Positions 1 through 64,000 of a DNA stretch of 64,000 nucleotides are shown one piece after another (position 1 is the stretch's first letter; each line of letters starts with the position of its first letter). The stretch is taken from assembly GCA_043799545.1 (NCBI GenBank), contig JAZDNO010000006.1, positions 82,091 to 146,090 on the forward strand. Direction: 5' to 3'. The notes under the pieces were generated by a model that saw only the letters and a list, made by a program, of their open reading frames with translations, did not search any database and was not told where the DNA came from. A program made the translations under genes and the position numbers. The stretch is from Methanobacteriota archaeon. GTDB taxonomy: Archaea; Thermoplasmatota; Thermoplasmata; SG8-5; DAIRED01.

Positions 1-285
1 ATTAAACCGAAGGCCGGGAGCGGCGTTGGGGCGGTGGAGGTTCCGCGCGGTATACTCTTCCACGACTACACGTACGATGCCAACGGCCTGTGCACCAAGG
101 CGAACTGCGTCATACCGACGAACCAGAACCACAACAACATCCAAAAGGACATGGAGGCGTTCGCGCCCACGCTCCTCGACAGGCCGGAAAAGGAGATCGA
201 GCTAAACCTCGAGATGCTCGTGCGCGCCTACGACCCGTGCATCTCCTGCTCGACGCATTATTTAAAGGTCAAATTCGTGCGTTGA
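1..285 (+). CDS. [NiFe]-hydrogenase large subunit, C-terminal fragment (gene starts upstream of the window); paralog of the large subunit at 3201..4499
   Basis: Frame-1 ORF open to the window edge. It ends with the C-terminal Ni-ligand motif DPCISCSTH. The 83 aa are about 80% identical to the C-terminus of the 3201..4499 product (VDVPRGILFHDYTY...DPCISCSTHYLDVKFVR). Confidence 0.75.
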   Translation: MKPKAGSGVGAVEVPRGILFHDYTYDANGLCTKANCVIPTNQNHNNIQKDMEAFAPTLLDRPEKEIELNLEMLVRAYDPCISCSTHYLKVKFVR

Positions 286-399
286 GCCGGCAAGCAACGG
301 CCACGGAATCCTTGGACCGCCTTGCGTTATGGTGCATATTCAATGGTCGGTGTGGCAGGGGAAGCTATCGGAGGCGCCACAGTCGAAATGTAGCAATTC

Positions 400-408
400 T
401 TTTATAAG
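400..408 (+). promoter_or_regulatory. Candidate archaeal TATA box upstream of the hydrogenase operon
   Basis: ttttataag in an AT-richer intergenic stretch about 100 nt upstream of the TTG start at 503. A GGAGGTG Shine-Dalgarno-like motif lies at 491..497. Confidence 0.25.
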
Positions 409-502
409 ATGAAGCGTTTGGTCTTTTTCAATTTGCTACACCCGCCTGTGACGAATATGCGCGCGGGTCGGGCATCCCGCAGATCGTTTGGAGGTGTAGT
501 GT

Positions 503-2431
503 TTGAAGATAATACAAAAGGATGATTTCAAAGGGTTTGTGAACGCGCTGATAAAGGACAGCGGCATGGACGTTGAAGGCGTGAAGGCGAAGGGCCCGAA
601 GTTCGCCTTCGGGCCGCTGGACAGCGCCGACGAGCTCAGGCTCGATTACGACGTCACGCTCCTGCCCCCGAAAAAGTATTTCCTGCCTCAGTACGAACAG
701 TTGATGACCTTCGATTTGTCGAGCCCGTTCTCTGTCACCAGAGCCGAATACCCGCGCCGCAAGCTCATCATCGGCGTTCATCCCTACGATATTGTCGCGA
801 TTAGGCAGATGGATAGCTATTTCCTCGACACGGATGTATCGGCCAGCTACCTCAGGAGGAAGAAGAACATACTCATCATCGGCTGCGATGTCATGCGCGT
901 GCAGGACAAGGCCTTCTTCGGCTCGATGGGCACGGGGATGGTGCATTCTGGATACGACCTCTTCCTGACCGACCTGGGCGAGAAGGTGGCCATCGAGGTC
1001 GGAACTGAAGCGGGAAGCGACCTGCTCAGGTTCGCGACGAATGTGAGGGAGGCCACCCCGGTCGAGGTCCAGAAGGTCAAGGCGATGAGGGAGGCCACCG
1101 CGCTGAAGGCGACGCGCGGCCTGATGGTGAAGCCGAATGGCTGGCACGACCTGCTGGAGAAGGACTACGAGAGCGAGGTCTGGAAGAAGCAATCCGACAA
1201 ATGCCTGGCTTGCGGCACGTGCACGCTGGTCTGCCCGACGTGCTTCTGCTACGACGTCAAGGACGACATACACCTGACTTTAAAGACAGGCGAACGGTCT
1301 AGGACGTGGGACGGTTGCTTGCTCCGCCGGTTCACCGAGATAGGGTCCGGGGAGATATTCAGGGACGACATCCTCGACAGGTACAGGCACAGGATTCACA
1401 GGAAGGGTCGGTACCTCCCCGACCGATTGGGGTTCGTAGCCTGCGTGGGATGCGGTCGCTGCTCGAGCCAGTGCGTCCCGGACATTGCAGACCCGGTCAA
1501 CCTAATTAACATGCTGTTCGAGGCGTCGCCGCACCTGGTAACCGATTCGCTTTCCGACCCGCACACCGTGAAGACAGACTTCACGAATCTCCCCGAGGGC
1601 GACACGGCCAAGATGCTCCACATGCCTGTGCCGGCAACCATCAATAGGGTTGAGAAGCTCACGGCGAAGGAGACTCTGTTCGAGATATCTCTCGACGACG
1701 GGAAGGCGCTCGGTCACGTGCCCGGCCAGTTCGTCGAGGTCTCAATCGCCGGCATGGGAGAATCCCCGATATCCGTTTCGTCAGCGCCGGGAACCAAGAC
1801 CTTCGAGCTGGTAGTCAGGAAGGTCGGAGACGTCACGAGCAAGCTCCACACCATGAAGGCGGGAGATAAAATAGGAATCCGCGGGCCGTTCGGAAAGGGC
1901 TTCGACACCGAGGGTTTGAAGGGGAAGAACCTGCTCTTCATCGGGGCTGGCCTGGGCATGGTCCCGATGCGCTCCTTCATCAACCACGTGCTCAACAACC
2001 GCAAGGACTACGGCGAGGTGACGATACTCTATGGATGCAAGGAACCGTGCGAGATGCTCTTCGCCAAGGAAATAGGGTCATGGGGGAAGCGCGATGACAT
2101 ACAGCACAAGAGGGCTGTCGACAAGTGCCCCGAAGGAGCGTGCTGGGACGGCGAGATAGGCGTCATAACGACGTTGCTGCCGAAGGTCAAATTCGATCCC
2201 AAGACGACGGTCGCCATCGTCGTCGGACCTCCGATCGTCTACAAATTCGTGAACAGGGACCTGCTCAAGCTCGGTGTGCCTGAGGAGAACATCGTCGTCT
2301 CCCTCGAAAGGCGCATGAAGTGCGGCGTCGGCAAGTGCGGGCACTGCCAGATGAACGGCATCTACGTATGCAAGGAAGGGCCAGTGTTCAATCTAAAGGA
2401 CCTTAAGGGCGTGCAGGAGGCGTTCGAATGA
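503..2431 (+). CDS. Sulfhydrogenase-type hydrogenase beta-gamma fused subunit (4Fe-4S ferredoxin-like domain plus FAD/NAD(P)-binding domain plus PyrK-like 2Fe-2S domain)
   Basis: The N-terminal half carries CLACGTCTLVCPTCFC and CVGCGRCSSQC cysteine clusters. The C-terminal half has a ferredoxin-reductase-type FAD/NAD fold and the C-terminal CGVGKCGHCQ motif. TTG start preceded by GGAGGTG. Confidence 0.7.
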   Translation: MKIIQKDDFKGFVNALIKDSGMDVEGVKAKGPKFAFGPLDSADELRLDYDVTLLPPKKYFLPQYEQLMTFDLSSPFSVTRAEYPRRKLIIGVHPYDIVAIRQMDSYFLDTDVSASYLRRKKNILIIGCDVMRVQDKAFFGSMGTGMVHSGYDLFLTDLGEKVAIEVGTEAGSDLLRFATNVREATPVEVQKVKAMREATALKATRGLMVKPNGWHDLLEKDYESEVWKKQSDKCLACGTCTLVCPTCFCYDVKDDIHLTLKTGERSRTWDGCLLRRFTEIGSGEIFRDDILDRYRHRIHRKGRYLPDRLGFVACVGCGRCSSQCVPDIADPVNLINMLFEASPHLVTDSLSDPHTVKTDFTNLPEGDTAKMLHMPVPATINRVEKLTAKETLFEISLDDGKALGHVPGQFVEVSIAGMGESPISVSSAPGTKTFELVVRKVGDVTSKLHTMKAGDKIGIRGPFGKGFDTEGLKGKNLLFIGAGLGMVPMRSFINHVLNNRKDYGEVTILYGCKEPCEMLFAKEIGSWGKRDDIQHKRAVDKCPEGACWDGEIGVITTLLPKVKFDPKTTVAIVVGPPIVYKFVNRDLLKLGVPEENIVVSLERRMKCGVGKCGHCQMNGIYVCKEGPVFNLKDLKGVQEAFE

Positions 2432-3204
2432 CCAAACCGCGAGTTGCGTTCTTCGACTTCTCGAGCTGCGAGGGCTGCCAGCTCCAGGTCGTCAACCTGG
2501 AGGAGGCCATACTGGATGTCGTCGGGCTCGTCGACATAGTCGAATTCAGGGAGGCCATGAAAGAATCCTCGACAGAATACGACATTGCAATTATCGAGGG
2601 GTCCATCGCACGGCCGATGGACGTCGAGAGGATAAAGAAGATTAGGGAGAGGGCAAAGGTGCTAATCGCACTCGGGGCATGCGCCCACCTCGGCGGAGTA
2701 CAGAGGATGGGCAACAAATGGACCGCTGAGGAGAACAAGGCAGAAGTCTATGCGAGACACCCCGGCTCCGAGGTGACAAAGGGCGATGCCAACCCCTATT
2801 TCGACCAGCCCAGGCACAGGGCCGTGGACGAGATTGTCAAAGTGGACTACACGATTCCGGGATGCCCCATAGACTCGAACGAGTTTGCGAAGGTTCTGAT
2901 TGCTCTCCTGACGGGCAAGAAGCCGCCTATTCCAGACTACCCAGTTTGCGTGGAGTGCAAGAAGAACGAGAACATCTGCCTCTTCACCATCGGGCAGTTC
3001 TGCATGGGGCCGATAGCTAGGGCCGGATGCGGCGCGATATGCCCGACCCACGGCGGCGAGTGCGAGGCGTGCCGAGGGTACGTGGACCACCCGCACACGC
3101 AAGCCCAGACGGAAGTGCTAAAGAAGCACGGGCTGACGGTGGACGAAATCATGAACAGGAAGACAATGTACACTCACCGCTACGTCGAGGAGGGGAAACA
3201 ATGA
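2428..3204 (+). CDS. [NiFe]-hydrogenase small (delta) subunit, group 3
   Basis: N-terminal FDFSSCEGCQLQ motif of NuoB/hydrogenase small subunits, with additional Cys clusters (CVECKKNENICLF..CPTHGGECEAC). It overlaps the upstream stop by 4 nt and the downstream start by 4 nt. Confidence 0.7.
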   Translation: MTKPRVAFFDFSSCEGCQLQVVNLEEAILDVVGLVDIVEFREAMKESSTEYDIAIIEGSIARPMDVERIKKIRERAKVLIALGACAHLGGVQRMGNKWTAEENKAEVYARHPGSEVTKGDANPYFDQPRHRAVDEIVKVDYTIPGCPIDSNEFAKVLIALLTGKKPPIPDYPVCVECKKNENICLFTIGQFCMGPIARAGCGAICPTHGGECEACRGYVDHPHTQAQTEVLKKHGLTVDEIMNRKTMYTHRYVEEGKQ

Positions 3205-4499
3205 GCAACGTCAACATCAACGTCGAGCACCTGACAAGGGTCGAGGGCCACGGCAACATTGTGCTGAACGCGAAGGACGGCAAAATCGAGAAGGTGCAGT
3301 GGCAGGTTTCCGAGGCCCCGCGCTTCTTCGAATCGTTCGTCAGGGGGAGGCCATACAACGAGCTCAGCCACATCACCTCTAGGATTTGCGGCATCTGCTC
3401 CATCGGGCATTCGCTCGCCTCCCTAAAGGCCACAGAAGCCGCAATGGGCATCCATACTTCGGAGCAGACCGAGATTCTCAGGCGGCTCGCGATACACGCG
3501 GAGAACATTCAGAGCCACGTTCTTCATGTGGGCTACCTGGTCGCTCCCGACTTGCTGGGGGCGCCGAGTGTGATTCCTCTTGCGGGCACGCACACTGGCG
3601 CAGTTCTGAAAATCGTCGGGTTGCACCGCTTGGCTAACGAGTACTCCAACATGATTTGCGGAAGGACAGTCCACCCGATCAGCCTCATCCCGGGCGGCTT
3701 CAGTCACATCCCTTCCGAGAAGCAGCTTAAGGGACTGAGGAAGAAGATTGCAGATGCGGTTCCTGATGTCGTCGCAGTCGCGGAGATAGTTCTGGCAAAC
3801 GCGCACAAGCTACCGAACTTCTCTCGCGAAACGGAGTTCATAGCCCTCACGGCAGACGACGAATATGCCATCTACGACGGGGACATGGGCTCGACGGACG
3901 GCGGTCGCTGGCCGGTCGACAAATACCTTGAAATTACCAACGAATTCGTGGTCCCGCATTCGACGGCAAAGTTCACTAGGCACAAGCGCGAATCGTACAT
4001 GGTCGGGGCGCTCGCACGCTTCAACCTCAACTACGACAAGCTGACCCCGGGGGCAAAGGAATGGGCCGGGAAATTCGGCCTGAAGCCAGTCAACCACAAC
4101 CCGTTCATGAACAGCGTCGCGCAGCTCGTGGAAACCGTGCACAGCTTCGAGGACTCGATAGCGCAAATCGACAAACTCATCGGGATGGGAATCGACGTCA
4201 ACGAGAGGCCGAAGTTCGCAGTCAAGGCCGGTCATGGCGTGGGTGCGGTGGACGTGCCGAGGGGAATCCTCTTCCATGATTACACATACAACGACAAGGG
4301 CATTTGCACTAAAGCCAACTGCATCATCCCCACCAACCAGAACCACAACAACATAAACCAGGACTTCAAAGCGTTCGCGCCGACGATAATCGACAAGCCA
4401 GAGAAGGAAATCGAGCTTCTGATGGAAATGCTGGTTCGCGCGTACGACCCGTGCATCTCCTGCTCGACGCACTACCTTGACGTGAAATTCGTGCGTTGA
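3201..4499 (+). CDS. [NiFe]-hydrogenase large (alpha) subunit, group 3
   Basis: N-terminal RICGICSIGH (RxCGxC) and C-terminal DPCISCSTH (DPCxxCxxH) Ni-Fe ligand motifs. The ATG at 3201 (MSNVNINVEH) makes an ATGA overlap with the small-subunit stop. The longer tracked ORF from 3027 is an upstream read-through. Confidence 0.85.
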   Translation: MSNVNINVEHLTRVEGHGNIVLNAKDGKIEKVQWQVSEAPRFFESFVRGRPYNELSHITSRICGICSIGHSLASLKATEAAMGIHTSEQTEILRRLAIHAENIQSHVLHVGYLVAPDLLGAPSVIPLAGTHTGAVLKIVGLHRLANEYSNMICGRTVHPISLIPGGFSHIPSEKQLKGLRKKIADAVPDVVAVAEIVLANAHKLPNFSRETEFIALTADDEYAIYDGDMGSTDGGRWPVDKYLEITNEFVVPHSTAKFTRHKRESYMVGALARFNLNYDKLTPGAKEWAGKFGLKPVNHNPFMNSVAQLVETVHSFEDSIAQIDKLIGMGIDVNERPKFAVKAGHGVGAVDVPRGILFHDYTYNDKGICTKANCIIPTNQNHNNINQDFKAFAPTIIDKPEKEIELLMEMLVRAYDPCISCSTHYLDVKFVR

Positions 4500-4620
4500 T
4501 TGGATGTATCGCATTTCGAGAAAGCCGAAGCAGGAACCCAGGAGCGTCGGCCAGGGCACTAATAAACGTCGACAGGTTAAGGAAAGCCCGGGATTGCGAC
4601 AATCGGTCATCCGTGGCAAG

Positions 4621-5091
4621 ATGCCAAAAGCCGCCGTCATAGGAATAGGCAACCCCCTGATGTGCGACGACGGTGCGGGAATCGAGGTTCTGGACGCCCT
4701 TCGGAAGATGACCTTGCCCGCAGGCGTGGACATACTGGACTGCGGGACCGGAGGGATGGCTCTCTTGCATGCGCTGGCGGATTATCGCGCCGTCGCAATC
4801 GTGGACGCGGTCGATTTCGGGGGCAGGCCTGGAGAAGTGAAATCTTTCTCCCCGGACGATGCCGTCTCCATAAAGGAGCTCAAGCGCCTGTCGCTCCACG
4901 AAGGGGACGCCTTCGAGACAATCGTTCTGGCAAGAAGGCTGGGCCAGTGCCCAGAGAATATAGTCATCTGCGCAATCCAGCCCAAGCGGATCGAGCCCAG
5001 GCACGGGATGACCCGCGACGTGCGCTCGAAGCTGCCAGAACTCGCCTCTCAGGCGCGCCTGGCTCTCGAGCGGCTTTTAGCCAGCCGTTGA
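4621..5091 (+). CDS. Hydrogenase maturation endopeptidase (HycI/HyaD/FrhD family)
   Basis: AVIGIGNPLMCDDGAGIEVLDAL matches the hydrogenase maturation protease signature. I place the start at the ATG at 4621, not at the tracked ORF start of 4504. Confidence 0.75.
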   Translation: MPKAAVIGIGNPLMCDDGAGIEVLDALRKMTLPAGVDILDCGTGGMALLHALADYRAVAIVDAVDFGGRPGEVKSFSPDDAVSIKELKRLSLHEGDAFETIVLARRLGQCPENIVICAIQPKRIEPRHGMTRDVRSKLPELASQARLALERLLASR

Positions 5092-5774
5092 GCCTTCTTC
5101 TCAAGCATCGCCCGCACTTTCTCCCCTTCGAGCTCCCGTAGCGCGTCGCGGGCTATCCACCGGCTCGATTTGGCGTCGATGGCTAGGATCCTTTTCGCCG
5201 CCGCTATCGCCGCCTTGTTCAGGGCCAGGTTTCTTTTCCCTATCCCCCTCAGCGCCCAGTTGACGGCCTTTTTCACGTAATTTCTCTCGTCCGAGGACGC
5301 CCTTTCGATGAGCGGAAGCAAGGAGGCAAACTTCGAGTCCGGCGCATTTTTATCTAGAATCGCAAGGGACGCGATGAGACTGAATGCGGCCCTTCTCTCG
5401 AACTCCATCTCGCTCTCGCTCCACTCTGTCGCCTTCCGGTATGCGAACGGAGTGTACCTCATCAACCACATGCAGAAGGCATCGCACACGTCCCAAGAAT
5501 CGATTCCCCCGACCATAATCTCCGCCTGCTCCTCGGTCATCTTCTCAGGTTCGCCGACCAGCGTTGCCAGCAGCCTCGCGTCGTGGATTCCCGAATCCCA
5601 CAGGAGCATGGCCAGCTCGTGGTCCTTACCGATTTCCGAGGACATTTTCCGCAGCGAGGAGATTGAGTTGCCGTAATTGTTTTTCGGATTGATTCCATAT
5701 CTGGCCATCCCCTCTACGTTGCGGGGGTTGGCGCTCGCGCGCAGCTCGTTCAATATTGCCTTCAATTCAACCAC
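5049..5774 (-). CDS. DNA alkylation repair enzyme (AlkD/AlkC-like HEAT-repeat glycosylase family)
   Basis: 241 aa, all-helical HEAT-like repeats. N-terminal ELKAILNELRASANPRNVEGMARYGI and WDVCDAF match the DNA alkylation repair (AlkD-like) family. Confidence 0.65.
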   Translation of the reverse strand: MVELKAILNELRASANPRNVEGMARYGINPKNNYGNSISSLRKMSSEIGKDHELAMLLWDSGIHDARLLATLVGEPEKMTEEQAEIMVGGIDSWDVCDAFCMWLMRYTPFAYRKATEWSESEMEFERRAAFSLIASLAILDKNAPDSKFASLLPLIERASSDERNYVKKAVNWALRGIGKRNLALNKAAIAAAKRILAIDAKSSRWIARDALRELEGEKVRAMLEKKAQRLAKSRSRARRA

Positions 5775-5778
5775 GTCG

Positions 5779-6666
5779 TCACCCCTTCGCCGGCTTTGCT
5801 TGTCCGAGTCCGGAGGCTAGCAGTATGCCAACAAAGACCAGCGGGGCGCCGAACATCGTCCACTCCGTTGGAGCCTCGCTGAGTATCAGCCAGGCCATAA
5901 TGCTTGAAAGGATGGGCTCGCCCAGCAGGCTCGTCGACACGATGAAAGCCGAAACGCGTCCGAGGGCGTAGTTGTACATCGTGTGCCCCAGCACGCCGGC
6001 GACCGCAGCCATCGCAAGGAGTATGTACCAGTCGTTCCCCGATGTTGGGGCGAACCCCGATTCTAGAAACGCCAGCGGAGCCAGAAACGCCGTGGCGAAA
6101 CCGTAGACGATAAGGCAGTAGGCGCCCGTGTTGAGCCGCTTTCTCTGAAGCCGCCCCCCGACGATGTAGGTTCCTGCGGCCAGAGCCCCGCCGATGGCGA
6201 GCAGGTCTCCGGCGAGCCCATCGCCCGACAGGTCACCCGCGAACATTATCGCCACGCCTACGAAGGCCACGAATGCGCCGATTAGCGCGCTCTTCTTCGG
6301 GCTCTCACCGAGGAATGCGAACGAAATCGCCGCCACGAAAATCGGGTGCGTGGTGACGAGCACGGTGCTGTTGGCCACCGAGGTCATTCCCAGCGATGTG
6401 ACCCACAGCGAGAAATGCACGGCAAGGACAAGGCCTATGCCCGCAAGCTTCGCCCACTCCCCCTTGCTCAGCCCCGCGAAGCAACCCCCGTCCTTCGCCA
6501 GGGCCCAAGGCGCGACCATCAGCGTCGTGAAAAGCAGCCTGTAAAATGCCACGGTCAATGGACCGGACTCGCACATTCTTATCATCACCGCGGCTGTCGA
6601 AACAGATATGATGGCAGCGACGACGGCGACCTTCGACCGCCCGTCCTCGTCCGCTGGAATTATCAT
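5779..6666 (-). CDS. EamA/DMT-superfamily transporter
   Basis: About 10 predicted TM helices with the duplicated EamA-like architecture. Likely start MIIPADEDG at 6666; the tracked ORF extends to 6729. Confidence 0.55.
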   Translation of the reverse strand: MIIPADEDGRSKVAVVAAIISVSTAAVMIRMCESGPLTVAFYRLLFTTLMVAPWALAKDGGCFAGLSKGEWAKLAGIGLVLAVHFSLWVTSLGMTSVANSTVLVTTHPIFVAAISFAFLGESPKKSALIGAFVAFVGVAIMFAGDLSGDGLAGDLLAIGGALAAGTYIVGGRLQRKRLNTGAYCLIVYGFATAFLAPLAFLESGFAPTSGNDWYILLAMAAVAGVLGHTMYNYALGRVSAFIVSTSLLGEPILSSIMAWLILSEAPTEWTMFGAPLVFVGILLASGLGQAKPAKG

Positions 6667-6677
6667 CAAGTGCCACC

Positions 6678-7055
6678 TCAGCCGTATCCGTCCATGCCCC
6701 AGGCGAGCGGAGTTGCCTTGGCCGCGCATTCTCCGCCGTGGCGGGCGAAATCCCTCACCTGGTTTCTGAGAATCGTCTCATGGACGGCGCCCACGATGTC
6801 CCCTACCCTGTTCCCTTTGCATAGGAAGACGAAGCTCGGAACGCCCATGACGCCGAAACGCCGCGCGAGAGCCTGATTCGCCTGCGCGTTGACGCGGACA
6901 AAGTTGGCGTACCCGGAAAGCTCGCGCGAAAGCCCCTCGTAGACGGTAGCGTTGGCGGCGCAGTTGACACACGTGTGGGTGTAGAACTCGACCACGACCA
7001 TCTTCGGGCCGCTCATGGTAGCATCGAAGTTCGATTCGTCGAGCTCTTCAATCAT
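6678..7055 (-). CDS. Thioredoxin-fold protein
   Basis: 125 aa with a CVNC (CxxC) active-site-like motif in the thioredoxin position (VVEFYTHTCVNCAA) and a VPSFVF beta-strand motif. Confidence 0.6.
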   Translation of the reverse strand: MIEELDESNFDATMSGPKMVVVEFYTHTCVNCAANATVYEGLSRELSGYANFVRVNAQANQALARRFGVMGVPSFVFLCKGNRVGDIVGAVHETILRNQVRDFARHGGECAAKATPLAWGMDGYG

Positions 7056-7068
7056 CGCGCACCGTAGC

Positions 7069-8328
7069 CTAGCGCTGCTGTGGAAGGTATGGCAGGAGCT
7101 GCTCGGCGAAAGCGGGCAGGTGCCTGGTCTGCATCAATATCCTGCCTGGCCCCACGAAGTCCGTCACGAGCCCCTCGCCGCTGAGAATAGTCGACTTCCA
7201 GTTGCCTATCCTACGGACGCTGAACTGCATCGTGTCCGGGAAGGCGACTATGTGCCCCGTGTCCACGGCCAGGACCTCGCCCGGCTTCAAGTCCTTCTCT
7301 ATTATGGCCCCGAAGGATGAAACCCAGAGCGTCCCGGGTCCCAAAGCGTGGAGCATTATGAAGTCCCTGTCCGTCAGGAACCCTTTCAGCCCCTGCCATT
7401 TCGTGTCCAGGTTGACCTGGGGGTCGGACGCGAGGTATGCGCCGCTCTGGAGTATCATCCCCTGGTGCAGCTCTATCGGCTTTATGTCGCCCATGACCGG
7501 TCCGACGAACGCGATGTCTCCAAGCCCGCGAGCGGCGGTGAAAGTGTTCACGAAGAATGACTCCCCGCCGAAAGCGGAAGTGGCCAGGCCCTTGAGGATG
7601 CCGCCCTTCCGGCCGTGTGTGTCTATGTCGATTGTGTTGTGCATGTACATCATCGCCCCGGCCTCGGCAGTCACCTGCTGGCCGGGCTTGAGATGGAAGA
7701 CAATCATCGAGAACGACGGGGCCTGGGAAATCTCGTTTTCGAGTCTCTGCTGCGGTTGGAATGCCGGCTGGTACGGTTGATGGCCGCCTTGAGGTGCCGC
7801 ATACTGGCTTTGGGGCTGTTGCGGAGCGTAAGGCGGTTGGACCGCATGCTGGGGCTGGGGGTGGACCGGTGGCAGGGGCTGCGGCGAGGCGGGCTGACGG
7901 TGGACCGGTTGCTGCTGCGGAGCCGACGGCGATGCCTGGTATGCCCCTTGCTGCTGGTATGTCGGTTGCTGGCCGTAGGGCTGCTGAGGTGTGTTTGTAG
8001 GAGGAGGCGCCATTTGCGGATGCTGAGCTGGCTGAGGCGGATATTGATGGGCGGCGTGTGGGTTTTGCAGCGGTTGCTGCGCGACCGGTTGCCGGTACTG
8101 CTGGGCCGCCGGTTGCTGCTGCGCTTGATACACTTGCTGAGGTTGATATGGGGGCTGTGGCGGCGCTGTTAGTGGCTTGTACTGCTGGGCGGGGGGTTGC
8201 TGCTGCGCCTGGGCAGTCGGTTGCTGGTATTGGTTGCATCTGTTGCAGTACCATTGCGAGTACTGCTGGACGAAATTCATCTGGCCACCGCACTTCGGAC
8301 AGGAGCTCAAGGGAACACCTCCCGTCAC
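7069..8328 (-). CDS. Zn-ribbon plus P/Q-rich linker plus AIM24/TIGR00266 (DUF124) domain protein
   Basis: N-terminal CPKCGGQMNF..WYCNRCNQY zinc ribbon, about 170 aa of PQ-rich low complexity, and a C-terminal about 230-aa domain (TIDIDTHGRKGGILKG...AFPDTMQFSVRRIG) matching the AIM24/DUF124 family. Confidence 0.6.
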   Translation of the reverse strand: MTGGVPLSSCPKCGGQMNFVQQYSQWYCNRCNQYQQPTAQAQQQPPAQQYKPLTAPPQPPYQPQQVYQAQQQPAAQQYRQPVAQQPLQNPHAAHQYPPQPAQHPQMAPPPTNTPQQPYGQQPTYQQQGAYQASPSAPQQQPVHRQPASPQPLPPVHPQPQHAVQPPYAPQQPQSQYAAPQGGHQPYQPAFQPQQRLENEISQAPSFSMIVFHLKPGQQVTAEAGAMMYMHNTIDIDTHGRKGGILKGLATSAFGGESFFVNTFTAARGLGDIAFVGPVMGDIKPIELHQGMILQSGAYLASDPQVNLDTKWQGLKGFLTDRDFIMLHALGPGTLWVSSFGAIIEKDLKPGEVLAVDTGHIVAFPDTMQFSVRRIGNWKSTILSGEGLVTDFVGPGRILMQTRHLPAFAEQLLPYLPQQR

Positions 8329-8384
8329 AATCGCCCATTACGGATAAGTATCTTTCTGATGAGCCCGCCCGCGTGAACCGTTGG

Positions 8385-8969
8385 TCAATTTTTGCGAGCG
8401 CGCTGGCGGACCGCCTCGTAAATCATGATCGCGGCGCTGACCGAAGCGTTCAACGACGGCGTTTCGCCGTGCATCGGTATCCTGGCGACGTCGTCGCAAA
8501 GCTCCTTCGTGAGCCTGCCCAGCCCCCTGTCCTCGCCCCCTATGACTATGGCGGTGGGGCCAGTAAAATCGTAGCTATAGTATGGCTTGCGACCGCCCAT
8601 GTCGGCGGCGACTGTCCAGATTCCATCGCGCTTGAGCTGGTCCAGCGCGCCGGGGATGCTGCTCACCCTCGCGACCGGGAGGTAATCGACAGCGCCTGCA
8701 GACGCGCGCAAAGCCCCGATTCCAAGGGGGGCCGCCCTCCTGTCGGGTATCACCACGCCGTGGGCTCCGGCGCATTCGGCCGTCCTGACGACCGCGCCGA
8801 GATTGTGCGGGTCCTCGACGCAATCCAGAAGTATGATTAAGGGAGCTTCGCCGCGCTCTTTGGCGATATCAAGGATGTCGCCGAGCGTGACGTATGCCGA
8901 GGGTGCGCGGCCTTCGGCCCCCCCCCTCTGGCGGCTACGCCGACCCTTCGAGTTTCGCAAGGTAGTCAA
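8385..8969 (-). CDS. SpoU/TrmH-family RNA 2'-O-methyltransferase
   Basis: Knotted SPOUT motifs (DCVEDPHNLGAVVRTAE, IVIGGEDRGL, ETPSLNASVSAAIMIYE). The exact start is uncertain; 35 nt overlap with the upstream ORF. Confidence 0.75.
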   Translation of the reverse strand: MTTLRNSKGRRSRQRGGAEGRAPSAYVTLGDILDIAKERGEAPLIILLDCVEDPHNLGAVVRTAECAGAHGVVIPDRRAAPLGIGALRASAGAVDYLPVARVSSIPGALDQLKRDGIWTVAADMGGRKPYYSYDFTGPTAIVIGGEDRGLGRLTKELCDDVARIPMHGETPSLNASVSAAIMIYEAVRQRARKN

Positions 8970-9843
8970 GCCCCTCCGTTGTTATTTCCAGCAAGAGCCT
9001 GGATCCGTGTCCGCGTATGCCCAAGGAGCGGCATCCCACGTATTTGCGCTTAAGTAGGTCCTTCTCCTCCATGCCGACGATGAGCTTCTTGAAGTAAACG
9101 CCGGAACCGGCCTTCAGCCCGCCCTCTTCGACCTTCTGGCCGTACATCCGCTCGACATCCTGGGCCAGCGCGTGCCTGCTGTTCCCCGCAAGCTCCCTCA
9201 GTGAATCCAGCACGGTCCTTGCATGGATGTCGGAATCGGATTTTCTGGCCCTCTTCGGACCCGGGCGCTGGGGGGCGCCGGCCCCCTGCATGCCATCTAT
9301 CTTCACATGGAGCGAGTCAAGGGCCTTCATAATCGCCGCGACGTCGCTTTCCAGCTTCTTGATAATTATCGCAACTTCTCCATCCGAAGGCATCCGGTCA
9401 TTTTTTCTTTGAGGATGGGCGGGGGCGCGCTCCTCGATTTTTAGACTACCCGATTCCAGCTTCGACAGCGCCTCTGCGCCAGCATCCGTGAGCTTGTAAA
9501 GCGATATTTCGACCGGTCGGTCGTCCTTCCGGCTCGCGTGGCTGCTGCGTTCCAGCAGGCCAAACCTCGTGAGCGCGGCGAGGGTGGCGTTGATGGCATT
9601 GTAACCCTTGCCCGTTTCCTTGCGGACGTAGCCCGGGGTGAAGGTGCCTCCGTGCAACCCGTCCGTGAGCTGGGACTTGGCCAGTTTGAGTATCTCGAAT
9701 TCGAACGGTGCGCAGGAAGTCAGCCTCTCGCTTTCGAAGGATTGGTCTGGTGATTCTTTGCTGGGGGTCATCGCTGTTACCAATAATCTAAAGGAGCCTC
9801 GATATTTATAATTTGCCGCGATATTGGCGAGCCTGATACTCAC
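8935..9843 (-). CDS. Hypothetical protein, possibly DNA-binding (winged-helix-like segments)
   Basis: 302-aa ORF with no catalytic motifs. Helix-rich segments resemble winged HTH. It lies divergent to cdc48. The true start may be internal (MTPSKESP). Confidence 0.35.
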
Positions 9844-9854
9844 ACTGCAAACGT

Positions 9855-9862
9855 TTTATATC
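9855..9862 (+). promoter_or_regulatory. Candidate TATA box for cdc48 (near-leaderless transcript)
   Basis: ttttatat centred about 32 nt upstream of the ATG at 9890, in an AT-rich intergenic region. A second tttataat lies at about 9805. Confidence 0.3.
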
Positions 9863-9889
9863 GCCGGGCGGTTTACGGAACGATTCGAA

Positions 9890-12112
9890 ATGGCCGACCG
9901 AAGCGTTGTCCTGAAGGTGGCAGAAGCGGCGCAGTCAGACGTCAGCCTGGGCCGGGCGCGAATCGATACGACCACCAGGATGGCAATAGGGGTGGAGGTC
10001 GGCGACATAGTCGAAATTCTGGGAAAGAAGAGCACGGTCGCCAAGATTTTCCGGACGCTTTCGGAGGACGAGGGCAAGGGGCTCATCCGCATCGATGGCC
10101 TGGTCCGCAGGAACGCTGGCGTTTCCATCGGGGACAAGGTTGAGGTGCGCAAGGCGGAGGTGGTCAATGCCACGAAGGTTACGATGGCTCCGATGCTGGC
10201 GGCCAACAAGCGCGTTACCTTCGGAGAGGGCATAGAGGCGTTCGTGCGGCGCGGTCTGAGCAAGCGCCCCCTGACGAAGGGCGACACGGTCGTTGTCCCT
10301 GGGATTGCGCTGATGGGCGGCGCGCTGCCGTTCATTGTGGTCAGCACCGCGCCCAAGGGTATTGTTCAGATTACAGACTCGACCGAAGTGCAGGTGAGGG
10401 AGGAGACCGCGGAGGCCGGGGAGACGGTGACCCAGAGCATCACGTACGAGGACATCGGCGGCCTGAAAGACGAGCTTCAGCGCGTGAGGGAGATGATAGA
10501 GCTCCCGTTGAAGCACCCAGAGCTGTTCCAGCGCCTCGGAATCGACCCCCCCAAAGGGGTTCTGCTCTACGGCCCGCCCGGGACTGGCAAGACGCTTATC
10601 GCGAAGGCGGTCGCTGGCGAGGCGGGGGCGAACTTCTACTCCATCCAGGGTCCTGAGATAATCTCCAAATACTACGGCCAGTCGGAGGAGAAGCTGCGCG
10701 AGAAGTTCGAGGAGGCCGAGCACAACGCGCCGTCGGTCATTTTCATCGACGAGCTGGACTCAATCGCGCCCAAGAGGGACGAGGTTCAGGGCGAGGTCGA
10801 GCGCCGCGTCGTGGCCCAGCTGCTGACGCTGATGGACGGCCTTAGCAACCGTGGGAATGTCATAGTCATCGCCGCCACCAACAGGGAGGACGCGATTGAT
10901 CCGGCGCTGAGGCGCCCGGGCCGCTTCGACCGCGAAATCGAAATCGGCGTGCCCGACCGCTTCGGACGCAAGGAAGTCATGCTGATTCACACTCGTGGCA
11001 TGCCCATAGAGGGAACCGAGGACGAGCGCGCCAAGCTTCTCGAAGAGCTTGCGGCGATAACATTCGGGTTCGTAGGCGCCGACCTGGCCGCGCTGGCCCG
11101 CGAGGCCGCGATGCGGGCCTTGCGCAGGTACCTGCCAGGGATAGACCTGGACAAGCCGATTCCCGCGGACGTGTTGGGCAAGATGATTGTGAAGCGCGAA
11201 GACTTCAAGGAGGCGCTGAAGGACGTGGAGCCGAGCGCGATGCGGGAGGTCCTGGTCGAGATACCGAAGGTCACTTGGGACGAGGTCGGAGGGCTGGAGG
11301 ACGCCAAGACGACTCTGAGGGAATCTGTAGAGATGCCCCTGAACAACCCGGCGGCTTTCGAGCGGATGGGAATCAGGCCGCCTCGCGGAATCCTTCTGTA
11401 CGGTCCGCCGGGGACAGGTAAGACTCTACTGGCCAAGGCAGTTGCCAACGAATCGCAGGCCAATTTCATATCCATCAAGGGTCCGGAGGTAATGTCGAAA
11501 TGGGTGGGGGAGAGCGAGAAGGCGGTGCGCCTGATTTTCAAGAAAGCCAAGCAGGTCGCGCCATCGATAGTGTTCCTGGACGAGATAGACGCAATCGCGC
11601 CGATGAGGGGCTCAAGCTCCGGAGATGCTGGAGCGACCGAGCGGGTGGTGAACCAGATATTGACATCAGTGGACGGGCTGGAATCGATGGAGGGCGTGGT
11701 CGTCCTGGCGGCGACGAACCGACCCGACATCCTGGATTCCGCGCTGCTCAGGCCCGGGCGTTTCGACAGGATGGTTCTCATCAGCGTGCCAGATAAGGAG
11801 ACGAGGCTCCAGATATTCAAGGTGCACACCAAGAAGATGCCCCTCAAGGGCGTGGACCTGAACCGCCTTGCTGACGTGACCAAAAACTACGTCGGTGCGG
11901 ACATCGAGGGCCTGTGCCGCGAGGCCGCCATGCAGGCGCTGCGCCAAGACCCGGCGGCCAAGGAAGTCACGACGGCGCACTTCGAGGCCGCGCTGAAGGT
12001 CATCAGGCCATCTGTCACCGAGGAAATAATCAAATACTACGAGGGGATTAAGGAGAAGATTGAAAGCGGGATAACCAAGAGCAAGCGAGACTCTTTTGGT
12101 TATTACGCCTAG
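9890..12112 (+). CDS. cdc48: Cdc48/VAT-type AAA+ ATPase (two AAA domains)
   Basis: N-terminal double-psi-barrel-like domain ([22 protein letters not shown]), two Walker A motifs GPPGTGKT, and two second-region-of-homology segments. Start placed at [13 protein letters not shown]. Confidence 0.9.
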
Positions 12113-12114
12113 AG

Positions 12115-12375
12115 GTGAATGCGATGAAGAAGTTTGCAGCGGAACTCCGCGGAAAGACCGTGATGACCAACGACGGCCAGATTCTAGGCATGATAGACAA
12201 CTTCGTCGTGGACACCATCACCGGCGAACTGCACCACGTTCTGGTGATTCCGGCCGAGGACGTCGAGACCCGGTTATTCAGGACGGACGCGGGCGGGCGC
12301 CTAGTGCTTCCGTTCCTGGAAATGAAGGCTGTACGGGATGTCGTGGTCATGAACGTGAAGCCGGGAAGGGCGTAG
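12115..12375 (+). CDS. PRC-barrel domain protein
   Basis: 86 aa. GKTVMTNDGQILGMIDNFVVDTITGELHHVLV is typical of the PRC-barrel fold. Starts 3 nt after the cdc48 stop. Confidence 0.5.
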   Translation: MNAMKKFAAELRGKTVMTNDGQILGMIDNFVVDTITGELHHVLVIPAEDVETRLFRTDAGGRLVLPFLEMKAVRDVVVMNVKPGRA

Positions 12376-12458
12376 AGCATCAATCAATCGTTTCAGCGTT
12401 CCATATGAATTTCATTTTTTAGAGTCAGCTCCGCAAGCATGTTTTCTATGGGCTGGTG

Positions 12459-15400
12459 TTAAATCCCCTTCTTCAGCTTTCTCGCCAGCCCCGGCGATAT
12501 GCCCTGTATGCGCGTAAGCTCTGCCATCTCCGCGCGGTGGATGTCGTCCTCCGAGCAGAATCCGGCTTCCCATAGGTCGTTGGCCTTCGAGTAGCCGATG
12601 CCCGGCACGGACATGAGTTTCTGGACGAACGATTCCCGGTCTCGCTTAGCGACCTTTTTCGTCCCCTTCTTCTTTGCTGCTCCCCCATCGCCAGATATCG
12701 CGGACTCCATCTCCCTTGCCAGGGCGTCTTCCTTGTCCTTGTATCTCAACCGCTCGCCGCAAGCGTGGCATTTCTTCGCACCGATGTCGTTCGTCTCGCC
12801 GCATTCCTGGCATGCCACGCCGGAACGTTTCCTCTCTTTCCTGGCCGCCGCCGGTGCGGGCGTCTTTCTCTCCGGAGGCTGCTCCTGGGCCTGCTTGCGA
12901 GCGGGTTTCGAAGCATCCTTCTCCGGGACGACCTCTCTCTCAACGCCTTCAATGTTCTTCATTGCGTCTGAGAAATCCGGAGCGAGCGAGAGCGCCTCCT
13001 CGAACGAGGCGATTGCGTCAGCTGTCTTGCCGGCGCGTTTCAATGCGATACCTCTGATGTTCCACAGTTCGGCGCTGCGCTCGTCGAGCTTCAACCCGTC
13101 GTCCGCTGCCCGAACCGCGCCTTTCAGGTCGTCCGATTCGAGCATAACGAACGATTTTATTGCGTAAAGCTCGGGAGATTTCACCGCTGCCAGCCCATCC
13201 CCGATGAGTTCCAGCGATTCTCCAGCCCTTCCCTGCCTCGCCAAAACGGAGGCCTTTCCCGCCAGTGCCGCGAGTGCGTCCGGACGCGCGTCCAGCGCCC
13301 GGTCGTAACTTTTAATCGCCTGGTCAAGCTCCCCGCGCGATGCGAACACGGCGCCGCGGTCGCACCAGGCTTCCCAGTGCCCCGGGTCGCTCTGCAAGGC
13401 CTTGTCCAGGCACATCAGGGCGTCGTCCAATTTTCCCGAAAGGTATAGGGTATTTCCGACCTTGTTCCAGAGGTCCGCGCTGGATTTGGCAAGCTCGGCC
13501 GCTTCTTCCAGCGCCTCCGAAGCCTTGCCCTTGCGCCCCCAAAAATCGAGCAGGTCCGCTTTCAGCAGGAGCAGCGGGACGGAGATGTCCGTCTTGGCGG
13601 TAATGGCGCTGAGCGCCTCCGATGCGGCGGCATAACGGCTTGAACCGAGCAGAGCTTCGGTCCTCCCCAGCGCAGCTGCGGTGTCGTCCGGGTCAAGGTC
13701 CAGGGCATCCTCGAAAAACGACGCGGCTTCCTCGTAATGCCCGAGCGCGTAGGCTGCCTCGCCTTGCATCCGCGGCAGACGGGACTCGCTCCTCAGAAGC
13801 ATGGCCTCGCCGAACCGCCCTATCGCGTCCTCGAACATCCCGAGGCGCATGCAGAGCTCGCCGAGGCCCACCAACTCGTCGAATTCCAGCACCTCGCGCT
13901 CCTCCGCCCTGGCATCCTCGATGCGCTCTATTTCCTCAGGCTCGCCAGCCGGCAAATCCGGCTCAAGCTCGGGCTCTTCCGTCTCCCTGAGGTCGGAGCC
14001 GCATCCCATGCAGAAGTTATCGCGCTCCCCGACATCGCCCCCGCACTCCGAGCATGTGAACAGGACAGTATCTTCACTCTCGGACTCGCCTGAACCCGGG
14101 GCGATGCCCGCGGGCGGCACCTCCGAAACTGACGGGACTGGCTCGGTCATTGAGACCGCTTCGAAAGGTGCAGGCTCGGGAACTGGTAACGGTGCCTGTA
14201 CTGGAACCTCGACGGGTTTAACGGGGACAGAGCGCTCGGCCTGCTGCTGGCGCTCCTTCGCTTCTCGCTGCTGCCGCAGCCTCTCCTCCTGCTCTTGGCG
14301 CAGGGCTCTCTCGGTCTTTTCCCGGAGCTCGATGGCGACATCCCAGCCGGGCTTCATGTCAAGAGCCAGCTCAAGCGAGTCGAGCGCAGCCTTGTACACG
14401 CCTGCGGCAACCAGGGCGCTCGCCTTCTGAGCATGCATCTCAGGCGTTTTGAACTTCTCGAGCACGCGGTCGTACGACTTCACGGCCTCCAGATGTCTGC
14501 CAAGGTCCTGGAGGAGCAGCCCGCGGTTCAGCCACGTGTCCAGGTTGTCGCCGCGCAGCTCGAGGGCCTTGTTGAAACTCGCCAGCGCCTCGTCGCTCCT
14601 GCCGAGGTGCTTGAGGGCGACGCCCCGGTTCGAGAGCGCGCGCTCGTTCTTCGGGTTTGACCGCAAAGCCTGGTCGAAGCAAAGCACGGCCTCCTCGTCC
14701 TTCCCCAGCTCGAGGAGAGTGGCCCCCTTGTTGTTCAACGCTTTTTCGTACGTCTTGTTCAGCTCCAGCGCCTTATCGTAGCAGGCGAGCTCGTCGTCGT
14801 GCTTGCCCTTCGAGTACAAAACGGCCCCGAGGTTGAACCAGCCCTCGTCCGAACCCGGGTTCCTGCGCAGCGCCTCCTCGTACGCTTCGACGGCCTTGTC
14901 GTTCTGCCCGAGCGCCGCCTGGCAGTTGCCGAGCATCGCGTGCGGGACGTCGTAGTCCGGCTTCAGCGCCGCCGCCTTGTCGAAGTACTCGATGGCCTTG
15001 CGGTAGTTGCCAGCCTCGTAGAAATCGTAGCCCCATTTCATTATCGAGTCCAGCTGCCCCATGCTCGGCAGCTGCCTGTTCCCGTCCTTCTCGAGGAACG
15101 ATTCCGTGGAGCGCCTGTCGAGCTCTTCTGTGAGCCCGAACTTGTCCAGCAGCTGGCCGAACCTCTCGGTGTCTGCGACCGCGACGTCGAACTGGGCGGC
15201 GTAGTTTTCCGCGTCCTTTGAAACGTCCCCGGCAGTGATGTAGATGCCCCTCGGCACGCCGGCCTTGCGCATCCTCTCCACGGACTTCTGTATGTCGTGC
15301 GGCCTGGCCGAATCGAGCCCGCGGGTCGCGAAGACGAGGTACTTGTCGCCGTTTGCGATTAGGTGCGCCTCCATCTCCATCGAGTCCCCCGAGGTTCGGA

Positions 15401-15557
15401 AACCTTTTGTCTCCAGCCCCATCCCCTTGAGAACCCTCTCCACGAACGAGCGGAACTCCGGCTCGCTGAGCTCGCGCAGCTCCTTTGCCAGCCTGGCCGG
15501 GTCGTGCGTCATGCTCCGGCCTCCTCGTCCAAACGCTTGCGGGACCTCTCGCGCCAT
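12459..15557 (-). CDS. Giant multidomain protein: N-terminal Mrr-cat-like restriction-endonuclease-fold domain, two TPR arrays separated by a Zn ribbon, C-terminal Zn ribbon and helix-hairpin-helix
   Basis: N-terminus EFRSFVERVLKGMGLET..DKYLVFATRG..GIYITAGDVS fits Mrr_cat. More than 15 TPR-like repeats. Internal Zn ribbon FTCSECGGD..CMGCG. C-terminal CQECGE..CHACGE ribbon and HhH (MSVPGIGYSKANDLWEAGF). Confidence 0.6.
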   Translation of the reverse strand: MAREVPQAFGRGGRSMTHDPARLAKELRELSEPEFRSFVERVLKGMGLETKGFRTSGDSMEMEAHLIANGDKYLVFATRGLDSARPHDIQKSVERMRKAGVPRGIYITAGDVSKDAENYAAQFDVAVADTERFGQLLDKFGLTEELDRRSTESFLEKDGNRQLPSMGQLDSIMKWGYDFYEAGNYRKAIEYFDKAAALKPDYDVPHAMLGNCQAALGQNDKAVEAYEEALRRNPGSDEGWFNLGAVLYSKGKHDDELACYDKALELNKTYEKALNNKGATLLELGKDEEAVLCFDQALRSNPKNERALSNRGVALKHLGRSDEALASFNKALELRGDNLDTWLNRGLLLQDLGRHLEAVKSYDRVLEKFKTPEMHAQKASALVAAGVYKAALDSLELALDMKPGWDVAIELREKTERALRQEQEERLRQQREAKERQQQAERSVPVKPVEVPVQAPLPVPEPAPFEAVSMTEPVPSVSEVPPAGIAPGSGESESEDTVLFTCSECGGDVGERDNFCMGCGSDLRETEEPELEPDLPAGEPEEIERIEDARAEEREVLEFDELVGLGELCMRLGMFEDAIGRFGEAMLLRSESRLPRMQGEAAYALGHYEEAASFFEDALDLDPDDTAAALGRTEALLGSSRYAAASEALSAITAKTDISVPLLLLKADLLDFWGRKGKASEALEEAAELAKSSADLWNKVGNTLYLSGKLDDALMCLDKALQSDPGHWEAWCDRGAVFASRGELDQAIKSYDRALDARPDALAALAGKASVLARQGRAGESLELIGDGLAAVKSPELYAIKSFVMLESDDLKGAVRAADDGLKLDERSAELWNIRGIALKRAGKTADAIASFEEALSLAPDFSDAMKNIEGVEREVVPEKDASKPARKQAQEQPPERKTPAPAAARKERKRSGVACQECGETNDIGAKKCHACGERLRYKDKEDALAREMESAISGDGGAAKKKGTKKVAKRDRESFVQKLMSVPGIGYSKANDLWEAGFCSEDDIHRAEMAELTRIQGISPGLARKLKKGI

Positions 15558-18253
15558 CGCTTTGCCTCTTCGAGGTTGGGGTTTATTCCGAGCGCCTTGT
15601 CATAGGAATCCAGGGCATCCCGATACCTCTCGAACTCGTGCATCGCGATGCCCCGTTTGAGCCAGATGGCACCGTCTCCGGGGGCAATCTCAATGGCCTT
15701 GTCGTACGCAGCCATCGATTTCTCCTGGTCGCCCATCTCCCGGAACGACTCGGCGACGCCCAGCCAGGCGTTGGAATTGCGGGGCTCCACCTGGGTTGCT
15801 ATCTTGAATATCCTGAGCGACTCGTTGAATCCCCCGTTCTCGAACAGAAGCCAAGACTTCTCCACTAAAGCAGAAGGGTTTTCCGGCTCGATGGAGAGGG
15901 CTTTGTCGAAGTCCGCCATTGACTTGTCGGACTGGCGCTGGTCCTTCAAAATCTGGCCCCTGAGTATCCAGCCCGGCGCGAAGTCCCCGTGCTCCTTCGT
16001 CAGGTTGTCCAATAGCTGCAATGCGGCTCCCCAACGCCCCATCGCCCTGTATGTCGAAGCCTTCCCGGCCATGGCTCTAGGGTCCGTTGGCTTTCTGGAC
16101 AGCACCTCGTCGTAGGCCTTCAGCGCGTCGTTGTACTTCTGCCTCTCGGACAAGGCGGCGGCTACACGGAGCCTCGGCTCGAAATAGTCCGGGTCGAGGG
16201 CTATCGCCCTCTCGTAAAGCTGGAGCGCGCCTCCCCAGCGGCCCTTGGCTTCGAGAACGGTTCCCTTCTTGTACCACGCCTCCGAGAGGTCCTCGTCAAG
16301 CTCCAGTGCCTTGTCGAAGCACTTGTACGCCTCGTCGAACTTGCCCAGCCCTTGGAAGGAGTCCCCTATCCCTAGCCAAGCGTCGGCGTAGCGCTCGTCA
16401 AGTTCCACCGCTTCGTTGAACGCGGAAAGCGAATCCTCGTATTTTTTCAATGCCAGCAACACTTCGCCCTTCTTGTTCCACAGTACTTGGTCCTCGTGGT
16501 CCTGGGCCAGCGCGGCCTCGTAGGCCTCGAGGGCGCTGTATGACTTGCCGATGCCGGTTAAGACGTCCCCCTTCGCTTCCAGGAGGATGAGGGATGTCGG
16601 CGTAGCGGCCAGCCACTCGTCCAGCAGCGCGAGCGAATCGTCGCTCCGCCCTGTGCCGGAGAGGGCGTTGGCCTTGCCCGCGATGGCCTCCTCGTTCCCG
16701 GGGCTGATGGCCAGCACTTCCTCGAATGTGGCGAGCGCGGACTCGAACTCGTTTTCTTCCAGAAGCTTGTCTGCCTGGTCCAGAAGGCTCTCGATTCTCG
16801 GGTCCGGCGCTGCCGAGAGAACCTCGTCTATCTCGCTCTCTATTTTATCCGAGTCTGCGCCCGCAGGCGTGGCTACAGGGGATTCGGGCGAGGTTTTGTC
16901 AAGCGTAAGGGGCTCCGGCTCTTTGACTTTTGCAGCGACGGTCTCATGTACGGATGGCTCCGGTTCTTTGGATTTCGGAACAATCTCGGGGGCTGGAGCG
17001 AGCGGCTGAGGTCTTTTTCCTAGATCCAGCTCCGGCAACGGCTCCGAATCATCATCTTCTTTTTCCGGCTCTGAAAGCCCGGAGAGGATGTCTGCAAGGC
17101 TGCGCTGCCTGGCTTGCTCTGCGACCGGGGGCTTCGGTGGTTCTTCATCTTTTGGCTCGGGTTGCGGGGCCAGTTCCGCCGGGATTGGCTGCGGCGGAGA
17201 GGCCATCTTTTCGGGAGGTGCGGGCGCTGTGGATTTGTCTCGTTTGACTTCGGGAGATAACTCCTTCTTTTCCGGTTGAATTACGGTCGCCCTCTCGATG
17301 TCTCCCAGCTTGGCAAGCGTATCCGCTCGTTTCTTAGCAATCGACTGGTCCGCAGGCCTCTTCTCGAGAGCCGCTTCGTAGCAGCGGCCGGCCTCCCTGT
17401 AACGCCCAATGGCGAAGAGCGAATCGCCCTTGAAAACCCATCCGTCCGGAGAATCTGGCTGCACGGCCAGGGCTCTCTCGAAGCACCGCAAGGCGTCCGG
17501 GTGGTTGTTCGCCTTCGCGAGCGCGGCCCCTCGTTCGAGCCACGTTTCAGGCGTGGGCTCCTCCGTCTCGGCAAGCGCCTCCGAATACTTTGCGGCCTCG
17601 CCAGCTCTTCCCGTCTCCTGGAGCAGGTACACCTTGGCCCGCAGCGCGTCAGGCTCCCTCGGGTCTATGGCCAGGGCGGCGTCGACAAGGGCCATGGAGC
17701 CGGATATGTTCATTGCGTTCGAAGATGCGCACCACTCCTTGTCGAGCACGGAAGAGAGTGCTTCGCCCGGCCGCCTCGCCCGCCACCTCAGCCAAGCGAA
17801 CTGAAGGCAAACGCGGGCAGAGGGAGGGGAATAGCTGAGCTCGAATCCGTGCTCGAGGCGGTCAAGGGCGGCGGACATCCATGCAAGATCCGCCTGCGAC
17901 ATGGGTGGCATGGGCTCTTTGGGGTCCAGCGGCACCCCGGCGAGGAGCATCGCGCCCGAAGCCGCGGAAAGGAACTCTGCGAACCTGGCCTGGCCCATCC
18001 CCGGCATGTCGTCCCTGTCCGGAGGGTCGAATCGCCCGGAATCAGATGCGATGGCTTGGCCCGAAGGCGATGGGTGCGCGAGAAAAACCATGGCGTTGCC
18101 CTCGCCCAGCCTACGGGACGCCCCCTTTCCAGAGGTCCCCCAGTCCATCGTCCAGAGTGGCGATTCTCGCGAGAGCTCGTCGCAGCAGCCGCCGCAGATG
18201 CGCACGCCCGAGGGAGCGCCCTCCCCGCATCTGAGGCACGTAGACGGGGCCAT
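15509..18253 (-). CDS. Giant TPR-repeat protein with N-terminal Zn ribbon and A/P/E-rich low-complexity linker
   Basis: N-terminus CLRCGEGAPSGVRICGGCC, an acidic/proline-rich segment, then more than 15 canonical TPR repeats (W-LG-Y..A...P motifs). Its 3' end overlaps the start of the 12459..15557 gene by 49 nt. Confidence 0.6.
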   Translation of the reverse strand: MAPSTCLRCGEGAPSGVRICGGCCDELSRESPLWTMDWGTSGKGASRRLGEGNAMVFLAHPSPSGQAIASDSGRFDPPDRDDMPGMGQARFAEFLSAASGAMLLAGVPLDPKEPMPPMSQADLAWMSAALDRLEHGFELSYSPPSARVCLQFAWLRWRARRPGEALSSVLDKEWCASSNAMNISGSMALVDAALAIDPREPDALRAKVYLLQETGRAGEAAKYSEALAETEEPTPETWLERGAALAKANNHPDALRCFERALAVQPDSPDGWVFKGDSLFAIGRYREAGRCYEAALEKRPADQSIAKKRADTLAKLGDIERATVIQPEKKELSPEVKRDKSTAPAPPEKMASPPQPIPAELAPQPEPKDEEPPKPPVAEQARQRSLADILSGLSEPEKEDDDSEPLPELDLGKRPQPLAPAPEIVPKSKEPEPSVHETVAAKVKEPEPLTLDKTSPESPVATPAGADSDKIESEIDEVLSAAPDPRIESLLDQADKLLEENEFESALATFEEVLAISPGNEEAIAGKANALSGTGRSDDSLALLDEWLAATPTSLILLEAKGDVLTGIGKSYSALEAYEAALAQDHEDQVLWNKKGEVLLALKKYEDSLSAFNEAVELDERYADAWLGIGDSFQGLGKFDEAYKCFDKALELDEDLSEAWYKKGTVLEAKGRWGGALQLYERAIALDPDYFEPRLRVAAALSERQKYNDALKAYDEVLSRKPTDPRAMAGKASTYRAMGRWGAALQLLDNLTKEHGDFAPGWILRGQILKDQRQSDKSMADFDKALSIEPENPSALVEKSWLLFENGGFNESLRIFKIATQVEPRNSNAWLGVAESFREMGDQEKSMAAYDKAIEIAPGDGAIWLKRGIAMHEFERYRDALDSYDKALGINPNLEEAKRWRERSRKRLDEEAGA

Positions 18254-18286
18254 TGTCGCTCACTATAAATTGGTAGAATAAAAACG

Positions 18287-19222
18287 TTAGTGAAGCTCCC
18301 CTTCAACGCCGATTAGCGCGCACGCGCGGCTTTTTCGCTCGCCTGGCCGAACCGGCCCGGAGCGTCCGAACGCCAGCACCTCCAGATTCGGCGCGGAATT
18401 CCTTAGCTCCGCAGCGACGGCCTCCTCCACGTCCCCGTCGCCCGGGCCTCCCACCAGCAGATACCCGCTTTTTATGCTCTCCGGTTCAAGCTCCATCCAT
18501 TCAGAGCCAACCAGCGCCCGTGCGAGCTCGAATCCGCGGTCTCCGCCGATGGCCGTCGCCACGTCGGCCTTGAGGAAGGAGGCGCGCGAGAAGACGCTTT
18601 TCAGCGCTGGCCGGTCCCCGTCGGTTCCCGCCGCAGCCACTTCGTGAGGGACCAGGAGTGCGAGTTCGGACACGATTTCCATGGCCCTGAGGAAAGGGAG
18701 TTTTGGGGCAATCTGGGAAATCCTGTCGTTGCGCAGGACCAGCAGCCCGTCGCACAGCCTCCTGAGCGTTTTGGCCTGCTCCAGCGCCGCCGCCCGCCTG
18801 GCGGGGGCTTCCACAGAGAACGGAAGGATGGCGATACACACAGAGATTGCGCCAGCTTCCTTAGCCACGCGGGACGCCAGGGCTGCGCAGCGCCACCCAG
18901 AATTTCCTCCCAGCCCGCACAAGGAAAAGAATACGTCGGTACCGGAAATTTCGCTAGCCAGCACCGATGCCGACCGCAGGTGAGGCACGACGGGAATCCT
19001 CGGGTCCGTGTCCGAGGCTCCGAGAAGCTCGTGCCCCGGCACCAGCATCGAATGCCCCGCAAGCTTGCCCAGACCTTTTCGGGGATTGCCATTGAGCGCG
19101 AAAGTGCCAATGCTCAAACGCCCAGACACGAATTTTAGGGAGTTGCATCCCGCTCCCCCGCAACCCGCGATCCCGATTTTCAGCGGTTTCGCGCCATCGC
19201 CAACCCTGAATATTTCAGTCAT
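18287..19222 (-). CDS. Divergent FtsZ/tubulin-superfamily protein (FtsZ-like, degenerate GTP-binding loops, no C-terminal domain)
   Basis: KIGIAGCGGAGCNSLKFV aligns with the FtsZ T1 loop (GVGGGGxNA). SLCGLGGNSGWRCAALASRVAKEAGAISVCIAILPFSVEAPARRAAALEQAKTLRRLCDGLLVLRNDRI aligns with the FtsZ T4 loop plus H5 to S7 (GMGGGTGTG...[11 protein letters not shown]...LIVIPNDKL). Confidence 0.6.
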   Translation of the reverse strand: MTEIFRVGDGAKPLKIGIAGCGGAGCNSLKFVSGRLSIGTFALNGNPRKGLGKLAGHSMLVPGHELLGASDTDPRIPVVPHLRSASVLASEISGTDVFFSLCGLGGNSGWRCAALASRVAKEAGAISVCIAILPFSVEAPARRAAALEQAKTLRRLCDGLLVLRNDRISQIAPKLPFLRAMEIVSELALLVPHEVAAAGTDGDRPALKSVFSRASFLKADVATAIGGDRGFELARALVGSEWMELEPESIKSGYLLVGGPGDGDVEEAVAAELRNSAPNLEVLAFGRSGPVRPGERKSRACALIGVEGELH

Positions 19223-20652
19223 GGAAGCCCTCCCGCTGCCCCCTTATTTGCTTTTTCCTCTTCAGGGTTGCGCTTCTCCGTTGGATGATCCTCCGTGGCA
19301 AGTCTCCCTCCTTGCTCGTGCAATGACACGGCATTCGCCGCGTCAAAGTCGGGGACGAGGGTCTCAACGTTGCGAACCGAGGGCATCAGGTAAAATATCG
19401 GGACGGCGAGCGTCGCCGCGAGCCCGCAGAAGAATATCATGAGGGCCATGCCAGCGCCGGGCCCGGAGCCGACAAGCCCTCCGAAAGTGGAAACGAGGGA
19501 GCCGCCCTCGGCCATCGACGGCTCGAAGTAGCCGTCTGCCAGCGGACCCGCCAATATCATCGCAATGGCCATCGACGCCTGCGCTATCAGTCGCCTTGCG
19601 GCGAAGACGCGCCCCTGCTTGTTCGGCGGGACCTTGGATTGCCAAATCGCCTGGCTGGAGCCGTTGCCTATCGGGAGGAACAGCATCGTCAGGAACCCGC
19701 CCGCAGTCCAGACGACGATCCCCCTTCCCAGGCCCAGAGTCAGGGTGATGCCCAGGCCCAGGAAGAAATCGGAAACCAGCAGACCGTAGATCCTCTTTTT
19801 CGGCCCGCCCCAGACCGCCAGCACTATCCCCCCGATGACCCCGCCCGCGCTCATGGCCGCCTGGACCGTCGCGAGGACGACGCCGTCGCTGGCGGTTCGT
19901 GCCAGAACCATCGGCGTCATCAGAATCATCACCGGCGCTGCAATCATGTTGATGACGAAGAACGACATCTGGAGAGACAGCAACGGCTTCCGTTCGCGGA
20001 TGAATTTGAAACCGTAGAGCGAGTCCTTTAAAACGCCCCTAACTCCCTTGCCGAGGTCAGCGGACTTCTCCGGCTGGGGGACCGTGACGGCAAGCAGCGT
20101 GCCGATTGCGAAGCAGAACGTCAGGATGTCGAAGACGAAGACTCCCGAGTAGCTGAACATCAATATGAACAGGACCGCGATTGGCGGGCCGAATATCCCC
20201 GAGGCGGACTCGGCGGCGGCCATCATCCCGCTCGTCCTGGCATAATGCTTCTTGTCCACGAGGGTCGACACGGCTGCCCCCCAAGCAGGCCACTGGAAAG
20301 CGGCAAAGGTCCCGATGAACGCGGCGAGGATGTAGAGATGCCATATCTGCAGGTTGCCGGTCCAATACAGCGCCAGGGTCGCCACGGTCCCCATCCCTGC
20401 AGTCAGGTCGCTCAGTATCATCGAGGTCTTGAGGTTCCAGCGGTCAACGAGCGCCCCCGCGACAGGGGTCATAATCATCATAGGGGCAAAGCTGCAGAAC
20501 ATCACCAGCGCGAGCGCCGTGGCCTGTCCGGTCATCTCCCACGCCCACAGGCTGAGGGCGAAGCCGGTCATGGTGCTTCCGAGCATGGAGACGAGCTGGC
20601 CGGACCAGATGATTGTGAACGCGGCCATGCCCTTCGGGCGCCTGGGAGCCAT
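19219..20652 (-). CDS. MFS-superfamily transporter
   Basis: 477 aa with 12 to 14 predicted TM helices in the MFS arrangement. Its stop overlaps the FtsZ-like start (ATGA). Confidence 0.6.
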   Translation of the reverse strand: MAPRRPKGMAAFTIIWSGQLVSMLGSTMTGFALSLWAWEMTGQATALALVMFCSFAPMMIMTPVAGALVDRWNLKTSMILSDLTAGMGTVATLALYWTGNLQIWHLYILAAFIGTFAAFQWPAWGAAVSTLVDKKHYARTSGMMAAAESASGIFGPPIAVLFILMFSYSGVFVFDILTFCFAIGTLLAVTVPQPEKSADLGKGVRGVLKDSLYGFKFIRERKPLLSLQMSFFVINMIAAPVMILMTPMVLARTASDGVVLATVQAAMSAGGVIGGIVLAVWGGPKKRIYGLLVSDFFLGLGITLTLGLGRGIVVWTAGGFLTMLFLPIGNGSSQAIWQSKVPPNKQGRVFAARRLIAQASMAIAMILAGPLADGYFEPSMAEGGSLVSTFGGLVGSGPGAGMALMIFFCGLAATLAVPIFYLMPSVRNVETLVPDFDAANAVSLHEQGGRLATEDHPTEKRNPEEEKANKGAAGGLP

Positions 20653-20730
20653 GCTCCAGTCATCGGGCTATGCGCATAATAACCTTGCCTTTCCAGTTTC
20701 GGACACCTGCAATGAACTGCTATAAAACCG

Positions 20731-21693
20731 GTGGCGGATGACGGTCCGATGCCCATTGAGTTTATCGAAGCAAAGTCGCTTGTGCGCGTGAACAAGCGCA
20801 GCGGCGACGTCAACCTCAATCCCTACCAGGGCTGCTTTCACGACTGCGCCTACTGTGACGGCAAGGCCGAGAGGTACAACATGCACGAGGATTTCGCAAC
20901 AAGACTCCGGGCGAAGGCGAACGCTCCAGAACTGCTTGAGAAGTTCCTGCGCGGCAAGGGATTCTCGCCGGTGAACAGGGAGAGGACTGGGACGCTGGCC
21001 GATTTCAGCGACGAAGCCAAAAAGGCACTGAGGGGCGCCTCCCCAAGAAAGTTCACAATCAACATCTCGGGCGGCGTGTGCGACATCTACCAGCCAGCCG
21101 AAGCCGAGATAGGCCTGTCGCGGAGGCTCATGCAGCTCGTGTACGATTACGACTTCCCGATATTCCTGCTCACGAAGAACAAGCTGGTCCTGAAGGATTT
21201 GGACCTGCTGCGCAAGATAAACGTGAGCCAGGGCGCGACAGTGGCCATGTCTGTGACGCTCGCCGACGAGAGTTTGCGGGAGAAGTTCGAGCCTGGCGCC
21301 AGCACCACCCAGGAACGGTTCGAGACGCTGCGCACGCTCCATGAATCAGGTATCAAAACCGGTATCTGGGCGCTCCCACTTCTTCCGTGGATTGGGGACA
21401 CGGACGTAAACGTAGATGCAATCATCTCGTGCGCGAAAGAATCGGGCGTCGACTGGATGATATTCAGCGGCCTCACTCTCAAGCCAGGAAGGCAAAAGGA
21501 GGCCTTCATGCGGCTCATCGCGAAGGATTTTCCGGGACTCGAGGAGAAGTACCGTCGACTCTACGCCAACGAGAGCAAGTACGGAACGCCTGACCTCGAA
21601 GCGGCGAGGGCGATGGGCCTGCCCGACCCTTGGCTCAAAGGAAAGCGGATGGCAAAGAAATACGGCATCGCCTACAAAAGCTGGCGCGATTGA
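20731..21693 (+). CDS. Radical SAM protein, spore-photoproduct-lyase-like (COG1533-type)
   Basis: CFHDCAYCDG (CxxxCxxC-like cluster motif in the SPL family arrangement) and a TIM-barrel-like C-terminal region. Confidence 0.6.
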   Translation: MADDGPMPIEFIEAKSLVRVNKRSGDVNLNPYQGCFHDCAYCDGKAERYNMHEDFATRLRAKANAPELLEKFLRGKGFSPVNRERTGTLADFSDEAKKALRGASPRKFTINISGGVCDIYQPAEAEIGLSRRLMQLVYDYDFPIFLLTKNKLVLKDLDLLRKINVSQGATVAMSVTLADESLREKFEPGASTTQERFETLRTLHESGIKTGIWALPLLPWIGDTDVNVDAIISCAKESGVDWMIFSGLTLKPGRQKEAFMRLIAKDFPGLEEKYRRLYANESKYGTPDLEAARAMGLPDPWLKGKRMAKKYGIAYKSWRD

Positions 21694-21781
21694 AATACTT
21701 TCACTGGAGAATCAAGAGATTCTCAAAGCGAAACGAATGGTAACGGTATGTGCCACAGTTTCGCCCGACTCCCCTAAACCC

Positions 21782-21789
21782 TTAAGTAT
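21782..21789 (+). promoter_or_regulatory. Candidate TATA box for the nurA-herA-mre11-rad50 operon (leaderless)
   Basis: ttaagtat 22 to 29 nt upstream of the nurA ATG at 21811, in a 117-nt intergenic region. Confidence 0.3.
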
Positions 21790-21810
21790 CGCGCGTCCGA
21801 TTAGTCCGCA

Positions 21811-22836
21811 ATGCGTTCTGTGAGCGGGGACGAGCTCGAGGCGGTCGCCAGGTACGTGGCCAAGGCATCCACCGAGAATTTCGAAGGGGCCGGAGGCTCG
21901 GACGCCGAGGGGGGCATCCTCCAGGTGAAAGGGCCGATACTCCCGGAGCGATTCATTCCGATAAATGGCCCCCGCCCGTGCGAGCGCTCGGCGGCTATAG
22001 ACGGCGGTTCGGCGACGGTGCTGGATTGCGGCTCGTTCGTCGTCGGGGCAATCTCGGCCGGGCATGCGATTTCCGACGCTCACGGAGCCTGCCGGACCGA
22101 TTCGCATATCCGGCTCATTGGCGCTTCGCATGCGGACAAGAAATCGATATACCGTGAAATTTTCTCGAAAGCCATGGGAGCCGAGCCGACGGACTACCCC
22201 AAGAGCCTGGACTCGCTCGTCGGCCGCTTGCGCAACATCGCAGAGCTGGAGGAGGCCGCCAAGGTCGTTTCAGGGGCGCCGGAGGGCTCGCTCGTGATGA
22301 TTGACGGTGCGCTCTGGGCCGGCCTCGGGGACTTCGCCCCGCTGATAGAGAAGCTGGTAAAATCCGCGAGCCAGCGGAGCGTATGCCTCGCCGGCGTGAG
22401 CAAGCGAAGCATGCTCTACTTCGGATACCGCCCGCTCGTTCCATATCTCGCGCGGCTGGGGAAAAAAACGCTCGGCGACTCGCTCTGGGCGTATCCAGTC
22501 GCCTTGGCCGAGTACGAGGGCAGGACCTTCGGCGCGACGTACGTGGCGCATCTGCACCCGATGGCCCAGTTCGCCTTCAGGGTCGATGTGAACCCGATGC
22601 CTGGGTTTGCTGCGGACGAGACAATAGCAATGCTCGCAGGGCTTTCTGACGACCCGGGATATGTCGGTTACCCGTACCCCCTGGCTCGGGTGCACAACGA
22701 GGTCGCGATAGGCGAAGAGACGAGACGGGAACTGCAGATGGGACTGAAAAGGACATTGACGTCCTCGGGCGGCGACGCAGCGCTGATTGAGGAGTTCTCG
22801 CGCAACTTTCATGATATTCTTGACGGAGGGATTTGA
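21811..22836 (+). CDS. nurA: NurA 5'-3' nuclease
   Basis: The NurA-domain DGS motif (AIDGGSATVLD) is present. The gene sits immediately upstream of herA-mre11-rad50, a syntenic group known to be conserved in archaea. Confidence 0.7.
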   Translation: MRSVSGDELEAVARYVAKASTENFEGAGGSDAEGGILQVKGPILPERFIPINGPRPCERSAAIDGGSATVLDCGSFVVGAISAGHAISDAHGACRTDSHIRLIGASHADKKSIYREIFSKAMGAEPTDYPKSLDSLVGRLRNIAELEEAAKVVSGAPEGSLVMIDGALWAGLGDFAPLIEKLVKSASQRSVCLAGVSKRSMLYFGYRPLVPYLARLGKKTLGDSLWAYPVALAEYEGRTFGATYVAHLHPMAQFAFRVDVNPMPGFAADETIAMLAGLSDDPGYVGYPYPLARVHNEVAIGEETRRELQMGLKRTLTSSGGDAALIEEFSRNFHDILDGGI

Positions 22837-24378
22837 TTGGAGTATATCGGTCGTGTTGTGGGGCGGTGCGTTCGGGAAATAAGGTTCAGGGCCGTATACG
22901 GGGAGGACTTCCAGCTCGGCGAAATTCTCGTTGTCGGGGACGAGGAGAGGAAGCGGAGCCTTCTCGCCCGCGTCATCGACATAGAGTACGGCGCCGACGC
23001 CTCTGGCGACGGCTGGTCCGAGCAGGTCGCGGGGAACATGATGCAGGGCGACTCGAAGGGCGGGTACGAGCTGCGAGAGAAGGAGCGCAGGCTCTTCTCG
23101 ACCGGAGTTTGCACCCCGCTGGGCTTCGTGGCGGACGGCAAGTTCAGAAAGCCCAAGTCGCTCGTCCCGCACTTCTCCAAGGTCAGGCGCGCGTCGCAAA
23201 GCGACTTCCAGTTCCTCAGTCAGGAAATGGGCGACGTCGAGGTCGGCGTCCTGAGGAGCGGGGAGCGCAAGCTAGACATCCGCGTGGGCGTCGACGGCTC
23301 GAAATTCCCCAGCCACGTTGGAGTCTTCGCAACGACTGGCATGGGCAAGAGCAACCTCATGAAGACCCTCGTGGCGAGCGTCATGCGCGGGCGGCGCTAC
23401 GGGATGCTCGTCCTGGACCCTCATGGGGAATACTTCGCGGGCCAGCCGGAGTACAGGGGGCTGAGCCACCTGGCGGACGCGGCCGAGCGGCTCGTGGTTT
23501 TCTCAGGAAGGAAGCTGCCCGGGGCGCACAACACAATCGCCGTTTCCTCCAGAGAAATCAACATCCAGGACCTCCTGAACCTCCAGGAGTACAGCGACGC
23601 CCAGCGGGAAGCCCTGCACGCCCTGCGGGGCGAGCTCGGGGAGAACTGGCTCATGGATGCGCACGAGGCAGACGCATCTGACCTGGAAACGCGCCTGAGG
23701 CGCCGCTTCCACATAGATACGATTAACGTCATCAAGCGCAGGATCGAACGGGTGATGTCGAGCGGCAAAATCACAACCGACAGGGGCATCTCCATGACCC
23801 GCACGGTAATAGGGGCCCTGAAAGATGCGAAGGTCGTCCTGGTCGATACCAGCAGCATGCCGGAAATGGAGGAGCTGCTCGTGAGCACAGTCATTGCGCG
23901 GGCAGTGCTCGAGCATTACCAGCACCTCTACGAAACGCCCGAGGAATTCGCCGCGCTGCCCCCGGTCCTCATAACGTTGGAGGAGGCTCAGCGTGTGCTG
24001 GACAAGTCTCGCGGCACAGTCTTCTCGCGCATAGCCCGCGAGGGGCGAAAATTCAAGGTCGGATTATGCGCCGTTTCGCAGCAGCCCAAGCTGATAGACA
24101 ACCAGGTCATCTCGCAGTTCAACACGCTGTTCGTCATGGGTCTGGCGGACAAGCGCGACCGGGAGATTCTGCGCGACGCGTCGAAGCAGGACATCGCCGA
24201 CCTGGACAACGAGATACAGACGTTGATGGTCGGCGAGGCGCTCGTCACCTCGCCTTTCGTTCCTTTCGCCTTGCCCGCGGCCGTTCACTGTTTTGAAGAA
24301 TACCTGACAGCTCTGAACGGACAGAAGGAGAAAGACGGAAAGAGGGCGCGGGCGAAGCCCGACAAGGGGTTCTACTGA
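22837..24378 (+). CDS. herA: HerA bipolar DNA helicase (FtsK/HerA-superfamily ATPase)
   Basis: Walker A GMGKSN, Walker B VLVDT, and the HerA barrel N-terminus. Start is 1 nt after the nurA stop. Confidence 0.85.
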   Translation: MEYIGRVVGRCVREIRFRAVYGEDFQLGEILVVGDEERKRSLLARVIDIEYGADASGDGWSEQVAGNMMQGDSKGGYELREKERRLFSTGVCTPLGFVADGKFRKPKSLVPHFSKVRRASQSDFQFLSQEMGDVEVGVLRSGERKLDIRVGVDGSKFPSHVGVFATTGMGKSNLMKTLVASVMRGRRYGMLVLDPHGEYFAGQPEYRGLSHLADAAERLVVFSGRKLPGAHNTIAVSSREINIQDLLNLQEYSDAQREALHALRGELGENWLMDAHEADASDLETRLRRRFHIDTINVIKRRIERVMSSGKITTDRGISMTRTVIGALKDAKVVLVDTSSMPEMEELLVSTVIARAVLEHYQHLYETPEEFAALPPVLITLEEAQRVLDKSRGTVFSRIAREGRKFKVGLCAVSQQPKLIDNQVISQFNTLFVMGLADKRDREILRDASKQDIADLDNEIQTLMVGEALVTSPFVPFALPAAVHCFEEYLTALNGQKEKDGKRARAKPDKGFY

Positions 24379-25499
24379 TGCGATTCGTTCACATCTCTGA
24401 TACCCACCTGGGGCACACGGCATACACCAAGCTGGATGAGAACGGTTACAACCAGCGCGAGGCCGACGTTTTCGACGCGTTCAAGCAGGGGGTGGACAAA
24501 GCGCTGGCCCTGAAGGTCGACGCCGTGCTACACACGGGCGACCTGTTCGATTCCATCAGGCCGTCCAACAGGGCGATGCACTTCGCCCTGGAGCAGATTC
24601 TGCGCCTCTCGGAGGCGGAGGTGCCGTTCGTGGCAATCGCCGGCAACCACTCGTCGCCGCGGCTGCGCGAAACGGGGAGCGTCTTCAGGCTCTTCGAGCA
24701 CTTGAAAGGCGTCCGCGTAGTCTATGCCGGGGCGTACGAGCAAGTGGACGTCGGGGACGTCGCCGTCCACTGCGTGCCCCACTGCGCCACCCAGGACGCT
24801 TTCGCAGAGGAAGTCCGCAAGGTGTCGCCCTTGCCTGGAAAAACCAACGTGGCCATGCTGCACTGCGGCGTCAGCGGCGTCGAGCGCTTCGCGATGGGGG
24901 AGTTCAACGAGAACCTGCTGCCGAGCGGGCAGCTGTGGCCAGAGATGGAATACATCGCGCTGGGTCATTTCCACGACAGGACAATAGTCGCCGCGAACGC
25001 GGCTTACGCCGGCTCGACCGAGCGGATGAGCTTCAACGAGGCGGGGAAGGAAAAAGGGGTCGTTGAGGTGAGCGTTCCGAGGATGTCCATGGAGTTCCAC
25101 GGACTGAAAATCAGGGAGATGGTAGACTTTGGCAAACTGGATTGCGCCGGTCTGACGAACGCCGACATCATCCGGACAGTCGAAGGGCGGCTTCTTTCCT
25201 CAAAGGCGGATGGCAAAATCATGCGCATCAGGCTGACGGGCATCCCGCGCAGCCAGGTCGACGGCCTCGACCAAAAACGCCTAAGGAGCGCGGTGAGCGG
25301 GGCGCTCCACTTCGAGCTCAGAATCGAGACGCTGGAGGAGTGCGCCGGTGCGCAGGGCACGCAGGCTGCAATCGGTGATTTGCGCAACGAGTTCGAGGCG
25401 TTCGTATCGGGGACGCCGGTAGAGCGCTTGGACAAGGCCGAGCTCCTGAAGCTCGGGCGGGGATACATCGACGGAGCCATGAACGAAGCGGGGGGCTAG
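24378..25499 (+). CDS. mre11: Mre11 DNA double-strand break repair nuclease
   Basis: Calcineurin-like phosphoesterase motifs (MRFVHISDTHLGH, GDLFD, GNHS, HCGV, LGHFH). Overlaps the herA stop by 1 nt. Confidence 0.85.
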   Translation: MRFVHISDTHLGHTAYTKLDENGYNQREADVFDAFKQGVDKALALKVDAVLHTGDLFDSIRPSNRAMHFALEQILRLSEAEVPFVAIAGNHSSPRLRETGSVFRLFEHLKGVRVVYAGAYEQVDVGDVAVHCVPHCATQDAFAEEVRKVSPLPGKTNVAMLHCGVSGVERFAMGEFNENLLPSGQLWPEMEYIALGHFHDRTIVAANAAYAGSTERMSFNEAGKEKGVVEVSVPRMSMEFHGLKIREMVDFGKLDCAGLTNADIIRTVEGRLLSSKADGKIMRIRLTGIPRSQVDGLDQKRLRSAVSGALHFELRIETLEECAGAQGTQAAIGDLRNEFEAFVSGTPVERLDKAELLKLGRGYIDGAMNEAGG

Positions 25500-25500
25500 A

Positions 25501-27921
25501 TTGATAGTCCGGGCAATCTCGCTGCGCAACTACCGCCGCTTCAGGCGCTTGGATTTGGAGCTGCCGGAAGGGGTCATAGCCATCGTCGGCCCGAACGGTT
25601 CGGGAAAGACGACTCTCGTGGAGGCCGTGGCGTGGGCGCTCTTCGGAAACGAGAGCGAGATAACCCGGGGGGACAAGAAGAGCATCATCCACCAGGGCTC
25701 CGGCAAGGGAGAAAAATGCGAGGCGACGGTCGAGTTCGAGATAGACTCGCGGCTTTATCTTGTGCGGAGGCAGATGAGCGCTTCCGGTGCCGCCACGGCC
25801 TCCCTGGAAACCGCCGGAAAATCGCTCGCCGAGGGGGCGCTGCCAGTCACCGCCCACGTTGCGAAGCTCCTGGGCATGGACTATCAGGCATTCTTCGCAT
25901 CGATTTTTGCCAGGCAGAAGGAGCTGAACGCCCTCTCGAAGCAGACGCAGGGGGAGCGCAGGGCGACCGTGATGCGCCTGCTGGGAGTTGTAGCCTTGGA
26001 CCAGGCCACGGCAAGCGCGAGGAAGGACCTGAGCCTCGCGAAGGAGAACGTCACATTCCAGCAGAGGCAGCTCGCCGATTCGGGCACGGGCAAACCTGCA
26101 ATTGATATTTGGAGAGGCGAGGCAGAGAGATGCTCCTCGGAACTCACATCCTGGAAGGCGGAGATTGAAAAGGGAGCGGAGGGCCTTGTGGCGGCCCGCG
26201 AGTCTGTCCTCAGGGCCGAGGCGCGTTTGACAAAGTCCAAGGAGAGGAAGGCGAAGCACGATAAACTCCGCGAGATACACATCGCAATCCAGAAAGACGC
26301 GGACGAGGCGTCGCGCAACGTGAAGCGCATCGAAGCGGAACTTGCGGATATTGCGCGAGAAGAGGAGATGCTGGCAAGCCTTGGGCCTCGGGAGCTGCGG
26401 TTTTCGGAAGCCAGGGAGGAGTTCGAGGAGCTGGCCAAGCTTGAGATAGCGCACGCCGAGCGCGCTGGTCTGTCGGAGCGCTTGGAGGCGCTCAAAGCGG
26501 ACCTCGAAGGGAAGTCCGCCTCCTTGAAAGGTCTGGCCAAGGAGCTGAAGAAACTGGAGGCGCTGGAAAAGGAAGCCGGCGAGCTCGACAATAAGCTGGC
26601 CAAGCTCTCAGAAGAGCGAGCGGCGCTCATTGGCAAGACCGCGTCCGAGGGGGAAAAACTGCGCGCGCTTGAGAAATCCCTTTCGGAGCTCGAGAAGAGA
26701 AAATGCGACATCTCATCCCTCGGAGCCGAAGGCAAGTGCCCGACCTGCGAGCGCCCGCTGGGGACGCACCACAAGGCCCTCATGGGCAAGACCGGGGCCG
26801 AGCTCGAGGCAAAGGAGAGGGAAGCCAAAGGCGCAATCCAAATGCTCGAATCCCTCGGCGAAGAGTCCGCCTCCCTGGAAGCGCAAATGCTCGCCCTGGA
26901 ACGACGCAAAGCGACTTTGGGGAAATCGTTGGATTCGCTCAAGAGAAAAACCGGGGAAGCGAAAGCCCTGGAATCGGAAGTCGCCGCCTTGGCGCGCTCC
27001 GCCGATGCGGCGGGCAAGAAGCTGGCAAAGCTGGATAAAATACCATTCGACGAGAAGGGATTCGCCACCCTGAAGGCGGAGCTGAGGAAGCTCGAGAAGG
27101 CGCACGAGAAATACGTCTCTCTCTCCAAGGCCGCGGAGGCCAGGCCGAAGAAGGAGAGCGCGCTAGAGGCGGCGAAGGCGTCGATGGAGAAGGCGAGTGC
27201 CGGACTTTCATCCCTGGCGAAAGAGCAGCTCTCGCTGGATTTCGATCCGGCGGTGCATTCCTCGATCGAGGCGGAGGAGCGCAAATCCCGGGATGAGGCG
27301 CACCGCCTGGCCATCGGCCTGGAGAAGGCGCGGGGCGACATGGCCGTGGCGATGGAAAAGCTGGGAAGGGCAAAGGCCGAGATATCCCGCCTGGAGGGGG
27401 TCGAGCGCGAAATAGCGGAGCTGGACAGGCGGAGGGAGTACCTCTCGCGGACTGTCGAACTGCTGGACTCGTTCAAGAGGCATGTCGTGGCGCGCATCCG
27501 GCCCGTGCTAACGGCAACGACGTCGGAGCTGCTGGACAAGCTCAGCTCCGGCAGGTACTCGCAGGTGGAGATAGACGAGGATTACGGAATCAGGGTTCTC
27601 GACGACGGCCAGGCGTTCGGGCTCGAGCGGTTCTCGGGAGGAGAGGAGGACATGGTGAACCTCTGCCTGCGCCTGGCCATCTCGCAGCTCATAGCCGAGC
27701 GCGGCGGCGCCGGGGGCCTCAACATGGTAGTGCTCGACGAGATATTCGGGAGCCAGGACCCTGGGCGCAGAAGGAGCATATTGCTGGCGCTGAACGGGCT
27801 CTCGGGCATTTTCAGGCAAATCCTTCTGATAACTCATATAGAGGACATGCGAGAGAGCGTCAGCGCGGTAGTCCAGGTGGGCGTCGGCGAGGGCGGGGCG
27901 AGCAAGGCCGAATTGGCGTGA
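25501..27921 (+). CDS. rad50: Rad50 SMC-like ATPase
   Basis: N-terminal Walker A GPNGSGKTT, long coiled coil, CPTC zinc hook at mid-length, and a C-terminal signature and Walker B (VVLDEIFGSQD). Confidence 0.85.
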   Translation: MIVRAISLRNYRRFRRLDLELPEGVIAIVGPNGSGKTTLVEAVAWALFGNESEITRGDKKSIIHQGSGKGEKCEATVEFEIDSRLYLVRRQMSASGAATASLETAGKSLAEGALPVTAHVAKLLGMDYQAFFASIFARQKELNALSKQTQGERRATVMRLLGVVALDQATASARKDLSLAKENVTFQQRQLADSGTGKPAIDIWRGEAERCSSELTSWKAEIEKGAEGLVAARESVLRAEARLTKSKERKAKHDKLREIHIAIQKDADEASRNVKRIEAELADIAREEEMLASLGPRELRFSEAREEFEELAKLEIAHAERAGLSERLEALKADLEGKSASLKGLAKELKKLEALEKEAGELDNKLAKLSEERAALIGKTASEGEKLRALEKSLSELEKRKCDISSLGAEGKCPTCERPLGTHHKALMGKTGAELEAKEREAKGAIQMLESLGEESASLEAQMLALERRKATLGKSLDSLKRKTGEAKALESEVAALARSADAAGKKLAKLDKIPFDEKGFATLKAELRKLEKAHEKYVSLSKAAEARPKKESALEAAKASMEKASAGLSSLAKEQLSLDFDPAVHSSIEAEERKSRDEAHRLAIGLEKARGDMAVAMEKLGRAKAEISRLEGVEREIAELDRRREYLSRTVELLDSFKRHVVARIRPVLTATTSELLDKLSSGRYSQVEIDEDYGIRVLDDGQAFGLERFSGGEEDMVNLCLRLAISQLIAERGGAGGLNMVVLDEIFGSQDPGRRRSILLALNGLSGIFRQILLITHIEDMRESVSAVVQVGVGEGGASKAELA

Positions 27922-28118
27922 TGGCCTACAATCGAAATGGATGTCTCAACCTGCTGTGACAACCAAGTTCAAAAGACTGCCGCGCGATGACACACCCTTA
28001 TACCCAAGTGTGCCGATTCAATCCCGAGCCACATGAGCCGCACAACCGCGCTATGCCGGGGCCTCCGCCCTTTCGCAACGAATATAACAGAGAAGGGCAA
28101 TCGCGAGGGCGTGATACG

Positions 28119-29393
28119 ATGACCGAGACGTCCGCCCTTGAGGGGTTTTACAAGAAAAGCGTCGAGGAGCGCCTGAGACTCATTGCGGAATCGGGCGGCC
28201 TTACCGAGGAAGAGGCGAAGCTGCTGGGGCAGTTCGGGGCGCTCGGCCCGGCTCTGGCCAATCGCATGATAGAGAACGTCGTCGGCGTGATGCCGGTGAC
28301 CCTGGGCTACGCGACCAATTTCCTCGTCAACGGCAGGGAGGTGCTCATCCCCATGGCGACGGAGGAGCCTTCCGTCGTCGCCGCGGCGTCGAACGCCGCC
28401 AAGATGGCAAGACCGAGCGGGGGGTTCGAAGCCAGCGCGACCGCTCCCGTCATGATAGGCCAGATACAGCTAACGGGCGTAGTCGACCCCCAATCGGCGC
28501 GGTTCGCCGTGCTGGCCAACAAAGATAAAATCATAGAGATGTCAAACGCGATGGACCCGATGCTGGTCAAGTTCGGGGGCGGAGCGAGGGACGTGGAGGC
28601 GAGGGTCCTGGACAGCCCCGTTGGCAAGCTGCTGGTCGTGCACCTCCTGGTCGATGCGCGCGACGCCATGGGCGCGAACGCGGTGAACACGATGGCCGAA
28701 GCTGTCGCCCCTTACATTGAGGAGATAACCGGCGGGAAGGTCTACCTGCGCATCCTATCAAATCTGGCGATTCACCGCCTGGCGAGGGCTCGCGCGGTCT
28801 GGAAGAAGGATTTGATTGGGGGGCCAGATGTCGTGGACGGCGTGATAAAGGCATGGGCATTCGCCGCGGCAGACCCGTTCAGGGCCGCGACGCATAACAA
28901 AGGGATAATGAACGGCATTGACGCGGTTGTGCTGGCCACAGGAAACGATTACAGGGCCATAGAGGCTGGAGCGCACGCCTACGCCGCCTGGTCCCACAAC
29001 GGGCACTACGGCCCCCTGACGAAATACGAGAAGAACAGCGACGGCGACCTGGTCGGCACGATTGAGCTGCCGATGGCCGTTGGGCTGATAGGCGGCGCGA
29101 CCGCAGTCCACCCCATAGCGAAAATCAACGTCAAAGTGCTCGGCGTGAAAACGGCGTCGGAGCTGGCGCAGATAATCGCATCTGTCGGGCTTGCGCAGAA
29201 TTTCGCCGCGCTCCGGGCGCTGTCCACGGAGGGGATACAGCGGGGCCACATGTCGTTGCACGCGCGAAACGTGGCGGCGATGGCTGGGGCGACCGGTGAC
29301 GAGGTGGAAAAGGTCGTTGACATCCTCGTCAAGGAGAAGAAGGTAAGGATAGACCGAGCGAAGGAAGTCCTCGACCGGATGAGGAAGAAATGA
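28119..29393 (+). CDS. hmgA: Hydroxymethylglutaryl-CoA reductase, class I (archaeal mevalonate pathway)
   Basis: Motifs EEPSVVAAASN, DAMGANAVNTM and GTIELPMAVG of class-I HMGR. Start placed at the ATG at 28119 (MTETSALEGF), not at the tracked start of 27987. Confidence 0.85.
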   Translation: MTETSALEGFYKKSVEERLRLIAESGGLTEEEAKLLGQFGALGPALANRMIENVVGVMPVTLGYATNFLVNGREVLIPMATEEPSVVAAASNAAKMARPSGGFEASATAPVMIGQIQLTGVVDPQSARFAVLANKDKIIEMSNAMDPMLVKFGGGARDVEARVLDSPVGKLLVVHLLVDARDAMGANAVNTMAEAVAPYIEEITGGKVYLRILSNLAIHRLARARAVWKKDLIGGPDVVDGVIKAWAFAAADPFRAATHNKGIMNGIDAVVLATGNDYRAIEAGAHAYAAWSHNGHYGPLTKYEKNSDGDLVGTIELPMAVGLIGGATAVHPIAKINVKVLGVKTASELAQIIASVGLAQNFAALRALSTEGIQRGHMSLHARNVAAMAGATGDEVEKVVDILVKEKKVRIDRAKEVLDRMRKK

Positions 29394-29401
29394 GGTGAAC
29401 G

Positions 29402-31312
29402 GTGCTTCAGGACGCTACCACGGAATCGAGCCTGGAAAAGATGAAGCTGCGCTACGCGGACAAGTTCGCCAGCGACGAGGCCATATTCAAGAACATACAC
29501 CGGGGCGACAGGATATTCATAAGCACCGGGTGCGGCGAGCCGGTCCATCTGGTCTCGCGGCTCATCGAGTACGTCAAAGACCACCCCAAGGCATTCTTCG
29601 ACGCGGAGGTTCTGCACATCTGGACGCTCGGCGTGGCGCCGTACGCGGACGAGAAATTCAAGACCAACTTCAGGCACAACGCATTCTTCATAGGCGACAG
29701 CACCCGCGAGGCAGTGAACTCGGGGATGGCCGACTACACCCCGATATTCCTCTCCCAGGTGCCGGACCTGTTCCGCAGAAAGCTCGTCCACACGGACGTG
29801 GCGCTGATACAGACTTCGATTCCCGACGCGCACGGTTACATGAGCCTCGGCGTGAGCGTCGACATCACCAAGGCAGCTTGCGAGGGGGCGAAGATGGTGG
29901 TCGCGCAGATAAATCCCAATATGCCGCGAGTCCACGGTGACACCTTCGTCCACATAGAGGACATGGACTACCTCGTCTACCACGAGGAGCCGCTCCTTGT
30001 CTACGAGCCCACGATTGTGGACGAGGTCGCCCAGAGGATAGGCAAGTACGTGGCGCGAATCGTCGAGGACGGTGACACCATCCAGGTGGGCTACGGCAGT
30101 CTCCCTAACGCGATAATGAGCAACCTTGGGGGAAAGAAGCACCTCGGGGTGCACACGGAGCTGCTCTCGGACGGGCTGGCCAGCCTCATGAGGGCGGGGG
30201 TCGTGGACAACACCATGAAGACAATAGACAAAGGGAAAACCGTGGCGACTTTCTGCATGGGCTCCAGGCACACGTACGAGTACATCCACGACAACCCCTC
30301 CGTGGAGTTCAAGCCGATAGACTACACCAACAACCCCCTCGTCATCGCGCGGAACGAGAACATGGTGGCAATCAACAGCGCCCTCCAGATAGACCTGACG
30401 GGCCAGTCGACGGCCGAATCTCTCGGCAAGACGCTCTACAGCGGCGTCGGTGGCCAGGCGGACTTCATGAGGGGGGCGGTCCTCTCCAAGGGAGGGAAGA
30501 CTATTCTGGCGTTGCAGTCGACCGCCCAGGAAGGTGCGGCCTCCCGCATCGTTCCCACGATAATGGAGGGCTCCGGAATCACGCTGGTAAGGGGCGACAT
30601 CCATTACGTGGTCACCGAGTACGGCATCGCATATCTCCACGGAAAGAACGTCCGGGAGAGGGCCATGGACCTCATCGCAATCGCGCATCCCAAGTTCCGC
30701 TCTTGGCTCATCGAGGAAGCAAAGAAGAACGGCTTCATTTACAAGGACCAGGCGTTCATACCCGGCAAAAAGGGAGAGTATCCCGAGGAGATGGAAATCT
30801 ACAAAACTACCAGGGCGGGCGAGAACATATTCATGAGGCCGGTCAAGATAAGCGACGAGCCGTTGCTGAAGGAGTTCTTCTACTCGCTCTCAGACCAGAG
30901 CATCTACCGCAGGTTCATCTCCATGCGCAAGGACATGCCGCACGAGCGCCTCCAGGAGTTCTGCATCATCGACTACACGAAGGAGGTTCTCATCCTCGCT
31001 GTGAAGCAGTCGGAGCACCAGGACCATGAGGAAATCGTCGGGGTGGGCCAGTACGGCATAGACGAGGGAGCGCACTCGGCGGAGATAGCGTTCGTCGTGA
31101 GGGACGACTACCAGAACAAGGGAGTCGGCTCCGAGCTTCTCGCGTACCTGACGCTCCTCGCGAGGAAGCAGGGGCTTCTCGGATTCACGGCAGAGGTTCT
31201 GATGGAGAACAAGCCGATGCTGCACCTTTTCGAGAGCGCTGGATTCGACGTGGACAAGCGGTTCAGCGACCAGGTTTACGAGCTGAGGATGACGTTCAGA
31301 GAGGCGAAATGA
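29402..31312 (+). CDS. Acetyl-CoA hydrolase/transferase-family domain fused to a C-terminal GNAT acetyltransferase domain
   Basis: The N-terminal about 430 aa carry CoA-transferase motifs (GDRIFISTGCGEP, SGVGGQADF). The C-terminal about 170 aa are a GNAT fold with the acetyl-CoA-binding motif QNKGVGSELL. Confidence 0.65.
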   Translation: MLQDATTESSLEKMKLRYADKFASDEAIFKNIHRGDRIFISTGCGEPVHLVSRLIEYVKDHPKAFFDAEVLHIWTLGVAPYADEKFKTNFRHNAFFIGDSTREAVNSGMADYTPIFLSQVPDLFRRKLVHTDVALIQTSIPDAHGYMSLGVSVDITKAACEGAKMVVAQINPNMPRVHGDTFVHIEDMDYLVYHEEPLLVYEPTIVDEVAQRIGKYVARIVEDGDTIQVGYGSLPNAIMSNLGGKKHLGVHTELLSDGLASLMRAGVVDNTMKTIDKGKTVATFCMGSRHTYEYIHDNPSVEFKPIDYTNNPLVIARNENMVAINSALQIDLTGQSTAESLGKTLYSGVGGQADFMRGAVLSKGGKTILALQSTAQEGAASRIVPTIMEGSGITLVRGDIHYVVTEYGIAYLHGKNVRERAMDLIAIAHPKFRSWLIEEAKKNGFIYKDQAFIPGKKGEYPEEMEIYKTTRAGENIFMRPVKISDEPLLKEFFYSLSDQSIYRRFISMRKDMPHERLQEFCIIDYTKEVLILAVKQSEHQDHEEIVGVGQYGIDEGAHSAEIAFVVRDDYQNKGVGSELLAYLTLLARKQGLLGFTAEVLMENKPMLHLFESAGFDVDKRFSDQVYELRMTFREAK

Positions 31313-33435
31313 TGGGCCGCGGCGCCGACGTCAGGACGCTTTTCGAGCCGCGCTCCGTTGCCATTTTCGGAGCCACGCCCGACAGGGATAAAATCGGCTT
31401 CAAGATACTGGACAACTTAGTGTCGGGGGGATTCAAAGGCGAGGTGTACCCCATCAACCCCAAGGGGGGCGAGGTGCTCGGGCTGAAGATTTACAAATCT
31501 CTGGACGAGGTCGAGGGCGATGTGGACATGGGCATCATCGCCATTCCCGCCAAGTTCGTCTTCGACGCGTTGAGGGCGTGCGCCATGAAGGGAGTCAGGC
31601 ACGTCCCTATAATATCGTCCGGTTTCAGCGAGATCGGCAACGGGGAGGAGGAGCGGGCGATGGCCCGGTTCGCCAGGGAGAACGGAATGCGCATCCTCGG
31701 ACCGAACATCTTCGGCATTTATTCCCGCTCCTCGTCTTTCAACGCGACGTTCGGTCCTAAGGACGTTACGCCCGGCGGCGTCGCAATAATCACCCAGAGC
31801 GGCGCGCTCGGCATCGCCATGATTGGAAAGTCGGCGGTGGAGAACGTCGGCCTTTCGTGCGTGGTTTCCATGGGTAACAAGGCGGACATCGACGAGGCGG
31901 ACCTGCTGGATTACATCGCCGAGGACGACAACACAAAGATTGTCCTGATGTACATCGAGGGCGTCCAAAACGGAGAGAAGCTCATAGCCTCTCTGCGGAA
32001 GTTCACGATGAGAAAACCCGTCGTCGTCATCAAGTCCGGGCGCTCGAAGCGCGGGGCGATGGCCGCGGCCTCGCACACCGGCTCCCTCGCAGGGAGCGAC
32101 GCGATATTCGACGCTGTGATGAGGCAGTGCGGCGTAATGCGCGCGGAAACTTTGAAGGACGCTTTCAACTGGTGCAAGTTCATCTCGTATTCAGCCACGC
32201 CGAAGGGAGAGAACGCAGTGATTGTCACAAACGGCGGGGGAATCGGGGTGCTCGCTACAGATGCTTGCGAAAAACACGGCGTCAGGCTCTACGACGACCA
32301 GCAAGTCCTGAAAAACGCCTTCGGAAAGGTCACGCCCGAGTTCGGCTCGACCAAAAACCCGATAGACCTCACTGGCCAGGCGACGCCGGAGTTCTACGAC
32401 GACGCCCTGCAGGCCGGCATAGAAGGAAGAACGATAGATTCGGTCGTAGGGCTGTATTGCGAGACGGCGGTTTTCGACCCGGAGGGGCTAAAGCGTATGA
32501 TTGCCGACGCGTATCGCAAATACGCGAAAGCCGGCAAGCCAGTCGTATTCTCGATTGTCGGCGGTCACAAGGTCGAGACATGCATCAGCTCGCTGAGCAA
32601 AGACGGGATTCCAATATTTCCCGAGGTCTACGAGGCAGTGTCGTGCCTCGGTGCGTCCTACGCCCACCGCAAGCGAGTCTCGGAGTCGGAGGAGCCGATG
32701 GCCGAGGTGGACATCGACGTCGACGCGATAGGAGAAGTCGCCTCCAAAGCCCGCGCGGAAGGGCGTTACTTCCTGCTATCCAACGAGGCGCAGGAGGTCA
32801 TGCGCGCCGCAGGAATCCAGCTCCCGAAGAGCCGCATCGCGAAGAGCATGGAAGAGGCAGTCCGATTCGCCAAGGGGATAGGTTATCCGGTCGTGATGAA
32901 GGTCGTTTCGAAGGACATCGTCCACAAGAGCGACGTGGGGGGTGTGGCGCTGGGCATAGACGACGAGCGCGAGGTCGTCGACGCATACCAGGCGATAATG
33001 CAGAGTTGCAAGTCCCACGATCCGACCGCGGTCATAGAGGGCATACAGGTCGACGAGATGGTGCGGGACGGGACGGAGATAATCGTAGGCGCACGCCGGG
33101 ACGGGGGTTTCGGTCCAGTGGTCATGTGCGGCCTCGGGGGCATCTACGTCGAGGTGATGAAAGACGTTGCCTTCAGGGCATTCCCCCTGAGCAGGAAGGA
33201 GGCGATGTCGATGATAAAGGAGATAAAAACCTACCAGCTCCTCCTGGGCGCAAGGGGCGAGGAGCGAAAGGACATCGAAGGGGTAATAGAAACCCTTATC
33301 AAACTCGGAACGATAATCAAGAGATGCCGGGGCATCTCCGACATAGAGGTCAACCCCGTGATGGTATACGAGAGCGGGAAAGGAGTGAAAGCCGTCGACG
33401 TGAGGATTCTCCTTTCGAAGCAGGAGGCGGGTTAG
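31309..33435 (+). CDS. ADP-forming acetyl-CoA synthetase, fused alpha-beta (CoA-binding/succinyl-CoA-synthetase-like domain plus ATP-grasp domain)
   Basis: N-terminal CoA-binding Rossmann domain (SVAIFGATPDRDKIGFKIL), the SCS-like phosphohistidine region (AAASHTGSLAG), and a C-terminal ATP-grasp domain (GYPVVMKVVSKDIVHKSDVGGV). Confidence 0.75.
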   Translation: MMGRGADVRTLFEPRSVAIFGATPDRDKIGFKILDNLVSGGFKGEVYPINPKGGEVLGLKIYKSLDEVEGDVDMGIIAIPAKFVFDALRACAMKGVRHVPIISSGFSEIGNGEEERAMARFARENGMRILGPNIFGIYSRSSSFNATFGPKDVTPGGVAIITQSGALGIAMIGKSAVENVGLSCVVSMGNKADIDEADLLDYIAEDDNTKIVLMYIEGVQNGEKLIASLRKFTMRKPVVVIKSGRSKRGAMAAASHTGSLAGSDAIFDAVMRQCGVMRAETLKDAFNWCKFISYSATPKGENAVIVTNGGGIGVLATDACEKHGVRLYDDQQVLKNAFGKVTPEFGSTKNPIDLTGQATPEFYDDALQAGIEGRTIDSVVGLYCETAVFDPEGLKRMIADAYRKYAKAGKPVVFSIVGGHKVETCISSLSKDGIPIFPEVYEAVSCLGASYAHRKRVSESEEPMAEVDIDVDAIGEVASKARAEGRYFLLSNEAQEVMRAAGIQLPKSRIAKSMEEAVRFAKGIGYPVVMKVVSKDIVHKSDVGGVALGIDDEREVVDAYQAIMQSCKSHDPTAVIEGIQVDEMVRDGTEIIVGARRDGGFGPVVMCGLGGIYVEVMKDVAFRAFPLSRKEAMSMIKEIKTYQLLLGARGEERKDIEGVIETLIKLGTIIKRCRGISDIEVNPVMVYESGKGVKAVDVRILLSKQEAG

Positions 33436-34470
33436 ATGGAAAAGCTGGTCATAGCGTCTGTCAGGAAGAGCGCCGGGAAAACGTCCGTCATCATCGGAAT
33501 GGCAAAGTCGTTGAAGGGGAAGCCGGGATACATGAAGCCCTTCGGGGACCGCCTTCTGTACAAGAAGAAGCGCCTGTGGGATTACGATGCCGCGCTGGCG
33601 ACCAACATGCTGGGGCTGGATCAGGACCCGGAAAACATCACCATCGGCTTCGAGCACTCCAAGCTGAGGTACATGTACGACGAGAAGGCAACGAAGGATA
33701 AGCTGGTCGAGATATCCGCGTGCGCCAGCAAAGGGAAGGAAACGCTCTTTGTCGAGGCCGGAAGGGACCTGTCGTACGGCGTTTCTGTTGGACTGGATGC
33801 GATTTCAATCGCTAAGGCGATAGACGGCAAGGCCGTCGTAATAGTCAGCGGCGACCCAGAGTCGGTCGTGGACGACGTGACCTTCCTGGACAAGTACGTG
33901 AACGCCAAGGGCGCGCGCCTCGCGGGAGTGATAATCAACAAGGTACAGGACGTGCAGGATTTCGGGGACACCTACCTGCCTCGCATCGAGGGAGTGGGCA
34001 TACCGGTCCTCGGGATGCTCCCCCACCACCCGGAGCTGTCCAAATTCTCCGTGAGCTACCTGGCCGACCGCCTTTTTGCGAAGGTCATCACAGGCGAGGG
34101 GAACATGGGCCGGACAGTGGACAACGTATTCATCGGCGCCATGTCGGCGACGGCCGCGATGCAGAACGCGCAGTTCAAGAAGGGCGGGAAGCTCATCATC
34201 ACCAGCGGGGACAGGAGCGACATGATTGTGGCGGCGCTGGAAACGGACACGGCAGCGGTGATAATCACCAACAACGTGCTCCCGTCTTCGAGCATCATAT
34301 CAAAGGCCGCCGAGCGGAACGTGCCGCTGCTGGTCGTGCCCGGGGACACCTACGGCACCGCGAGGCAAATCGAGGGCATGGAACCCCTTCTCACCAAGGA
34401 CGATACGGGAAAGGCGGAGCTGCTGGCAGAGAGCGTGAGGAAGAACATCAACATGAAGGCGCTGCTGTAA
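33436..34470 (+). CDS. Phosphotransacetylase N-terminal-domain-like protein (BioD-like P-loop plus DRTGG domain), no catalytic Pta domain
   Basis: N-terminal P-loop-like VIASVRKSAGKTSV and the DRTGG-type motif ITSGDRSDMIVAALE. Length 344 aa. Starts 1 nt after the acetyl-CoA synthetase stop. Confidence 0.55.
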   Translation: MEKLVIASVRKSAGKTSVIIGMAKSLKGKPGYMKPFGDRLLYKKKRLWDYDAALATNMLGLDQDPENITIGFEHSKLRYMYDEKATKDKLVEISACASKGKETLFVEAGRDLSYGVSVGLDAISIAKAIDGKAVVIVSGDPESVVDDVTFLDKYVNAKGARLAGVIINKVQDVQDFGDTYLPRIEGVGIPVLGMLPHHPELSKFSVSYLADRLFAKVITGEGNMGRTVDNVFIGAMSATAAMQNAQFKKGGKLIITSGDRSDMIVAALETDTAAVIITNNVLPSSSIISKAAERNVPLLVVPGDTYGTARQIEGMEPLLTKDDTGKAELLAESVRKNINMKALL

Positions 34471-34522
34471 ATCTTTATCACATCTCGTTCAATGGCTCGG
34501 GACTCGAAGATAACCAGTGCCC

Positions 34523-35152
34523 CTAGTCCATAAAAATGTATCCGGACACGATGTGGATGTCGAGCTCCACGGTACCCGAAGGAACGGCATCTGAGCTTCT
34601 CAGAGGGTTGTCCGTGTTGTCGAACACTACGATTAGGTTGTACGATCCCGCCGTCTGAAATTCGCAGGCCTGGGAGAGCGTGTCCTCGTCCTCCCACATC
34701 TCGGTTGCCGAGAACACGGCAGGCGTGTAATTGCCGTACGTCCCGTCGTACTGCGGCGCGTTCATCAGATACACGTCGACGTTCGAGCCAGATGTCACGT
34801 TCATGAATATCCATACCTTAGAGGGGGACCAGCCGGCGTCTACTTTGAAGTGCGCCCCCTCCGAGAGTGTGACGCTGCCTTCAAAGACATCGCTGGTCCC
34901 GCCCTGGTCGAAGCTGGACAGAGCGACGAAGAAGACGGCCGCGGGGATGACGATCATGATTAGCAGTAAAACCACTGCGACTATCGTGGTTCCCTTGATG
35001 CGGTCGTCCCTCGGCGGTTGGAGCGGCGGGTACGGGGGGTAGGGCGCGTAATACGGCGGGTAGTAGTAGGAAGGCGCCTGGATTGGCTGCTGCAGCGGTT
35101 CCTGAACCGGCATTTGACTAACGTCCGGACCCACATTGTTTTCACCGGTCAT
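34523..35152 (-). CDS. Single-pass membrane protein with a P/Y-rich N-terminus and an extracytoplasmic beta-rich domain
   Basis: YYYPPYYAPYPPYPP low-complexity N-terminus, one TM helix (TIVAVVLLLIMIVIPAAVFFV), and a C-terminal about 140-aa domain. No recognisable enzymatic motifs. Confidence 0.35.
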   Translation of the reverse strand: MTGENNVGPDVSQMPVQEPLQQPIQAPSYYYPPYYAPYPPYPPLQPPRDDRIKGTTIVAVVLLLIMIVIPAAVFFVALSSFDQGGTSDVFEGSVTLSEGAHFKVDAGWSPSKVWIFMNVTSGSNVDVYLMNAPQYDGTYGNYTPAVFSATEMWEDEDTLSQACEFQTAGSYNLIVVFDNTDNPLRSSDAVPSGTVELDIHIVSGYIFMD

Positions 35153-35197
35153 GCATCATCAATGCTCCGCTGCGTTATTAAATTTTATGGATTCAGC

Positions 35198-35662
35198 TCA
35201 CTCTATCATGTTCTGGTCAGGCCTGTCGACGACCCTGTCGCAGTAGAGGCACCTGAGCTTCACTGGCTCCTTCGACTCGACTGTGAAAGAGGGCTCTATC
35301 GGCTCGTTGAGGTTGGAGATGCAGGACTGGTTGGGGCAGCGCACTATCCCTTTAACGAGCTCAGGGAGATCCGGCGTGTACTTCTTGATGACCTCGAAGT
35401 TGCGGATGATGCTTATCGTGGCGTGCGGCGCCACGAGCGCAATCTGGTTCACCTCGCGTTGCTTCAGCTCCCTGCCCTCGACCTTGACGATGTCCTTCCA
35501 CTTCTGCTTCTTGCTCGGGGCCTTGATGAGGACCGTCACGGTCCATTCCGGCGCACCCGAGACGAGCCCCATTATCTTCAGAACCTTGAGCGCGTTCCCG
35601 CATTCGATGTGGTCGATTACAGTCCCGTTCTCAATCGGCGGGACCTTCATGTCCTTGCCCAT
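35198..35662 (-). CDS. pyrI: Aspartate carbamoyltransferase regulatory subunit
   Basis: C-terminal Zn domain with CPNQSC...CLYC cysteines. Immediately downstream of pyrB. Confidence 0.85.
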   Translation of the reverse strand: MGKDMKVPPIENGTVIDHIECGNALKVLKIMGLVSGAPEWTVTVLIKAPSKKQKWKDIVKVEGRELKQREVNQIALVAPHATISIIRNFEVIKKYTPDLPELVKGIVRCPNQSCISNLNEPIEPSFTVESKEPVKLRCLYCDRVVDRPDQNMIE

Positions 35663-36592
35663 TCAGTCCACCTCCCCCAGGACCAGTGCCAGGAGCGCCA
35701 TTCTCACAGGCACGCCGTAGAACGCCTGCTTGAAGTACATCGCATGCTTCGTCGAATCGACGTCCGGCGATATCTCCGTCACCCTCGGCAGGGGATGCAT
35801 GACAATGAGCTTCTCACCGGCGCACTTGAGCAGTTCCGCGTTGACCTGGTACGTGCCTGCGACGCGCTGGTATTCGTTCGGGTCGGGGAACCGCTCCTTC
35901 TGTATCCTCGTCACGTAAAGGGCGTTCGCCTCCTTCACAGCCTCGTCCAGCCTCGTCGTGGTTTTCAGCTCGGCTCCCTGGGCGTTCAGCCTGTCCATTA
36001 TCTCCTTCGGCATCTGCAGTTCCTTCGGGGCCACGAAGATTAGCTTTGCGCCGAACATCGCCAGCGCGTACGCAAGGGAGTGCACGGTCCTGCCGTACTT
36101 GAGGTCGCCGACCATGGCTATGGTCTTGCCGTCTATGGCGCCGAGCTCCTCCCGGAGGGTGAACAAATCGAGCATCGTCTGCGTCGGATGCTGGCCAGCG
36201 CCGTCGCCGGCGTTGATGACCGGCTTGGAGCAGAACTCCGCGGCAAGCCTGGCCGCGCCCTCGTGCGGGTGCCTAAGCACCATCGCGTCCGAGTAAGCCT
36301 CGGCCATCTTCGCCGTGTCGGCGAGAGTCTCGCCCTTCTTCATCGATGTGACGTTCGGGTCTGCGAAACCTATGTATCGTCCGCCGAGCCTGCAAATCGC
36401 GCTCTGGAAAGAGAGCCTGGTGCGCGTGCTGGGTTCGTAGAAGAACGTCGACAGAACGTGGTTCCCCAGCATGTTGCTGCGCTTCTTTCCCTCGGCGATG
36501 GGCAGCATCTCCCTCGCGACGTCGAGGATGTGCTCTATATCCTGGCGCGAAAATTCCCGAATGGACACGATGTCCCGGCCCTTGAAGCTCAT
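35663..36592 (-). CDS. pyrB: Aspartate carbamoyltransferase catalytic subunit
   Basis: STRTR carbamoyl-phosphate-binding motif, HPxQ and HPLP motifs. 309 aa. Confidence 0.9.
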   Translation of the reverse strand: MSFKGRDIVSIREFSRQDIEHILDVAREMLPIAEGKKRSNMLGNHVLSTFFYEPSTRTRLSFQSAICRLGGRYIGFADPNVTSMKKGETLADTAKMAEAYSDAMVLRHPHEGAARLAAEFCSKPVINAGDGAGQHPTQTMLDLFTLREELGAIDGKTIAMVGDLKYGRTVHSLAYALAMFGAKLIFVAPKELQMPKEIMDRLNAQGAELKTTTRLDEAVKEANALYVTRIQKERFPDPNEYQRVAGTYQVNAELLKCAGEKLIVMHPLPRVTEISPDVDSTKHAMYFKQAFYGVPVRMALLALVLGEVD

Positions 36593-36675
36593 GTCAACCG
36601 GGAAAGGTGTAAGGTCATTTACGATATTACCCTTTGTGAGGAAGCGTTAAATCAGGACTTGCCTTTACGAGCACG

Positions 36676-38049
36676 ATGCCTGAAGCGCAGAAGCCGAGCG
36701 GTTTTGAGAAAGCCTCGACGGTGCTGGCCCCGACGCTCAACACCCTCGTTTTTATAATAATCGCCCGTGAGCTGGGCGCCGAATCCCTGGGCTCCGTGGC
36801 GCTGTATCTGTCTTTGGCGGCTTGCATAACGCTCTCCTTCGACCTCGGTCACGCCTGGGGAGGTGCGGGCGGGAGATCTTTGCGCGCGCTGGTGCACCTC
36901 TCGTTCACGATGGCGGGTTTCGTGCTGGCGGCCGTGGGATGGCTGGTCGTCGGATGCGACTGCATCATCGCGCTTGGGCTTTACGCCGCTTACCACGGCG
37001 CGACTTCCGCTGCAATCGCCATTTCGCAGGATGGCGGAACCTCGGCGAAGGCGGGGCTGGCAGACGGAATCTTGCGCGTCGCAATTCTCGCGCCGCTTAT
37101 TTACGTATTTTGGGAAGGGGGATCAGGACCCTTGACCATTCCCATAGCTTTCATCTTCGCGGTTGGGGGGTTGGCGGCGCTGGCCGTTGCAACAGCTAGA
37201 TACACTCCGCTCAGCATCTCGGCTGCGCGCTCCGAGCTGGGCGAGGCATCTGGCGGCGCGTTTGCTTTCTCGATTCTCGCCGGCCTGATGATGTGGGTCG
37301 ACAAGCCCTTGCTTTACCTCCTGGATGGAGAAGTCTCGCTCGGTTTCTACTTTGCAGTCCAGCGAACAGTTGTCTTCATCGGTGCGGCTGGCGTGGTGAT
37401 TGCTGGCATGGTGTCGGGCAGGTTTTCTTTGATTGACCGAGAAGCGGGCAAGCGTTTGGCGACGCTGATGGAAAGGTACGCCTCGTTGTGCGTCATCCCC
37501 ATGGGAGCGTTCTACATCGCCTTTTCCAGGCAAATCGTGGCGACCTTCTTCGGGATGGGCTATGCCGCGCACCACGCGCTCATGTATCCGATGGCGTTTG
37601 CCGGAGTTTTTACCGCACTGGCATCTCCGTCTTTATCGTGGCTTGCGAGCGATTCCAAGTGGCGCGCACTTGCCGTTGCCGCTGGCTCAGCACTAACGGT
37701 ATTAGTATGCCTCGCAGTGGCGTTGCTGGAGTCGGAGATCATCGAAGACCCGTCGACAGCGGCGGCGGTCGGCTGCGCCATTTCATCGCTCGCTCTCTAC
37801 GTGTCGGTGCGCGCGATTCTCCTGCGCGATGGCGTGCGGATGCATGGAAACATGCCCAAGCACGTCGCATGCGCCGTTGGAATGGCCATCTCTTTGCATT
37901 GGGTCTCAACCAGCTTCGCAGCATTGGGGCTCGCAGAGCTGGTGTTTTTAGCGCTCGCAGGCGTCCTTGTCTACGGTTTGCTGCTCTACCTCTTCGGAGA
38001 ATTCATGCAGGGTGAATACGGCGAGTTCAAGGCATTGCGCGGGGTGTGA
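36676..38049 (+). CDS. Polytopic membrane protein, possibly a MOP/Wzx-type flippase-like transporter
   Basis: 457 aa with about 12 to 14 hydrophobic helices and few charged residues. The assignment is by topology only. Confidence 0.35.
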   Translation: MPEAQKPSGFEKASTVLAPTLNTLVFIIIARELGAESLGSVALYLSLAACITLSFDLGHAWGGAGGRSLRALVHLSFTMAGFVLAAVGWLVVGCDCIIALGLYAAYHGATSAAIAISQDGGTSAKAGLADGILRVAILAPLIYVFWEGGSGPLTIPIAFIFAVGGLAALAVATARYTPLSISAARSELGEASGGAFAFSILAGLMMWVDKPLLYLLDGEVSLGFYFAVQRTVVFIGAAGVVIAGMVSGRFSLIDREAGKRLATLMERYASLCVIPMGAFYIAFSRQIVATFFGMGYAAHHALMYPMAFAGVFTALASPSLSWLASDSKWRALAVAAGSALTVLVCLAVALLESEIIEDPSTAAAVGCAISSLALYVSVRAILLRDGVRMHGNMPKHVACAVGMAISLHWVSTSFAALGLAELVFLALAGVLVYGLLLYLFGEFMQGEYGEFKALRGV

Positions 38050-38055
38050 GGAATC

Positions 38056-38496
38056 TCATTTGCAGCCCTTGCAGCTGTCGTGCCCGTCTTGATGGCAATC
38101 GATGTCGCGCGGGGCTGGCCTGGGCTTCCCATCTTTCCTGGCTCTGTAATCCTCGATTGCAGCGTGTAGGGCATCCGCGGCGAGGTTCGAGCAGTGCATC
38201 TTGATTGGCGGCAGTCCGTCAAGCGCTCCCGCGACGTCTCCGCGCGTTATCCTGATGGCTTCGTCGAGCGTCTTGCCCTTTGCAAGCTCCGTGGTCATGC
38301 TGCTGGTGGCAATTGCGGCGGCGCATCCGAAAGTCTTGAACTTGATATCCTCAATGACTCCGTCCTTCACCTTGATGTACATTGTCATCAGGTCGCCACA
38401 GGTCGGGTTTCCCACCTCTCCGACCCCGTCCGCATCCGGGATCTCGACGACGTTCTTCGGGTTCTTGAAATGCTCCATGACCTTTTCGCTGTACAT
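38056..38496 (-). CDS. IscU/NifU-type Fe-S cluster assembly scaffold with a Cys/His-rich C-terminal tail
   Basis: Three conserved scaffold cysteines in context (NPTCGDLM, FGCAAAIATSS, HCSNLA), plus a C-terminal CHQDGHDSCKGCK extension. Confidence 0.75.
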   Translation of the reverse strand: MYSEKVMEHFKNPKNVVEIPDADGVGEVGNPTCGDLMTMYIKVKDGVIEDIKFKTFGCAAAIATSSMTTELAKGKTLDEAIRITRGDVAGALDGLPPIKMHCSNLAADALHAAIEDYRARKDGKPRPAPRDIDCHQDGHDSCKGCK

Positions 38497-38598
38497 ACTC
38501 CTCCCAAAGGAGCCGTCTCATTAATAATTTCCCCCGCCGCGCAAAGGAATGGATTGGCAACCGTAAAATACTCAGACCTCGATGTGGGCTCAGCCTAG

Positions 38599-39495
38599 GT
38601 GATCGTCATGGATGAGATGAGCATATACATAGACGGAAAGTACTACCCGAAAGCGCAGGCCAAGATATCGGTTTACGACCACGGCCTGCTTTACGGGGAC
38701 GGGATTTTCGAGGGAATTCGAATATACGACGGTAATATATACCGATTGAATTCGCATCTTGAGCGGCTTTACGAGTCTGCCAAGACGATAATGCTGACAA
38801 TCCCTATGAGCATCGATGAGCTGAGGGATGCGTGCGTCGCGACCGTGAAGAAGAACGGCCTCCGCGATGCGTACATACGCCTGATGGTCACAAGGGGAGT
38901 GGGGGATCTGGGCCTTGACCCGAGGAAGTGCCCCAGGGCGACCGTGATAATCATCGTGGACCGCATCAAGATGTTCCCTGCGGAGTATTACACCAAAGGT
39001 TTGGAGGTCGCCACCGTGCCGACGACCAGGAACATGTCCGACGCCCTCAACCCGAAGATCAAGTCGTTAAACTACCTCAACAACGTCATGGCGAAGATAG
39101 AGGCGAACAACATGGGCGTGCCAGAGGGTCTATTGCTCAGCGCCCAGGGCTATGTGACCGAGGGGACGGGGGACAACATCTTCATAATCCGGGACAAGAT
39201 ACTCCAGACTCCGCCGACGTACGACGGCGCTCTGGCCGGCATAACCCGCAGCTCCATCGTCTACATGGCCAAAGACCTGGGCTACACATGCGAAAAGAAA
39301 ACCCTGACCCGCCACGACCTCTATAACGCTGAGGAGTGCTTCTTGACCGGGACAGCCGCAGAGCTAATCCCGGTCGTCAAAATCGATGGCAGGGTCATAG
39401 GAACGGGAAAGCCCGGGCCGATATTCAAGAAGCTTCTCGCAGAGTTCAGGAAGCTGACGAAGGTGGATGGTTACAGGGTGTACAAGAAGAAATAA
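38599..39495 (+). CDS. ilvE: Branched-chain amino acid aminotransferase (fold-type IV PLP enzyme)
   Basis: The class-IV aminotransferase motifs GIFEGIRIYDG, the catalytic-Lys region, and EGTGDNIFII are present. The start may instead be the ATG at 38611. Confidence 0.8.
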   Translation: MIVMDEMSIYIDGKYYPKAQAKISVYDHGLLYGDGIFEGIRIYDGNIYRLNSHLERLYESAKTIMLTIPMSIDELRDACVATVKKNGLRDAYIRLMVTRGVGDLGLDPRKCPRATVIIIVDRIKMFPAEYYTKGLEVATVPTTRNMSDALNPKIKSLNYLNNVMAKIEANNMGVPEGLLLSAQGYVTEGTGDNIFIIRDKILQTPPTYDGALAGITRSSIVYMAKDLGYTCEKKTLTRHDLYNAEECFLTGTAAELIPVVKIDGRVIGTGKPGPIFKKLLAEFRKLTKVDGYRVYKKK

Positions 39496-39500
39496 TTAGG

Positions 39501-39521
39501 GCCACTGGAGGGATTTGAACC
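39501..39521 (-). repeat. 21-nt copy of the 3' end (T arm plus acceptor) of the adjacent tRNA-Thr
   Basis: gccactggagggatttgaacc is identical to 39610..39630. No complete cloverleaf could be folded around it. Confidence 0.5.
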
Positions 39522-39608
39522 GACGACCAGTTGGATAGCAATGCTATATGTCCCCTATGGTGGTCTAAGTTCAAATCCCATCAAGCTAGGAGCGATATAA
39601 ATAAATTA

Positions 39609-39682
39609 AGCCACTGGAGGGATTTGAACCCCCGACCTGCTGATTACAAATCAGCCGCTCCACCGAGCTAAGCTACAGTGGC
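39609..39682 (-). tRNA. tRNA-Thr (anticodon UGU)
   Basis: The reverse complement folds as a canonical cloverleaf: acceptor GCCACTG/CAGTGGC, D arm GCTT..GAGC, anticodon stem GCTGA/TCAGC with loop TTTGTAA, T arm GGGGG-TTCAAAT-CCCTC. CCA is not encoded. Confidence 0.8.
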
Positions 39683-39801
39683 GTTTTATTGCTTATGAAT
39701 GGATTTGTATTTCCGACGGACTCCCGAAGCTGAGCCGGAACAAATGCATTGTGGCTCAGCGAGGCACAGACCTTCACCAACCGGAAGGCTGGTCTAGTGC
39801 A

Positions 39802-39823
39802 CCGAGCTAAGCTACAGTGGCAT
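39802..39823 (-). repeat. 22-nt copy of the 5' end (acceptor plus D arm) of the adjacent tRNA-Thr
   Basis: caccgagctaagctacagtggc is identical to 39661..39682. The following sequence (39700..39801) has hairpins but no canonical tRNA body. Confidence 0.5.
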
Positions 39824-39875
39824 TATACCAGAGCGAAATCATAGGAAACGTTTAAAGTTAATCATTGTTTCGCTG

Positions 39876-40865
39876 TTGCTGATGAAAAAATTCGAAAGAT
39901 GCATTAGGAAAGACGAATTCGCCGCAGCCTGGTCCGAGCAAGAAACGGAGACCGAGCGCGCTTTCGTAATCATCCTGAGGACGTCCGGCTGCGCTTGGGC
40001 CGCCAGGGGCGGGTGCCTTATGTGCGGCTACTCGTCCGAATCGCTCCAAGGCGTGTGCCAGGAAGACATCGAGGCGCAGGTGGCGAAGGCGCTGGCGAAG
40101 TACTCCGGCGAGGCCGTTGTCAAGCTCTACACATCCGGGAGCTTCCTCGACGAGAAGGAAATCCCCGACCCAGCGAGGATATGGCAGACGTTGCTCGATG
40201 CTGGCGCGCGCAGGCTTCTGGTGGAATCCCGCCCGGAATTCGTCGAGCCGTCCTTATCCGACATCGAGCCGTTCAAGGGGAAACTCGAAGTTGCCATGGG
40301 ACTGGAAACGGCCAACGACAGTGTGCGCGAACGCTGCGTGAGGAAGGGATTTACCTTTGCGGATTTTTCCGCGGCATCCGAATCGCTGAGGGGCGCTGGC
40401 TCGACCGTGCGCACCTACCTCCTTCTCAAGCCACTTTTCCTGGGGGAGGCCGACGCGATGGCGGACGCTCTCTCCTCGGTCGGCACGGCGTCCGCGCATT
40501 CTGACGTCATTTCACTCAACCCTGTCAACGTCCAGAGGCGGACTCTCGTGGAGCGAATGTGGCGCCGGGCTGAATATAGGCCTCCGTGGCTGTGGTCTAT
40601 TGCGGAGGTGCTCTCGAAGGCGGAAAAGGGGAAGGCGCGTTTGGTCTCATCTCCGTCGGGAGGCGGCACGCAGCGCGGCGCTCACAATTGCGGGAAATGC
40701 GACGCCGTCTTCCTGGATGCCGTTTCAAAATATTCCCTGACCCAGGATGCGGATGTTTTCCGCGGGCTCGGATGCGAGTGCTCGGAGCTATGGCGGGACA
40801 TTCTCGAACTGGAAAGCCGGGCGATGACGACCACAGATTTGGAGCGCACTTCCTGGCGCGGCTAG
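39876..40865 (+). CDS. Radical-SAM-like Fe-S protein with an atypical cysteine motif, possibly the archaeosine-pathway RaSEA family (TIGR01210/COG1244-like)
   Basis: ILRTSGCAWAARGGCLMCGY is a Cx8CxxC-type motif, not CxxxCxxC. Length 329 aa. A TIM-barrel-like region follows. The family assignment is from memory of the COG1244 motif and is not verified. Confidence 0.45.
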   Translation: MLMKKFERCIRKDEFAAAWSEQETETERAFVIILRTSGCAWAARGGCLMCGYSSESLQGVCQEDIEAQVAKALAKYSGEAVVKLYTSGSFLDEKEIPDPARIWQTLLDAGARRLLVESRPEFVEPSLSDIEPFKGKLEVAMGLETANDSVRERCVRKGFTFADFSAASESLRGAGSTVRTYLLLKPLFLGEADAMADALSSVGTASAHSDVISLNPVNVQRRTLVERMWRRAEYRPPWLWSIAEVLSKAEKGKARLVSSPSGGGTQRGAHNCGKCDAVFLDAVSKYSLTQDADVFRGLGCECSELWRDILELESRAMTTTDLERTSWRG

Positions 40866-40902
40866 CGAACCGGTTATATCCGGGCAGGGCATCACCGGCG
40901 GC

Positions 40903-41391
40903 ATGACGCTCCTTTCAGACGCGGAAATCAAGCGGTGGATGACCGATGGCTCGCTCCGCATCGCGCCGTTCGCCGAGAAGAACCTCACTCCCAACGGCTA
41001 CGACCTCACCATCGAGGAAGTGCTGATACCAGGCCAGGCCAAAGCGTTCGACGTGACTGTCCCACCGATGTCACGCTTCGTTGTGAGCACCAGGGAGCGG
41101 GTGGAGCTGAACGGGCCATTCACTGCGCAGCTGTGGATAAGGACGACATGGGCTCGGCGCGGCGTGCTGGCATCTTTTGGCAGAATAGACGCCGGTTTTA
41201 AAGGGACACTCACCCTGGCGGCATTCAACGCGTCGGCCGAGCCGCTGCCGGTCAGGGCTGGGGAGACTTTCGCGCAATTAGTCTTTGAGCCTCTGGCCGG
41301 CGGCGTTGAAAAGACTTACGCCGAGCGCTCGGGGAATTACCAGGACCAGAAAGGAGTGACCCTGGCAAAAGACAAATCTCGGGTGGTTTGA
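40903..41391 (+). CDS. dcd: dCTP deaminase / dUTPase-superfamily protein
   Basis: 162 aa. The N-terminus MTLLSDAEIKRWMTDGSLRIAPF and the NGYDLT motif are typical of the Dcd/Dut beta-barrel family. Confidence 0.7.
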   Translation: MTLLSDAEIKRWMTDGSLRIAPFAEKNLTPNGYDLTIEEVLIPGQAKAFDVTVPPMSRFVVSTRERVELNGPFTAQLWIRTTWARRGVLASFGRIDAGFKGTLTLAAFNASAEPLPVRAGETFAQLVFEPLAGGVEKTYAERSGNYQDQKGVTLAKDKSRVV

Positions 41392-41405
41392 CAAGCCACG
41401 TTATC

Positions 41406-42410
41406 TCAATCTCTTTTTAAATCGTATGCAACCACCGAAGAGCCAGGCGAATATGGGTGGACGATGTTCCACGACCAGCATGTGGCTCCCCGGGCGAGAG
41501 CCTCAAGCTCCCTGGCGCGCCCCCCCTCCGCACCCTTGTCGACAACCTGATAGACGTGAAGCCATGCGCCTGGCGCCGAGGCCTTTAACGCTTCTGGCAG
41601 GAACTCGTGAGCGCTGTGCGGCAGGTTCATGATTATCCGGTCCGCAGGACCGAGCTTCGGGGCCAGTTCCCGGGCGTCCCCGTGGTGCGCGCTAACGGAG
41701 CCCGCCTTGTTCCTGGCGATGTTCGCGCGCAGGAATTCAATGGCGTGGGCGTTCGCGTCCACGCAGGTGACCGACGAGGGCTTGGCTTTCTTCGCGATGA
41801 GTATTGAGAACGGGCCGACCCCGCAGAACATGTCCAGCACGCGCTCCCCCTTTGCCACGAGCTGGGCGATTCGCCACCGCTCGTTCGCGAGCCTGGGAGA
41901 GAAATAGACCTGGGCCAGGTCGAGCTCCAGCTCGATGCCGTACTCCCTGTGGACGGTGCGCGTGCTCTGCCTTCCGGCGACGACCTTCAGGGATCGGACG
42001 CGAAGCTCTCCCTCTACGCCCTGGTCAAGCGCTGCGGAGGCCAGGTTCCTGTTCGCCGCAAGCATGGCCTTTCCGATCTCAGTCGCGTGCGGTGCAAGCT
42101 CGTCAGGGAGTTTGAAGATGGCAACGTCCCCGACGATGTCGAACGAAGACGGCAAGAGCGCCTTCAACCCATCGGGAACTTCAGCCACATCCTTGTAGCT
42201 TTTGATACGGCTGGGAGCTGGTTCGAAATCGTCCTCGCCAACAGGGTAACCCATTGCGGGCCCATCGAGGACGGGCATGTAGACATGGGTCCCATCGGAC
42301 TTTATGCTGAGGTCTCCTCTCAGTAGCCTTGCCTCTGAAAGCTTTTTACGGGCGGACTCGCCTTCCCCTCTGGGCACGATAACGCATCGGGCTCTCACGG
42401 TGCAACGCAT
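41406..42410 (-). CDS. trm5: tRNA (guanine37-N1)-methyltransferase Trm5 (Trm5/Taw2 Met-10+ family)
   Basis: Matches archaeal Trm5 closely: YFSPRLANERWRIAQLV, SAM motif VLDMFCGVGPFSILIAKKA, and NLPHSAHEFL. The N-terminal D1 domain begins MRCTVRARCVIV at 42410; the tracked ORF extends to 42494. Confidence 0.75.
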   Translation of the reverse strand: MRCTVRARCVIVPRGEGESARKKLSEARLLRGDLSIKSDGTHVYMPVLDGPAMGYPVGEDDFEPAPSRIKSYKDVAEVPDGLKALLPSSFDIVGDVAIFKLPDELAPHATEIGKAMLAANRNLASAALDQGVEGELRVRSLKVVAGRQSTRTVHREYGIELELDLAQVYFSPRLANERWRIAQLVAKGERVLDMFCGVGPFSILIAKKAKPSSVTCVDANAHAIEFLRANIARNKAGSVSAHHGDARELAPKLGPADRIIMNLPHSAHEFLPEALKASAPGAWLHVYQVVDKGAEGGRARELEALARGATCWSWNIVHPYSPGSSVVAYDLKRD

Positions 42411-43197
42411 GGGCGAATTGGTATTTGTCGGTTTAGGTCTCGGTCCGGGAGGCGTCAGCCAAGCAGGGCTGGAGGAATTGAAGGGCTGCGGCAAGGTCTT
42501 CGCAGAGACCTACACCGCGCCAGTCGAAAAAGGCATGCTTCCGGAGCTGGCAAAGCTCATAGGGAAGGACATCGCGCTTCTGGGGAGGAAGGATGTCGAG
42601 GACGGGAAGCTCATTCTGATGGAGGCGAGCCGGGGCAGGTGCAGCATCCTGGTCCCGGGCGACCCGATGGTGGCGACGACCCACGTAGACCTGAGGCTCA
42701 GGGCTGTGGAAAGGGGCATCGTGACCAAAATAATCCACGCGGCGAGCATAGGCACGGCCGCCGCTGGCCTTCTGGGGCTCCAGAGCTACAAGTTCGGCCG
42801 GACCACCACGCTGCCTTTCTGGAAACCAGGCTACGAACCGACCAGCCCTTACGACGTCGTCGAGGCCAATCGCAATGAAGGACTGCACACTCTGGTGCTT
42901 CTCGACATCGACGCAGAAGGCGGCGCGGCCATGACTGCGACCCAAGGCATGGCGCAACTGATTGCATTGGAGGCAAAGCTCGGCCGTGGAGTATTCAAAG
43001 CCGACACTCTCGCATGCGTGGTGGCCCGTGCCGGCCACGACGACGTTCTCGTGAAAGCGGGTGAAATAACCGTTCTCGCAAGAGAGGATTTCGGGCGGCC
43101 ACCGCACTGCATCGTCATCCCGGGCAAGCTGCATTTCATGGAATCGGGGGCGCTGGTCGCGCTCGCGGGAGCGCCGAAAACGATATTGAAGGATTAA
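42409..43197 (+). CDS. dph5: Diphthine synthase (tetrapyrrole-methylase fold)
   Basis: MGELVFVGLGLGPGGVSQAGLEELKGC N-terminus and the class-III methyltransferase fold; characteristic Dph5 length of 262 aa. ATG at 42409. Confidence 0.8.
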   Translation: MGELVFVGLGLGPGGVSQAGLEELKGCGKVFAETYTAPVEKGMLPELAKLIGKDIALLGRKDVEDGKLILMEASRGRCSILVPGDPMVATTHVDLRLRAVERGIVTKIIHAASIGTAAAGLLGLQSYKFGRTTTLPFWKPGYEPTSPYDVVEANRNEGLHTLVLLDIDAEGGAAMTATQGMAQLIALEAKLGRGVFKADTLACVVARAGHDDVLVKAGEITVLAREDFGRPPHCIVIPGKLHFMESGALVALAGAPKTILKD

Positions 43198-43907
43198 ATC
43201 CCCAGCGCCTGTTTCAACTCATCCATTCCGACGCCGTGCTTCGCATCCGTGAGAATAACCGGAGCCCTCGAATTGAGGTTTTTAGCATCTGACACAAGGA
43301 CCTGCGGGTCCACTTCGACCGCGCCAGCCAGGTCAATCTTGTTTATCACGATGAGGTCGGCGATTGTGAAAATCAACGGGTGCTTCCTCACCATGTCGTC
43401 TCCTTCAGTCACGGAGATTACAACGACGCGCTTGTCGGTGCCGAGGGGGAAATCCCCCGGGCATACGAGGTTGCCCACGTTCTCGATGAAGAGGATGTCC
43501 AGCTCTTCCAACTTTAGGTGCTCCAGGGCGTGGTCGACCATGTGCGCGTCTAGGTGGCATTCTTTCCCGGTATTGACGTTCTCGGCTGTCGCACCCCTAT
43601 TGACAAAACGCCTGTAATCGTCATCCCCCGCCACATCGCCAGCGATGCACCCCACCCTTTTCCCGTTTGCTTTCAACGCCTCTATCATCTTCTCGATGAT
43701 GAGCGTCTTGCCAGAGCCTATTGAGCCGACGAAATCAAACGACTTGATTCCTTTGGATTTCAGGCGGACGTGGTTGTCGTCTGCGATGCGCAAATTCGCA
43801 CCTAGTACGTTGGCCCCGAGATCCACGTCCACGACCTTGTGCAGGCGCTCACCCCTTTCGCTTGGGGATGCTGCAGATGGCATACTCGTCCCCGTCCAAA
43901 AACACAT
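43194..43907 (-). CDS. hypB: Hydrogenase nickel-incorporation GTPase HypB
   Basis: Matches archaeal HypB closely: FDFVGSIGSGKTLIIEKMIEAL, CIAGDVAGDDDYRRF, TGKECHLDAHMV, ENVGNLVCP, NKIDL. The N-terminal extent is uncertain. Confidence 0.85.
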   Translation of the reverse strand: MCFWTGTSMPSAASPSERGERLHKVVDVDLGANVLGANLRIADDNHVRLKSKGIKSFDFVGSIGSGKTLIIEKMIEALKANGKRVGCIAGDVAGDDDYRRFVNRGATAENVNTGKECHLDAHMVDHALEHLKLEELDILFIENVGNLVCPGDFPLGTDKRVVVISVTEGDDMVRKHPLIFTIADLIVINKIDLAGAVEVDPQVLVSDAKNLNSRAPVILTDAKHGVGMDELKQALGI

Positions 43908-44022
43908 CCAGATCGGGATGCTTCTCCTGGATCTGCCTGATGTTCTCCATGACCTCCGAGATGGTCTTCGTGCCGTCCCGGCTGAGCTTCACATGCACCC
44001 TCTTTTCGGTCAGGCTTAACAC
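43849..44022 (-). CDS. Small hypothetical ORF (about 57 aa) upstream of and overlapping hypB in another frame
   Basis: GTG-started ORF VLSLTEKRVHVKLSRDGTKTISEVMENIRQIQEKHPDLDVFLDGDEYAICSIPKRKG. It lacks the CxxC pairs expected for HypA. Too small to place in a family. Confidence 0.2.
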   Translation of the reverse strand: MLSLTEKRVHVKLSRDGTKTISEVMENIRQIQEKHPDLDVFLDGDEYAICSIPKRKG

Positions 44023-44209
44023 CCCGCCAGACGCTTCGCGCGCCTAGATACCACCAATCCTTGCCGGGGTATATAAACCTAACCTCGGGCGGACATCGGT
44101 CACTCTAGCATGAATTCGTCATTGCTTCAGGTCAATTTATTTATACCATCTCGCTCATCAGCATCGCGGCCAATCTTTTTATCCATTGGCCGGCGCGAGG
44201 TGCACCTAG

Positions 44210-46624
44210 GTGGTTCCCAAAGCTGGCAAAGACGAAGAAGCGACCTGTCCGGTCTGCGGTGGGCCCATAGACGAGGCTGGCGCGAAATGCGCCCGGTGCG
44301 GCGCGGCCTATGTCGCCCCTGGAGACAGAAAGGCGAAAAAGAAGGTCCAGATTGCCCACGGCAGCAAGCCCGAGAAAAAGGAGGCTGCACCCGAGAAACC
44401 TCCCCAGGCAGCGAACGATTCTAAGAATGCGGCCGCCAAGGAAAGCAACGCCGACCTGGCCAAATGGCTGAGCGGCGAGGAGGAGGAAAAGGGCCTGACG
44501 GACTGGCTTGGTGGCGGCAAGACTGAGGCGAAACAGCCGTCCAGGCCCAGCGCAAAGCCAGCTCCGGCACAAGATGCCAAGGACTCCAACGTCGACGCTC
44601 TCAAAGCCTGGCTCAGCGGTGAGGAGGACACGCTTACTTCGTGGCTTGGTGAAGACCCCACGGCGAAACCCAAGGCCGCCTCGGTCCCGTCAGTGGTCTC
44701 GGACGAGGTCAGCAAGGAGCTGGGGGAGCGGGAGAGCGCCCTCGCTGAGAAGGAGACCGCCTTGAAAAAGCGCGAGGAAGACCTCGATGCCATGAGGGGG
44801 GCGCTTCAGGAGCAGCTTTCAAAGGTCCAGACGGGCGAGTTCGATCCGATGGTCCTAATAGAAGAGACGGCCAGGCTCAACAGGGATCTCCAGGCGGAGG
44901 TGAGGAAGCGCAAGGAGCTGGACGACGAAATTGTCCAGGTCAAGAAGGGAAGCATCGCGGTCATCAAGTACGTCAAAGCGCAGCAGATGCAGCGCGGCGG
45001 GGACGCGGCCCGCTCCATCCACAAGCGTCTGGACGAGGTCACCGCGGAGAAGGAGAGGCTCACAGTCGAACTCAAGAAGACCATGGAAATAAACGAAAAG
45101 ATGAAGGCGGACATGGCCGAGGGGCTGAAAGCCCTGCCCGACGGCGACCGGGCCATCAAGGAGAAGGAGATGGCCCTGATGGAGCAGGAAAAGCAGCTGG
45201 AAGCATCGAAAGCGGAGCTGCATGAGAAGGAAAAGCAGATGCGCGAAGCGGTGATTTCCTCCGGCGGGGGGGTAGGGGCGGCTTCGGCTGAGTTGCAGCA
45301 GCGCTTGATGGCCGAGCTCGGGGAGAAAGAGAAGGAATGGCTCAAGAACGAGGGCGAGCTGAAGAAGCGCATACTCGACCTTGAAGCCAACATACAGGAG
45401 CTTAAGATTAACCAGAAGCAGGTCCAGGAGGCGGCGGAGCTCAAGGGCAAGGGTGCGGAGGTCAACGCAGAGCTCGAGCGCAAGATACGCGAGCTTCAGA
45501 TAAAAGAGAAGGCGATGCTCCTCAGGGAGGAGGAGATAAGGAGGCTGTCCCAGCAGCTGAAGGACAAGGACGAGGAGCTCAAGAAGGTCAAGGAGCCCTT
45601 GAAGTACAAGGAGGAGGAGCTGCTGAGGCGCGAAGAGGACCTGCTCCACCGCGAGAAGATATTGATGGAGGAGCGCAGGAAGTACGAGGAGGCGGTGAAA
45701 GACACCGGCAGCCTCCAGACGCACGACATGAAGATGAAGATTGAGGAGCTGAACCAGGAGATAAACCGCAAGGAGGAGCAGATACGCACCAAGGAGCAGT
45801 ACCTCAACGCCAAGATGGAGGACCTTAAGCTGAGGGAGCAGGGGCTCATAGGCCAGGAAATCGAGGCGCGCGAGGAAGACCGCAAGCTGGAGCTGAAAAT
45901 CGAGAAGGTCAAAACGGGCACTTCGAGACTGGACGACCTTCTGCTCGGAGGCATACCTTTCGGGACGAACGTCCTGGTCTACGGTCCGCCTTTCGCCGGA
46001 AAGGAGATTGCCATCAACGCCTTCATCGCAGACGGCCTGAAGAAGGGCGTTCCGGCAATCTGGGTCATCACCGACAAGCTCCCCTCCGAGATACGCGAGG
46101 AGATGATGTTCATAGTGTCAGGGTACGAGGAATACGAAAAGCTCGGCCTGGTCAAATACGTAGATGCGTATTCCAAGAGCATCGGCGAGGTCACGCCTGA
46201 CCCCAATGTCACTTACATCGAAGAGGCCACGGACCACGTGGGCATCTTGAAGGCAGTGGACGCGGTGGCGAAGGAGCTGCTGCAGAAGCACAAGTACTAC
46301 CGGGTGGGGTTCAGGTCGATTTCCACCCTGATAGCGTACCTGGATTCGAACGCCGCATTCAAATTCCTACAGCCGTTCGTCGGCAGGCGCAAGCGCGAGC
46401 GCGCCGTATCCCTCTTCTCCATCGAGAAGGGAATGCACAGCGACCAGGACATCCAGATGATCGGAAGCCAGATGGACGGGGCCATAGAATTCAAGATCGA
46501 GCAGCTGAAGACCTTCCTTTGCATCAAGGGAATCGGCGACGTGCAGTCGAAGGCGTGGATAGAATACACATACAGCAAGCAGGGCATGGCAGTTGGCTCA
46601 TTCAGCTTGGACCATATACGTTAA
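44210..46624 (+). CDS. Zn-ribbon plus WLSGEE-repeat region plus about 450-aa coiled coil plus C-terminal KaiC/RecA-like (FlaH-like) domain with degenerate Walker A
   Basis: N-terminal CPVCGG..CARCG ribbon. Two repeats of LxxWLSGEE..T.WLG. An extremely E/K/L-rich heptad region. The C-terminus LDDLLLGGIPFGTNVLVYGPPFAGKE..ITDKLP has a KaiC-like fold, but the Walker A ends GKE instead of GKT/S. Confidence 0.55.
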   Translation: MVPKAGKDEEATCPVCGGPIDEAGAKCARCGAAYVAPGDRKAKKKVQIAHGSKPEKKEAAPEKPPQAANDSKNAAAKESNADLAKWLSGEEEEKGLTDWLGGGKTEAKQPSRPSAKPAPAQDAKDSNVDALKAWLSGEEDTLTSWLGEDPTAKPKAASVPSVVSDEVSKELGERESALAEKETALKKREEDLDAMRGALQEQLSKVQTGEFDPMVLIEETARLNRDLQAEVRKRKELDDEIVQVKKGSIAVIKYVKAQQMQRGGDAARSIHKRLDEVTAEKERLTVELKKTMEINEKMKADMAEGLKALPDGDRAIKEKEMALMEQEKQLEASKAELHEKEKQMREAVISSGGGVGAASAELQQRLMAELGEKEKEWLKNEGELKKRILDLEANIQELKINQKQVQEAAELKGKGAEVNAELERKIRELQIKEKAMLLREEEIRRLSQQLKDKDEELKKVKEPLKYKEEELLRREEDLLHREKILMEERRKYEEAVKDTGSLQTHDMKMKIEELNQEINRKEEQIRTKEQYLNAKMEDLKLREQGLIGQEIEAREEDRKLELKIEKVKTGTSRLDDLLLGGIPFGTNVLVYGPPFAGKEIAINAFIADGLKKGVPAIWVITDKLPSEIREEMMFIVSGYEEYEKLGLVKYVDAYSKSIGEVTPDPNVTYIEEATDHVGILKAVDAVAKELLQKHKYYRVGFRSISTLIAYLDSNAAFKFLQPFVGRRKRERAVSLFSIEKGMHSDQDIQMIGSQMDGAIEFKIEQLKTFLCIKGIGDVQSKAWIEYTYSKQGMAVGSFSLDHIR

Positions 46625-46777
46625 GCCATCATTTTTTCCGCTTCCAAAGGAATAACGGCAACGGAACGAATAGGAAGAAAAACAGCCAGCCAGTTAATAT
46701 GAATACAGTTATCGAGGCTGCCATGGTTAGGATTAGAATCCCCATAAGAAACCAAGGCGAGAAAACCCAGTCCGCCT

Positions 46778-47200
46778 TCATGCGACTTCGATTCCGGATG
46801 AGGGCTTGGGTCCCGGGCTCTTCCCGATGTTGACCTGCGGCATCGGAATCGGCGGGGGCATCTTCAGGTCCCTGGAGACCATGACCGCCTCTGGCACGCA
46901 GTTCATCATTATCGCCTGGTGAACCTGCGTCGCCACGTCGTCCGGCATCTTGTGCTCGGTCTGCCACTGCTTGGCGACCGCGCTGGCATTGCCTTCGAAG
47001 ACCATCTTGCCCTCGATTTTAATGAAGCCGATGCTCGAGTAGTTGGCTGTGAATCTGAACTCCACGTTGGCCTCCTTGTTATTGATTTCGGAGATGAGCG
47101 TTATACTGCTGTTGTGGTCTATCCTGATGTTGCCCATGGCCTCACCCAGCTTCGTGAAGCGCCGCGCGTCAATCGAGGTGAACTCGAAATTCGTTATCAT
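46778..47200 (-). CDS. Hypothetical protein
   Basis: 140-aa ORF with coding-like composition and no recognisable motifs. A possible about 50-aa hydrophobic mini-ORF (MKADWVFSPWFLMGILILT...) follows in another frame at 46629..46780. Confidence 0.3.
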   Translation of the reverse strand: MITNFEFTSIDARRFTKLGEAMGNIRIDHNSSITLISEINNKEANVEFRFTANYSSIGFIKIEGKMVFEGNASAVAKQWQTEHKMPDDVATQVHQAIMMNCVPEAVMVSRDLKMPPPIPMPQVNIGKSPGPKPSSGIEVA

Positions 47201-47332
47201 GCACTATGCCAATGACCCGAGGTGGATTAATAACTTTCGCTTCTAATCGCTGCCGCCACAGCGCCATTATGTATGGTGCATCTCAAGGCCGTACTTGAAC
47301 TGCCGACCTTCGACGGAAGGTGTGATTGGCGG

Positions 47333-49543
47333 TCAGCTGTGTTCAAGCCCTATGTTCGAGCATCGAATACGCTCCGATGGTGGCAAATAAATCCGGACTT
47401 GAACCGCAGAATCGCTTCGTTTAGCAATCAAGTTCGATGATTCTGCAAGTTCAAGTCCCCTGCGGCATGAATAGCTGAAAAAATAAAACCTAATGCCGCA
47501 GGCCGGACTTGAACCAGCGACAACTTGATCTTCAGTCAAGCACTCTCCCAGCTGAGTTACTGCGGCACCGTCTCCGGGAAGCCCGCCAGCGTTGCGCTCC
47601 TCTGTGGCGGAGGGGGTTGATTGGACTGCCCCTACATTAAGCTTGCCTTCCCCACCTCTGGTGACCTCGGTGATATTCTCAACAAAGCTCCAGTTCACGG
47701 CGTAGATTTCCGCCCACGTCCCGCGGGTTTCGTTCTCGAACGAGGCGGCCAATACGAACGGCTCCTCCCTCAGCATCGCGAGCGTCTCGTCCGAGACCGG
47801 GGGAAGGCTCATGCCGGCCAGGGAGACCCCGCTGACGCGCATCACGTCGTCCACGAGCACGCAGCCCACGCGGGTCCCGTTCGTTCCGTTTAGTACGTCC
47901 ATGCAGTCGCGCCATTGTGTGGCGTTCCAGATGGCGGCGCCTCCCTCGAACGTCGCCCGGAGTCCCATGGCCTCCAGCTGCGTTCCGAGCCTGTGGTCGG
48001 TTGCGACAGAATATCCAGGGGTGGCGTTCTGGCCAAGCCAATCTAGCGCCGCCAGGTCTTCGTCGCTTATCCGTTCGTCGAAGCCAATCTCAGGCGCCAA
48101 ACGGTAGCTTGCCAGAGCGCTCCCGACAAGCAATGCGACGACCAGGACGGGGACGACGGCGCGCGAACCGACCCTCCAACCCTTTTCATCGATCCAGACG
48201 CCCCTGCCCTCCCACTGTTGCCGTGTGTCCAAGGATGCTGGCCGCAGGTCCGAAATGAATGCCGCATCGCTTCCCCCGACCGTTCCTCCACTCTTGGGCA
48301 GGAAGGGGATGAACCTTCTGGTGGTCTCCATGGAAAAGGCCCTCTCAATGCTTGGCGCAAGCAGGAAAGCCATCCCCATGGCCGCGAAGAGCGACAGTGG
48401 CTCCATCAGGTACTCGAGGTGCCTCTCCGGCAAAAGAATGTCGCTGCCGACTGCGAGCGCAACCGCCATAGAGAGTCCAACCGCCGCGAACCATCCTACG
48501 ATTTCAGAACCCCTTTCAAGCATGGCGGTCCTGCTCAACCCAACAGCGCCGAAGGCCAGGATGGCGAAGACAGGCACAGAATAGACCGCGAGCATGGGAG
48601 TGGCCCTCGATGCTATGGCCGGGCTGTCGGCGATTACCAGCAATGCAATCGTGAAGGTAAGGGCTGAGAACGCGAGTATGAATTTCATTTTTTCATAGCC
48701 TCGCGACACGGGGTCGGAAAGCCAATCCAAGACCGACCTGAACCGTCTCCTGAGAACCAGCAAAGCCGCGGCGAACACCGCATATGCCAGAACGATTGCC
48801 GGCCAGGGGAGCCTGGTTCCTGTTTTCACGAAGGAGAGCACCTCGGTCGCGACGAGCCCCCAGTAAGCGAACGCGAGACATGCGGCGAACGCGATGTATG
48901 CTAGCTGGGCCTTCGAGGGGGCTCGGCGCTGAAGCGCAACCATAGCCGGAAGGGACGCCAGATACAGGTAGGTTGTGAAGTGGTGGGAGCCCACCAGCAG
49001 AGCCGTCGAAGCGATGAGGAGCGCCCAGTCCGCCCTGCCCATCGAGGGCTTGGTCAGCAGGAACATGCATGCCAGGAAGAAGAAATGGCCCATCGTCAAA
49101 GGAGCCGCGTGGCTCGTCTGGTAGACGTGGACGGAATTGACAGCCAAGAGAGCCATGGCGAGAAGCGCGGTTCGGCGCCCCATTCCCGCATTCCTGGCTA
49201 TGAAGTACACGAAGGCCACGGATAGCCCGCCGAACACAGGCGCGACCTTCGTCATCAGCCAGAACGCGTCCGAACCCGTGAGCAGGTGCGGTAATGCCGT
49301 AACCAAATAGAGCACCGGAAAATGCTCGTACGATTGCCCCCATCCGATATATGGCGGGAACAGCGCCCCGTTGTTTATGACCGAAGATGTGAGACCGTAA
49401 TAAATTCCCATATCGCTTCCCCATCCAGAATATATCCAGGCTGGAACTGAGCGAAGGGCGATTGCGAGGGCGCAGAGCCCGATGAAAGCGAGGGCGTGCG
49501 GATTTCGCAGATGCCGCCCGAGAAGCGCCCCCGTTCGAGACAT
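47333..49543 (-). CDS. Polytopic membrane protein with a large sequon-rich extracytoplasmic C-terminal domain, possibly a GT-C-fold glycosyltransferase (ArnT/PMT-like)
   Basis: About 13 TM helices, then a soluble domain with many N-x-S/T sequons. No WWDYG motif, so not a canonical AglB. Start taken at MSRTGALLG; the tracked ORF runs to 49957. The open reading frame continues through tRNA-Phe to 47333. Confidence 0.4.
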   Translation of the reverse strand: MSRTGALLGRHLRNPHALAFIGLCALAIALRSVPAWIYSGWGSDMGIYYGLTSSVINNGALFPPYIGWGQSYEHFPVLYLVTALPHLLTGSDAFWLMTKVAPVFGGLSVAFVYFIARNAGMGRRTALLAMALLAVNSVHVYQTSHAAPLTMGHFFFLACMFLLTKPSMGRADWALLIASTALLVGSHHFTTYLYLASLPAMVALQRRAPSKAQLAYIAFAACLAFAYWGLVATEVLSFVKTGTRLPWPAIVLAYAVFAAALLVLRRRFRSVLDWLSDPVSRGYEKMKFILAFSALTFTIALLVIADSPAIASRATPMLAVYSVPVFAILAFGAVGLSRTAMLERGSEIVGWFAAVGLSMAVALAVGSDILLPERHLEYLMEPLSLFAAMGMAFLLAPSIERAFSMETTRRFIPFLPKSGGTVGGSDAAFISDLRPASLDTRQQWEGRGVWIDEKGWRVGSRAVVPVLVVALLVGSALASYRLAPEIGFDERISDEDLAALDWLGQNATPGYSVATDHRLGTQLEAMGLRATFEGGAAIWNATQWRDCMDVLNGTNGTRVGCVLVDDVMRVSGVSLAGMSLPPVSDETLAMLREEPFVLAASFENETRGTWAEIYAVNWSFVENITEVTRGGEGKLNVGAVQSTPSATEERNAGGLPGDGAAVTQLGECLTEDQVVAGSSPACGIRFYFFSYSCRRGLELAESSNLIAKRSDSAVQVRIYLPPSERIRCSNIGLEHS
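47380..47467 (-). other. tRNA-like remnant with Phe-type acceptor start, T-arm-like copies and an 8-bp hairpin
   Basis: Begins GCCGCAGG like tRNA-Phe and contains GGTTCAAGTCCGG (a T-arm copy), but no foldable cloverleaf. The long hairpin is GCAGAATC...GATTCTGC. More CTTGAAC/GTTCAAG motifs lie at 47320..47360. Confidence 0.35.
47494..47566 (-). tRNA. tRNA-Phe (anticodon GAA)
   Basis: Reverse complement GCCGCAG-TA-ACTC-AGCTGGGA-GAGT-G-CTTGA-CTGAAGA-TCAAG-TTGTC-GCTGG-TTCAAGT-CCGGC-CTGCGGC-A is a perfect cloverleaf with a 7-bp acceptor and a GAA anticodon. Confidence 0.85.
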
Positions 49544-49665
49544 CACGTTCCCCAAGTGCGAAGCCTCCTTCAAATTCGCAACAGGATTTAGTGGTTTTGT
49601 GAGGATATAAGCATATTTGTAAAGCGGTGCCGGGAAGCGCTGAAATGCATATCGTAACCAGCGAC

Positions 49666-49697
49666 ATCTATATATATATAATAGGCTATAATTGGTA
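49666..49697. promoter_or_regulatory. AT-rich divergent promoter region with a (TA)n tract and TATA-like boxes
   Basis: ctatatatatataataggctataattgg lies between the divergent genes starting at about 49543 (minus) and 49727 (plus). It is the most AT-rich intergenic stretch in the window. Confidence 0.35.
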
Positions 49698-49726
49698 AAG
49701 CGCGAGCCTAGCCAAGGAAATAAGTT

Positions 49727-50674
49727 TTGGGGCTTGAGAAGATGTATAGAGGAAGGCGAGGAGAGGGTGGGCGCATAAACCCCTCCCCGAGATGGGGGAG
49801 CGAGGGTGTAGCTTCCACCGTGGGAACGATAATGGCCCTGATGGTTTTCATGGCGATGCTCTCCGTCTTCACTAACCAGTACGTCCCGGTCTGGATGGAG
49901 GACAACGAAGCGAAGCATATGAACGTCGTCGAATCCCAGATGGGAATGCTCAAGCACGGGATTGACACGCAGATACTGGTGGGCCAGCTCGGTGGCGCCA
50001 CGGACATCTCGGTGTACAGTCCCATTACACTGGGTTCGGAGGGCGTTCCGATGTTCGCAGCCCCGACTCAGGGTTATCTGGACGTGCTCCCGGACAGGGG
50101 GCGAAGCACGGTTAATTTCCAGTTCGACCCCAACCCCACGGACCCGACCAGCACACCGGTATCGATTACCTCCTCAAGCACCGGCAGCATAGCCATGGAA
50201 GCCCCGAACCGGTACTACGTTCCGCAGATACTCACATACGAGAACGATGCAATCATCCTCAAGCAGGGCGATGGGGTCATCATGAAGAGCGTTCCCCAGT
50301 TCAGTGTGAGGCAGGAGGGCAACAACTTCCGCGTCTCCTTCACGCAAGTCACTCTCTACGGTGTCAATAAATCGTACGTTGGAAGCGGGACGACCGGGGT
50401 GCACACATCCCTGAGGTACACGAATTCCAGCACGTACAACAACCTCACGACAGATGTCACGATAACGATAACGAGCACGTACGCAAACGCATGGAATGCC
50501 TATTTTAGCGACTACTTGCCCAGAGCGGGTCTCCTTCCGGCGGAATACACGATAGTGCTCAATCCCCCGTTGGCGCCCACACAGCTTGTTCTCACGCTGC
50601 GTATGAACTCTTTCTCCAGCGTCACGGTGAACCAGGCGTATTTCGAAATCCTCATGGGGGAGGTGGGCGAGTAA
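49727..50674 (+). CDS. Type IV pilin-like / FlaF-FlaG-like protein with an N-terminal class-III-signal-like hydrophobic segment
   Basis: A basic N-terminus (RGRRGEGGR) followed by ASTVGTIMALMVFMAMLSVFTNQYVPVW resembles archaeal prepilin/FlaF N-termini. The rest is beta-rich with sequons. First gene of the pilus-like cluster. Confidence 0.45.
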   Translation: MGLEKMYRGRRGEGGRINPSPRWGSEGVASTVGTIMALMVFMAMLSVFTNQYVPVWMEDNEAKHMNVVESQMGMLKHGIDTQILVGQLGGATDISVYSPITLGSEGVPMFAAPTQGYLDVLPDRGRSTVNFQFDPNPTDPTSTPVSITSSSTGSIAMEAPNRYYVPQILTYENDAIILKQGDGVIMKSVPQFSVRQEGNNFRVSFTQVTLYGVNKSYVGSGTTGVHTSLRYTNSSTYNNLTTDVTITITSTYANAWNAYFSDYLPRAGLLPAEYTIVLNPPLAPTQLVLTLRMNSFSSVTVNQAYFEILMGEVGE

Positions 50675-52356
50675 TGGGCCTGAAAGAATCGTACATTGGG
50701 GCGGTGATGAAGGCCGGTTCAAAGAAGATAAAGAAGATGGTCCCCAAAGGCGAGCTGGTCCTGGAGCAGGATTGGAAGGAAGGCCGCGGTTCGCCGCTCT
50801 CCCCAATACCAGAGCTGACGAAAACGACGATGGAGGAGCTGGAGCTGGCTCCGATCAACCCTCCGTTCAGCTATTCGAGGATATTTTACGATTCCGAGAC
50901 CGCAGAATATATATATCAGACCATAGAGCCCCCGATGAGCGACAAGGAGCTGGACCTGCTCCGCCTGATAAAGGACTCGTTGGGCCGGACTCTGGAGTAC
51001 GAGCTGGACAAAATGGGCAACAAGGACAAGGAGGAGTACCTGAAGCGCAGCATAGAGAGCTTCCTGAAAACGCGCAGCCTCAGGATAGACCCCCAGTCAA
51101 AGGAGAAGATTGTGTATTACATAGTCAGAGACTACGTTGGCTACGGCCCGATAGACGTCCTGATGTCGGACCCAAAGATTGAAGATATTTCGTGCGACGG
51201 CGTCAACGTCCCGCTTTTCATATTCCACCAGAAGTACGAATCGATCAAGACGAGCGTCAAGTTCCCGAACGAGGCGGAGCTGAACAGCTTTGTAGTCCAG
51301 CTGGGACAGAGGTGCGGCAAGCAGATTTCCGTCGCCACGCCTATCTTAGACGGTACGACTGGCGAGGGCCACCGCGTCCAGGCGACGTACTCCCGCGAGG
51401 TAACGACCCGCGGCTCGTCGTACACCATCCGCCGTTTCAAGGAGAAGCCTTTCACTCCGGTGGAAATGATAAAGTTCAACACCGCGAACGCGGAGATGAT
51501 AGCATACATGTGGCTGGCGGTCGAGCACGGGAAGTCGATGATAATATGCGGCGGCACGGCGAGCGGAAAAACGGCCACTCTCAATGCGTCCGCCATATTC
51601 ATCGCCCCTGGCAAGAAGATAGTCACGATGGAGGATACGAGAGAGATTAACCTTCCTCACGAAAACTGGATTCCGGGCACGACGCGCACGGGGGTGGGGG
51701 AGCGCGGGCCGGACGGGAAGGCGCCAGGCGAGATAGACATGTTCGAGCTCGTCAGGGCGGCGCTGAGGCAGAGGCCGAACTACATCATCGTCGGAGAGGT
51801 TCGTGGAAAGGAGACCTCGACGATGTTCCAGGCGATGGCTACGGGTCATACGACATTCTCGACGATGCACGCCGACTCGGTGAAGAGCATGGTGACAAGG
51901 CTGGAGAACCCGCCAATCAGCACGCCCAGGATTCTCTTGACGGCGCTGAACTTCGTCATCATCCAGCTCCACGTCCGAGTCAAGGACAGCGAGGTCAGGC
52001 GTATCACCCAAATAGTCGAATTGGTGGGATTCGAGCCCGAAACCAACGAGCTGATAACCAACACGGTCTACGAGTGGGACCAGCGCACGGACTCTTTCAT
52101 CTACAAGGGGCACAGCTTCATCCTGGACGGTCTCATGGAGATGAAGAACATGACCCACGAGGAGATGCAGCGGGAGTTCACCCAGCGCGTGGACGTCATC
52201 AAGTATCTGGTCGAGAAGGACATCACGGATTACAGGGAGATAAACAACCTTATCGTGCTTTACTACAAGGATGCCACGGCGACTGTCACCAAAATAAGGG
52301 AGGAAATGGGCTGGACAGTCCAGGTCCAGATGGAGGGCGGCGAAGTTGGCGCATGA
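50674..52356 (+). CDS. FlaI/TadA-type type IV filament assembly ATPase, copy 1
   Basis: Walker A GGTASGKTATLNA, Asp box MEDTREINLPHENW, Walker B IIVGEVRGKE, His box TFSTMHADSV. An extended N-terminal domain as in archaeal FlaI. Confidence 0.85.
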   Translation: MGLKESYIGAVMKAGSKKIKKMVPKGELVLEQDWKEGRGSPLSPIPELTKTTMEELELAPINPPFSYSRIFYDSETAEYIYQTIEPPMSDKELDLLRLIKDSLGRTLEYELDKMGNKDKEEYLKRSIESFLKTRSLRIDPQSKEKIVYYIVRDYVGYGPIDVLMSDPKIEDISCDGVNVPLFIFHQKYESIKTSVKFPNEAELNSFVVQLGQRCGKQISVATPILDGTTGEGHRVQATYSREVTTRGSSYTIRRFKEKPFTPVEMIKFNTANAEMIAYMWLAVEHGKSMIICGGTASGKTATLNASAIFIAPGKKIVTMEDTREINLPHENWIPGTTRTGVGERGPDGKAPGEIDMFELVRAALRQRPNYIIVGEVRGKETSTMFQAMATGHTTFSTMHADSVKSMVTRLENPPISTPRILLTALNFVIIQLHVRVKDSEVRRITQIVELVGFEPETNELITNTVYEWDQRTDSFIYKGHSFILDGLMEMKNMTHEEMQREFTQRVDVIKYLVEKDITDYREINNLIVLYYKDATATVTKIREEMGWTVQVQMEGGEVGA

Positions 52357-53371
52357 GACCGTCGATGCCTTCAGAAGCCTGGAGGCGAAGGACCAGCACC
52401 TCAAGACGAAGCGCCTTCGCTCGGACGAGGAAAGGGAGGCCGGGCCGCACGTGGTCCTGCTTCCGAAGGGCGCGGTGCCGGAGTACATCAAGCTCACTCC
52501 GTACCAGGAGTTCTGCTGGCGCACCATGGGCAACTACGTCAAGCGTCGTGGCATGAGGGACGAGTTGATGGAGGAGAACCTCGTGAAGGCGCATATGAAG
52601 ATACGCCCCGAGGAGTACTTCGCGCTCATCTACATGACGACCATTATAGCGGCCATAGGAGGCGTCGTGGCTGGCACTGTCATGGCAATATTATTCTTCG
52701 TGGTTTTCACCACCACCGCCATGGTGCTGGGTATTATGTTGACCGTGCTGCCCCCAATCTTGATTCCCATTCTGGTATTCAACGTCCTCAAGGGCTCGCC
52801 GAAGAGCAAGGCGAAGGGCCGCGCGCGGAATATTGATAAAAGGATGGCCAGCGCGATGAGCTTCATTTCCGCGATGGCATCGGCGAACGTTCCCATCGAC
52901 GTGATATTCAAGGAGCTTGGAAGGCAGCCAGTCTACGGCGAAATCAAGTCCGAGGCCGAGTGGATTACCCGTGACACGGAGCTGCTGGGTGTTGACATCA
53001 TCACCGCCGTCAAGAGCGGCTCCCTGCGGTCGCCCTCGACGAAGTTCCAGGACTTCCTCCAGGGCGTCGTCACAACCACGACATCCGGGGGCCAGCTGAA
53101 ACCGTACTTCATGACGAAGGTGGACCAGTTCGAGAAGGAAGACAAGCTTTTGATGAAGCAGACTATGGAAACGCTCTCGATGCTCGCAGAAAGCTACGTG
53201 ACGGTCGTGGTCGCGTTCCCGCTTTTCCTTGTCGTCATCCTCGCGATTATGGCAATCATAGGCGGCACGGCGGCGTCGACTGTAATGATACTATGGCTGG
53301 TAGTGGGACTGATGATTCCGATGGCTATGTTCGGCTTCATATTCGTGATTTGGAACATCAGCCAGGACTGA
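52346..53371 (+). CDS. TadB/FlaJ-like platform membrane protein (T2SS-F domain), first half
   Basis: Cytoplasmic T2SSF-like domain followed by 3 TM helices, 341 aa. Overlaps the ATPase stop by 11 nt. Confidence 0.7.
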   Translation: MAHETVDAFRSLEAKDQHLKTKRLRSDEEREAGPHVVLLPKGAVPEYIKLTPYQEFCWRTMGNYVKRRGMRDELMEENLVKAHMKIRPEEYFALIYMTTIIAAIGGVVAGTVMAILFFVVFTTTAMVLGIMLTVLPPILIPILVFNVLKGSPKSKAKGRARNIDKRMASAMSFISAMASANVPIDVIFKELGRQPVYGEIKSEAEWITRDTELLGVDIITAVKSGSLRSPSTKFQDFLQGVVTTTTSGGQLKPYFMTKVDQFEKEDKLLMKQTMETLSMLAESYVTVVVAFPLFLVVILAIMAIIGGTAASTVMILWLVVGLMIPMAMFGFIFVIWNISQD

Positions 53372-53375
53372 TAGC

Positions 53376-54416
53376 ATGGCCAAACAACAGCAGCAGATGA
53401 CCAATGAGGAGATGAAGAGGGTCGTGATGTCGACCAAGCGCGACCTCACCAGGGTAATCCTTGGCGTCAGCATAGCCGTGGCTATGATATTCGTCATCCT
53501 CGGCGTCCTTAACCTGACCAACCCCCAAGAGTTCGATCACTCGATGAAGGCTTTGAAGCTCAAGGACACCAACCTGGACGGCAGGATAGACTATCTGGAC
53601 ATCAACGCGGGTTACGACAGCAACGGGGACGACGTTCCAGACCAGGGTGAGTACCCCATCAAGCGCTTGGCCAACTTCGTGGTTTTCGCGATGATGGTCA
53701 TGATAGGGCCTTATGCATTCTACAAGTCGAAACAGGATGCCAACATAGTCGCCATCGAGCGCAGGCTTCCAGAGTTCCTCAGGGACGTGGCGGAGGCCGG
53801 GCGCTTCGGCATGACCCTCGCCGACGCCATCGTGGTCGCCGCCAACGGCCGCTACGGCAAGCTTACCATCGAAATCAAGAAGATGGCCGCGCAGATAGAG
53901 TGGGGCGTGCCCGCCTCCGAAGCTCTGAGGCTCTTCGCGGTGCGCATCAACACGCCGGGCGTAAACAGGCTCGTGGCTGTCATCATCAAGGCGAGCGATG
54001 CGGGCGGAAACGTCGCCGACGTTCTGACGATGGTGTCGCACGACGCTCGCGAGACGCAGCTGTCGAAGGACGAGCGGGCGATATCGATGAGCACGTACCT
54101 GGCGGTTGTTTACATCTCTTTCTTCGTTTTCCTCGTGACCATCATCATCTTGAACGCGACGTTCCTACCGAAGATACGCGAGGCGGGAACGATGGTCACC
54201 AGGGCATCGGCCGAGGCGGGGGTTTCCGGCGGAATGGCAACGCTGGACGTCACGGTCATACCCCAGATTGAGCTGGCGTTCTTCGTCTCATCGATGATTC
54301 ACGCGGTCGGCGACGGCATTATGGCCGGCGTGCTGACGAACGGAAAGGTGGCTGCCGGACTGAAGCACTCGTTCATCCTTCTGCTCCTGGGATTCGTCGT
54401 CCTGCAGGTGACCTGA
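53376..54416 (+). CDS. TadC/FlaJ-like platform membrane protein (T2SS-F domain), second half
   Basis: 346 aa with an N-terminal TM segment, a T2SSF-like cytoplasmic domain (RLPEFLRDVAEAGRFGMTLADAI) and C-terminal TM helices. A separate start codon lies 4 nt after the previous stop. Confidence 0.7.
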   Translation: MAKQQQQMTNEEMKRVVMSTKRDLTRVILGVSIAVAMIFVILGVLNLTNPQEFDHSMKALKLKDTNLDGRIDYLDINAGYDSNGDDVPDQGEYPIKRLANFVVFAMMVMIGPYAFYKSKQDANIVAIERRLPEFLRDVAEAGRFGMTLADAIVVAANGRYGKLTIEIKKMAAQIEWGVPASEALRLFAVRINTPGVNRLVAVIIKASDAGGNVADVLTMVSHDARETQLSKDERAISMSTYLAVVYISFFVFLVTIIILNATFLPKIREAGTMVTRASAEAGVSGGMATLDVTVIPQIELAFFVSSMIHAVGDGIMAGVLTNGKVAAGLKHSFILLLLGFVVLQVT

Positions 54417-54426
54417 GGTGAGATGA

Positions 54427-56178
54427 ATGGCGTCCGAGTCCGCGTTGGAGGAAAAGGGGAAGCCCGAAGCCCAGGCCGTGGTGGAAGACGACCAGGCCGT
54501 CGACGAGAGCGGTTTCATGCAGGCGGTGCATTCCGCTCGCGCCAAGCTCGCCAAAAGGATGATGGGCGAGGGCAAGGGCTACAAGATAATGAATGCGAAG
54601 GTGGACGACTCCTTCAAAGGCGAGGTCACAACCATACCCAAGCTAACTGACAAGCACATGAGCGAGATAGAGATTGTGCCGGCTATCAAGGGATTTTCGT
54701 ACATCCGGATTAAGTACGACAACGTTTCCAACGAGTACATCTACGAGGCAATCGAACCGCAGCTCAGCAGCGAGGAGGAGAACCTGCTCTCCATTTTCAA
54801 GGAGATACTCGTGGAGGCGCTGGAGTTTCTGGCGGACACCAGGGTGGAGGCTAAGGAGAAGTACCTCAAGGGGGCCGTCTCCAGCATCCTGGCCGACCTC
54901 GGCATCACGCTCAACCCAGCCTCGAAGGAGCGCATCACCTACTACATCATGAGGGATTTCATCCGCTACGCGGCGCTCGACGTGGCAATGATAGACCCCG
55001 AGGTGGAGGACGTATCCTGCGACGGAGTGAACGTTCCGATATATATCTATCACAGGAAATACGGCTCTATCCAGTCGAACATCCGGTTCAAGACGGCCCC
55101 GGAGCTGGACAGCTTCGTCGTCTGGCTGGCCCAAAAGTGTGGCAAGCACATCTCCGTCGCCGAGCCTATGCTCGACGCGACTATTCCAGACGGCTCGAGG
55201 CTGCAGGCCACGCTGGGGATGCACGTCACCAAGCGCGGCTCCTCATTCACAATCCGCAGGTTCAAGGAGAACCCTTTCACCCCGCTGGACCTCATCCGGT
55301 TCAAGACCATGTCGCTAGACATGATGGCTTACCTCTGGCTCTGCATCGAGAACGGGAAATCGATGCTCGTATGCGGAGGCACTGCGAGCGGTAAAACGAC
55401 CACGCTCAACGCGATTCTTCTGTTCATCCCGCCTCAGATGAAGATTGTCAGCATCGAGGACACGCGCGAGCTGAACCTCCCGCACGAGAACTGGGTCCCG
55501 ACCCTGACCAGGGCAGGTTTCGGCGGGAAGAACCCGGTGACGGGAAAGGCTGCTGGCGAGATAGACATGTTCGACCTGCTCACGGCCGCGCTGAGGCAGC
55601 GCCCCCAGTACCTGATGGTCGGCGAGGTCCGTGGTTCGGAGGCGTACGTCGTGTTCCAGGCCATGGCTACGGGCAAGACCGCATACACCACGTTCCACGC
55701 CGAAGACGTCCAGTCGATGGTCCACAGGATGGAGAACCCGCCGATATCGCTGCCGAGGGCGCTAATCGGGGCTCTGAACCTGGTGATGATGCAGGCACAG
55801 GTGAAGGTTGGCACGAAGATGACGAGGCGCGTCAAGTCCCTCACGGAGGTCGTGGGCATGGACCCCGAGACGAACGAGCTCATTACGAACTCGGTCTACA
55901 CGTGGAACCCGGCGGACGACACGTTCAACTACTCCGGTCACAGCTACATTTACGAGGACATCACGATGAGGAAGAACTGGTCCCCGAGGGAGATGCAGCG
56001 CGAGGTCAAGCGCCGGATAGACGTTCTATCGTGGATGAGCAAAGCCAATATGAACAACTACCGCCAGGTCGCGAGGATTGTCTCCGGGTACTACAAGGAC
56101 AAGGACCGGGTCATCGAGGAGCTCAACAAGTACGCCGCAGACGAAGAGGCTAAGAAGGCTGCGGCCCCGAAAGCGTAG
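54427..56178 (+). CDS. FlaI/TadA-type type IV filament ATPase, copy 2 (paralog of 50674..52356)
   Basis: Walker A GGTASGKTTTLNA, IEDTRELNLPHENW, LMVGEVRGSE, TTFHAEDV. About 55 to 60% identical to copy 1 over the conserved regions I compared by eye. Confidence 0.85.
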   Translation: MASESALEEKGKPEAQAVVEDDQAVDESGFMQAVHSARAKLAKRMMGEGKGYKIMNAKVDDSFKGEVTTIPKLTDKHMSEIEIVPAIKGFSYIRIKYDNVSNEYIYEAIEPQLSSEEENLLSIFKEILVEALEFLADTRVEAKEKYLKGAVSSILADLGITLNPASKERITYYIMRDFIRYAALDVAMIDPEVEDVSCDGVNVPIYIYHRKYGSIQSNIRFKTAPELDSFVVWLAQKCGKHISVAEPMLDATIPDGSRLQATLGMHVTKRGSSFTIRRFKENPFTPLDLIRFKTMSLDMMAYLWLCIENGKSMLVCGGTASGKTTTLNAILLFIPPQMKIVSIEDTRELNLPHENWVPTLTRAGFGGKNPVTGKAAGEIDMFDLLTAALRQRPQYLMVGEVRGSEAYVVFQAMATGKTAYTTFHAEDVQSMVHRMENPPISLPRALIGALNLVMMQAQVKVGTKMTRRVKSLTEVVGMDPETNELITNSVYTWNPADDTFNYSGHSYIYEDITMRKNWSPREMQREVKRRIDVLSWMSKANMNNYRQVARIVSGYYKDKDRVIEELNKYAADEEAKKAAAPKA

Positions 56179-56228
56179 CGCTAGCCATTGTAACAAATTG
56201 AAAATAAAAAGGTTTTGCAGGTTATTAT

Positions 56229-64000: not shown

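What the first reader, a model, noticed from the sequence alone, without database searches (positions are those of the whole stretch)
44210..46624. 804-aa Zn-ribbon/coiled-coil protein ending in a KaiC/RecA-like domain with a GKE Walker A
The architecture is unusual. It has a treble-clef ribbon (CPVCGG..CARCG). It has two copies of a W-L-S-G-E-E...W-L-G motif in an A/K/P-rich region. It has about 450 residues of near-perfect heptad coiled coil, comparable to SMC or intermediate-filament rods. It ends in a KaiC/FlaH-like RecA-fold domain (LDDLLLGGIPFGTNVLVYGPPFAGKE) whose P-loop lysine is followed by Glu instead of Thr/Ser, so it is probably ATPase-dead or an ATP-binding sensor. FlaH-like proteins belong to the archaellum/pilus motor. 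Given the pilus locus 3 kb downstream, this could be a long cytoskeletal tether or stator-like element for that machinery. It could also be an unrelated filament-forming protein.
Basis: partly seen in the sequence, partly recalled or inferred. Interest (0 to 1): 0.62.

Follow-up and report, generated by a model that had tools for sequence, protein, structure and literature searches.

The report
Coiled-coil protein with dead KaiC domain
This is a real, uncharacterised protein conserved across the archaeal phylum Thermoplasmatota: a zinc ribbon, a long segmented coiled-coil stalk and a KaiC/RecA-like end domain that has lost its catalytic residues, so it most likely acts as a scaffold and not as an ATPase or pilus motor part.

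Summary
The 804-aa ORF (44210-46624, +) is real and conserved. The search found 265 homologues and relatives in 271 GTDB species genomes; all but one mislabelled record are Thermoplasmatota MAGs.

- A CxxC-x10-CxxC zinc ribbon.
- Two W-L-x-G-E...W-L-G repeats with four invariant Trp.
- About 400 helical residues.

The coiled coil is seven segments with register shifts, not a near-perfect rod.

GKE is no alignment error: 119 of 120 homologues have it. The KaiC catalytic Glu-Glu is Asp-Lys here, and the Walker B Asp is Arg. The domain is therefore a pseudo-ATPase that keeps its P-loop Gly and Lys.

The pilus idea is weak. Only the window and one clade of seven loci have the pilus locus nearby. 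FlaH scores 22.7 bits against a cut-off of 194.

The one conserved neighbour is a convergent 140-aa gene of unknown function, adjacent in 57-60 of the 82-85 loci examined. About 40% of orthologues carry an (HhH)2 domain after the zinc ribbon.

Best reading: a non-enzymatic coiled-coil scaffold with a nucleic-acid-binding head and an oligomerising pseudo-KaiC hub. The cellular role is unknown. It is a new variant of a known kind, of moderate interest.

The parts
44210..46624 (+). Gene for the 804-aa zinc-ribbon / coiled-coil / pseudo-KaiC protein (GTG start, TAA stop)
   Evidence: ORF. (265 homologues, one 100% identical). (relatives in 271 species genomes).
44197..44202 (+). GAGGTG Shine-Dalgarno-like site 8 nt before the GTG start. 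AT-rich TATA-like stretches lie at 44136-44145 and 44176-44182. All were read by eye.
   Evidence: sequence. Orthologues have GGGGTGA at the same distance from the homologous start. The promoter assignment is inference only.
44240..44308 (+). Zinc ribbon, residues 11-33 (C13, C16, C27, C30; CxxC-x10-CxxC)
   Evidence: Pfam DZR is only E=0.26. AlphaFold2 pLDDT is about 73-75 here.
44309..44440 (+). Lys/Ala/Pro-rich disordered linker, residues 34-77. About 40% of orthologues have an (HhH)2 domain at this position.
   Evidence: pLDDT about 30. HhH domains at residues 60-190 in orthologues. HhH present in 34 of 82 loci.
44447..44512 (+). Trp-rich repeat 1, residues 80-101 (DLAKWLSGEEEEKGLTDWLGG)
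   Evidence: W86, L87 and W99 are invariant in 31 homologues. Predicted as a short helix pair.
44591..44653 (+). Trp-rich repeat 2, residues 128-148 (VDALKAWLSGEEDTLTSWLGE)
   Evidence: L131, W134, L135, G137 and W145 are invariant.
44699..45898 (+). Segmented coiled-coil stalk, residues 164-563. Seven helices: 164-204, 213-261, 266-307, 311-350, 357-413, 417-497, 502-563.
   Evidence: AlphaFold2 secondary structure. (heptad contrast z 1.8-4.8 per segment, with register shifts).
44831..44989 (+). Most conserved stretch of the stalk, residues 208-260 (GEFDP...VKKGSIAVIKYVKAQ)
   Evidence: A221, L227, K246, A250, Y254, K256 and Q258 invariant.
45908..46621 (+). C-terminal KaiC/RecA-fold domain, residues 567-804 (also matches Pfam DUF7504)
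45983..46006 (+). Deviant P-loop G592-PPFAG-K598-E599 (Walker A with Glu in place of Thr/Ser)
46070..46078 (+). T621-D622-K623, at the position of the KaiC-family catalytic Glu-Glu
   Evidence: aligned to ALEEHP of PH0284. (K623 invariant; T621 and D622 at least 90% conserved).
46310..46318 (+). F701-R702-S703, at the position of the Walker B Asp (hhhhDS)
   Evidence: aligned to VVDS of PH0284. (invariant). (never a conserved Asp in the wider family).
46632..46637 (+). T6 run 8 nt after the stop codon, a likely archaeal oligo-T terminator
   Evidence: sequence. The function is inferred.
46778..47200 (-). Convergent 140-aa gene of unknown function with an invariant PPPxPxP motif near its C-terminus. 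It is the only conserved neighbour.
   Evidence: adjacent tail-to-tail in 60 of 85 loci, mostly 7-160 bp apart, 37-86% identity. (57 of 82 non-redundant loci). (594 homologues, all 'hypothetical'; every named one is a Thermoplasmatota MAG). (no Pfam, PDB or NCBIfam match).
49727..56178 (+). Type IV pilus-like locus (DUF7289, T2SSE, T2SSF, T2SSF, T2SSE). Listed for context only, because the link to the gene is confined to one lineage.

Best explanation
The gene encodes a conserved, non-enzymatic scaffold protein of the archaeal phylum Thermoplasmatota. Each step below is marked as shown or inferred.

1. The C-terminal domain has the KaiC/RecA fold (shown).
2. It cannot hydrolyse ATP in the canonical way, because the Walker A Thr/Ser, the catalytic Glu pair and the Walker B Asp are all replaced (shown by alignment).
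3. It keeps an invariant GxxxxGK P-loop. It therefore probably still binds a nucleotide or another phosphate-bearing ligand as a structural or sensing cofactor (inferred).
4. Its closest solved relatives, PH0284 and KaiC, are crystallised with six chains per entry and are known as ring hexamers. The domain probably serves as an oligomerisation and interaction hub (inferred).
5. The roughly 400-residue segmented coiled coil forms dimeric stalks projecting from that hub. A single extended coil of that length would span up to about 60 nm (inferred from helix content and heptad pattern).
6. The N-terminal zinc ribbon, joined by an (HhH)2 domain in about 40% of orthologues, is a nucleic-acid-binding head, most likely for DNA (inferred from domain identity only).
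7. The two invariant Trp-rich repeats are docking motifs. The conserved convergent 140-aa gene is the most likely partner (inferred from synteny only).

The protein is not a general component of pilus or archaellum motors.

For: Dead active site: GKE in 119 of 120 homologues. In the profile alignment to PH0284, GKT aligns with GKE, ALEEHP with ITDKLP, and VVDS with FRS. These residues are invariant or nearly so in 31 diverse orthologues.

The wider family (150 cluster representatives) shows the same pattern. The P-loop Gly and Lys are kept (133-138 of about 143). The next residue is E or D in 125 of 143. The Walker B position is never a conserved Asp (R 42, L 33, E 12...).

Stalk.

A coiled coil in front of this domain recurs in the wider family, and the N-terminal heads vary: zinc ribbon, HhH, or 1-3 transmembrane helices. 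This fits a hub, a stalk and an exchangeable anchor.

HhH domains.

Lineage-wide conservation inside housekeeping neighbourhoods, with no operon.

Partner gene. Where the gene is not adjacent, it is still on the same 956-kb contig (P0315 and P0025).
Against: - No experiment and no characterised homologue exists. Four of the five literature searches found nothing on this family; the fifth was only a look-up for the Makarova 2017 paper.
- Oligomeric state, ligand binding and nucleic-acid binding are all untested.
- The window protein itself lacks the HhH domain.
- Pfam zinc-ribbon matches are sub-threshold.
- AlphaFold2 confidence is only moderate: pLDDT 67.7 and pTM 0.71 for the domain, pTM 0.33 for the full length. 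The highly conserved C-terminal 40 residues are modelled poorly.
- Model coordinates could not be inspected, so the geometry of E599 and R702 is unknown.
- The partner gene is on the opposite strand, so co-transcription is excluded. One clade (L003, L006-L019) lacks the adjacency.
- The pilus locus does recur next to the pair in one related clade, so a lineage-specific functional link is not excluded.
Confidence: 0.5

Rival explanations
1. Pilus-associated tether or stator. The protein anchors or regulates the type IV pilus-like machine encoded 3 kb downstream. It would be analogous to FlaH/ArlH or to the KaiC-family ATPases found near archaeal type IV pilus loci.
Against: Those seven loci form a single clade. 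All other loci with 8-10 kb of downstream sequence lack pilus genes and have TiaS, aminotransferase, enolase and the like instead. The genes are not in one operon: the 140-aa gene and, in the window, an 874-aa gene lie between on the other strand. NCBIfam FlaH scores 22.7 bits against 194. FlaH has a canonical Walker A and was crystallised with ATP and Mg (4yds title), whereas this domain has lost the Mg-coordinating residues.
Confidence: 0.1
2. Nucleotide-sensing signalling switch. The domain still binds ATP or ADP, with Arg702 and Glu599 substituting for Mg2+. Nucleotide state changes the oligomer or stalk conformation, and this controls DNA binding by the zinc-ribbon/HhH head. That would make it a KaiC-like signal hub with a transcriptional or chromatin output.
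For: The P-loop Gly and Lys are invariant although the catalytic residues are lost, which argues for retained ligand binding. DNA-binding-type head domains are present. Weak similarity to the MEDS sensory domain, a KaiC-like derivative (E=1e-4, below threshold). One distant family member carries a cNMP-binding domain.
Against: No partner kinase, KaiB-like gene or regulator is linked. Arg702 is conserved only in the orthologous group, not in the wider GKE family. A 400-residue stalk is unusual for a transcription factor. Nothing has been tested.
Confidence: 0.2
3. Cytoskeletal, filament-forming coiled-coil-rich protein that shapes or divides the cell, with the KaiC-like domain acting only as an end cap.
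For: A long heptad-patterned helical region rich in E, K, R, Q and L. Lineage-wide conservation as a core gene. Paralogous subfamilies with transmembrane anchors.
Against: The rod is segmented with many breaks and register shifts. Conserved charged residues along the rod suggest specific contacts more than bulk filament packing. The zinc ribbon and HhH head are not explained by this reading. There is no linkage to FtsZ, SepF, CetZ or ESCRT genes in any of the 82 loci.
Confidence: 0.1
4. RNA- or tRNA-related ring, like the Elp4/5/6 RecA-fold ring. This is suggested by the recurrent tRNA- and translation-modification neighbours.
Against: PAXNEB hits are below threshold in the proteins scanned individually and overlap the generic RecA core. 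The neighbours are on varying strands and vary between clades, as expected for a core-genome region. KaiC-family hits are far stronger.
Confidence: 0.05

Closest known systems
Single-domain archaeal KaiC-like proteins PH0284 (PDB 2dr3) and SSO2452 (2w0m)
   Different: PH0284 has the canonical GTGKT, ALEEHP and VVDS motifs. It has no N-terminal extension: no zinc ribbon, Trp repeats or coiled coil.
Cyanobacterial clock protein KaiC, and the Rhodobacter KaiC with a C-terminal coiled coil (PDB 8dba; PMC10076222)
   Same: Same Pfam family (PF06745) and same fold. The Rhodobacter protein shows that a KaiC ring can be combined with a coiled-coil bundle.
   Different: KaiC has two tandem active domains, and by established knowledge it has autokinase and ATPase activity and phospho-sites. 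Here there is one domain with a dead site. NCBIfam circ_KaiC scores 21.9 bits against 546. The coiled coil here is N-terminal and about 400 residues long, not a short C-terminal extension.
FlaH/ArlH of the archaellum motor (PDB 4yds, 4wia)
   Different: NCBIfam FlaH scores 22.7 bits against a cut-off of 194. FlaH has a canonical Walker A and binds ATP with Mg (4yds title). It is encoded in archaellum operons and has no coiled coil or zinc ribbon. No archaellum genes occur here.
Archaeal RadA / eukaryotic Rad51 and their catalytically degenerate paralogues (RadB, RAD51C/D, XRCC2/3)
   Different: There are no significant Rad51 or RadB family scores (RadB 22.9 bits against 278). A 400-residue coiled coil and the Trp repeats are inserted between the head and the core. 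The window protein lacks the HhH domain.
Pfam DUF7504 / DUF7090 (uncharacterised KaiC-like domains)
   Same: The C-terminal domain scores above the DUF7504 threshold (38.9 bits against 27). It scores 25.8 bits, just under the DUF7090 threshold of 27. Most family members match both.
   Different: These are domain-only families of unknown function. They do not describe the zinc ribbon, Trp-repeat and coiled-coil architecture, and no paper mentions them.

Membership tests
KaiC/RecA-fold superfamily (Pfam PF06745 'ATPase/KaiC') | Sequence match to the family model above its gathering score | tested here: met
   52.1 bits against a cut-off of 26.6, residues 567-745. 78 of 79 wider-family members also match.
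KaiC/RecA-fold superfamily (Pfam PF06745 'ATPase/KaiC') | RecA-like alpha/beta fold | tested here: met
KaiC/RecA-fold superfamily (Pfam PF06745 'ATPase/KaiC') | Canonical Walker A GxxxxGK[T/S] | tested here: not met
   GPPFAGKE. Glu in 119 of 120 homologues.
KaiC/RecA-fold superfamily (Pfam PF06745 'ATPase/KaiC') | Catalytic Glu(-Glu) after strand 2, and the Walker B Asp | tested here: not met
   ITDKLP aligns with ALEEHP, and FRS aligns with VDS, in the alignment to PH0284. The residues are invariant or nearly so.
Circadian KaiC proper | Two tandem KaiC domains, with a match to the equivalog model | tested here: not met
   One domain only. TIGR02655 scores 21.9 bits against 546.25, and PRK09302 scores 34.8 against 408.
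Circadian KaiC proper | Linked kaiB (and kaiA) genes | tested here: not met
   None found among the window neighbours scanned or among the recurrent neighbour clusters of 82 loci.
FlaH/ArlH | Match to the FlaH family model | tested here: not met
   PRK06067 scores 22.7 bits against a cut-off of 194.
FlaH/ArlH | Encoded in an archaellum (arl/fla) operon beside ArlI and ArlJ | tested here: not met
   It is a monocistronic gene flanked by opposite-strand genes. The pilus-type ATPases lie 4 kb away, and only in one clade.
FlaH/ArlH | ATP binding through an intact Walker A | not testable with these tools
   The Walker A Lys is kept and Thr is replaced by Glu. Binding needs biochemistry.
SMC / Rad50-type coiled-coil ATPases | ABC-type ATPase head split by an antiparallel coiled coil, with a hinge or zinc hook at the apex | tested here: not met
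   No ABC or SMC family hit. The RecA-fold domain is contiguous at the C-terminus. The Rad50 zinc-hook hit has E=0.079, lies at the N-terminus and is not significant.
RadA/Rad51 recombinases | Match to the Rad51/RadA/RadB models and an intact ATPase site | tested here: not met
   RadB scores 22.9 bits against 278. Rad51 Pfam matches 1 of 79 wider-family members at E about 1e-3. The active site is degenerate.
Pfam DUF7504 | Match above the gathering score | tested here: met
   38.9 bits against 27, residues 585-760.
Anti-phage defence proteins (PADLOC) | Match to any defence-system model | tested here: not met
   No hit for this protein or for the 140-aa neighbour.

The most novel reading that the evidence does not exclude
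The protein is the core of a previously unrecognised structural system of Thermoplasmatota. A ring of dead KaiC-like domains would act as a hub from which long coiled-coil arms project. The arms would end in zinc-ribbon/HhH heads that hold DNA, and in Trp-rich motifs that dock the polyproline (PPPxPxP) tail of the conserved 140-aa partner. Paralogues with the same stalk and hub but transmembrane heads could co-assemble with it. That would give a nucleoid-to-membrane tether or a chromosome-organising device built on a RecA-fold pseudo-enzyme.
Probability: 0.1. Interest if true: 0.75.

Novelty: new variant of a known kind. Interest (0 to 1): 0.45.

Why it matters
KaiC-like proteins are abundant in archaea and mostly unexplained. 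This family shows a clear, lineage-wide case in which the KaiC/RecA fold has been turned into a non-catalytic module. The P-loop is kept, but the Mg-coordinating and catalytic residues are lost. The module is always preceded by a coiled coil, with exchangeable heads: zinc ribbon, HhH or transmembrane helices.

If the scaffold reading is right, it points to an unstudied structural or organising system. Thermoplasmatota has very few cultured representatives, and its cell biology (chromosome organisation, shape, membrane attachment) is largely unknown.

The analysis also supplies concrete handles for experiments: the GKE/DK/R triad, the four invariant Trp residues and the conserved 140-aa partner.

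Tried and rejected
- **SecB idea.** By eye the 140-aa neighbour resembled SecB. Only one sequence was compared, so this is a weak test.
- **Annotation of the 140-aa protein.** Pfam at E<=10, NCBIfam, a PDB profile search and PADLOC all gave nothing.
- **N-terminal module in other architectures.** A profile of residues 78-262 was searched for other domain combinations. The word-index candidate list saturated at 8000, and only 12 short fragments were scored, so the search was uninformative.
- **PDB profile search with the same N-terminal module.** Only non-significant coiled-coil noise was found.
- **Foldseek against afdb50.** The library was not available.
- **Makarova et al. 2017, mBio (KaiC-like hubs).** The paper is not held in the library, so arCOG membership could not be checked.
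- **First heptad score.** My first single-sequence score did not discriminate. It was replaced by an alignment-averaged score with shuffles.
- **Second KaiC-like gene in the window.** None was found.
- **Contexts of two distant paralogues (L085, L086).** These gave no functional hint beyond a tandem paralogue pair.
- **E599-R702 salt bridge as a family-wide feature.** Rejected, because position 702 varies in the wider family.
Full report
**Observation**

The ORF at 44210-46624 (+) is real: 804 aa with a GTG start. A GAGGTG Shine-Dalgarno-like site lies 8 nt upstream, and a T6 run follows the TAA stop. An identical protein is deposited from a 223-kb MAG contig as 'ATPase domain-containing protein [Methanobacteriota archaeon]'. 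The search returned 265 homologues, and the 120 best listed are 45-100% identical and mostly full-length. Every one that carries a name comes from a Thermoplasmatota MAG (Thermoplasmata, Methanomassiliicoccales). A scan of one genome per GTDB species found relatives in 271 stretches. The 80 retrieved are all Thermoplasmatota, except one record labelled Omnitrophota.

**Anatomy**

1. *Zinc ribbon.* Residues 11-33 form a four-Cys ribbon, CxxC-x10-CxxC. Pfam ribbon models are only sub-threshold. The motif is nevertheless conserved in about 74 of 82 loci. Orthologues that seemed to lack it are truncated gene calls. The ribbon is encoded in frame upstream, and the homologous start codon is CTG in at least seven loci, preceded by GGGGTGA.
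2. *Linker.* Residues 34-77 are a disordered Lys/Ala/Pro-rich linker (pLDDT about 30). In 34 of 82 loci this position holds an (HhH)2 domain instead (Pfam HHH_5 and HHH_2 above threshold).
3. *Trp-rich repeats.* Two repeats, h-x-x-W-L-x-G-E-x(4-6)-L-x-x-W-L-G, carry W86, L87, W99, W134, L135, G137 and W145, all invariant in 31 diverse homologues.
4. *Stalk.* Residues 164-563 are helical in AlphaFold2, as seven helices of 40-81 residues separated by short Gly/Pro breaks. The alignment-averaged a/d hydrophobic contrast exceeds shuffles in each segment (z 1.8-4.8), but the register shifts. Many charged residues in it are invariant, notably in 208-260 and 425-482.
5. *End domain.* Residues 567-804 match Pfam KaiC (52.1 bits against 26.6) and DUF7504 (38.9 against 27).

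**The end domain**

The profile alignment to PH0284 shows three substitutions:

| Motif | PH0284 | This family |
|---|---|---|
| Walker A | GTGKT | FVGKE |
| Catalytic Glu-Glu | ALEEHP | ITDKLP |
| Walker B | VVVDS | LAFRS |

- G592, G597, K598, E599, K623, F701, R702 and S703 are invariant in 31 diverse orthologues, and T621 and D622 are at least 90% conserved.
- GKE occurs in 119 of 120 homologues.
- An exhaustive profile search found 2178 proteins at E<1e-3 and 205 at E<1e-30.
- In the best 150 cluster representatives the P-loop Gly and Lys are kept in 133-138 of about 143.
- The following residue is Glu or Asp in 125 of 143.
- The Walker B position is never a conserved Asp (R 42, L 33, E 12, F 10...).

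The domain is therefore a pseudo-ATPase that still maintains a P-loop. That argues for retained binding of a phosphate-bearing ligand without canonical Mg-dependent hydrolysis; this last step is inference.

**Context**

The window neighbours are housekeeping genes:

- Upstream: class IV aminotransferase, a radical-SAM-like gene, dCTP deaminase, Trm5, a tetrapyrrole-methylase-family gene (probably diphthine synthase), and a CobW/HypB/UreG-family GTPase.
- Downstream: a 140-aa ORF on the minus strand, an 874-aa membrane protein on the minus strand, then DUF7289, T2SSE, T2SSF, T2SSF, T2SSE and a 2253-aa CARDB/zinc-ribbon protein.

I clustered all ORFs within about 8 kb in 82 non-redundant loci. 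The only widely conserved neighbour is the 140-aa gene, found in 57 loci, always convergent and usually 7-160 bp from the stop codon. The next most frequent neighbours are TiaS (33 loci), a class III aminotransferase, deoxyhypusine synthase, enolase and biotin carboxylase, assigned by Pfam for TiaS and by eye for the rest.

The pilus locus lies downstream only in the window and in L065, L071, L072, L079 and L084, and partly in L081 and L082. Those seven loci form one clade in a neighbour-joining tree of the protein. Three orthologue contexts retrieved independently also show no pilus genes. The pilus link is therefore lineage-limited synteny, not a property of the family.

**The 140-aa neighbour**

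It has 594 homologues, all called 'hypothetical' and all from the same phylum where named. It has no Pfam, NCBIfam, PDB-sequence or PADLOC match. Its invariant features include a PPPxPxP motif near the C-terminus. In the clade that lacks adjacency, the gene is still on the same contig (P0315 with P0025). A SecB resemblance that I suspected by eye was not supported.

**Wider family**

The N-terminal parts of the 150 representatives are almost all rich in E, K, R, Q and L, and so are coiled-coil-like. Some carry zinc ribbons, and one subfamily of about 870-970 aa has 1-3 predicted transmembrane helices. A Pfam census of 79 representatives found no other recurrent domain. One locus has two paralogues in tandem. 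The recurring theme is a pseudo-KaiC domain preceded by a coiled coil, with variable heads.

**Interpretation**

The best-supported reading is a non-enzymatic scaffold made of three parts:

- an oligomerising, possibly ligand-binding pseudo-KaiC hub;
- coiled-coil stalks;
- a nucleic-acid-binding head (zinc ribbon, with (HhH)2 in many orthologues).

The Trp-rich repeats would be docking motifs, perhaps for the 140-aa partner. Only the fold, the loss of catalytic residues, the helical stalk, the domain content and the synteny are shown here. Oligomerisation, ligand binding, DNA binding and the partner interaction are inferred.

The rivals are a nucleotide-sensing switch with a DNA-binding output, a lineage-specific pilus accessory, a cytoskeletal filament, and an Elp456-like RNA-binding ring. 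They are ranked in the rival list.

**Known or new**

No paper on the family, or on DUF7504/DUF7090, was found. The Makarova 2017 survey of archaeal KaiC-like proteins could not be read. The protein already sits in databases under generic names. I class it as a new variant of a known kind: the KaiC-like superfamily with an inactivated site and an undescribed architecture.

Interest is moderate (0.45). The family is well defined, phylum-wide and has clear experimental handles. Its function remains speculative, and pseudo-enzyme versions of RecA-fold domains are already known (Elp4-6, RAD51 paralogues, MEDS).

Noticed in passing
L008:4731-4770, L009:9980-10020, L010, L011, L012, L016, L019 (upstream ends of the orthologous genes): In at least seven orthologues the codon homologous to the window's GTG start is CTG, 6-7 nt after a GGGGTGA Shine-Dalgarno-like site. 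Public gene calls start further downstream and cut off the zinc ribbon. L014 has ATG and L015 has TTG at the same position. This looks like genuine CTG initiation in this clade.
   Followed up: partly
window 46778-47200 (-): The 140-aa ORF belongs to a Thermoplasmatota-only family of 594 'hypothetical' proteins with no match in any library. It has an invariant PPPxPxP motif and is kept tail-to-tail with the KaiC-like gene across about 40-86% sequence divergence.
   Followed up: partly
window 56229-62990 (-): A giant 2253-aa protein with CARDB repeats and several C-terminal zinc ribbons or double zinc ribbons flanks the pilus locus. Homologues (29-55% identity over partial alignments) sit in the same position in L065, L071, L072, L079 and L084.
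   Followed up: partly
window 49727-56178 (+): The pilus-like locus has two T2SSE-type ATPases, both with a PilB3-like C-terminal domain and 61% identical to each other over a 280-residue core segment. It also has two T2SSF/TadC-like membrane genes and a DUF7289 gene at its head. The arrangement is conserved in the L065-L084 clade.
   Followed up: partly
window 47333-49957 (-): An 874-aa ORF with only a weak PMT (protein mannosyltransferase) hit lies between the 140-aa gene and the pilus locus. It has no homologue in any of the 84 related loci, so it looks like a lineage-specific insertion. A 324-aa ORF lies nested in it, so the true gene boundaries are uncertain.
   Followed up: no
L024 (CP070807.1, labelled 'Candidatus Omnitrophota bacterium'): A complete 1.8-Mb chromosome labelled as a bacterium encodes a 49%-identical orthologue of this Thermoplasmatota-specific protein. 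The record is probably mislabelled.
   Followed up: no
P0169, P0184, P0188, P0197, P0199, P0233, P0247, P0261, P0263 and others; L086:8001-13443: A paralogous subfamily of about 870-970 aa has the same GKE-type pseudo-KaiC domain and coiled coil, but 1-3 predicted transmembrane helices near the N-terminus. In L086 two paralogues (1062 and 628 aa) are adjacent on the same strand.
   Followed up: partly
window 41406-42494 (-) and 42304-43197 (+): The longest ORFs for Trm5 and the tetrapyrrole-methylase (diphthine synthase-like) gene overlap by about 190 nt at their 5' ends. At least one true start must lie further in.
   Followed up: no

What the first reader, a model, noticed from the sequence alone, without database searches (positions are those of the whole stretch)
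47300..49957. tRNA-Phe lies inside the 3' end of a same-strand protein ORF, beside tRNA-derived repeats
The minus-strand ORF that begins at or before 49543 has no stop codon until 47333. It therefore reads straight through tRNA-Phe (47494..47566, same strand) and the adjacent tRNA-like remnant. Five copies of the T-loop motif (GTTCAAG/CTTGAAC) occur within about 270 bp (47320..47570), including a duplicated CCGGACTTGAACC. Same-strand ORF/tRNA overlap is characteristic of integrase-att arrangements, but this ORF is a membrane protein. Alternatives are a sequencing frameshift hiding the true stop, mRNA truncation by tRNA processing producing a non-stop message, or tRNA gene insertion by recombination into the gene's 3' end.
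Basis: seen in the sequence. Interest (0 to 1): 0.5.

Follow-up and report, generated by a model that had tools for sequence, protein, structure and literature searches.

The report
Stop-less glycosyltransferase gene running into tRNA-Phe
In a small group of uncultured Thermoplasmatota archaea, a working membrane glycosyltransferase gene has no stop codon before the tRNA-Phe gene that directly follows it, so its message probably ends at the tRNA without a stop, and conserved hairpins copied from the tRNA's own 3' end sit just downstream.

Summary
tRNA-Phe(GAA) is at 47494..47566 (-). The same-strand ORF from ATG 49543 has no stop until TGA 47335..47333. Five alternating T-loop copies lie at 47291..47514.

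It is not an assembly frameshift. Five other lineages, from independent assemblies, also lack a stop between this gene and tRNA-Phe. About 78 more distant homologues stop 1-13 codons after the conserved domain and have no tRNA downstream.

The gene is a GT-C/GT39-like glycosyltransferase under purifying selection (omega 0.15-0.41, dS above 1.2). The tRNA belongs to a self-contained unit: a BRE/TATA-like box (TTAATGTA), a leader of about 40 nt, the tRNA and an oligo-T run. That unit also occurs inverted with the glycosyltransferase deleted (L114). The ORF tail is incidental: no third-position excess after the TATA box, and variable frame and stop position.

Inferred, not shown: the mRNA ends at the tRNA through RNase P cleavage or at the oligo-T run, so it lacks a stop. 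The closest analogue is plant mitochondrial ccmC/nad6.

The downstream "remnants" are conserved palindromic units built from an inverted and a direct copy of the tRNA 3' end. tRNA-Thr in the same window has one too. Their function is unknown. No integrase is present in the 64 kb.

The parts
47666..49543 (-). Conserved body of a GT-C / GT39 (PMT-like) membrane glycosyltransferase, about 626 aa. The wider family ends here, roughly 10 residues after the VNW motif.
   Evidence: There are 204 homologues, typically about 600 aa and covering about 82% of the query; some are named 'glycosyltransferase family 39 protein' by their source. Family-invariant residues are kept. The Pfam PMT match is weak: 18.4 bits against a 22.7 cut-off. 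dN/dS is 0.15-0.41 with dS 1.2-2.5 among five lineages.
47651..47665 (-). Last few clade-specific codons (..EVTRGGE) at the position where the family's stop codon would be. No stop is present in any of the six fused lineages.
   Evidence: Alignments A1 and A2. The pre-TATA linker still shows a third-codon-position excess of 0.39/0.32/0.55.
47633..47650 (-). BRE/TATA-like box GGCAAGC-TTAATGTA, the presumed promoter of tRNA-Phe, lying inside the ORF. The glycosyltransferase frame (CTT AAT GTA G) is the only frame without a stop here; the other two hit TAA or TAG.
   Evidence: Invariant TTAATGTAG in 8 lineages. The conserved block starts at GGCAA even where the glycosyltransferase is absent (L114). 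Promoter function is inferred from resemblance to the next gene's GCGAAAGTTATTAAT box.
47567..47632 (-). Region between the TATA box and the tRNA. It contains the invariant CCAATCAACC (47615..47624), the predicted transcription start near 47605-47610, and a 5' leader of about 40 nt.
   Evidence: The TATA-to-tRNA distance is 68-79 nt in all lineages. There is no third-position excess: 0.32/0.23/0.25. A folded leader has no covariation support.
47494..47566 (-). tRNA-Phe (anticodon GAA), a canonical cloverleaf with no encoded CCA. It is read by the ORF as AAVTQLGECLTEDQVVAGSSPACG.
   Evidence: Compensatory anticodon-stem changes in L003. Only one of three frames crosses the tRNA without a stop: the others hit TAA at nt 8-10 or TGA in the anticodon loop.
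47478..47488 (-). Oligo-T run TTTTATTTTTT directly after the tRNA, an archaeal terminator-like signal. It lies 143 nt upstream of the ORF's stop codon.
   Evidence: Sequence. A T-run follows the tRNA in every lineage. A 1-nt length difference here between the window and L001 changes the downstream reading frame.
47393..47467 (-). Palindromic unit A. Its 5' arm is an inverted copy of the tRNA-Phe 3' end (TGCCGCAGGGGACTTGAAC, followed by TT-GCAGAATC). A 25-nt loop follows. Its 3' arm is GATTCTGC-G-GTTCAAGTCCGG, a direct copy of the T-loop region.
   Evidence: Folding energy -31.1 kcal/mol, z = -4.2. Arms are 94-100% identical in 5 lineages against 55% for the loop. One compensatory pair, UA to CG.
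47277..47350 (-). Palindromic unit C, a second and more diverged unit with the same architecture: GGGCTTGAAC / GCTGACC .. GGTCGGC / GTTCAAGTAC, then GGCCTTGAGATGCA. It contains the ORF's stop codon.
   Evidence: (z = -1.4). The L113 copy has a compensatory inner stem, GATGACC/GGTCATC.
47333..47335 (-). TGA, the first in-frame stop of the ORF, inside unit C.
   Evidence: Stop positions differ in every lineage.
46778..47240 (-). Next gene, a conserved 140-aa protein of unknown function, with its BRE/TATA box GCGAAAGTTATTAAT (47226..47240) 25 nt before ATG 47200. This marks the downstream limit of the locus.
39609..39682 (-). tRNA-Thr(TGT), the window's only other tRNA.
39501..39579 (-). Palindromic unit after tRNA-Thr with the same geometry as unit A. 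The inverted T-loop copy GGGATTTGAAC starts 29 nt after the tRNA. The exact 21-nt direct copy of the tRNA 3' end starts 87 nt after it. A T-run follows.
   Evidence: z = -3.0. The unit is conserved in L104 and L105, with concerted change of all three copies.
39800..39821 (-). Exact 22-nt copy of the tRNA-Thr 5' end, 139 nt upstream of the tRNA. It is probably a by-product of the inversion of this tRNA unit relative to L104 and L105.

Best explanation
What it is: a real and evolutionarily old gene-tRNA fusion, not an artefact.

Origin (supported by comparison): in an ancestor of a small Thermoplasmatota clade, a self-contained tRNA-Phe transcription unit came to lie directly against the 3' end of a functional GT-C/GT39-type membrane glycosyltransferase gene. 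The unit consists of a BRE/TATA-like box GGCAAsnTTAATGTAG, a leader of about 40 nt, the tRNA and an oligo-T terminator. The gene's own stop codon was lost at the junction. The reading frame entered the TATA box in the only frame that has no stop there.

The ORF tail (shown): everything the ORF 'encodes' from the TATA box onward is incidental. That stretch is constrained as DNA/RNA, not as protein. The ORF ends wherever the first chance stop falls, and this differs between lineages.

Consequence (inferred, not shown): there is no oligo-T run between the gene and the tRNA, so glycosyltransferase transcripts run into the tRNA. They are then either cut by RNase P at the tRNA 5' end or terminated at the oligo-T run just after the tRNA. 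Both points lie upstream of the next in-frame stop. In L004 the stop lies inside the tRNA and would be removed with it. Most glycosyltransferase mRNAs would therefore carry no stop codon. The enzyme would be made with a tail of about 40 residues and released by the archaeal stalled-ribosome rescue pathway (aPelota/ABCE1).

The downstream repeats: these are conserved palindromic units. Each is made of an inverted plus a direct copy of the tRNA's 3' third. They probably originated as att-type duplications at a recombination-prone tRNA locus. They are now kept by selection, possibly as termination, processing or recombination signals. Their function is unknown.
For: Shown by tool results:
- ORF and tRNA geometry.
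- Six fused lineages without a stop before the tRNA: the window, L001, L002, L003, L004 and L102 (=L107-109).
- About 78 outgroup loci stop 1-13 codons after the domain and have no tRNA within 1.2 kb.
- Glycosyltransferase omega is 0.15-0.41 with saturated dS of 1.2-2.5. The gene is therefore functional, and the near-identical leader and hairpin arms reflect nucleotide-level constraint.
- Third-position excess is present up to the TATA box (0.39/0.32/0.55) and absent after it (0.32/0.23/0.25).
- G+C falls from 0.60-0.68 in the gene body to about 0.50 beyond 47600.
- Linker length is 74, 68 or 79 nt. L004 is out of frame and stops at the tRNA's own TAA (nt 8-10). The window and L001 differ by 1 nt in the T-run, so the same DNA is read in different frames.
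- tRNA changes are compensatory for the RNA structure, not for the protein.
- The promoter-leader-tRNA unit is found inverted with the glycosyltransferase deleted (L114), and without a recognisable glycosyltransferase upstream (L113).
- In all in-frame lineages the T-run after the tRNA precedes the stop.
- Hairpin units have z-scores of -3.0 to -4.9, except unit C at -1.4. Arms are 94-100% identical against 55% for loops. Compensatory pairs occur in A, B, C and the Thr unit.
- The same architecture follows tRNA-Thr and is conserved in L104 and L105.

From the literature:
- In plant mitochondria, RNase P cleavage at an overlapping tRNA-like element produces ccmC and nad6 mRNAs that end inside the ORF, upstream of the stop (PMC1920247).
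- Haloferax cells excise tRNA-like elements from longer transcripts with RNase P and tRNase Z (PMC4946936).

Annotation gap: the window's glycosyltransferase protein is absent from the protein collection although its neighbours from the same NCBI MAG are present. This suggests annotators could not release it as a normal CDS.
Against: - No transcript, read-depth or proteome data were available. Co-transcription, RNase P cleavage of the co-transcript, use of the TTAATGTA box as a promoter, and the non-stop state of the mRNA are all inferred.
- A TATA box 66-74 nt upstream of a tRNA is unusually far. tRNA-Thr in this clade has its box at about -25 to -40.
- Six lineages (about four or five independent) without any stop in about 40 codons is mildly improbable under full neutrality. 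My rough estimate is P about 0.04-0.07. Some selection against an earlier stop, or for the tail, cannot be excluded.
- A non-stop mRNA is expected to be inefficient, which sits awkwardly with purifying selection on the enzyme.
- The origin and function of the palindromic units are not established. Sense and antisense strands fold equally well, so even the level at which they act, RNA or DNA, is open.
Confidence: 0.7

Rival explanations
1. Assembly or sequencing error: a frameshift or missing base in this MAG hides the true stop codon, and the real protein ends before the tRNA.
For: The window comes from a metagenome-assembled genome, and homopolymer and indel errors do occur. The wider family ends about 10 residues after VNW.
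Against: Five other lineages from independent assemblies (JGI, ENA, NCBI) show the same stop-less junction. The linker has stops in both other frames only at the TATA box, so no single indel upstream would restore a family-like end without changing conserved residues.
Confidence: 0.02
2. True dual coding: the C-terminal extension through promoter, leader and tRNA is translated and is a functional, selected part of the enzyme. The same DNA then encodes both a tRNA and a protein segment.
For: No stop has arisen in about 40 codons in any of six lineages, and four of them cross the tRNA in the single open frame. EGKLNVG.QST is conserved at the amino-acid level.
Against: That conservation is nucleotide-level. 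It is identical in L114, where no ORF enters it. There is no third-position excess. L004 is in another frame, L003 has a 6-nt deletion, and post-tRNA tails differ in frame and length. tRNA substitutions follow RNA pairing. Outgroups lack any extension.
Confidence: 0.07
3. Read-through translation: transcripts largely ignore the oligo-T run and are not cut by RNase P while being translated. Ribosomes then translate through the tRNA sequence and terminate normally at the downstream stop (47333 in the window), giving a harmless variable tail and no non-stop mRNA.
For: In five of the six fused lineages (all but L004, whose stop is inside the tRNA) an in-frame stop lies within 52-160 nt after the tRNA. 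Archaeal oligo-T termination is not complete, and coupled translation could keep the tRNA unfolded (general knowledge).
Against: The T-run TTTTATTTTTT is a strong terminator-type signal and is conserved directly after the tRNA. An essential single-copy tRNA must be excised efficiently. Hairpin units with a second T-run follow.
Confidence: 0.18
4. The glycosyltransferase is a decaying pseudogene in this clade, and loss of its stop is one symptom.
For: The gene has been deleted in L114 and is perhaps degraded in L113. NCBI released no protein for it.
Against: An intact ORF of about 620 codons with all family-invariant residues survives in five lineages separated by dS above 1.2, with omega 0.15-0.41.
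Confidence: 0.04
5. The tRNA-derived repeats are only neutral scars (attL/attR-type duplications) left by integrative elements that inserted into the tRNA 3' end and were later deleted. They have no present function.
For: Direct copies of the tRNA 3' end downstream of the tRNA are the classic footprint of element integration in archaea (PMC9897764; PMC5861418). The order of units differs between lineages: A-C, A, A-B, B-A, A-C-B, B. In L002 the flank of unit A's direct copy equals the tRNA flank of L102. Both tRNA units are found inverted in some relatives.
Against: Only about 65-85 nt lie between the copies, and no integrase or other mobile-element domain was found in the Pfam scan of the window's larger ORFs. 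There are no matches in viral contigs. Integration does not explain the inverted copy. Arms are 94-100% identical while loops (55%) and synonymous sites (dS above 1.2) have diverged, and compensatory pairs occur in four unit types. The geometry is the same at two different tRNAs.
Confidence: 0.15

Closest known systems
Plant mitochondrial t-elements at ccmC and nad6 (Forner et al. 2007, PMC1920247)
   Same: A tRNA-like structure overlaps the 3' end of a same-strand ORF. RNase P cleavage at its 5' end gives a major mRNA 3' end inside the reading frame, upstream of the stop, so the mRNA is stop-less. The elements carry the GGTTCRANYCC T-loop motif, as the units here do.
   Different: That case is organellar; this one is an archaeal chromosome. 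Here the overlapping element is a bona fide essential tRNA with its own promoter inside the ORF, and the gene has no stop at all before it. Processing here is inferred, not mapped.
Animal mitochondrial tRNA punctuation with incomplete stop codons (Ojala et al. 1981; own knowledge; reviews listed)
   Same: Protein genes abut same-strand tRNAs without a complete stop, and tRNA excision defines the mRNA end.
   Different: In mitochondria a terminal T or TA is completed to TAA by polyadenylation. Here the mRNA would end ...GAC GGU, so added A's would not create an in-frame stop. The tRNA here also has its own promoter and terminator.
tRNA gene fragments from integration of mobile elements in archaea (van der Gulik et al. 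2023, PMC9897764; SNJ2-type integrases, PMC5861418)
   Same: Direct copies of the 3' part of a tRNA gene lie downstream of the intact gene, and the locus is prone to rearrangement.
   Different: Known cases flank 9-23 kb elements that carry an integrase. Here the copies are about 110 nt apart and no element or integrase is present. Each direct copy is paired with an inverted copy to form a hairpin, and the units are conserved over saturated synonymous divergence.
SSV-type integrase/att arrangement (att site inside the int ORF, overlapping a tRNA; own knowledge)
   Same: Same-strand overlap of an ORF with tRNA-derived sequence.
   Different: The ORF here is a GT-C glycosyltransferase, not a recombinase. 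The overlap covers the whole tRNA plus its promoter. No provirus is present.
E. coli arfA, a naturally non-stop mRNA produced by RNase III cleavage (own knowledge)
   Same: A cellular gene whose mature mRNA lacks a stop codon by design of its 3' end processing.
   Different: It is bacterial, it uses a hairpin and RNase III, and it has a regulatory logic tied to tmRNA. No such logic is evident here, and archaea lack tmRNA.

Membership tests
Canonical tRNA (Rfam RF00005), isotype Phe | Cloverleaf scoring above the family's gathering score | tested here: met
   65.4 bits against 29, model positions 1-71 of 71. ARAGORN agrees.
Canonical tRNA (Rfam RF00005), isotype Phe | GAA anticodon; conservation with compensatory stem changes in relatives | tested here: met
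   Anticodon GAA in all 8 lineages. The anticodon stem is CTTGA/TCAAG in the window and CAAGA/TCTTG in L003 and L114.
GT-C fold glycosyltransferase, family 39 / PMT-like (Pfam PF02366) | Significant match to the PMT profile | tested here: inconclusive
   18.4 bits, E = 0.0017, below the curated cut-off of 22.7. Three homologues carry precomputed PF02366 hits, and NCBI names several 'glycosyltransferase family 39 protein'.
GT-C fold glycosyltransferase, family 39 / PMT-like (Pfam PF02366) | Multi-pass membrane N-terminal part with a conserved acidic residue in the first loop, plus a soluble C-terminal domain | tested here: inconclusive
   The invariant W41-G42-x-D44-x-G46-I-Y-Y motif and many hydrophobic segments are visible in alignment A1. 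No topology or structure prediction was run.
Integrase-att arrangement (SSV-type or tRNA-targeting tyrosine integrase) | The overlapping ORF is a tyrosine recombinase | tested here: not met
   The ORF is a glycosyltransferase.
Integrase-att arrangement (SSV-type or tRNA-targeting tyrosine integrase) | An integrated element with mobile-element genes lies between direct copies of the tRNA 3' end | tested here: not met
   The copies are 104-110 nt apart. The 34 scanned ORFs gave housekeeping-type Pfam matches or none, with no recombinase or transposase domain.
Scar of mobile-element integration (tRNA gene fragment) | Direct repeat of the tRNA 3' end downstream of the intact gene | tested here: met
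   13-21 nt exact copies start 67-87 nt after the tRNA in the window, L002, L003 and L102, and also after tRNA-Thr.
Scar of mobile-element integration (tRNA gene fragment) | The fragment evolves neutrally once the element is gone | tested here: not met
   Arms are 94-100% identical across lineages with dS above 1.2, loops are 55% identical, and compensatory pairs are present.
tRNA punctuation / t-element-defined stop-less mRNA | Same-strand ORF abuts or overlaps a tRNA(-like) element with no complete stop before it | tested here: met
   Six lineages.
tRNA punctuation / t-element-defined stop-less mRNA | Co-transcription, with RNase P cleavage generating the mRNA 3' end | not testable with these tools
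   No transcript data. There is no oligo-T run between the gene and the tRNA. Archaeal cells do process embedded tRNA-like elements (PMC4946936).
tRNA punctuation / t-element-defined stop-less mRNA | Stop codon completed by 3' adenylation | tested here: not met
   The sequence before the tRNA is ..GAC GGT in frame. Adding A's gives AAA, not a stop.
Known structured RNA families (Rfam 15) for the hairpin units | Match to any curated covariance model | tested here: not met
   Apart from the tRNA, only chance-level hits at E of 1 or more in 45000..51000.

The most novel reading that the evidence does not exclude
The glycosyltransferase of this archaeal clade is expressed from an obligatorily stop-less mRNA. 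Its 3' end is made by excision or termination of the embedded tRNA-Phe, a chromosomal, prokaryotic version of mitochondrial 'tRNA punctuation'. Every round of its translation would then end in ribosome rescue rather than normal termination, and this state has been stable across lineages whose synonymous sites are saturated. Alongside this, the tRNA-3'-end-derived palindromic units after tRNA-Phe and tRNA-Thr would be a previously undescribed class of conserved tRNA-linked elements.
Probability: 0.45. Interest if true: 0.7.

Novelty: new variant of a known kind. Interest (0 to 1): 0.5.

Why it matters
If the inference holds, this is a natural and conserved case of a cellular archaeal gene that works without a stop codon. 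It would give a defined in-vivo substrate for studying how archaea, which lack tmRNA, resolve ribosomes at the 3' end of stop-less mRNAs. It would also show that tRNA excision can define mRNA ends outside organelles.

There is a practical side. Gene callers extend this gene through the tRNA (JGI) or apparently drop it (no NCBI protein), so this kind of gene-tRNA junction is systematically mis-annotated.

The conserved palindromic units built from tRNA 3' ends, and the repeated inversion of whole tRNA units between close relatives, point to an uncharacterised process. It may be recombinational or RNA-based, and it acts at tRNA loci in these Thermoplasmatota.

Tried and rejected
- Extra or intron-containing tRNA in the 'remnant': ARAGORN with introns and relaxed thresholds finds nothing down to -ps90, and only implausible giant-intron calls at -ps80. 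Rfam finds nothing.
- Bulge-helix-bulge splice motif, K-turn and retroelement primer-binding site in the units, all checked by eye. The internal loops are opposed rather than staggered. There is no TGG before TGCCGCAGG. All three were rejected.
- Folded 5' leader: RNAalifold gives no covariation support, so the leader's conservation is read as primary-sequence (promoter and start region).
- Strand of action of the hairpins: I first thought G.U pairs favoured the tRNA-sense RNA. Sense and antisense energies turned out similar, so the argument was withdrawn.
- Mobile-element origin: there are no matches to unit A or to the tRNA-Phe 3' end in IMG/VR viral contigs. No integrase or transposase domain turned up in the Pfam scan of the window.
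- Shufflon-like variable C-terminus (alternating inverted repeats at a gene's 3' end): rejected. A tRNA and its terminator intervene, frames are not conserved, and no recombinase is nearby.
- Integron attC analogy: noted, but there is no integrase and there are no cassettes.
- Stop created by adenylation after RNase P cleavage: the sequence does not allow it.
- Metagenome scan with the leader pattern: 18 hits, of which only 2 are real (L096 and L102, the same lineage).
- Look-up of the window's own contig failed.
- Five full-text literature searches found no prokaryotic chromosomal precedent for a stop-less ORF running into a tRNA. The library is limited, so this is weak evidence of novelty.

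Full report
1. THE OBSERVATION

ARAGORN and Rfam both find a canonical tRNA-Phe(GAA) on the minus strand at 47494..47566. The Rfam score is 65.4 bits against a gathering score of 29. The minus-strand ORF listed as 49957..47333 is real. Alignment with homologues puts its start at ATG 49543, giving 736 aa. Its first in-frame stop is TGA at 47335..47333. The ORF therefore reads through the whole tRNA in the same strand and frame, as AAVTQLGECLTEDQVVAGSSPACG.

Five copies of the T-loop decamer GTTCAAGTCC/GGACTTGAAC lie in alternating orientation between 47291 and 47514. The window holds 17 such decamers (up to 1 mismatch) against 3.9 expected, and 0 of 100 shuffles reach 17. Eight of them cluster at the window's two tRNAs.

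2. THE ORF AND ITS SURROUNDINGS

The protein belongs to a large family of Thermoplasmatota membrane proteins of about 600 aa. Some members are named 'glycosyltransferase family 39 protein' by NCBI. The Pfam PMT match is weak, 18.4 bits against a 22.7 cut-off.

The gene sits next to a type-IV-pilus-like cluster: a DUF7289 protein, two PilB/T2SSE ATPases and two T2SSF proteins. On the other side are a conserved 140-aa protein and a KaiC-like ATPase.

I ran Pfam on 34 of the 40 largest non-overlapping ORFs of the 64-kb window. All matches were to housekeeping-type families, and no integrase or transposase domain appeared. Five of the 34 gave no match at the E-value thresholds used. Six ORFs were not scanned. 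Five of them have named homologues or orthologue domain calls (PyrB-like, IlvE, RaSEA, dCTP-deaminase-like, Trm5-like). The sixth, 42433..43134 (-), overlaps a diphthine-synthase-like ORF on the other strand and is probably spurious.

3. NOT AN ASSEMBLY ARTEFACT, AND SPECIFIC TO ONE CLADE

The four closest homologues (P0001-P0004, 75-49% identity) are 702-717 aa long, against about 600 for the rest of the family. Their contigs L001-L004 are syntenic with the window, and each carries tRNA-Phe at the end of the ORF. In L001, L002 and L003 the ORF crosses the tRNA in the same frame and stops 52-64 nt beyond it. In L004 the linker is 5 nt longer, and the ORF stops at the TAA formed by tRNA nucleotides 8-10. 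A sixth lineage has the in-frame arrangement on contigs from at least five different assemblies, including NCBI GCA_036803625.1 (L096, L102, L107-L109).

The outgroups differ. In about 78 homologous loci from named Thermoplasmatota MAGs the ORF stops 1-13 codons after the conserved VNW.. end. A minority carry long extra C-terminal domains. None has a tRNA within 1.2 kb downstream. The nearest outgroups, L005 and L006 (47% and 43% identity), have other downstream genes.

4. THE GENE IS ALIVE

Pairwise dN/dS over about 620-640 codons is 0.15-0.41, and dS is 1.2-2.5, which is saturated. Family-invariant residues are intact. Saturated dS also means that unconstrained DNA should be randomised between these lineages. 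That makes any identical non-coding stretch informative.

5. WHAT THE ORF TAIL REALLY IS

The nucleotide alignment shows an invariant block, GGCAAsnTTAATGTAG-N7-CCAATCAACC, 66-74 nt upstream of the tRNA, followed by CGCC...GCTGGC. The block resembles the BRE/TATA box of the next gene, GCGAAAGTTATTAAT, which lies 25 nt before the leaderless ATG at 47200. I read the block as the tRNA-Phe promoter. The predicted start is near 47605-47610 and the leader is about 40 nt. This is an inference.

Codon-position analysis supports a change of regime at the TATA box. Third-position excess is present in the domain tail (0.26/0.28/0.46) and in the pre-TATA linker (0.39/0.32/0.55). It is absent from the TATA box to the tRNA (0.32/0.23/0.25). 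G+C drops from 0.60-0.68 in the gene body to about 0.50 past 47600.

TTAATGTAG contains TAA and TAG in two frames. The glycosyltransferase frame (CTT AAT GTA G) is the only open one. Likewise, only one frame crosses the tRNA without a stop.

Linker lengths are 74 nt (window, L001, L002, L102), 68 nt (L003) and 79 nt (L004). A 1-nt difference in the post-tRNA T-run puts the window and L001 in different frames over otherwise identical DNA. Substitutions inside the tRNA are compensatory for the anticodon stem.

Two further lineages, found through the 140-aa neighbour, show that the promoter-leader-tRNA block is autonomous. In L114 the glycosyltransferase is deleted, leaving only its promoter and ATGTCGAG. 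The block there is inverted, and its leader contains stops. In L113 the block is preceded by sequence with stops in all frames. RNAalifold gives no covariation support for a folded leader.

6. LIKELY MECHANISM (INFERRED)

There is no oligo-T run between the gene body and the tRNA, so glycosyltransferase transcripts should enter the tRNA. A strong T-run, TTTTATTTTTT at 47488..47478, follows the tRNA directly in every lineage. It precedes the next in-frame stop.

Whether the transcript is cut by RNase P at 47567/47566 or terminated at the T-run, the mRNA has no stop codon. In L004 the stop would be removed together with the tRNA. Adenylation cannot create a stop, because the mRNA would end ..GAC GGU.

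Archaeal cells are known to excise tRNA-like elements from longer transcripts with RNase P and tRNase Z (PMC4946936). The closest described analogue is plant mitochondrial ccmC and nad6. Their major mRNA 3' ends lie 46 and 17 nt upstream of the stop, because RNase P cuts at an overlapping t-element (PMC1920247).

From my own knowledge, ribosome release would fall to aPelota/aEF1alpha and ABCE1. The main rival is read-through past the T-run, with normal termination at the downstream stop.

The window's glycosyltransferase protein is absent from the 15-billion-protein collection, although RaSEA (MFH0815705.1) and the 140-aa protein (V1934_02700) from the same NCBI MAG are present. This suggests the annotation pipeline could not release it as a normal CDS.

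7. THE tRNA-DERIVED REPEATS

The 'remnant' is a palindromic unit, A, at 47467..47393. Its 5' arm, TGCCGCAGGGGACTTGAAC, is an inverted copy of the tRNA-Phe 3' end. It is followed by TT-GCAGAATC and a 25-nt loop. Its 3' arm is GATTCTGC-G-GTTCAAGTCCGG, a direct copy of the T-loop region. A second T-run follows. The fold has an energy of -31.1 kcal/mol and z = -4.2.

A second, more diverged unit, C (47350..47277), has the same plan. A third type, B (GCAGGCCGGAGAGGACTAGC..GCTAGTCCGAATCCGGCCTGCGGCA), occurs in L002, L003, L004, L102 and L113.

The order of units varies between lineages:
- window: A-C
- L001: A
- L002: A-B
- L102: B-A
- L113: A-C-B
- L003: B
- L004: B (the contig ends inside the unit, so whatever follows is unseen)

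In L002 the flank after unit A's direct copy (ctcattatttt..caaaGCAGGCC) equals the flank directly after the tRNA in L102. Unit A therefore looks inserted at the tRNA 3' end together with a duplication of that end. That is the classic footprint of integrative elements (PMC9897764; PMC5861418).

Several facts argue against mere scars:
- No element or integrase was found.
- There are no viral-contig matches.
- Integration does not explain the inverted copy.
- Unit A's arms are 94-100% identical in five lineages, while its loop is 55% identical.
- Compensatory pairs occur in A (UA/CG), in B (GGACTAGC/GCTAGTCC against GGACTAAC/GTTAGTCC), in C (GATGACC/GGTCATC against GCTGACC/GGTCGGC) and in the Thr unit (G-C against C-G).

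Sense and antisense strands fold equally well. I therefore cannot say whether the units act as RNA or as DNA. No Rfam family matches them.

8. THE SAME THING AT tRNA-Thr

The window's other tRNA, Thr(TGT) at 39682..39609, is followed by a T-run. An inverted T-loop copy starts 29 nt after the tRNA, an exact 21-nt direct copy of its 3' end starts 87 nt after it, and another T-run follows. For tRNA-Phe the corresponding distances are 24 and 87 nt. The unit is conserved in relatives L104 and L105. In L104 a T-loop variant (TCCAAAT) appears in the tRNA, in the direct copy and, complemented, in the inverted copy. That is concerted evolution of all three copies.

In those relatives the tRNA-Thr unit points the other way relative to the same flanking genes. 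The window also has an extra 22-nt copy of the tRNA 5' end (39821..39800). Both tRNA units of this clade have therefore been inverted in some lineage. Three tRNAs in outgroup loci lack such repeats, which is a small control.

9. COMPARISON AND VERDICT

- The tRNA is a member of RF00005.
- The ORF is a GT39-like enzyme by homology. The Pfam score is below threshold.
- The integrase-att reading fails its defining tests.
- The integration-scar reading passes on the direct repeat but fails on missing element genes and on non-neutral evolution.
- The arrangement works like mitochondrial tRNA punctuation and t-element processing, minus stop completion by adenylation.

Five literature searches found no chromosomal prokaryotic precedent, but the library is partial. 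I rate it a new variant of a known kind, of moderate interest. It is solid as an anatomical and evolutionary fact. The RNA-level consequence and the function of the palindromic units are unproven.

Noticed in passing
window 39501..39821 (-): tRNA-Thr(TGT) carries the same trailing palindromic unit as tRNA-Phe, plus a 22-nt copy of its own 5' end 139 nt upstream. The whole tRNA-plus-unit block is inverted relative to the same flanking genes (IlvE, RaSEA) in relatives L104 and L105.
   Followed up: partly
L104 2232..2413; also L103: The tRNA-Thr of this lineage has an unusual T-loop, TCCAAAT (C at position 55). The same change is present in the downstream direct copy and, complemented, in the inverted copy. 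All three copies have evolved in concert.
   Followed up: partly
L106 2501..3679 (same contig as L003): The JGI gene call for RaSEA (392 aa) starts upstream of tRNA-Thr (2546..2618) and reads through it in frame. The real start is probably ATG 2643. This is an example of a gene caller extending an ORF through a tRNA, and this lineage has no palindromic unit after tRNA-Thr.
   Followed up: partly
L114 (and L115), upstream of the 140-aa gene: In this relative the glycosyltransferase is deleted. Its promoter and the first codons (ATGTCGAG) remain. The tRNA-Phe promoter-leader-tRNA block is inverted and has no palindromic units. A different hairpin, CTTTTTCCA..TGGAAAAAG, follows the tRNA.
   Followed up: partly
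L096 1..320: The first ~320 nt of this 1254-nt metagenome contig encode the end of an unrelated protein, NusB-like by eye, joined directly to the glycosyltransferase 3' end. The contig looks chimeric.
   Followed up: no
window 47333..49543 (-): The window's own glycosyltransferase protein is not in the 15-billion-protein collection, although neighbouring proteins from the same NCBI MAG (MFH0815705.1, V1934_02700) are. It was probably not released as a CDS because of the tRNA overlap.
   Followed up: partly
window 56229..62990 (-): A very large ORF (2253 aa) with CARDB repeats and several zinc-ribbon / double-zinc-ribbon domains lies next to the pilus-like cluster.
   Followed up: no
window 12459..18253 (-): Two adjacent large TPR-repeat proteins (1032 and 914 aa). 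The first has an N-terminal Mrr_cat restriction-endonuclease-like domain and C-terminal zinc-ribbon and helix-hairpin-helix domains.
   Followed up: no
window 44210..46624 (+): A KaiC-like ATPase (804 aa from the GTG start) with an N-terminal zinc-ribbon-like CPVCG..CARCG motif and a long charged coiled-coil-like region. It is conserved next to the locus in L002 and L003.
   Followed up: no
window 50674..56178 (+): Type-IV-pilus/archaellum-like cluster with two PilB/T2SSE ATPases (50674..52356 and 54427..56178) and two T2SSF membrane proteins, next to a DUF7289 protein (49727..50674). The stop-less glycosyltransferase is divergent from it, which may hint at a role in glycosylating pilins.
   Followed up: no

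What the first reader, a model, noticed from the sequence alone, without database searches (positions are those of the whole stretch)
49727..56178. Tad-like type IV pilus cluster with a split platform protein and two full-length paralogous ATPases
The gene order is pilin-like, FlaI/TadA-like ATPase, TadB-like, TadC-like, second FlaI/TadA-like ATPase, with 0 to 11-nt spacers or overlaps. Archaeal type IV filament loci usually encode one ATPase and one FlaJ-like platform protein. Here the platform is two genes, as in bacterial TadB/TadC, and there are two complete ATPases. Each has all four nucleotide-binding motifs and is about 55 to 60% identical to the other in the conserved regions I compared by eye. 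A second ATPase could be a specialised paralog. It could also be an extension/retraction pair, but no retraction ATPase has been established in archaea. The cluster is convergent with a 2253-aa surface protein that could be its adhesin or anchor.
Basis: partly seen in the sequence, partly recalled or inferred. Interest (0 to 1): 0.6.

Follow-up and report, generated by a model that had tools for sequence, protein, structure and literature searches.

The report
Thermoplasmata pilus operon with two motors
This is a real type IV pilus assembly operon of a Thermoplasmata archaeon with two old, intact motor ATPases flanking a platform protein split into two genes; the layout was first described in 2025 in Cuniculiplasma and is shown here to be conserved across the class.

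Summary
Window 49727-56178 (+) encodes a pilin-like protein, ATPase E1, platform N-half Fa, platform C-half Fb and ATPase E2, with overlaps or spacers of 1-11 nt. E1 and E2 are 50% identical. They are not an assembly artefact, and both keep Walker A, Asp box, Walker B/catalytic Glu and the gamma-phosphate His.

The layout is already published. Gaines et al. 2025 (PMC12448462) described two ATPases plus a split platform in Cuniculiplasma divulgatum and called it unique. Cuniculiplasma-like loci have the same E-Fa-Fb-E order, and their first and second ATPases match E1 and E2 respectively.

New here:
- The cassette is present, in the same order, in every one of 76 Thermoplasmata/Methanomassiliicoccales loci long enough to judge.
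- The duplication is ancient and younger than the platform split.
- E2 has replaced the first His-box histidine (K/R in 71 of 77; always His in E1 and the outgroups).
- Paralogue-specific residues cluster beside what I take, from motif position only, to be an arginine-finger motif.

Most likely the two ATPases are obligate, non-redundant partners on one Fa/Fb platform. An extension/retraction pair is not excluded. The split platform is common in euryarchaeal pili, and the ATPases are GspE2/PilB3-like rather than TadA-like. Verdict: new member of a known kind, moderate interest.

The parts
49743..50674 (+). Pilin-like protein with a class III (prepilin-type) signal peptide. Predicted cleavage is after ...W-G-S-E-G, before V-A-S-T-V-G-T-I-M-A-L-M-V-F. 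Probably a minor or accessory pilin of the machinery. The mechanical ORF opens at TTG 49727.
   Evidence: Pfam DUF7289, 31 bits. It is the only FlaFind-type signal peptide candidate near the operon. The motif EG|VASTVGTIM is nearly invariant in 40 homologues. The AlphaFold2 model (pLDDT 87.7, pTM 0.78) has a 64-residue N-terminal helix followed by an all-beta head. No convincing PDB neighbour was found. A homologue lies immediately upstream of E1 in 58 of 71 loci.
50674..52356 (+). E1: the first secretion-superfamily (T2SSE, GspE2/PilB3-like) ATPase, with a canonical His box (ATGH...H).
   Evidence: Pfam T2SSE 1.5e-34 and PilB3_C. Best solved relative is A. fulgidus GspE2 (2oap, 8e-121). All motifs are conserved in 77 of 77 orthologues. 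The E1 clade has 100% NJ bootstrap support.
52346..53371 (+). Fa: the N-terminal half of a FlaJ/PilC-type platform protein, with one T2SSF domain. Its start overlaps the end of E1 by 11 nt.
   Evidence: Pfam T2SSF 2e-11. It matches ArlJ/FlaJ profile positions 18-243 of 555. It is 36% identical to C. divulgatum CdiPFa, E=3e-47.
53376..54416 (+). Fb: the C-terminal half of the platform protein, with one T2SSF domain.
   Evidence: Pfam T2SSF 5e-19. It matches ArlJ/FlaJ profile positions 316-546 of 555. It is 32% identical to CdiPFb, E=1e-37.
54427..56178 (+). E2: the second T2SSE ATPase. It keeps Walker A, Asp box, catalytic Glu and the second His-box histidine, but has Lys in place of the first His-box histidine (ATGK...H).
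   Evidence: Pfam T2SSE 1e-33. It is 50% identical to E1. PDB 2oap matches at 8e-123. At the first His-box position, 77 E2 orthologues have K (67), R (4), T (3) or H (3), against H in 77 of 77 E1 and in all outgroups. The E2 clade has 100% bootstrap support.
56229..62990 (-). Convergent 2253-aa surface protein. It has a signal peptide, a large CARDB-rich ectodomain with 49 N-glycosylation sequons, a single TM helix near residues 1938-1965, and a cytoplasmic tail with four zinc ribbons. It is a conserved neighbour and a possible surface-layer protein, adhesin or anchor. The link to the pilus is inferred from synteny only.
   Evidence: Pfam CARDB 1e-43, DZR and Zn_ribbon. Homologues sit in the same convergent position in L001-L003 and in 45 of 65 loci. 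It is absent next to the Thermoplasmatales-like operons.
44210..46624 (+). Upstream 804-aa protein with an N-terminal zinc ribbon, about 400 aa of coiled coil, and a C-terminal KaiC/FlaH-like P-loop domain. Possibly an accessory or regulatory ATPase of the system. The association is weak.
   Evidence: Pfam KaiC 7e-14, DUF7504 and DUF7090. Sequence shown. A homologue lies upstream in 19 of 58 loci (also L002). Makarova 2016 lists KaiC-family ATPases as T4P-associated.
46778..47200 (-). Conserved 140-aa ORF of unknown function. It travels with the KaiC-like gene upstream of the operon.
   Evidence: No Pfam hit. Homologues are in the same position in 19 of 58 loci.

Best explanation
The region is the assembly operon of the Thermoplasmata-type type IV pilus, the 'CdiP-type' machinery first described in Cuniculiplasma divulgatum.

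Proposed working:
- A prepilin-like protein is made with a class III signal peptide. It is trimmed by a prepilin peptidase encoded elsewhere and inserted in the membrane by its conserved hydrophobic helix.
- Fa and Fb are the two complementary halves of an ordinary FlaJ/PilC platform. Together they form one platform.
- The cytoplasmic ATPases E1 and E2 dock under that platform and use ATP to lift pilins out of the membrane into a filament.
- E1 and E2 come from one ancient duplication in the Thermoplasmata lineage. The duplication happened after the platform gene had already split.
- Both ATPases have been kept, in fixed order and tightly coupled, in every lineage sampled. They are therefore non-redundant partners with divided labour, not spare copies.

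The version I favour: E1 is the canonical motor subunit. E2 is a catalytically competent but re-tuned partner. Its altered His box, and the altered surroundings of what I take to be an arginine-finger motif, change how neighbouring subunits talk to each other. The two would act either as a mixed E1/E2 hexamer or as two rings alternating on the same platform.

Shown: gene content, orthology, age and conservation of the duplication, motif states, and the pilin-like architecture. Inferred: pilus production, use of a shared platform, and any hetero-oligomer.
For: - Domain content and the N-half/C-half split are established.
- The core order E-Fa-Fb-E is the same in Cuniculiplasma-like, Caldiplasma and Thermoplasmataceae loci. 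Fa and Fb are 36% and 32% identical to the published CdiPFa and CdiPFb.
- In 76 of 76 loci with two full ATPases, the first is E1-like and the second E2-like.
- NJ bootstrap support is 100 for E1, 100 for E2, and 100 for E1+E2 against afGspE2, FlaI and CpaF. The E1|E2 split gets 84 when the Thermoplasmatales-like sequences are included.
- The first ATPases of Thermoplasmatales-like loci score 53-69 bits higher on the E1 profile. The second ones score 34-71 bits higher on the E2 profile. afGspE2 is neutral.
- A single-ATPase locus with a split platform (L090) falls outside E1+E2 in 96 of 100 bootstraps.
- Both families keep Walker A Lys, Asp box, Walker B Gly-Glu and the second His in 77 of 77 sequences. 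Mean column conservation is 0.74 for E1 and 0.75 for E2.
- The first His-box position is His in 77 of 77 E1 sequences. In E2 it is K, R or T in 74 of 77.
- In PilB this His packs, together with the gamma-phosphate His, around a Thr of the neighbouring subunit, and the His box was proposed to mediate inter-chain cooperativity (PMC5424180).
- Six of the 18 paralogue-discriminating columns lie in E1 residues 227-245, around the G[HS]R[VL]QAT motif (hypergeometric P=1.6e-5).
- Gene overlaps are conserved in JGI, NCBI and ENA gene calls.
- C. divulgatum makes pili and transcribes this operon.
Against: - No experiment links this operon to a filament in any organism. Even in C. divulgatum the link is by homology, and the pilins are encoded about 500 kb away.
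- No major PilA-type pilin and no prepilin peptidase were found in the 64-kb window.
- Nothing here shows that E1 and E2 touch each other. A co-variation scan between the E2 His-box state and E1 columns gave only phylogenetic signal.
- RNA-seq in C. divulgatum gave Fa:Fb of about 2:1, not 1:1.
- Three Methanomassiliicoccus-labelled MAGs carry His at the E2 position, so the substitution is not indispensable.
- The trees are distance-based NJ. With the long-branch Thermoplasmatales sequences and the outgroups together, simple monophyly was not recovered.
- Equating G[HS]R[VL]QAT with the PilB arginine finger rests on motif position, not on a structural alignment.
Confidence: 0.6

Rival explanations
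1. Extension/retraction pair. One ATPase polymerises the pilus and the other depolymerises it, as PilB and PilT do in bacteria. This would be the first dedicated archaeal retraction motor.
For: There are two conserved, catalytically intact paralogues in one operon. E2 has a systematic active-site-adjacent change. Gaines et al. raise this analogy themselves.
Against: C. divulgatum cells adhered but showed no twitching. E1 and E2 have the same length and domain architecture, whereas PilT-type motors lack the N-terminal domain. Both score far below the PilT-family cutoff (48 and 41 bits against 319). Per Gaines et al., the single Aap ATPase appears to power both assembly and retraction, so a second motor is not required for retraction. 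The strict 1:1 operon coupling with overlapping genes looks more like subunits of one complex.
Confidence: 0.2
2. Two machines in one operon. E1 works with Fa and E2 with Fb, each half-platform acting as a homodimer. Or the two ATPases serve different cargos, for example the pilus versus the display of the neighbouring giant CARDB surface protein.
For: The gene order is mirror-like, with each ATPase next to one half-platform. Some actinobacterial Tad systems work with only one of TadB/TadC (Denise 2019). The CARDB giant is a frequent convergent neighbour.
Against: Fa and Fb are complementary N- and C-halves of one FlaJ-type protein, not two equivalent copies. A related single-ATPase system (L090) still has both halves. 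The Thermoplasmatales-like operons keep both ATPases with no CARDB neighbour. No locus with E1-Fa only or Fb-E2 only was seen among 76 loci.
Confidence: 0.12
3. Redundant or decaying duplicate, or an assembly artefact.
For: None beyond the bare fact of two similar genes.
Against: The proteins are only 50% identical, and DNA similarity is at most 76% over 84 nt. Both copies are conserved in fixed positions in 76 of 76 loci from independent assemblies. All catalytic motifs are retained. Column conservation is similar and high for both.
Confidence: 0.02
4. A degenerate archaellum locus, or a bacterial Tad system acquired horizontally.
For: The best NCBIfam hit by name is the FlaI model (420-431 bits). 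The split platform resembles TadB/TadC.
Against: Both ATPases are below the FlaI cutoff of 550 bits. No FlaH, FlaF, FlaG, FlaC/D/E or archaellin genes are adjacent. TadA scores 143 bits against a 373 cutoff, and CpaF gives 138 bits against 414 for archaeal GspE2. No TadZ or secretin was seen. All relatives are archaeal.
Confidence: 0.02

Closest known systems
CdiP pilus machinery operon of Cuniculiplasma divulgatum (CdiPE1, CdiPFa, CdiPFb, CdiPE2; Gaines et al. 2025, PMC12448462)
   Same: Two T2SSE ATPases plus a platform split into an N-half and a C-half. Cuniculiplasma-like loci have the identical core order E-Fa-Fb-E. Fa and Fb are 36% and 32% identical to CdiPFa and CdiPFb. The first and second ATPases correspond to E1 and E2. 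The E2-type loss of the first His-box histidine is shared, as R there and K here.
   Different: The window operon starts with a 315-aa pilin-like gene and is flanked by a convergent CARDB giant and an upstream KaiC-like gene. The Thermoplasmatales-like loci lack these and are followed by a Na+/H+ exchanger. ATPase identities are only about 40-45%. I could not compare directly with the C. divulgatum S5 ATPase sequences. I used close relatives, the nearest being 88% identical to an OCR copy of CdiPFa.
Euryarchaeal 'Clade 2' type IV pili (Haloferax volcanii PilB3-PilC3 type; Makarova et al. 2016) and Archaeoglobus fulgidus GspE2 (PDB 2oap)
   Same: The ATPases carry the PilB3_C domain. Their best solved relative is afGspE2. 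Many such loci have two tadC-like genes and a 250-550 aa minor pilin.
   Different: Those systems have one ATPase per locus. Here a second paralogue is fixed at the other end of the operon.
Epd pilus of Methanococcus maripaludis and the bacterial Tad/Flp pilus (TadA/CpaF, TadB, TadC)
   Same: The platform is encoded by two adjacent genes with one T2SSF domain each, which arose by fission of a two-domain gene (Denise 2019).
   Different: These have a single ATPase, and their secondary ATPase is TadZ/FlaH-like rather than a T2SSE paralogue. CpaF is a distant relative of E1 and E2 (138-142 bits). There is no secretin, TadZ or Flp-type pilin here.
Bacterial PilB/PilT(/PilU) motor sets of type IVa pili
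   Same: More than one secretion-superfamily ATPase serves one filament system.
   Different: PilT and PilU lack the N-terminal domain and are usually encoded away from pilB-pilC. E1 and E2 are equal-length and co-operonic, and they arose by an independent archaeal duplication.

Membership tests
CdiP-type (Thermoplasmata) type IV pilus machinery | Two paralogous T2SSE ATPases in one operon | tested here: met
   E1 and E2 both hit Pfam T2SSE and are 50% identical.
CdiP-type (Thermoplasmata) type IV pilus machinery | Platform split into an N-half gene and a C-half gene | tested here: met
   Fa matches ArlJ/FlaJ profile positions 18-243 of 555 and Fb matches 316-546 of 555. They hit CdiPFa and CdiPFb at E=3e-47 and 1e-37.
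CdiP-type (Thermoplasmata) type IV pilus machinery | Gene order ATPase - Fa - Fb - ATPase, with position-specific orthology of the two ATPases | tested here: met
   L085-L089 have the same order. BLAST, profile scores and the NJ split (84%) pair first with E1 and second with E2.
CdiP-type (Thermoplasmata) type IV pilus machinery | Assembles a CdiPB-type major pilin into a pilus | not testable with these tools
   No short PilA/Pilin_N-type pilin was found in the window. In C. divulgatum the pilins lie about 500 kb away. The rest of the genome was not available.
Archaellum (ArlI/FlaI, ArlJ/FlaJ, ArlH, ArlF/G, ArlC/D/E or X, archaellins) | ATPase reaches the FlaI equivalog cutoff | tested here: not met
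   NF058587 scores 420 and 431 bits against a cutoff of 550.
Archaellum (ArlI/FlaI, ArlJ/FlaJ, ArlH, ArlF/G, ArlC/D/E or X, archaellins) | Accessory genes (ArlH, F, G, C/D/E) and archaellins in the locus | tested here: not met
   None were found among the operon genes or neighbours by Pfam. The only KaiC-like gene is an 804-aa coiled-coil protein 3 kb upstream.
Bacterial Tad/Flp pilus | TadA/CpaF-type ATPase | tested here: not met
   TIGR03819 scores 143 bits against a cutoff of 373. CpaF structures score 138-142 bits against 407-414 for archaeal GspE2.
Bacterial Tad/Flp pilus | Two single-T2SSF-domain platform genes (TadB/TadC) | tested here: met
   This feature is shared with many archaeal T4P, so it is not diagnostic.
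Bacterial Tad/Flp pilus | TadZ, secretin (RcpA/CpaC) and Flp pilin | tested here: not met
   No such domains were found in the operon or elsewhere in the window.
PilB/PilT extension-retraction pair | A PilT-family ATPase: short, lacking the N-terminal domain, reaching the pilT_fam cutoff | tested here: not met
   TIGR01420 scores 48 and 41 bits against a cutoff of 319. E1 and E2 align over 530 aa including their N-terminal domains.
PilB/PilT extension-retraction pair | Pilus retraction or twitching | not testable with these tools
   The only data are from C. divulgatum, where no twitching was seen.
Type IV pilin-like proteins (class III signal peptide) | Charged leader, [KRDE][GA] cleavage motif, conserved hydrophobic N-terminal helix, globular beta head | tested here: met
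   The motif ...SEG|VASTVGTIMALMVF is nearly invariant in 40 homologues. The AlphaFold2 model has helix 26-89 followed by a beta domain, at pLDDT 87.7.
Type IV pilin-like proteins (class III signal peptide) | Processing by a PibD/EppA/FlaK-type prepilin peptidase | not testable with these tools
   No peptidase A24 motif or domain was found in the window. The rest of the genome was not available.

The most novel reading that the evidence does not exclude
E1 and E2 form an obligate hetero-oligomeric motor, for example an alternating E1/E2 hexamer matched to the pseudo-twofold Fa/Fb platform. This would be the first heteromeric ATPase motor in the type IV filament superfamily. The E2-specific His-box change, and the E1/E2-specific residues beside what I take to be an arginine-finger motif, would be the adaptations of the two kinds of subunit interface. 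A weaker novel variant is that E2 is the first dedicated archaeal retraction ATPase.
Probability: 0.3. Interest if true: 0.75.

Novelty: new member of a known kind. Interest (0 to 1): 0.42.

Why it matters
The 2025 description treated the two-ATPase, split-platform machinery as a curiosity of one acidophile and called the second ATPase 'enigmatic'. The comparison here suggests it is the standard pilus machinery of a whole archaeal class, including Methanomassiliicoccales found in guts and sediments. Both motors have been maintained since before those orders diverged.

That changes the question from 'why does Cuniculiplasma have a spare ATPase' to 'how does a two-paralogue motor work'. It also gives concrete handles for experiments:
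- the E2-specific replacement of the first His-box histidine;
- a cluster of paralogue-specific residues beside what I take to be an arginine-finger motif;
- natural E2 variants that carry His at that position;
- a single-ATPase outgroup that shares the split platform.

If the ATPases prove to be a heteromeric or alternating motor, that would be a new operating mode for type IV filament machines.

Tried and rejected
- An exact-sequence look-up of E2 in the contig index found nothing, although a 100% identical NCBI protein exists.
- The first NJ analysis, with the long-branch Thermoplasmatales sequences and the outgroups together, did not recover E1 or E2 monophyly. I split the test and added profile-HMM classification instead. 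No maximum-likelihood program was available.
- A mutual-information scan between the E2 His-box state and E1 columns returned only phylogenetically confounded signal. I draw no conclusion from it.
- My first two regular expressions for the His box in the 150 representatives failed. The third scored only 100 of 150, so that tally is rough.
- A motif scan (G.GD.K) and Pfam scans of nearly all larger ORFs found no prepilin peptidase and no short major pilin in the window.
- The sigma-70 promoter/terminator scanner was not used, because it does not apply to archaea.
- I considered predicting an artificial E1-linker-E2 fusion.
- The archaellum, bacterial Tad import, assembly artefact and pseudogene readings were rejected, as set out under rival explanations.

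Full report
OBSERVATION

- 49727-50674: a 315-aa pilin-like protein.
- 50674-52356: ATPase E1, 560 aa.
- 52346-53371: Fa, 341 aa.
- 53376-54416: Fb, 346 aa.
- 54427-56178: ATPase E2, 583 aa.

The junctions are a 1-nt overlap, an 11-nt overlap, a 4-nt spacer and a 10-nt spacer. A 2253-aa ORF converges on the operon from 56229-62990, leaving 50 nt between the stop codons.

Pfam finds T2SSE plus PilB3_C in both ATPases and a single T2SSF domain in each membrane protein. NCBIfam aligns Fa to positions 18-243 and Fb to positions 316-546 of a 555-position ArlJ/FlaJ model. Fa and Fb show no BLASTP similarity to each other. The platform is therefore one FlaJ/PilC-type protein cut between its two repeats, not two copies of it.

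E1 and E2 are 50% identical over 530 aa. Their genes share at most 84 nt at 76% identity, so a repeat-collapse artefact is excluded. An AT-rich stretch (atatatatatataataggctataattgg) lies upstream of the first gene. The rest of the window is ordinary archaeal chromosome: hydrogenase subunits, CDC48, NurA-HerA-Mre11-Rad50, HMG-CoA reductase and ADP-forming acetyl-CoA synthetase.

WHO IT BELONGS TO, AND WHETHER THE LAYOUT IS CONSERVED

E2 is 100% identical to a protein of an NCBI 'Methanobacteriota archaeon' MAG. It has thousands of relatives at 65-77% identity in Thermoplasmata MAGs. Three long contigs from JGI, NCBI and ENA carry the same five genes in the same order, followed by a convergent CARDB/zinc-ribbon giant.

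The best 80 loci are nearly all labelled as Thermoplasmata, Thermoplasmatota, Methanomassiliicoccales, Methanomassiliicoccus or unclassified (eury)archaeal MAGs. BLASTP of the window proteins against all ORFs of these loci gave the following:
- Every locus with enough sequence has pilin-like, E1, Fa, Fb and E2 in that order.
- In 76 of 76 loci with two full ATPases, the first is E1-like and the second is E2-like.
- The pilin-like gene is immediately upstream of E1 in 58 of 71 loci.
- A CARDB homologue converges within 3 kb in 45 of 65 loci.
- A KaiC-like gene plus a 140-aa ORF lie upstream in 19 of 58 loci.

WHAT IS ALREADY KNOWN

Gaines et al. 2025 (ISME J, PMC12448462) solved the pilus of Cuniculiplasma divulgatum. 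They described its machinery operon as having two ATPases (CdiPE1, CdiPE2) and a platform split into CdiPFa (N-terminal part) and CdiPFb (C-terminal part). They called the two ATPases 'unique' among archaeal pilus and archaellum operons and their role 'enigmatic'. They saw adhesion but no twitching, and they found the pilin genes about 500 kb away.

Makarova et al. 2016 had already noted that many euryarchaeal T4P loci have two tadC-like genes, a 250-550 aa minor pilin, and associated KaiC-family ATPases. Denise et al. 2019 showed that TadB/TadC and the Epd-like platforms arose by fission of a two-domain gene. The only ATPase duplications they list in the superfamily are bacterial, namely PilB/PilT and PilT/PilU. 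Yelton et al. 2013 reported a T4P gene cluster of conserved order in the acid-mine 'plasmas'. I found no later paper on the CdiP machinery in the searchable library.

IS THE WINDOW OPERON THE SAME THING?

I rebuilt CdiPFa and CdiPFb from the paper's supplementary alignment.
- Window Fa is 36% identical to CdiPFa (E=3e-47), and Fb is 32% identical to CdiPFb (E=1e-37).
- Searching with CdiPFa recovered Cuniculiplasma-like, Caldiplasma and Thermoplasmataceae proteins. Their loci all read ATPase, T2SSF, T2SSF, ATPase, followed by a Na+/H+ exchanger, with no adjacent pilin-like or CARDB gene.
- By BLAST, their first ATPase is closer to E1 and their second is closer to E2.
- Profile HMMs built from the non-Thermoplasmatales E1 and E2 sets agree. 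First ATPases score 53-69 bits higher on the E1 profile and second ATPases 34-71 bits higher on the E2 profile. A. fulgidus GspE2 is neutral.
- Without the long-branch Thermoplasmatales sequences, NJ bootstrap support is 100 for E1, 100 for E2, and 100 for E1+E2 against afGspE2, FlaI and CpaF. With those sequences and without outgroups, the E1|E2 split is found in 84 of 100 replicates.
- A more distant metagenomic locus, L090, has one ATPase followed by two T2SSF genes. Its ATPase falls outside E1+E2 in 96 of 100 replicates.

The likeliest history is therefore that the platform was already split, and the ATPase was then duplicated once in the Thermoplasmata lineage. That duplication predates the divergence of the Thermoplasmatales from the Methanomassiliicoccales-like groups. 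These are distance trees. A first run that mixed the long branches with the outgroups did not resolve the clades, so a maximum-likelihood analysis is still needed.

ARE BOTH ATPASES FUNCTIONAL?

Across 77 E1 and 77 E2 sequences, the Walker A Gly-Lys-Thr, the Asp-box E-D-T-R-E, the Walker B Gly-Glu and the second His-box histidine are invariant or nearly so. Overall column conservation is alike, at 0.74 and 0.75.

There is one systematic difference at a named motif, the first His-box histidine:
- In E1 it is His in 77 of 77 sequences.
- It is also His in afGspE2, FlaI, CpaF and L090.
- In E2 it is Lys in 67, Arg in the 4 Thermoplasmatales-like sequences, Thr in 3 and His in 3.
- Among the 150 nearest 50%-identity cluster representatives, it is His in 91 of the 100 I could score, and never Lys. 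This count is rough.

In Geobacter PilB the second His (H420) contacts the gamma-phosphate. The first His (H413), together with H420, sandwiches a Thr of the neighbouring subunit. The authors proposed that the His box mediates inter-chain cooperativity (PMC5424180).

Eighteen alignment columns are at least 90% conserved within each paralogue but differ between them. Six of these lie in E1 residues 227-245 (P=1.6e-5), flanking the motif G[HS]R[VL]QAT. In that segment E2 keeps the state seen in afGspE2 (DATxPDGSRLQAT), and E1 is the derived copy. By motif position I take this Arg to be the first 'arginine finger' of the superfamily. That equivalence is my own inference, not a tested structural alignment. 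If it holds, both paralogue-specific features sit at places where one subunit reads the nucleotide state of its neighbour.

THE PILIN-LIKE GENE

Its homologues are all annotated as hypothetical proteins of Thermoplasmata MAGs. An alignment of 40 of them shows a variable, positively charged leader followed by an almost invariant W-x-x-E-G-V-A-S-T-V-G-T-I-M-A-L-M-V-F. This fits the archaeal class III signal-peptide rule, and it is the only such candidate near the operon.

NCBI's gene call of 284 aa starts inside this motif and is probably too short. ATG 49743 fits the orthologues.

AlphaFold2 with this alignment gives a confident model (pLDDT 87.7, pTM 0.78) with a 64-residue N-terminal helix and an all-beta head. 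That is the pilin 'lollipop' architecture. The head has no convincing solved relative.

Given its size, it is probably a minor or accessory pilin of the kind Makarova et al. assign to arCOG02911, not the filament subunit. That assignment is an inference. I did not test arCOG membership.

MECHANISM

Shown:
- This is a conserved operon encoding a prepilin-like protein, a platform in two complementary halves, and two ancient, intact, co-inherited ATPase paralogues.
- It corresponds gene for gene to the core (E-Fa-Fb-E) of the Cuniculiplasma machinery.

Inferred:
- It builds a type IV pilus used for adhesion.
- The pilin is processed by a peptidase encoded elsewhere.
- Both ATPases work on the single Fa/Fb platform.

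I favour partnership with divided labour. That could be a mixed hexamer, or two rings alternating on one platform. My reasons are:
- The two genes are never found apart and are translationally coupled to the platform genes.
- They have identical architecture.
- They differ mainly at what appear to be subunit-communication sites.

I put about 0.6 on partnership in this broad sense and about 0.3 on a true hetero-hexamer. An extension/retraction pair (0.2) is not excluded, but nothing supports it. There is no PilT-like truncation and no twitching in C. divulgatum, and per Gaines et al. the single Aap ATPase appears to power both assembly and retraction. Two separate machines or cargos (about 0.1) fits poorly with complementary half-platforms and with the Thermoplasmatales-like loci that lack the CARDB neighbour.

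COMPARISON AND VERDICT

The locus meets every sequence-testable feature of the CdiP-type machinery. It fails the tested defining features of the archaellum, of bacterial Tad, and of a PilB/PilT pair (see the membership table). It is a new member of a kind described in 2025.

What this analysis adds is breadth, history and two paralogue-specific signatures:
- The layout is class-wide rather than unique to one organism.
- There was one old duplication, and it came after the platform fission.
- The two signatures turn 'enigmatic' into testable hypotheses.

Interest is moderate.

Noticed in passing
window 49727-49830: The public annotation of the pilin-like gene (NCBI, 284 aa) starts at a GTG inside the conserved hydrophobic motif. 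It therefore omits the class III signal peptide. Orthologues support a start at ATG 49743.
   Followed up: yes
window 56229-62990 (-): A 2253-aa type I membrane protein. It has a signal peptide, a CARDB-rich ectodomain with 49 N-X-S/T sequons, one TM helix near residues 1938-1965, and a roughly 290-aa cytoplasmic tail with eight CxxC motifs (four zinc ribbons). Homologues converge on the operon in 45 of 65 related loci but not in Thermoplasmatales-like loci. A giant surface protein with a zinc-ribbon cytoplasmic tail is itself unexplained.
   Followed up: partly
window 44210-46624 (+) and 46778-47200 (-): An 804-aa protein with an N-terminal zinc ribbon, about 400 aa of coiled coil, and a C-terminal KaiC/FlaH-like domain (Walker A reads GPPFAGKE). 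Next to it is a 140-aa ORF with no family hit. The pair recurs upstream of the operon in 19 of 58 loci. It could be a FlaH-like accessory of the machinery.
   Followed up: partly
window 47333-49543 (-): A 736-aa polytopic membrane protein with no Pfam hit. It lies between the KaiC-like pair and the operon in the window but not in L002 or other relatives. The mechanical 874-aa ORF over-extends into the pilin-like gene.
   Followed up: partly
L051, L057, L081 (His); L056, L063, L076 (Thr); E2 first His-box position: A few Methanomassiliicoccus-type MAGs carry His or Thr instead of Lys at the E2-specific position. These are natural variants that could be used to test the importance of the substitution.
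   Followed up: no
L062 3104-3625 and L083 9527-10363: In two loci the pilin-like gene lies downstream of E2 instead of upstream of E1.
   Followed up: no
L090 401-6734: A related but distinct system. It has a single 652-aa ATPase, a 294-aa T2SSF gene and a 626-aa T2SSF gene, followed directly by a PAS-domain histidine kinase. It served as the single-ATPase outgroup.
   Followed up: partly
L088 8001-9617: In one Thermoplasmatales-like MAG the Fa homologue is 538 aa instead of about 320 aa, yet a separate 275-aa Fb still follows it. I did not examine the extra part of this Fa.
   Followed up: no
L049, L053, L077: E1, and in two of the loci Fb, appear in several pieces. All three are MFD MAGs, so these may be frameshift errors from sequencing rather than pseudogenes. 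I did not check.
   Followed up: no
window 12459-18253 (-) and 18287-19222 (-): Two adjacent giant TPR proteins of 1032 and 914 aa. The first also has an N-terminal Mrr-type nuclease domain, a zinc ribbon and a C-terminal HhH motif. They sit next to a short (311 aa) ORF with a weak tubulin/FtsZ GTPase hit.
   Followed up: no
window 21811-27921 (+): A complete NurA-HerA-Mre11-Rad50 operon, consistent with an archaeal chromosome.
   Followed up: no
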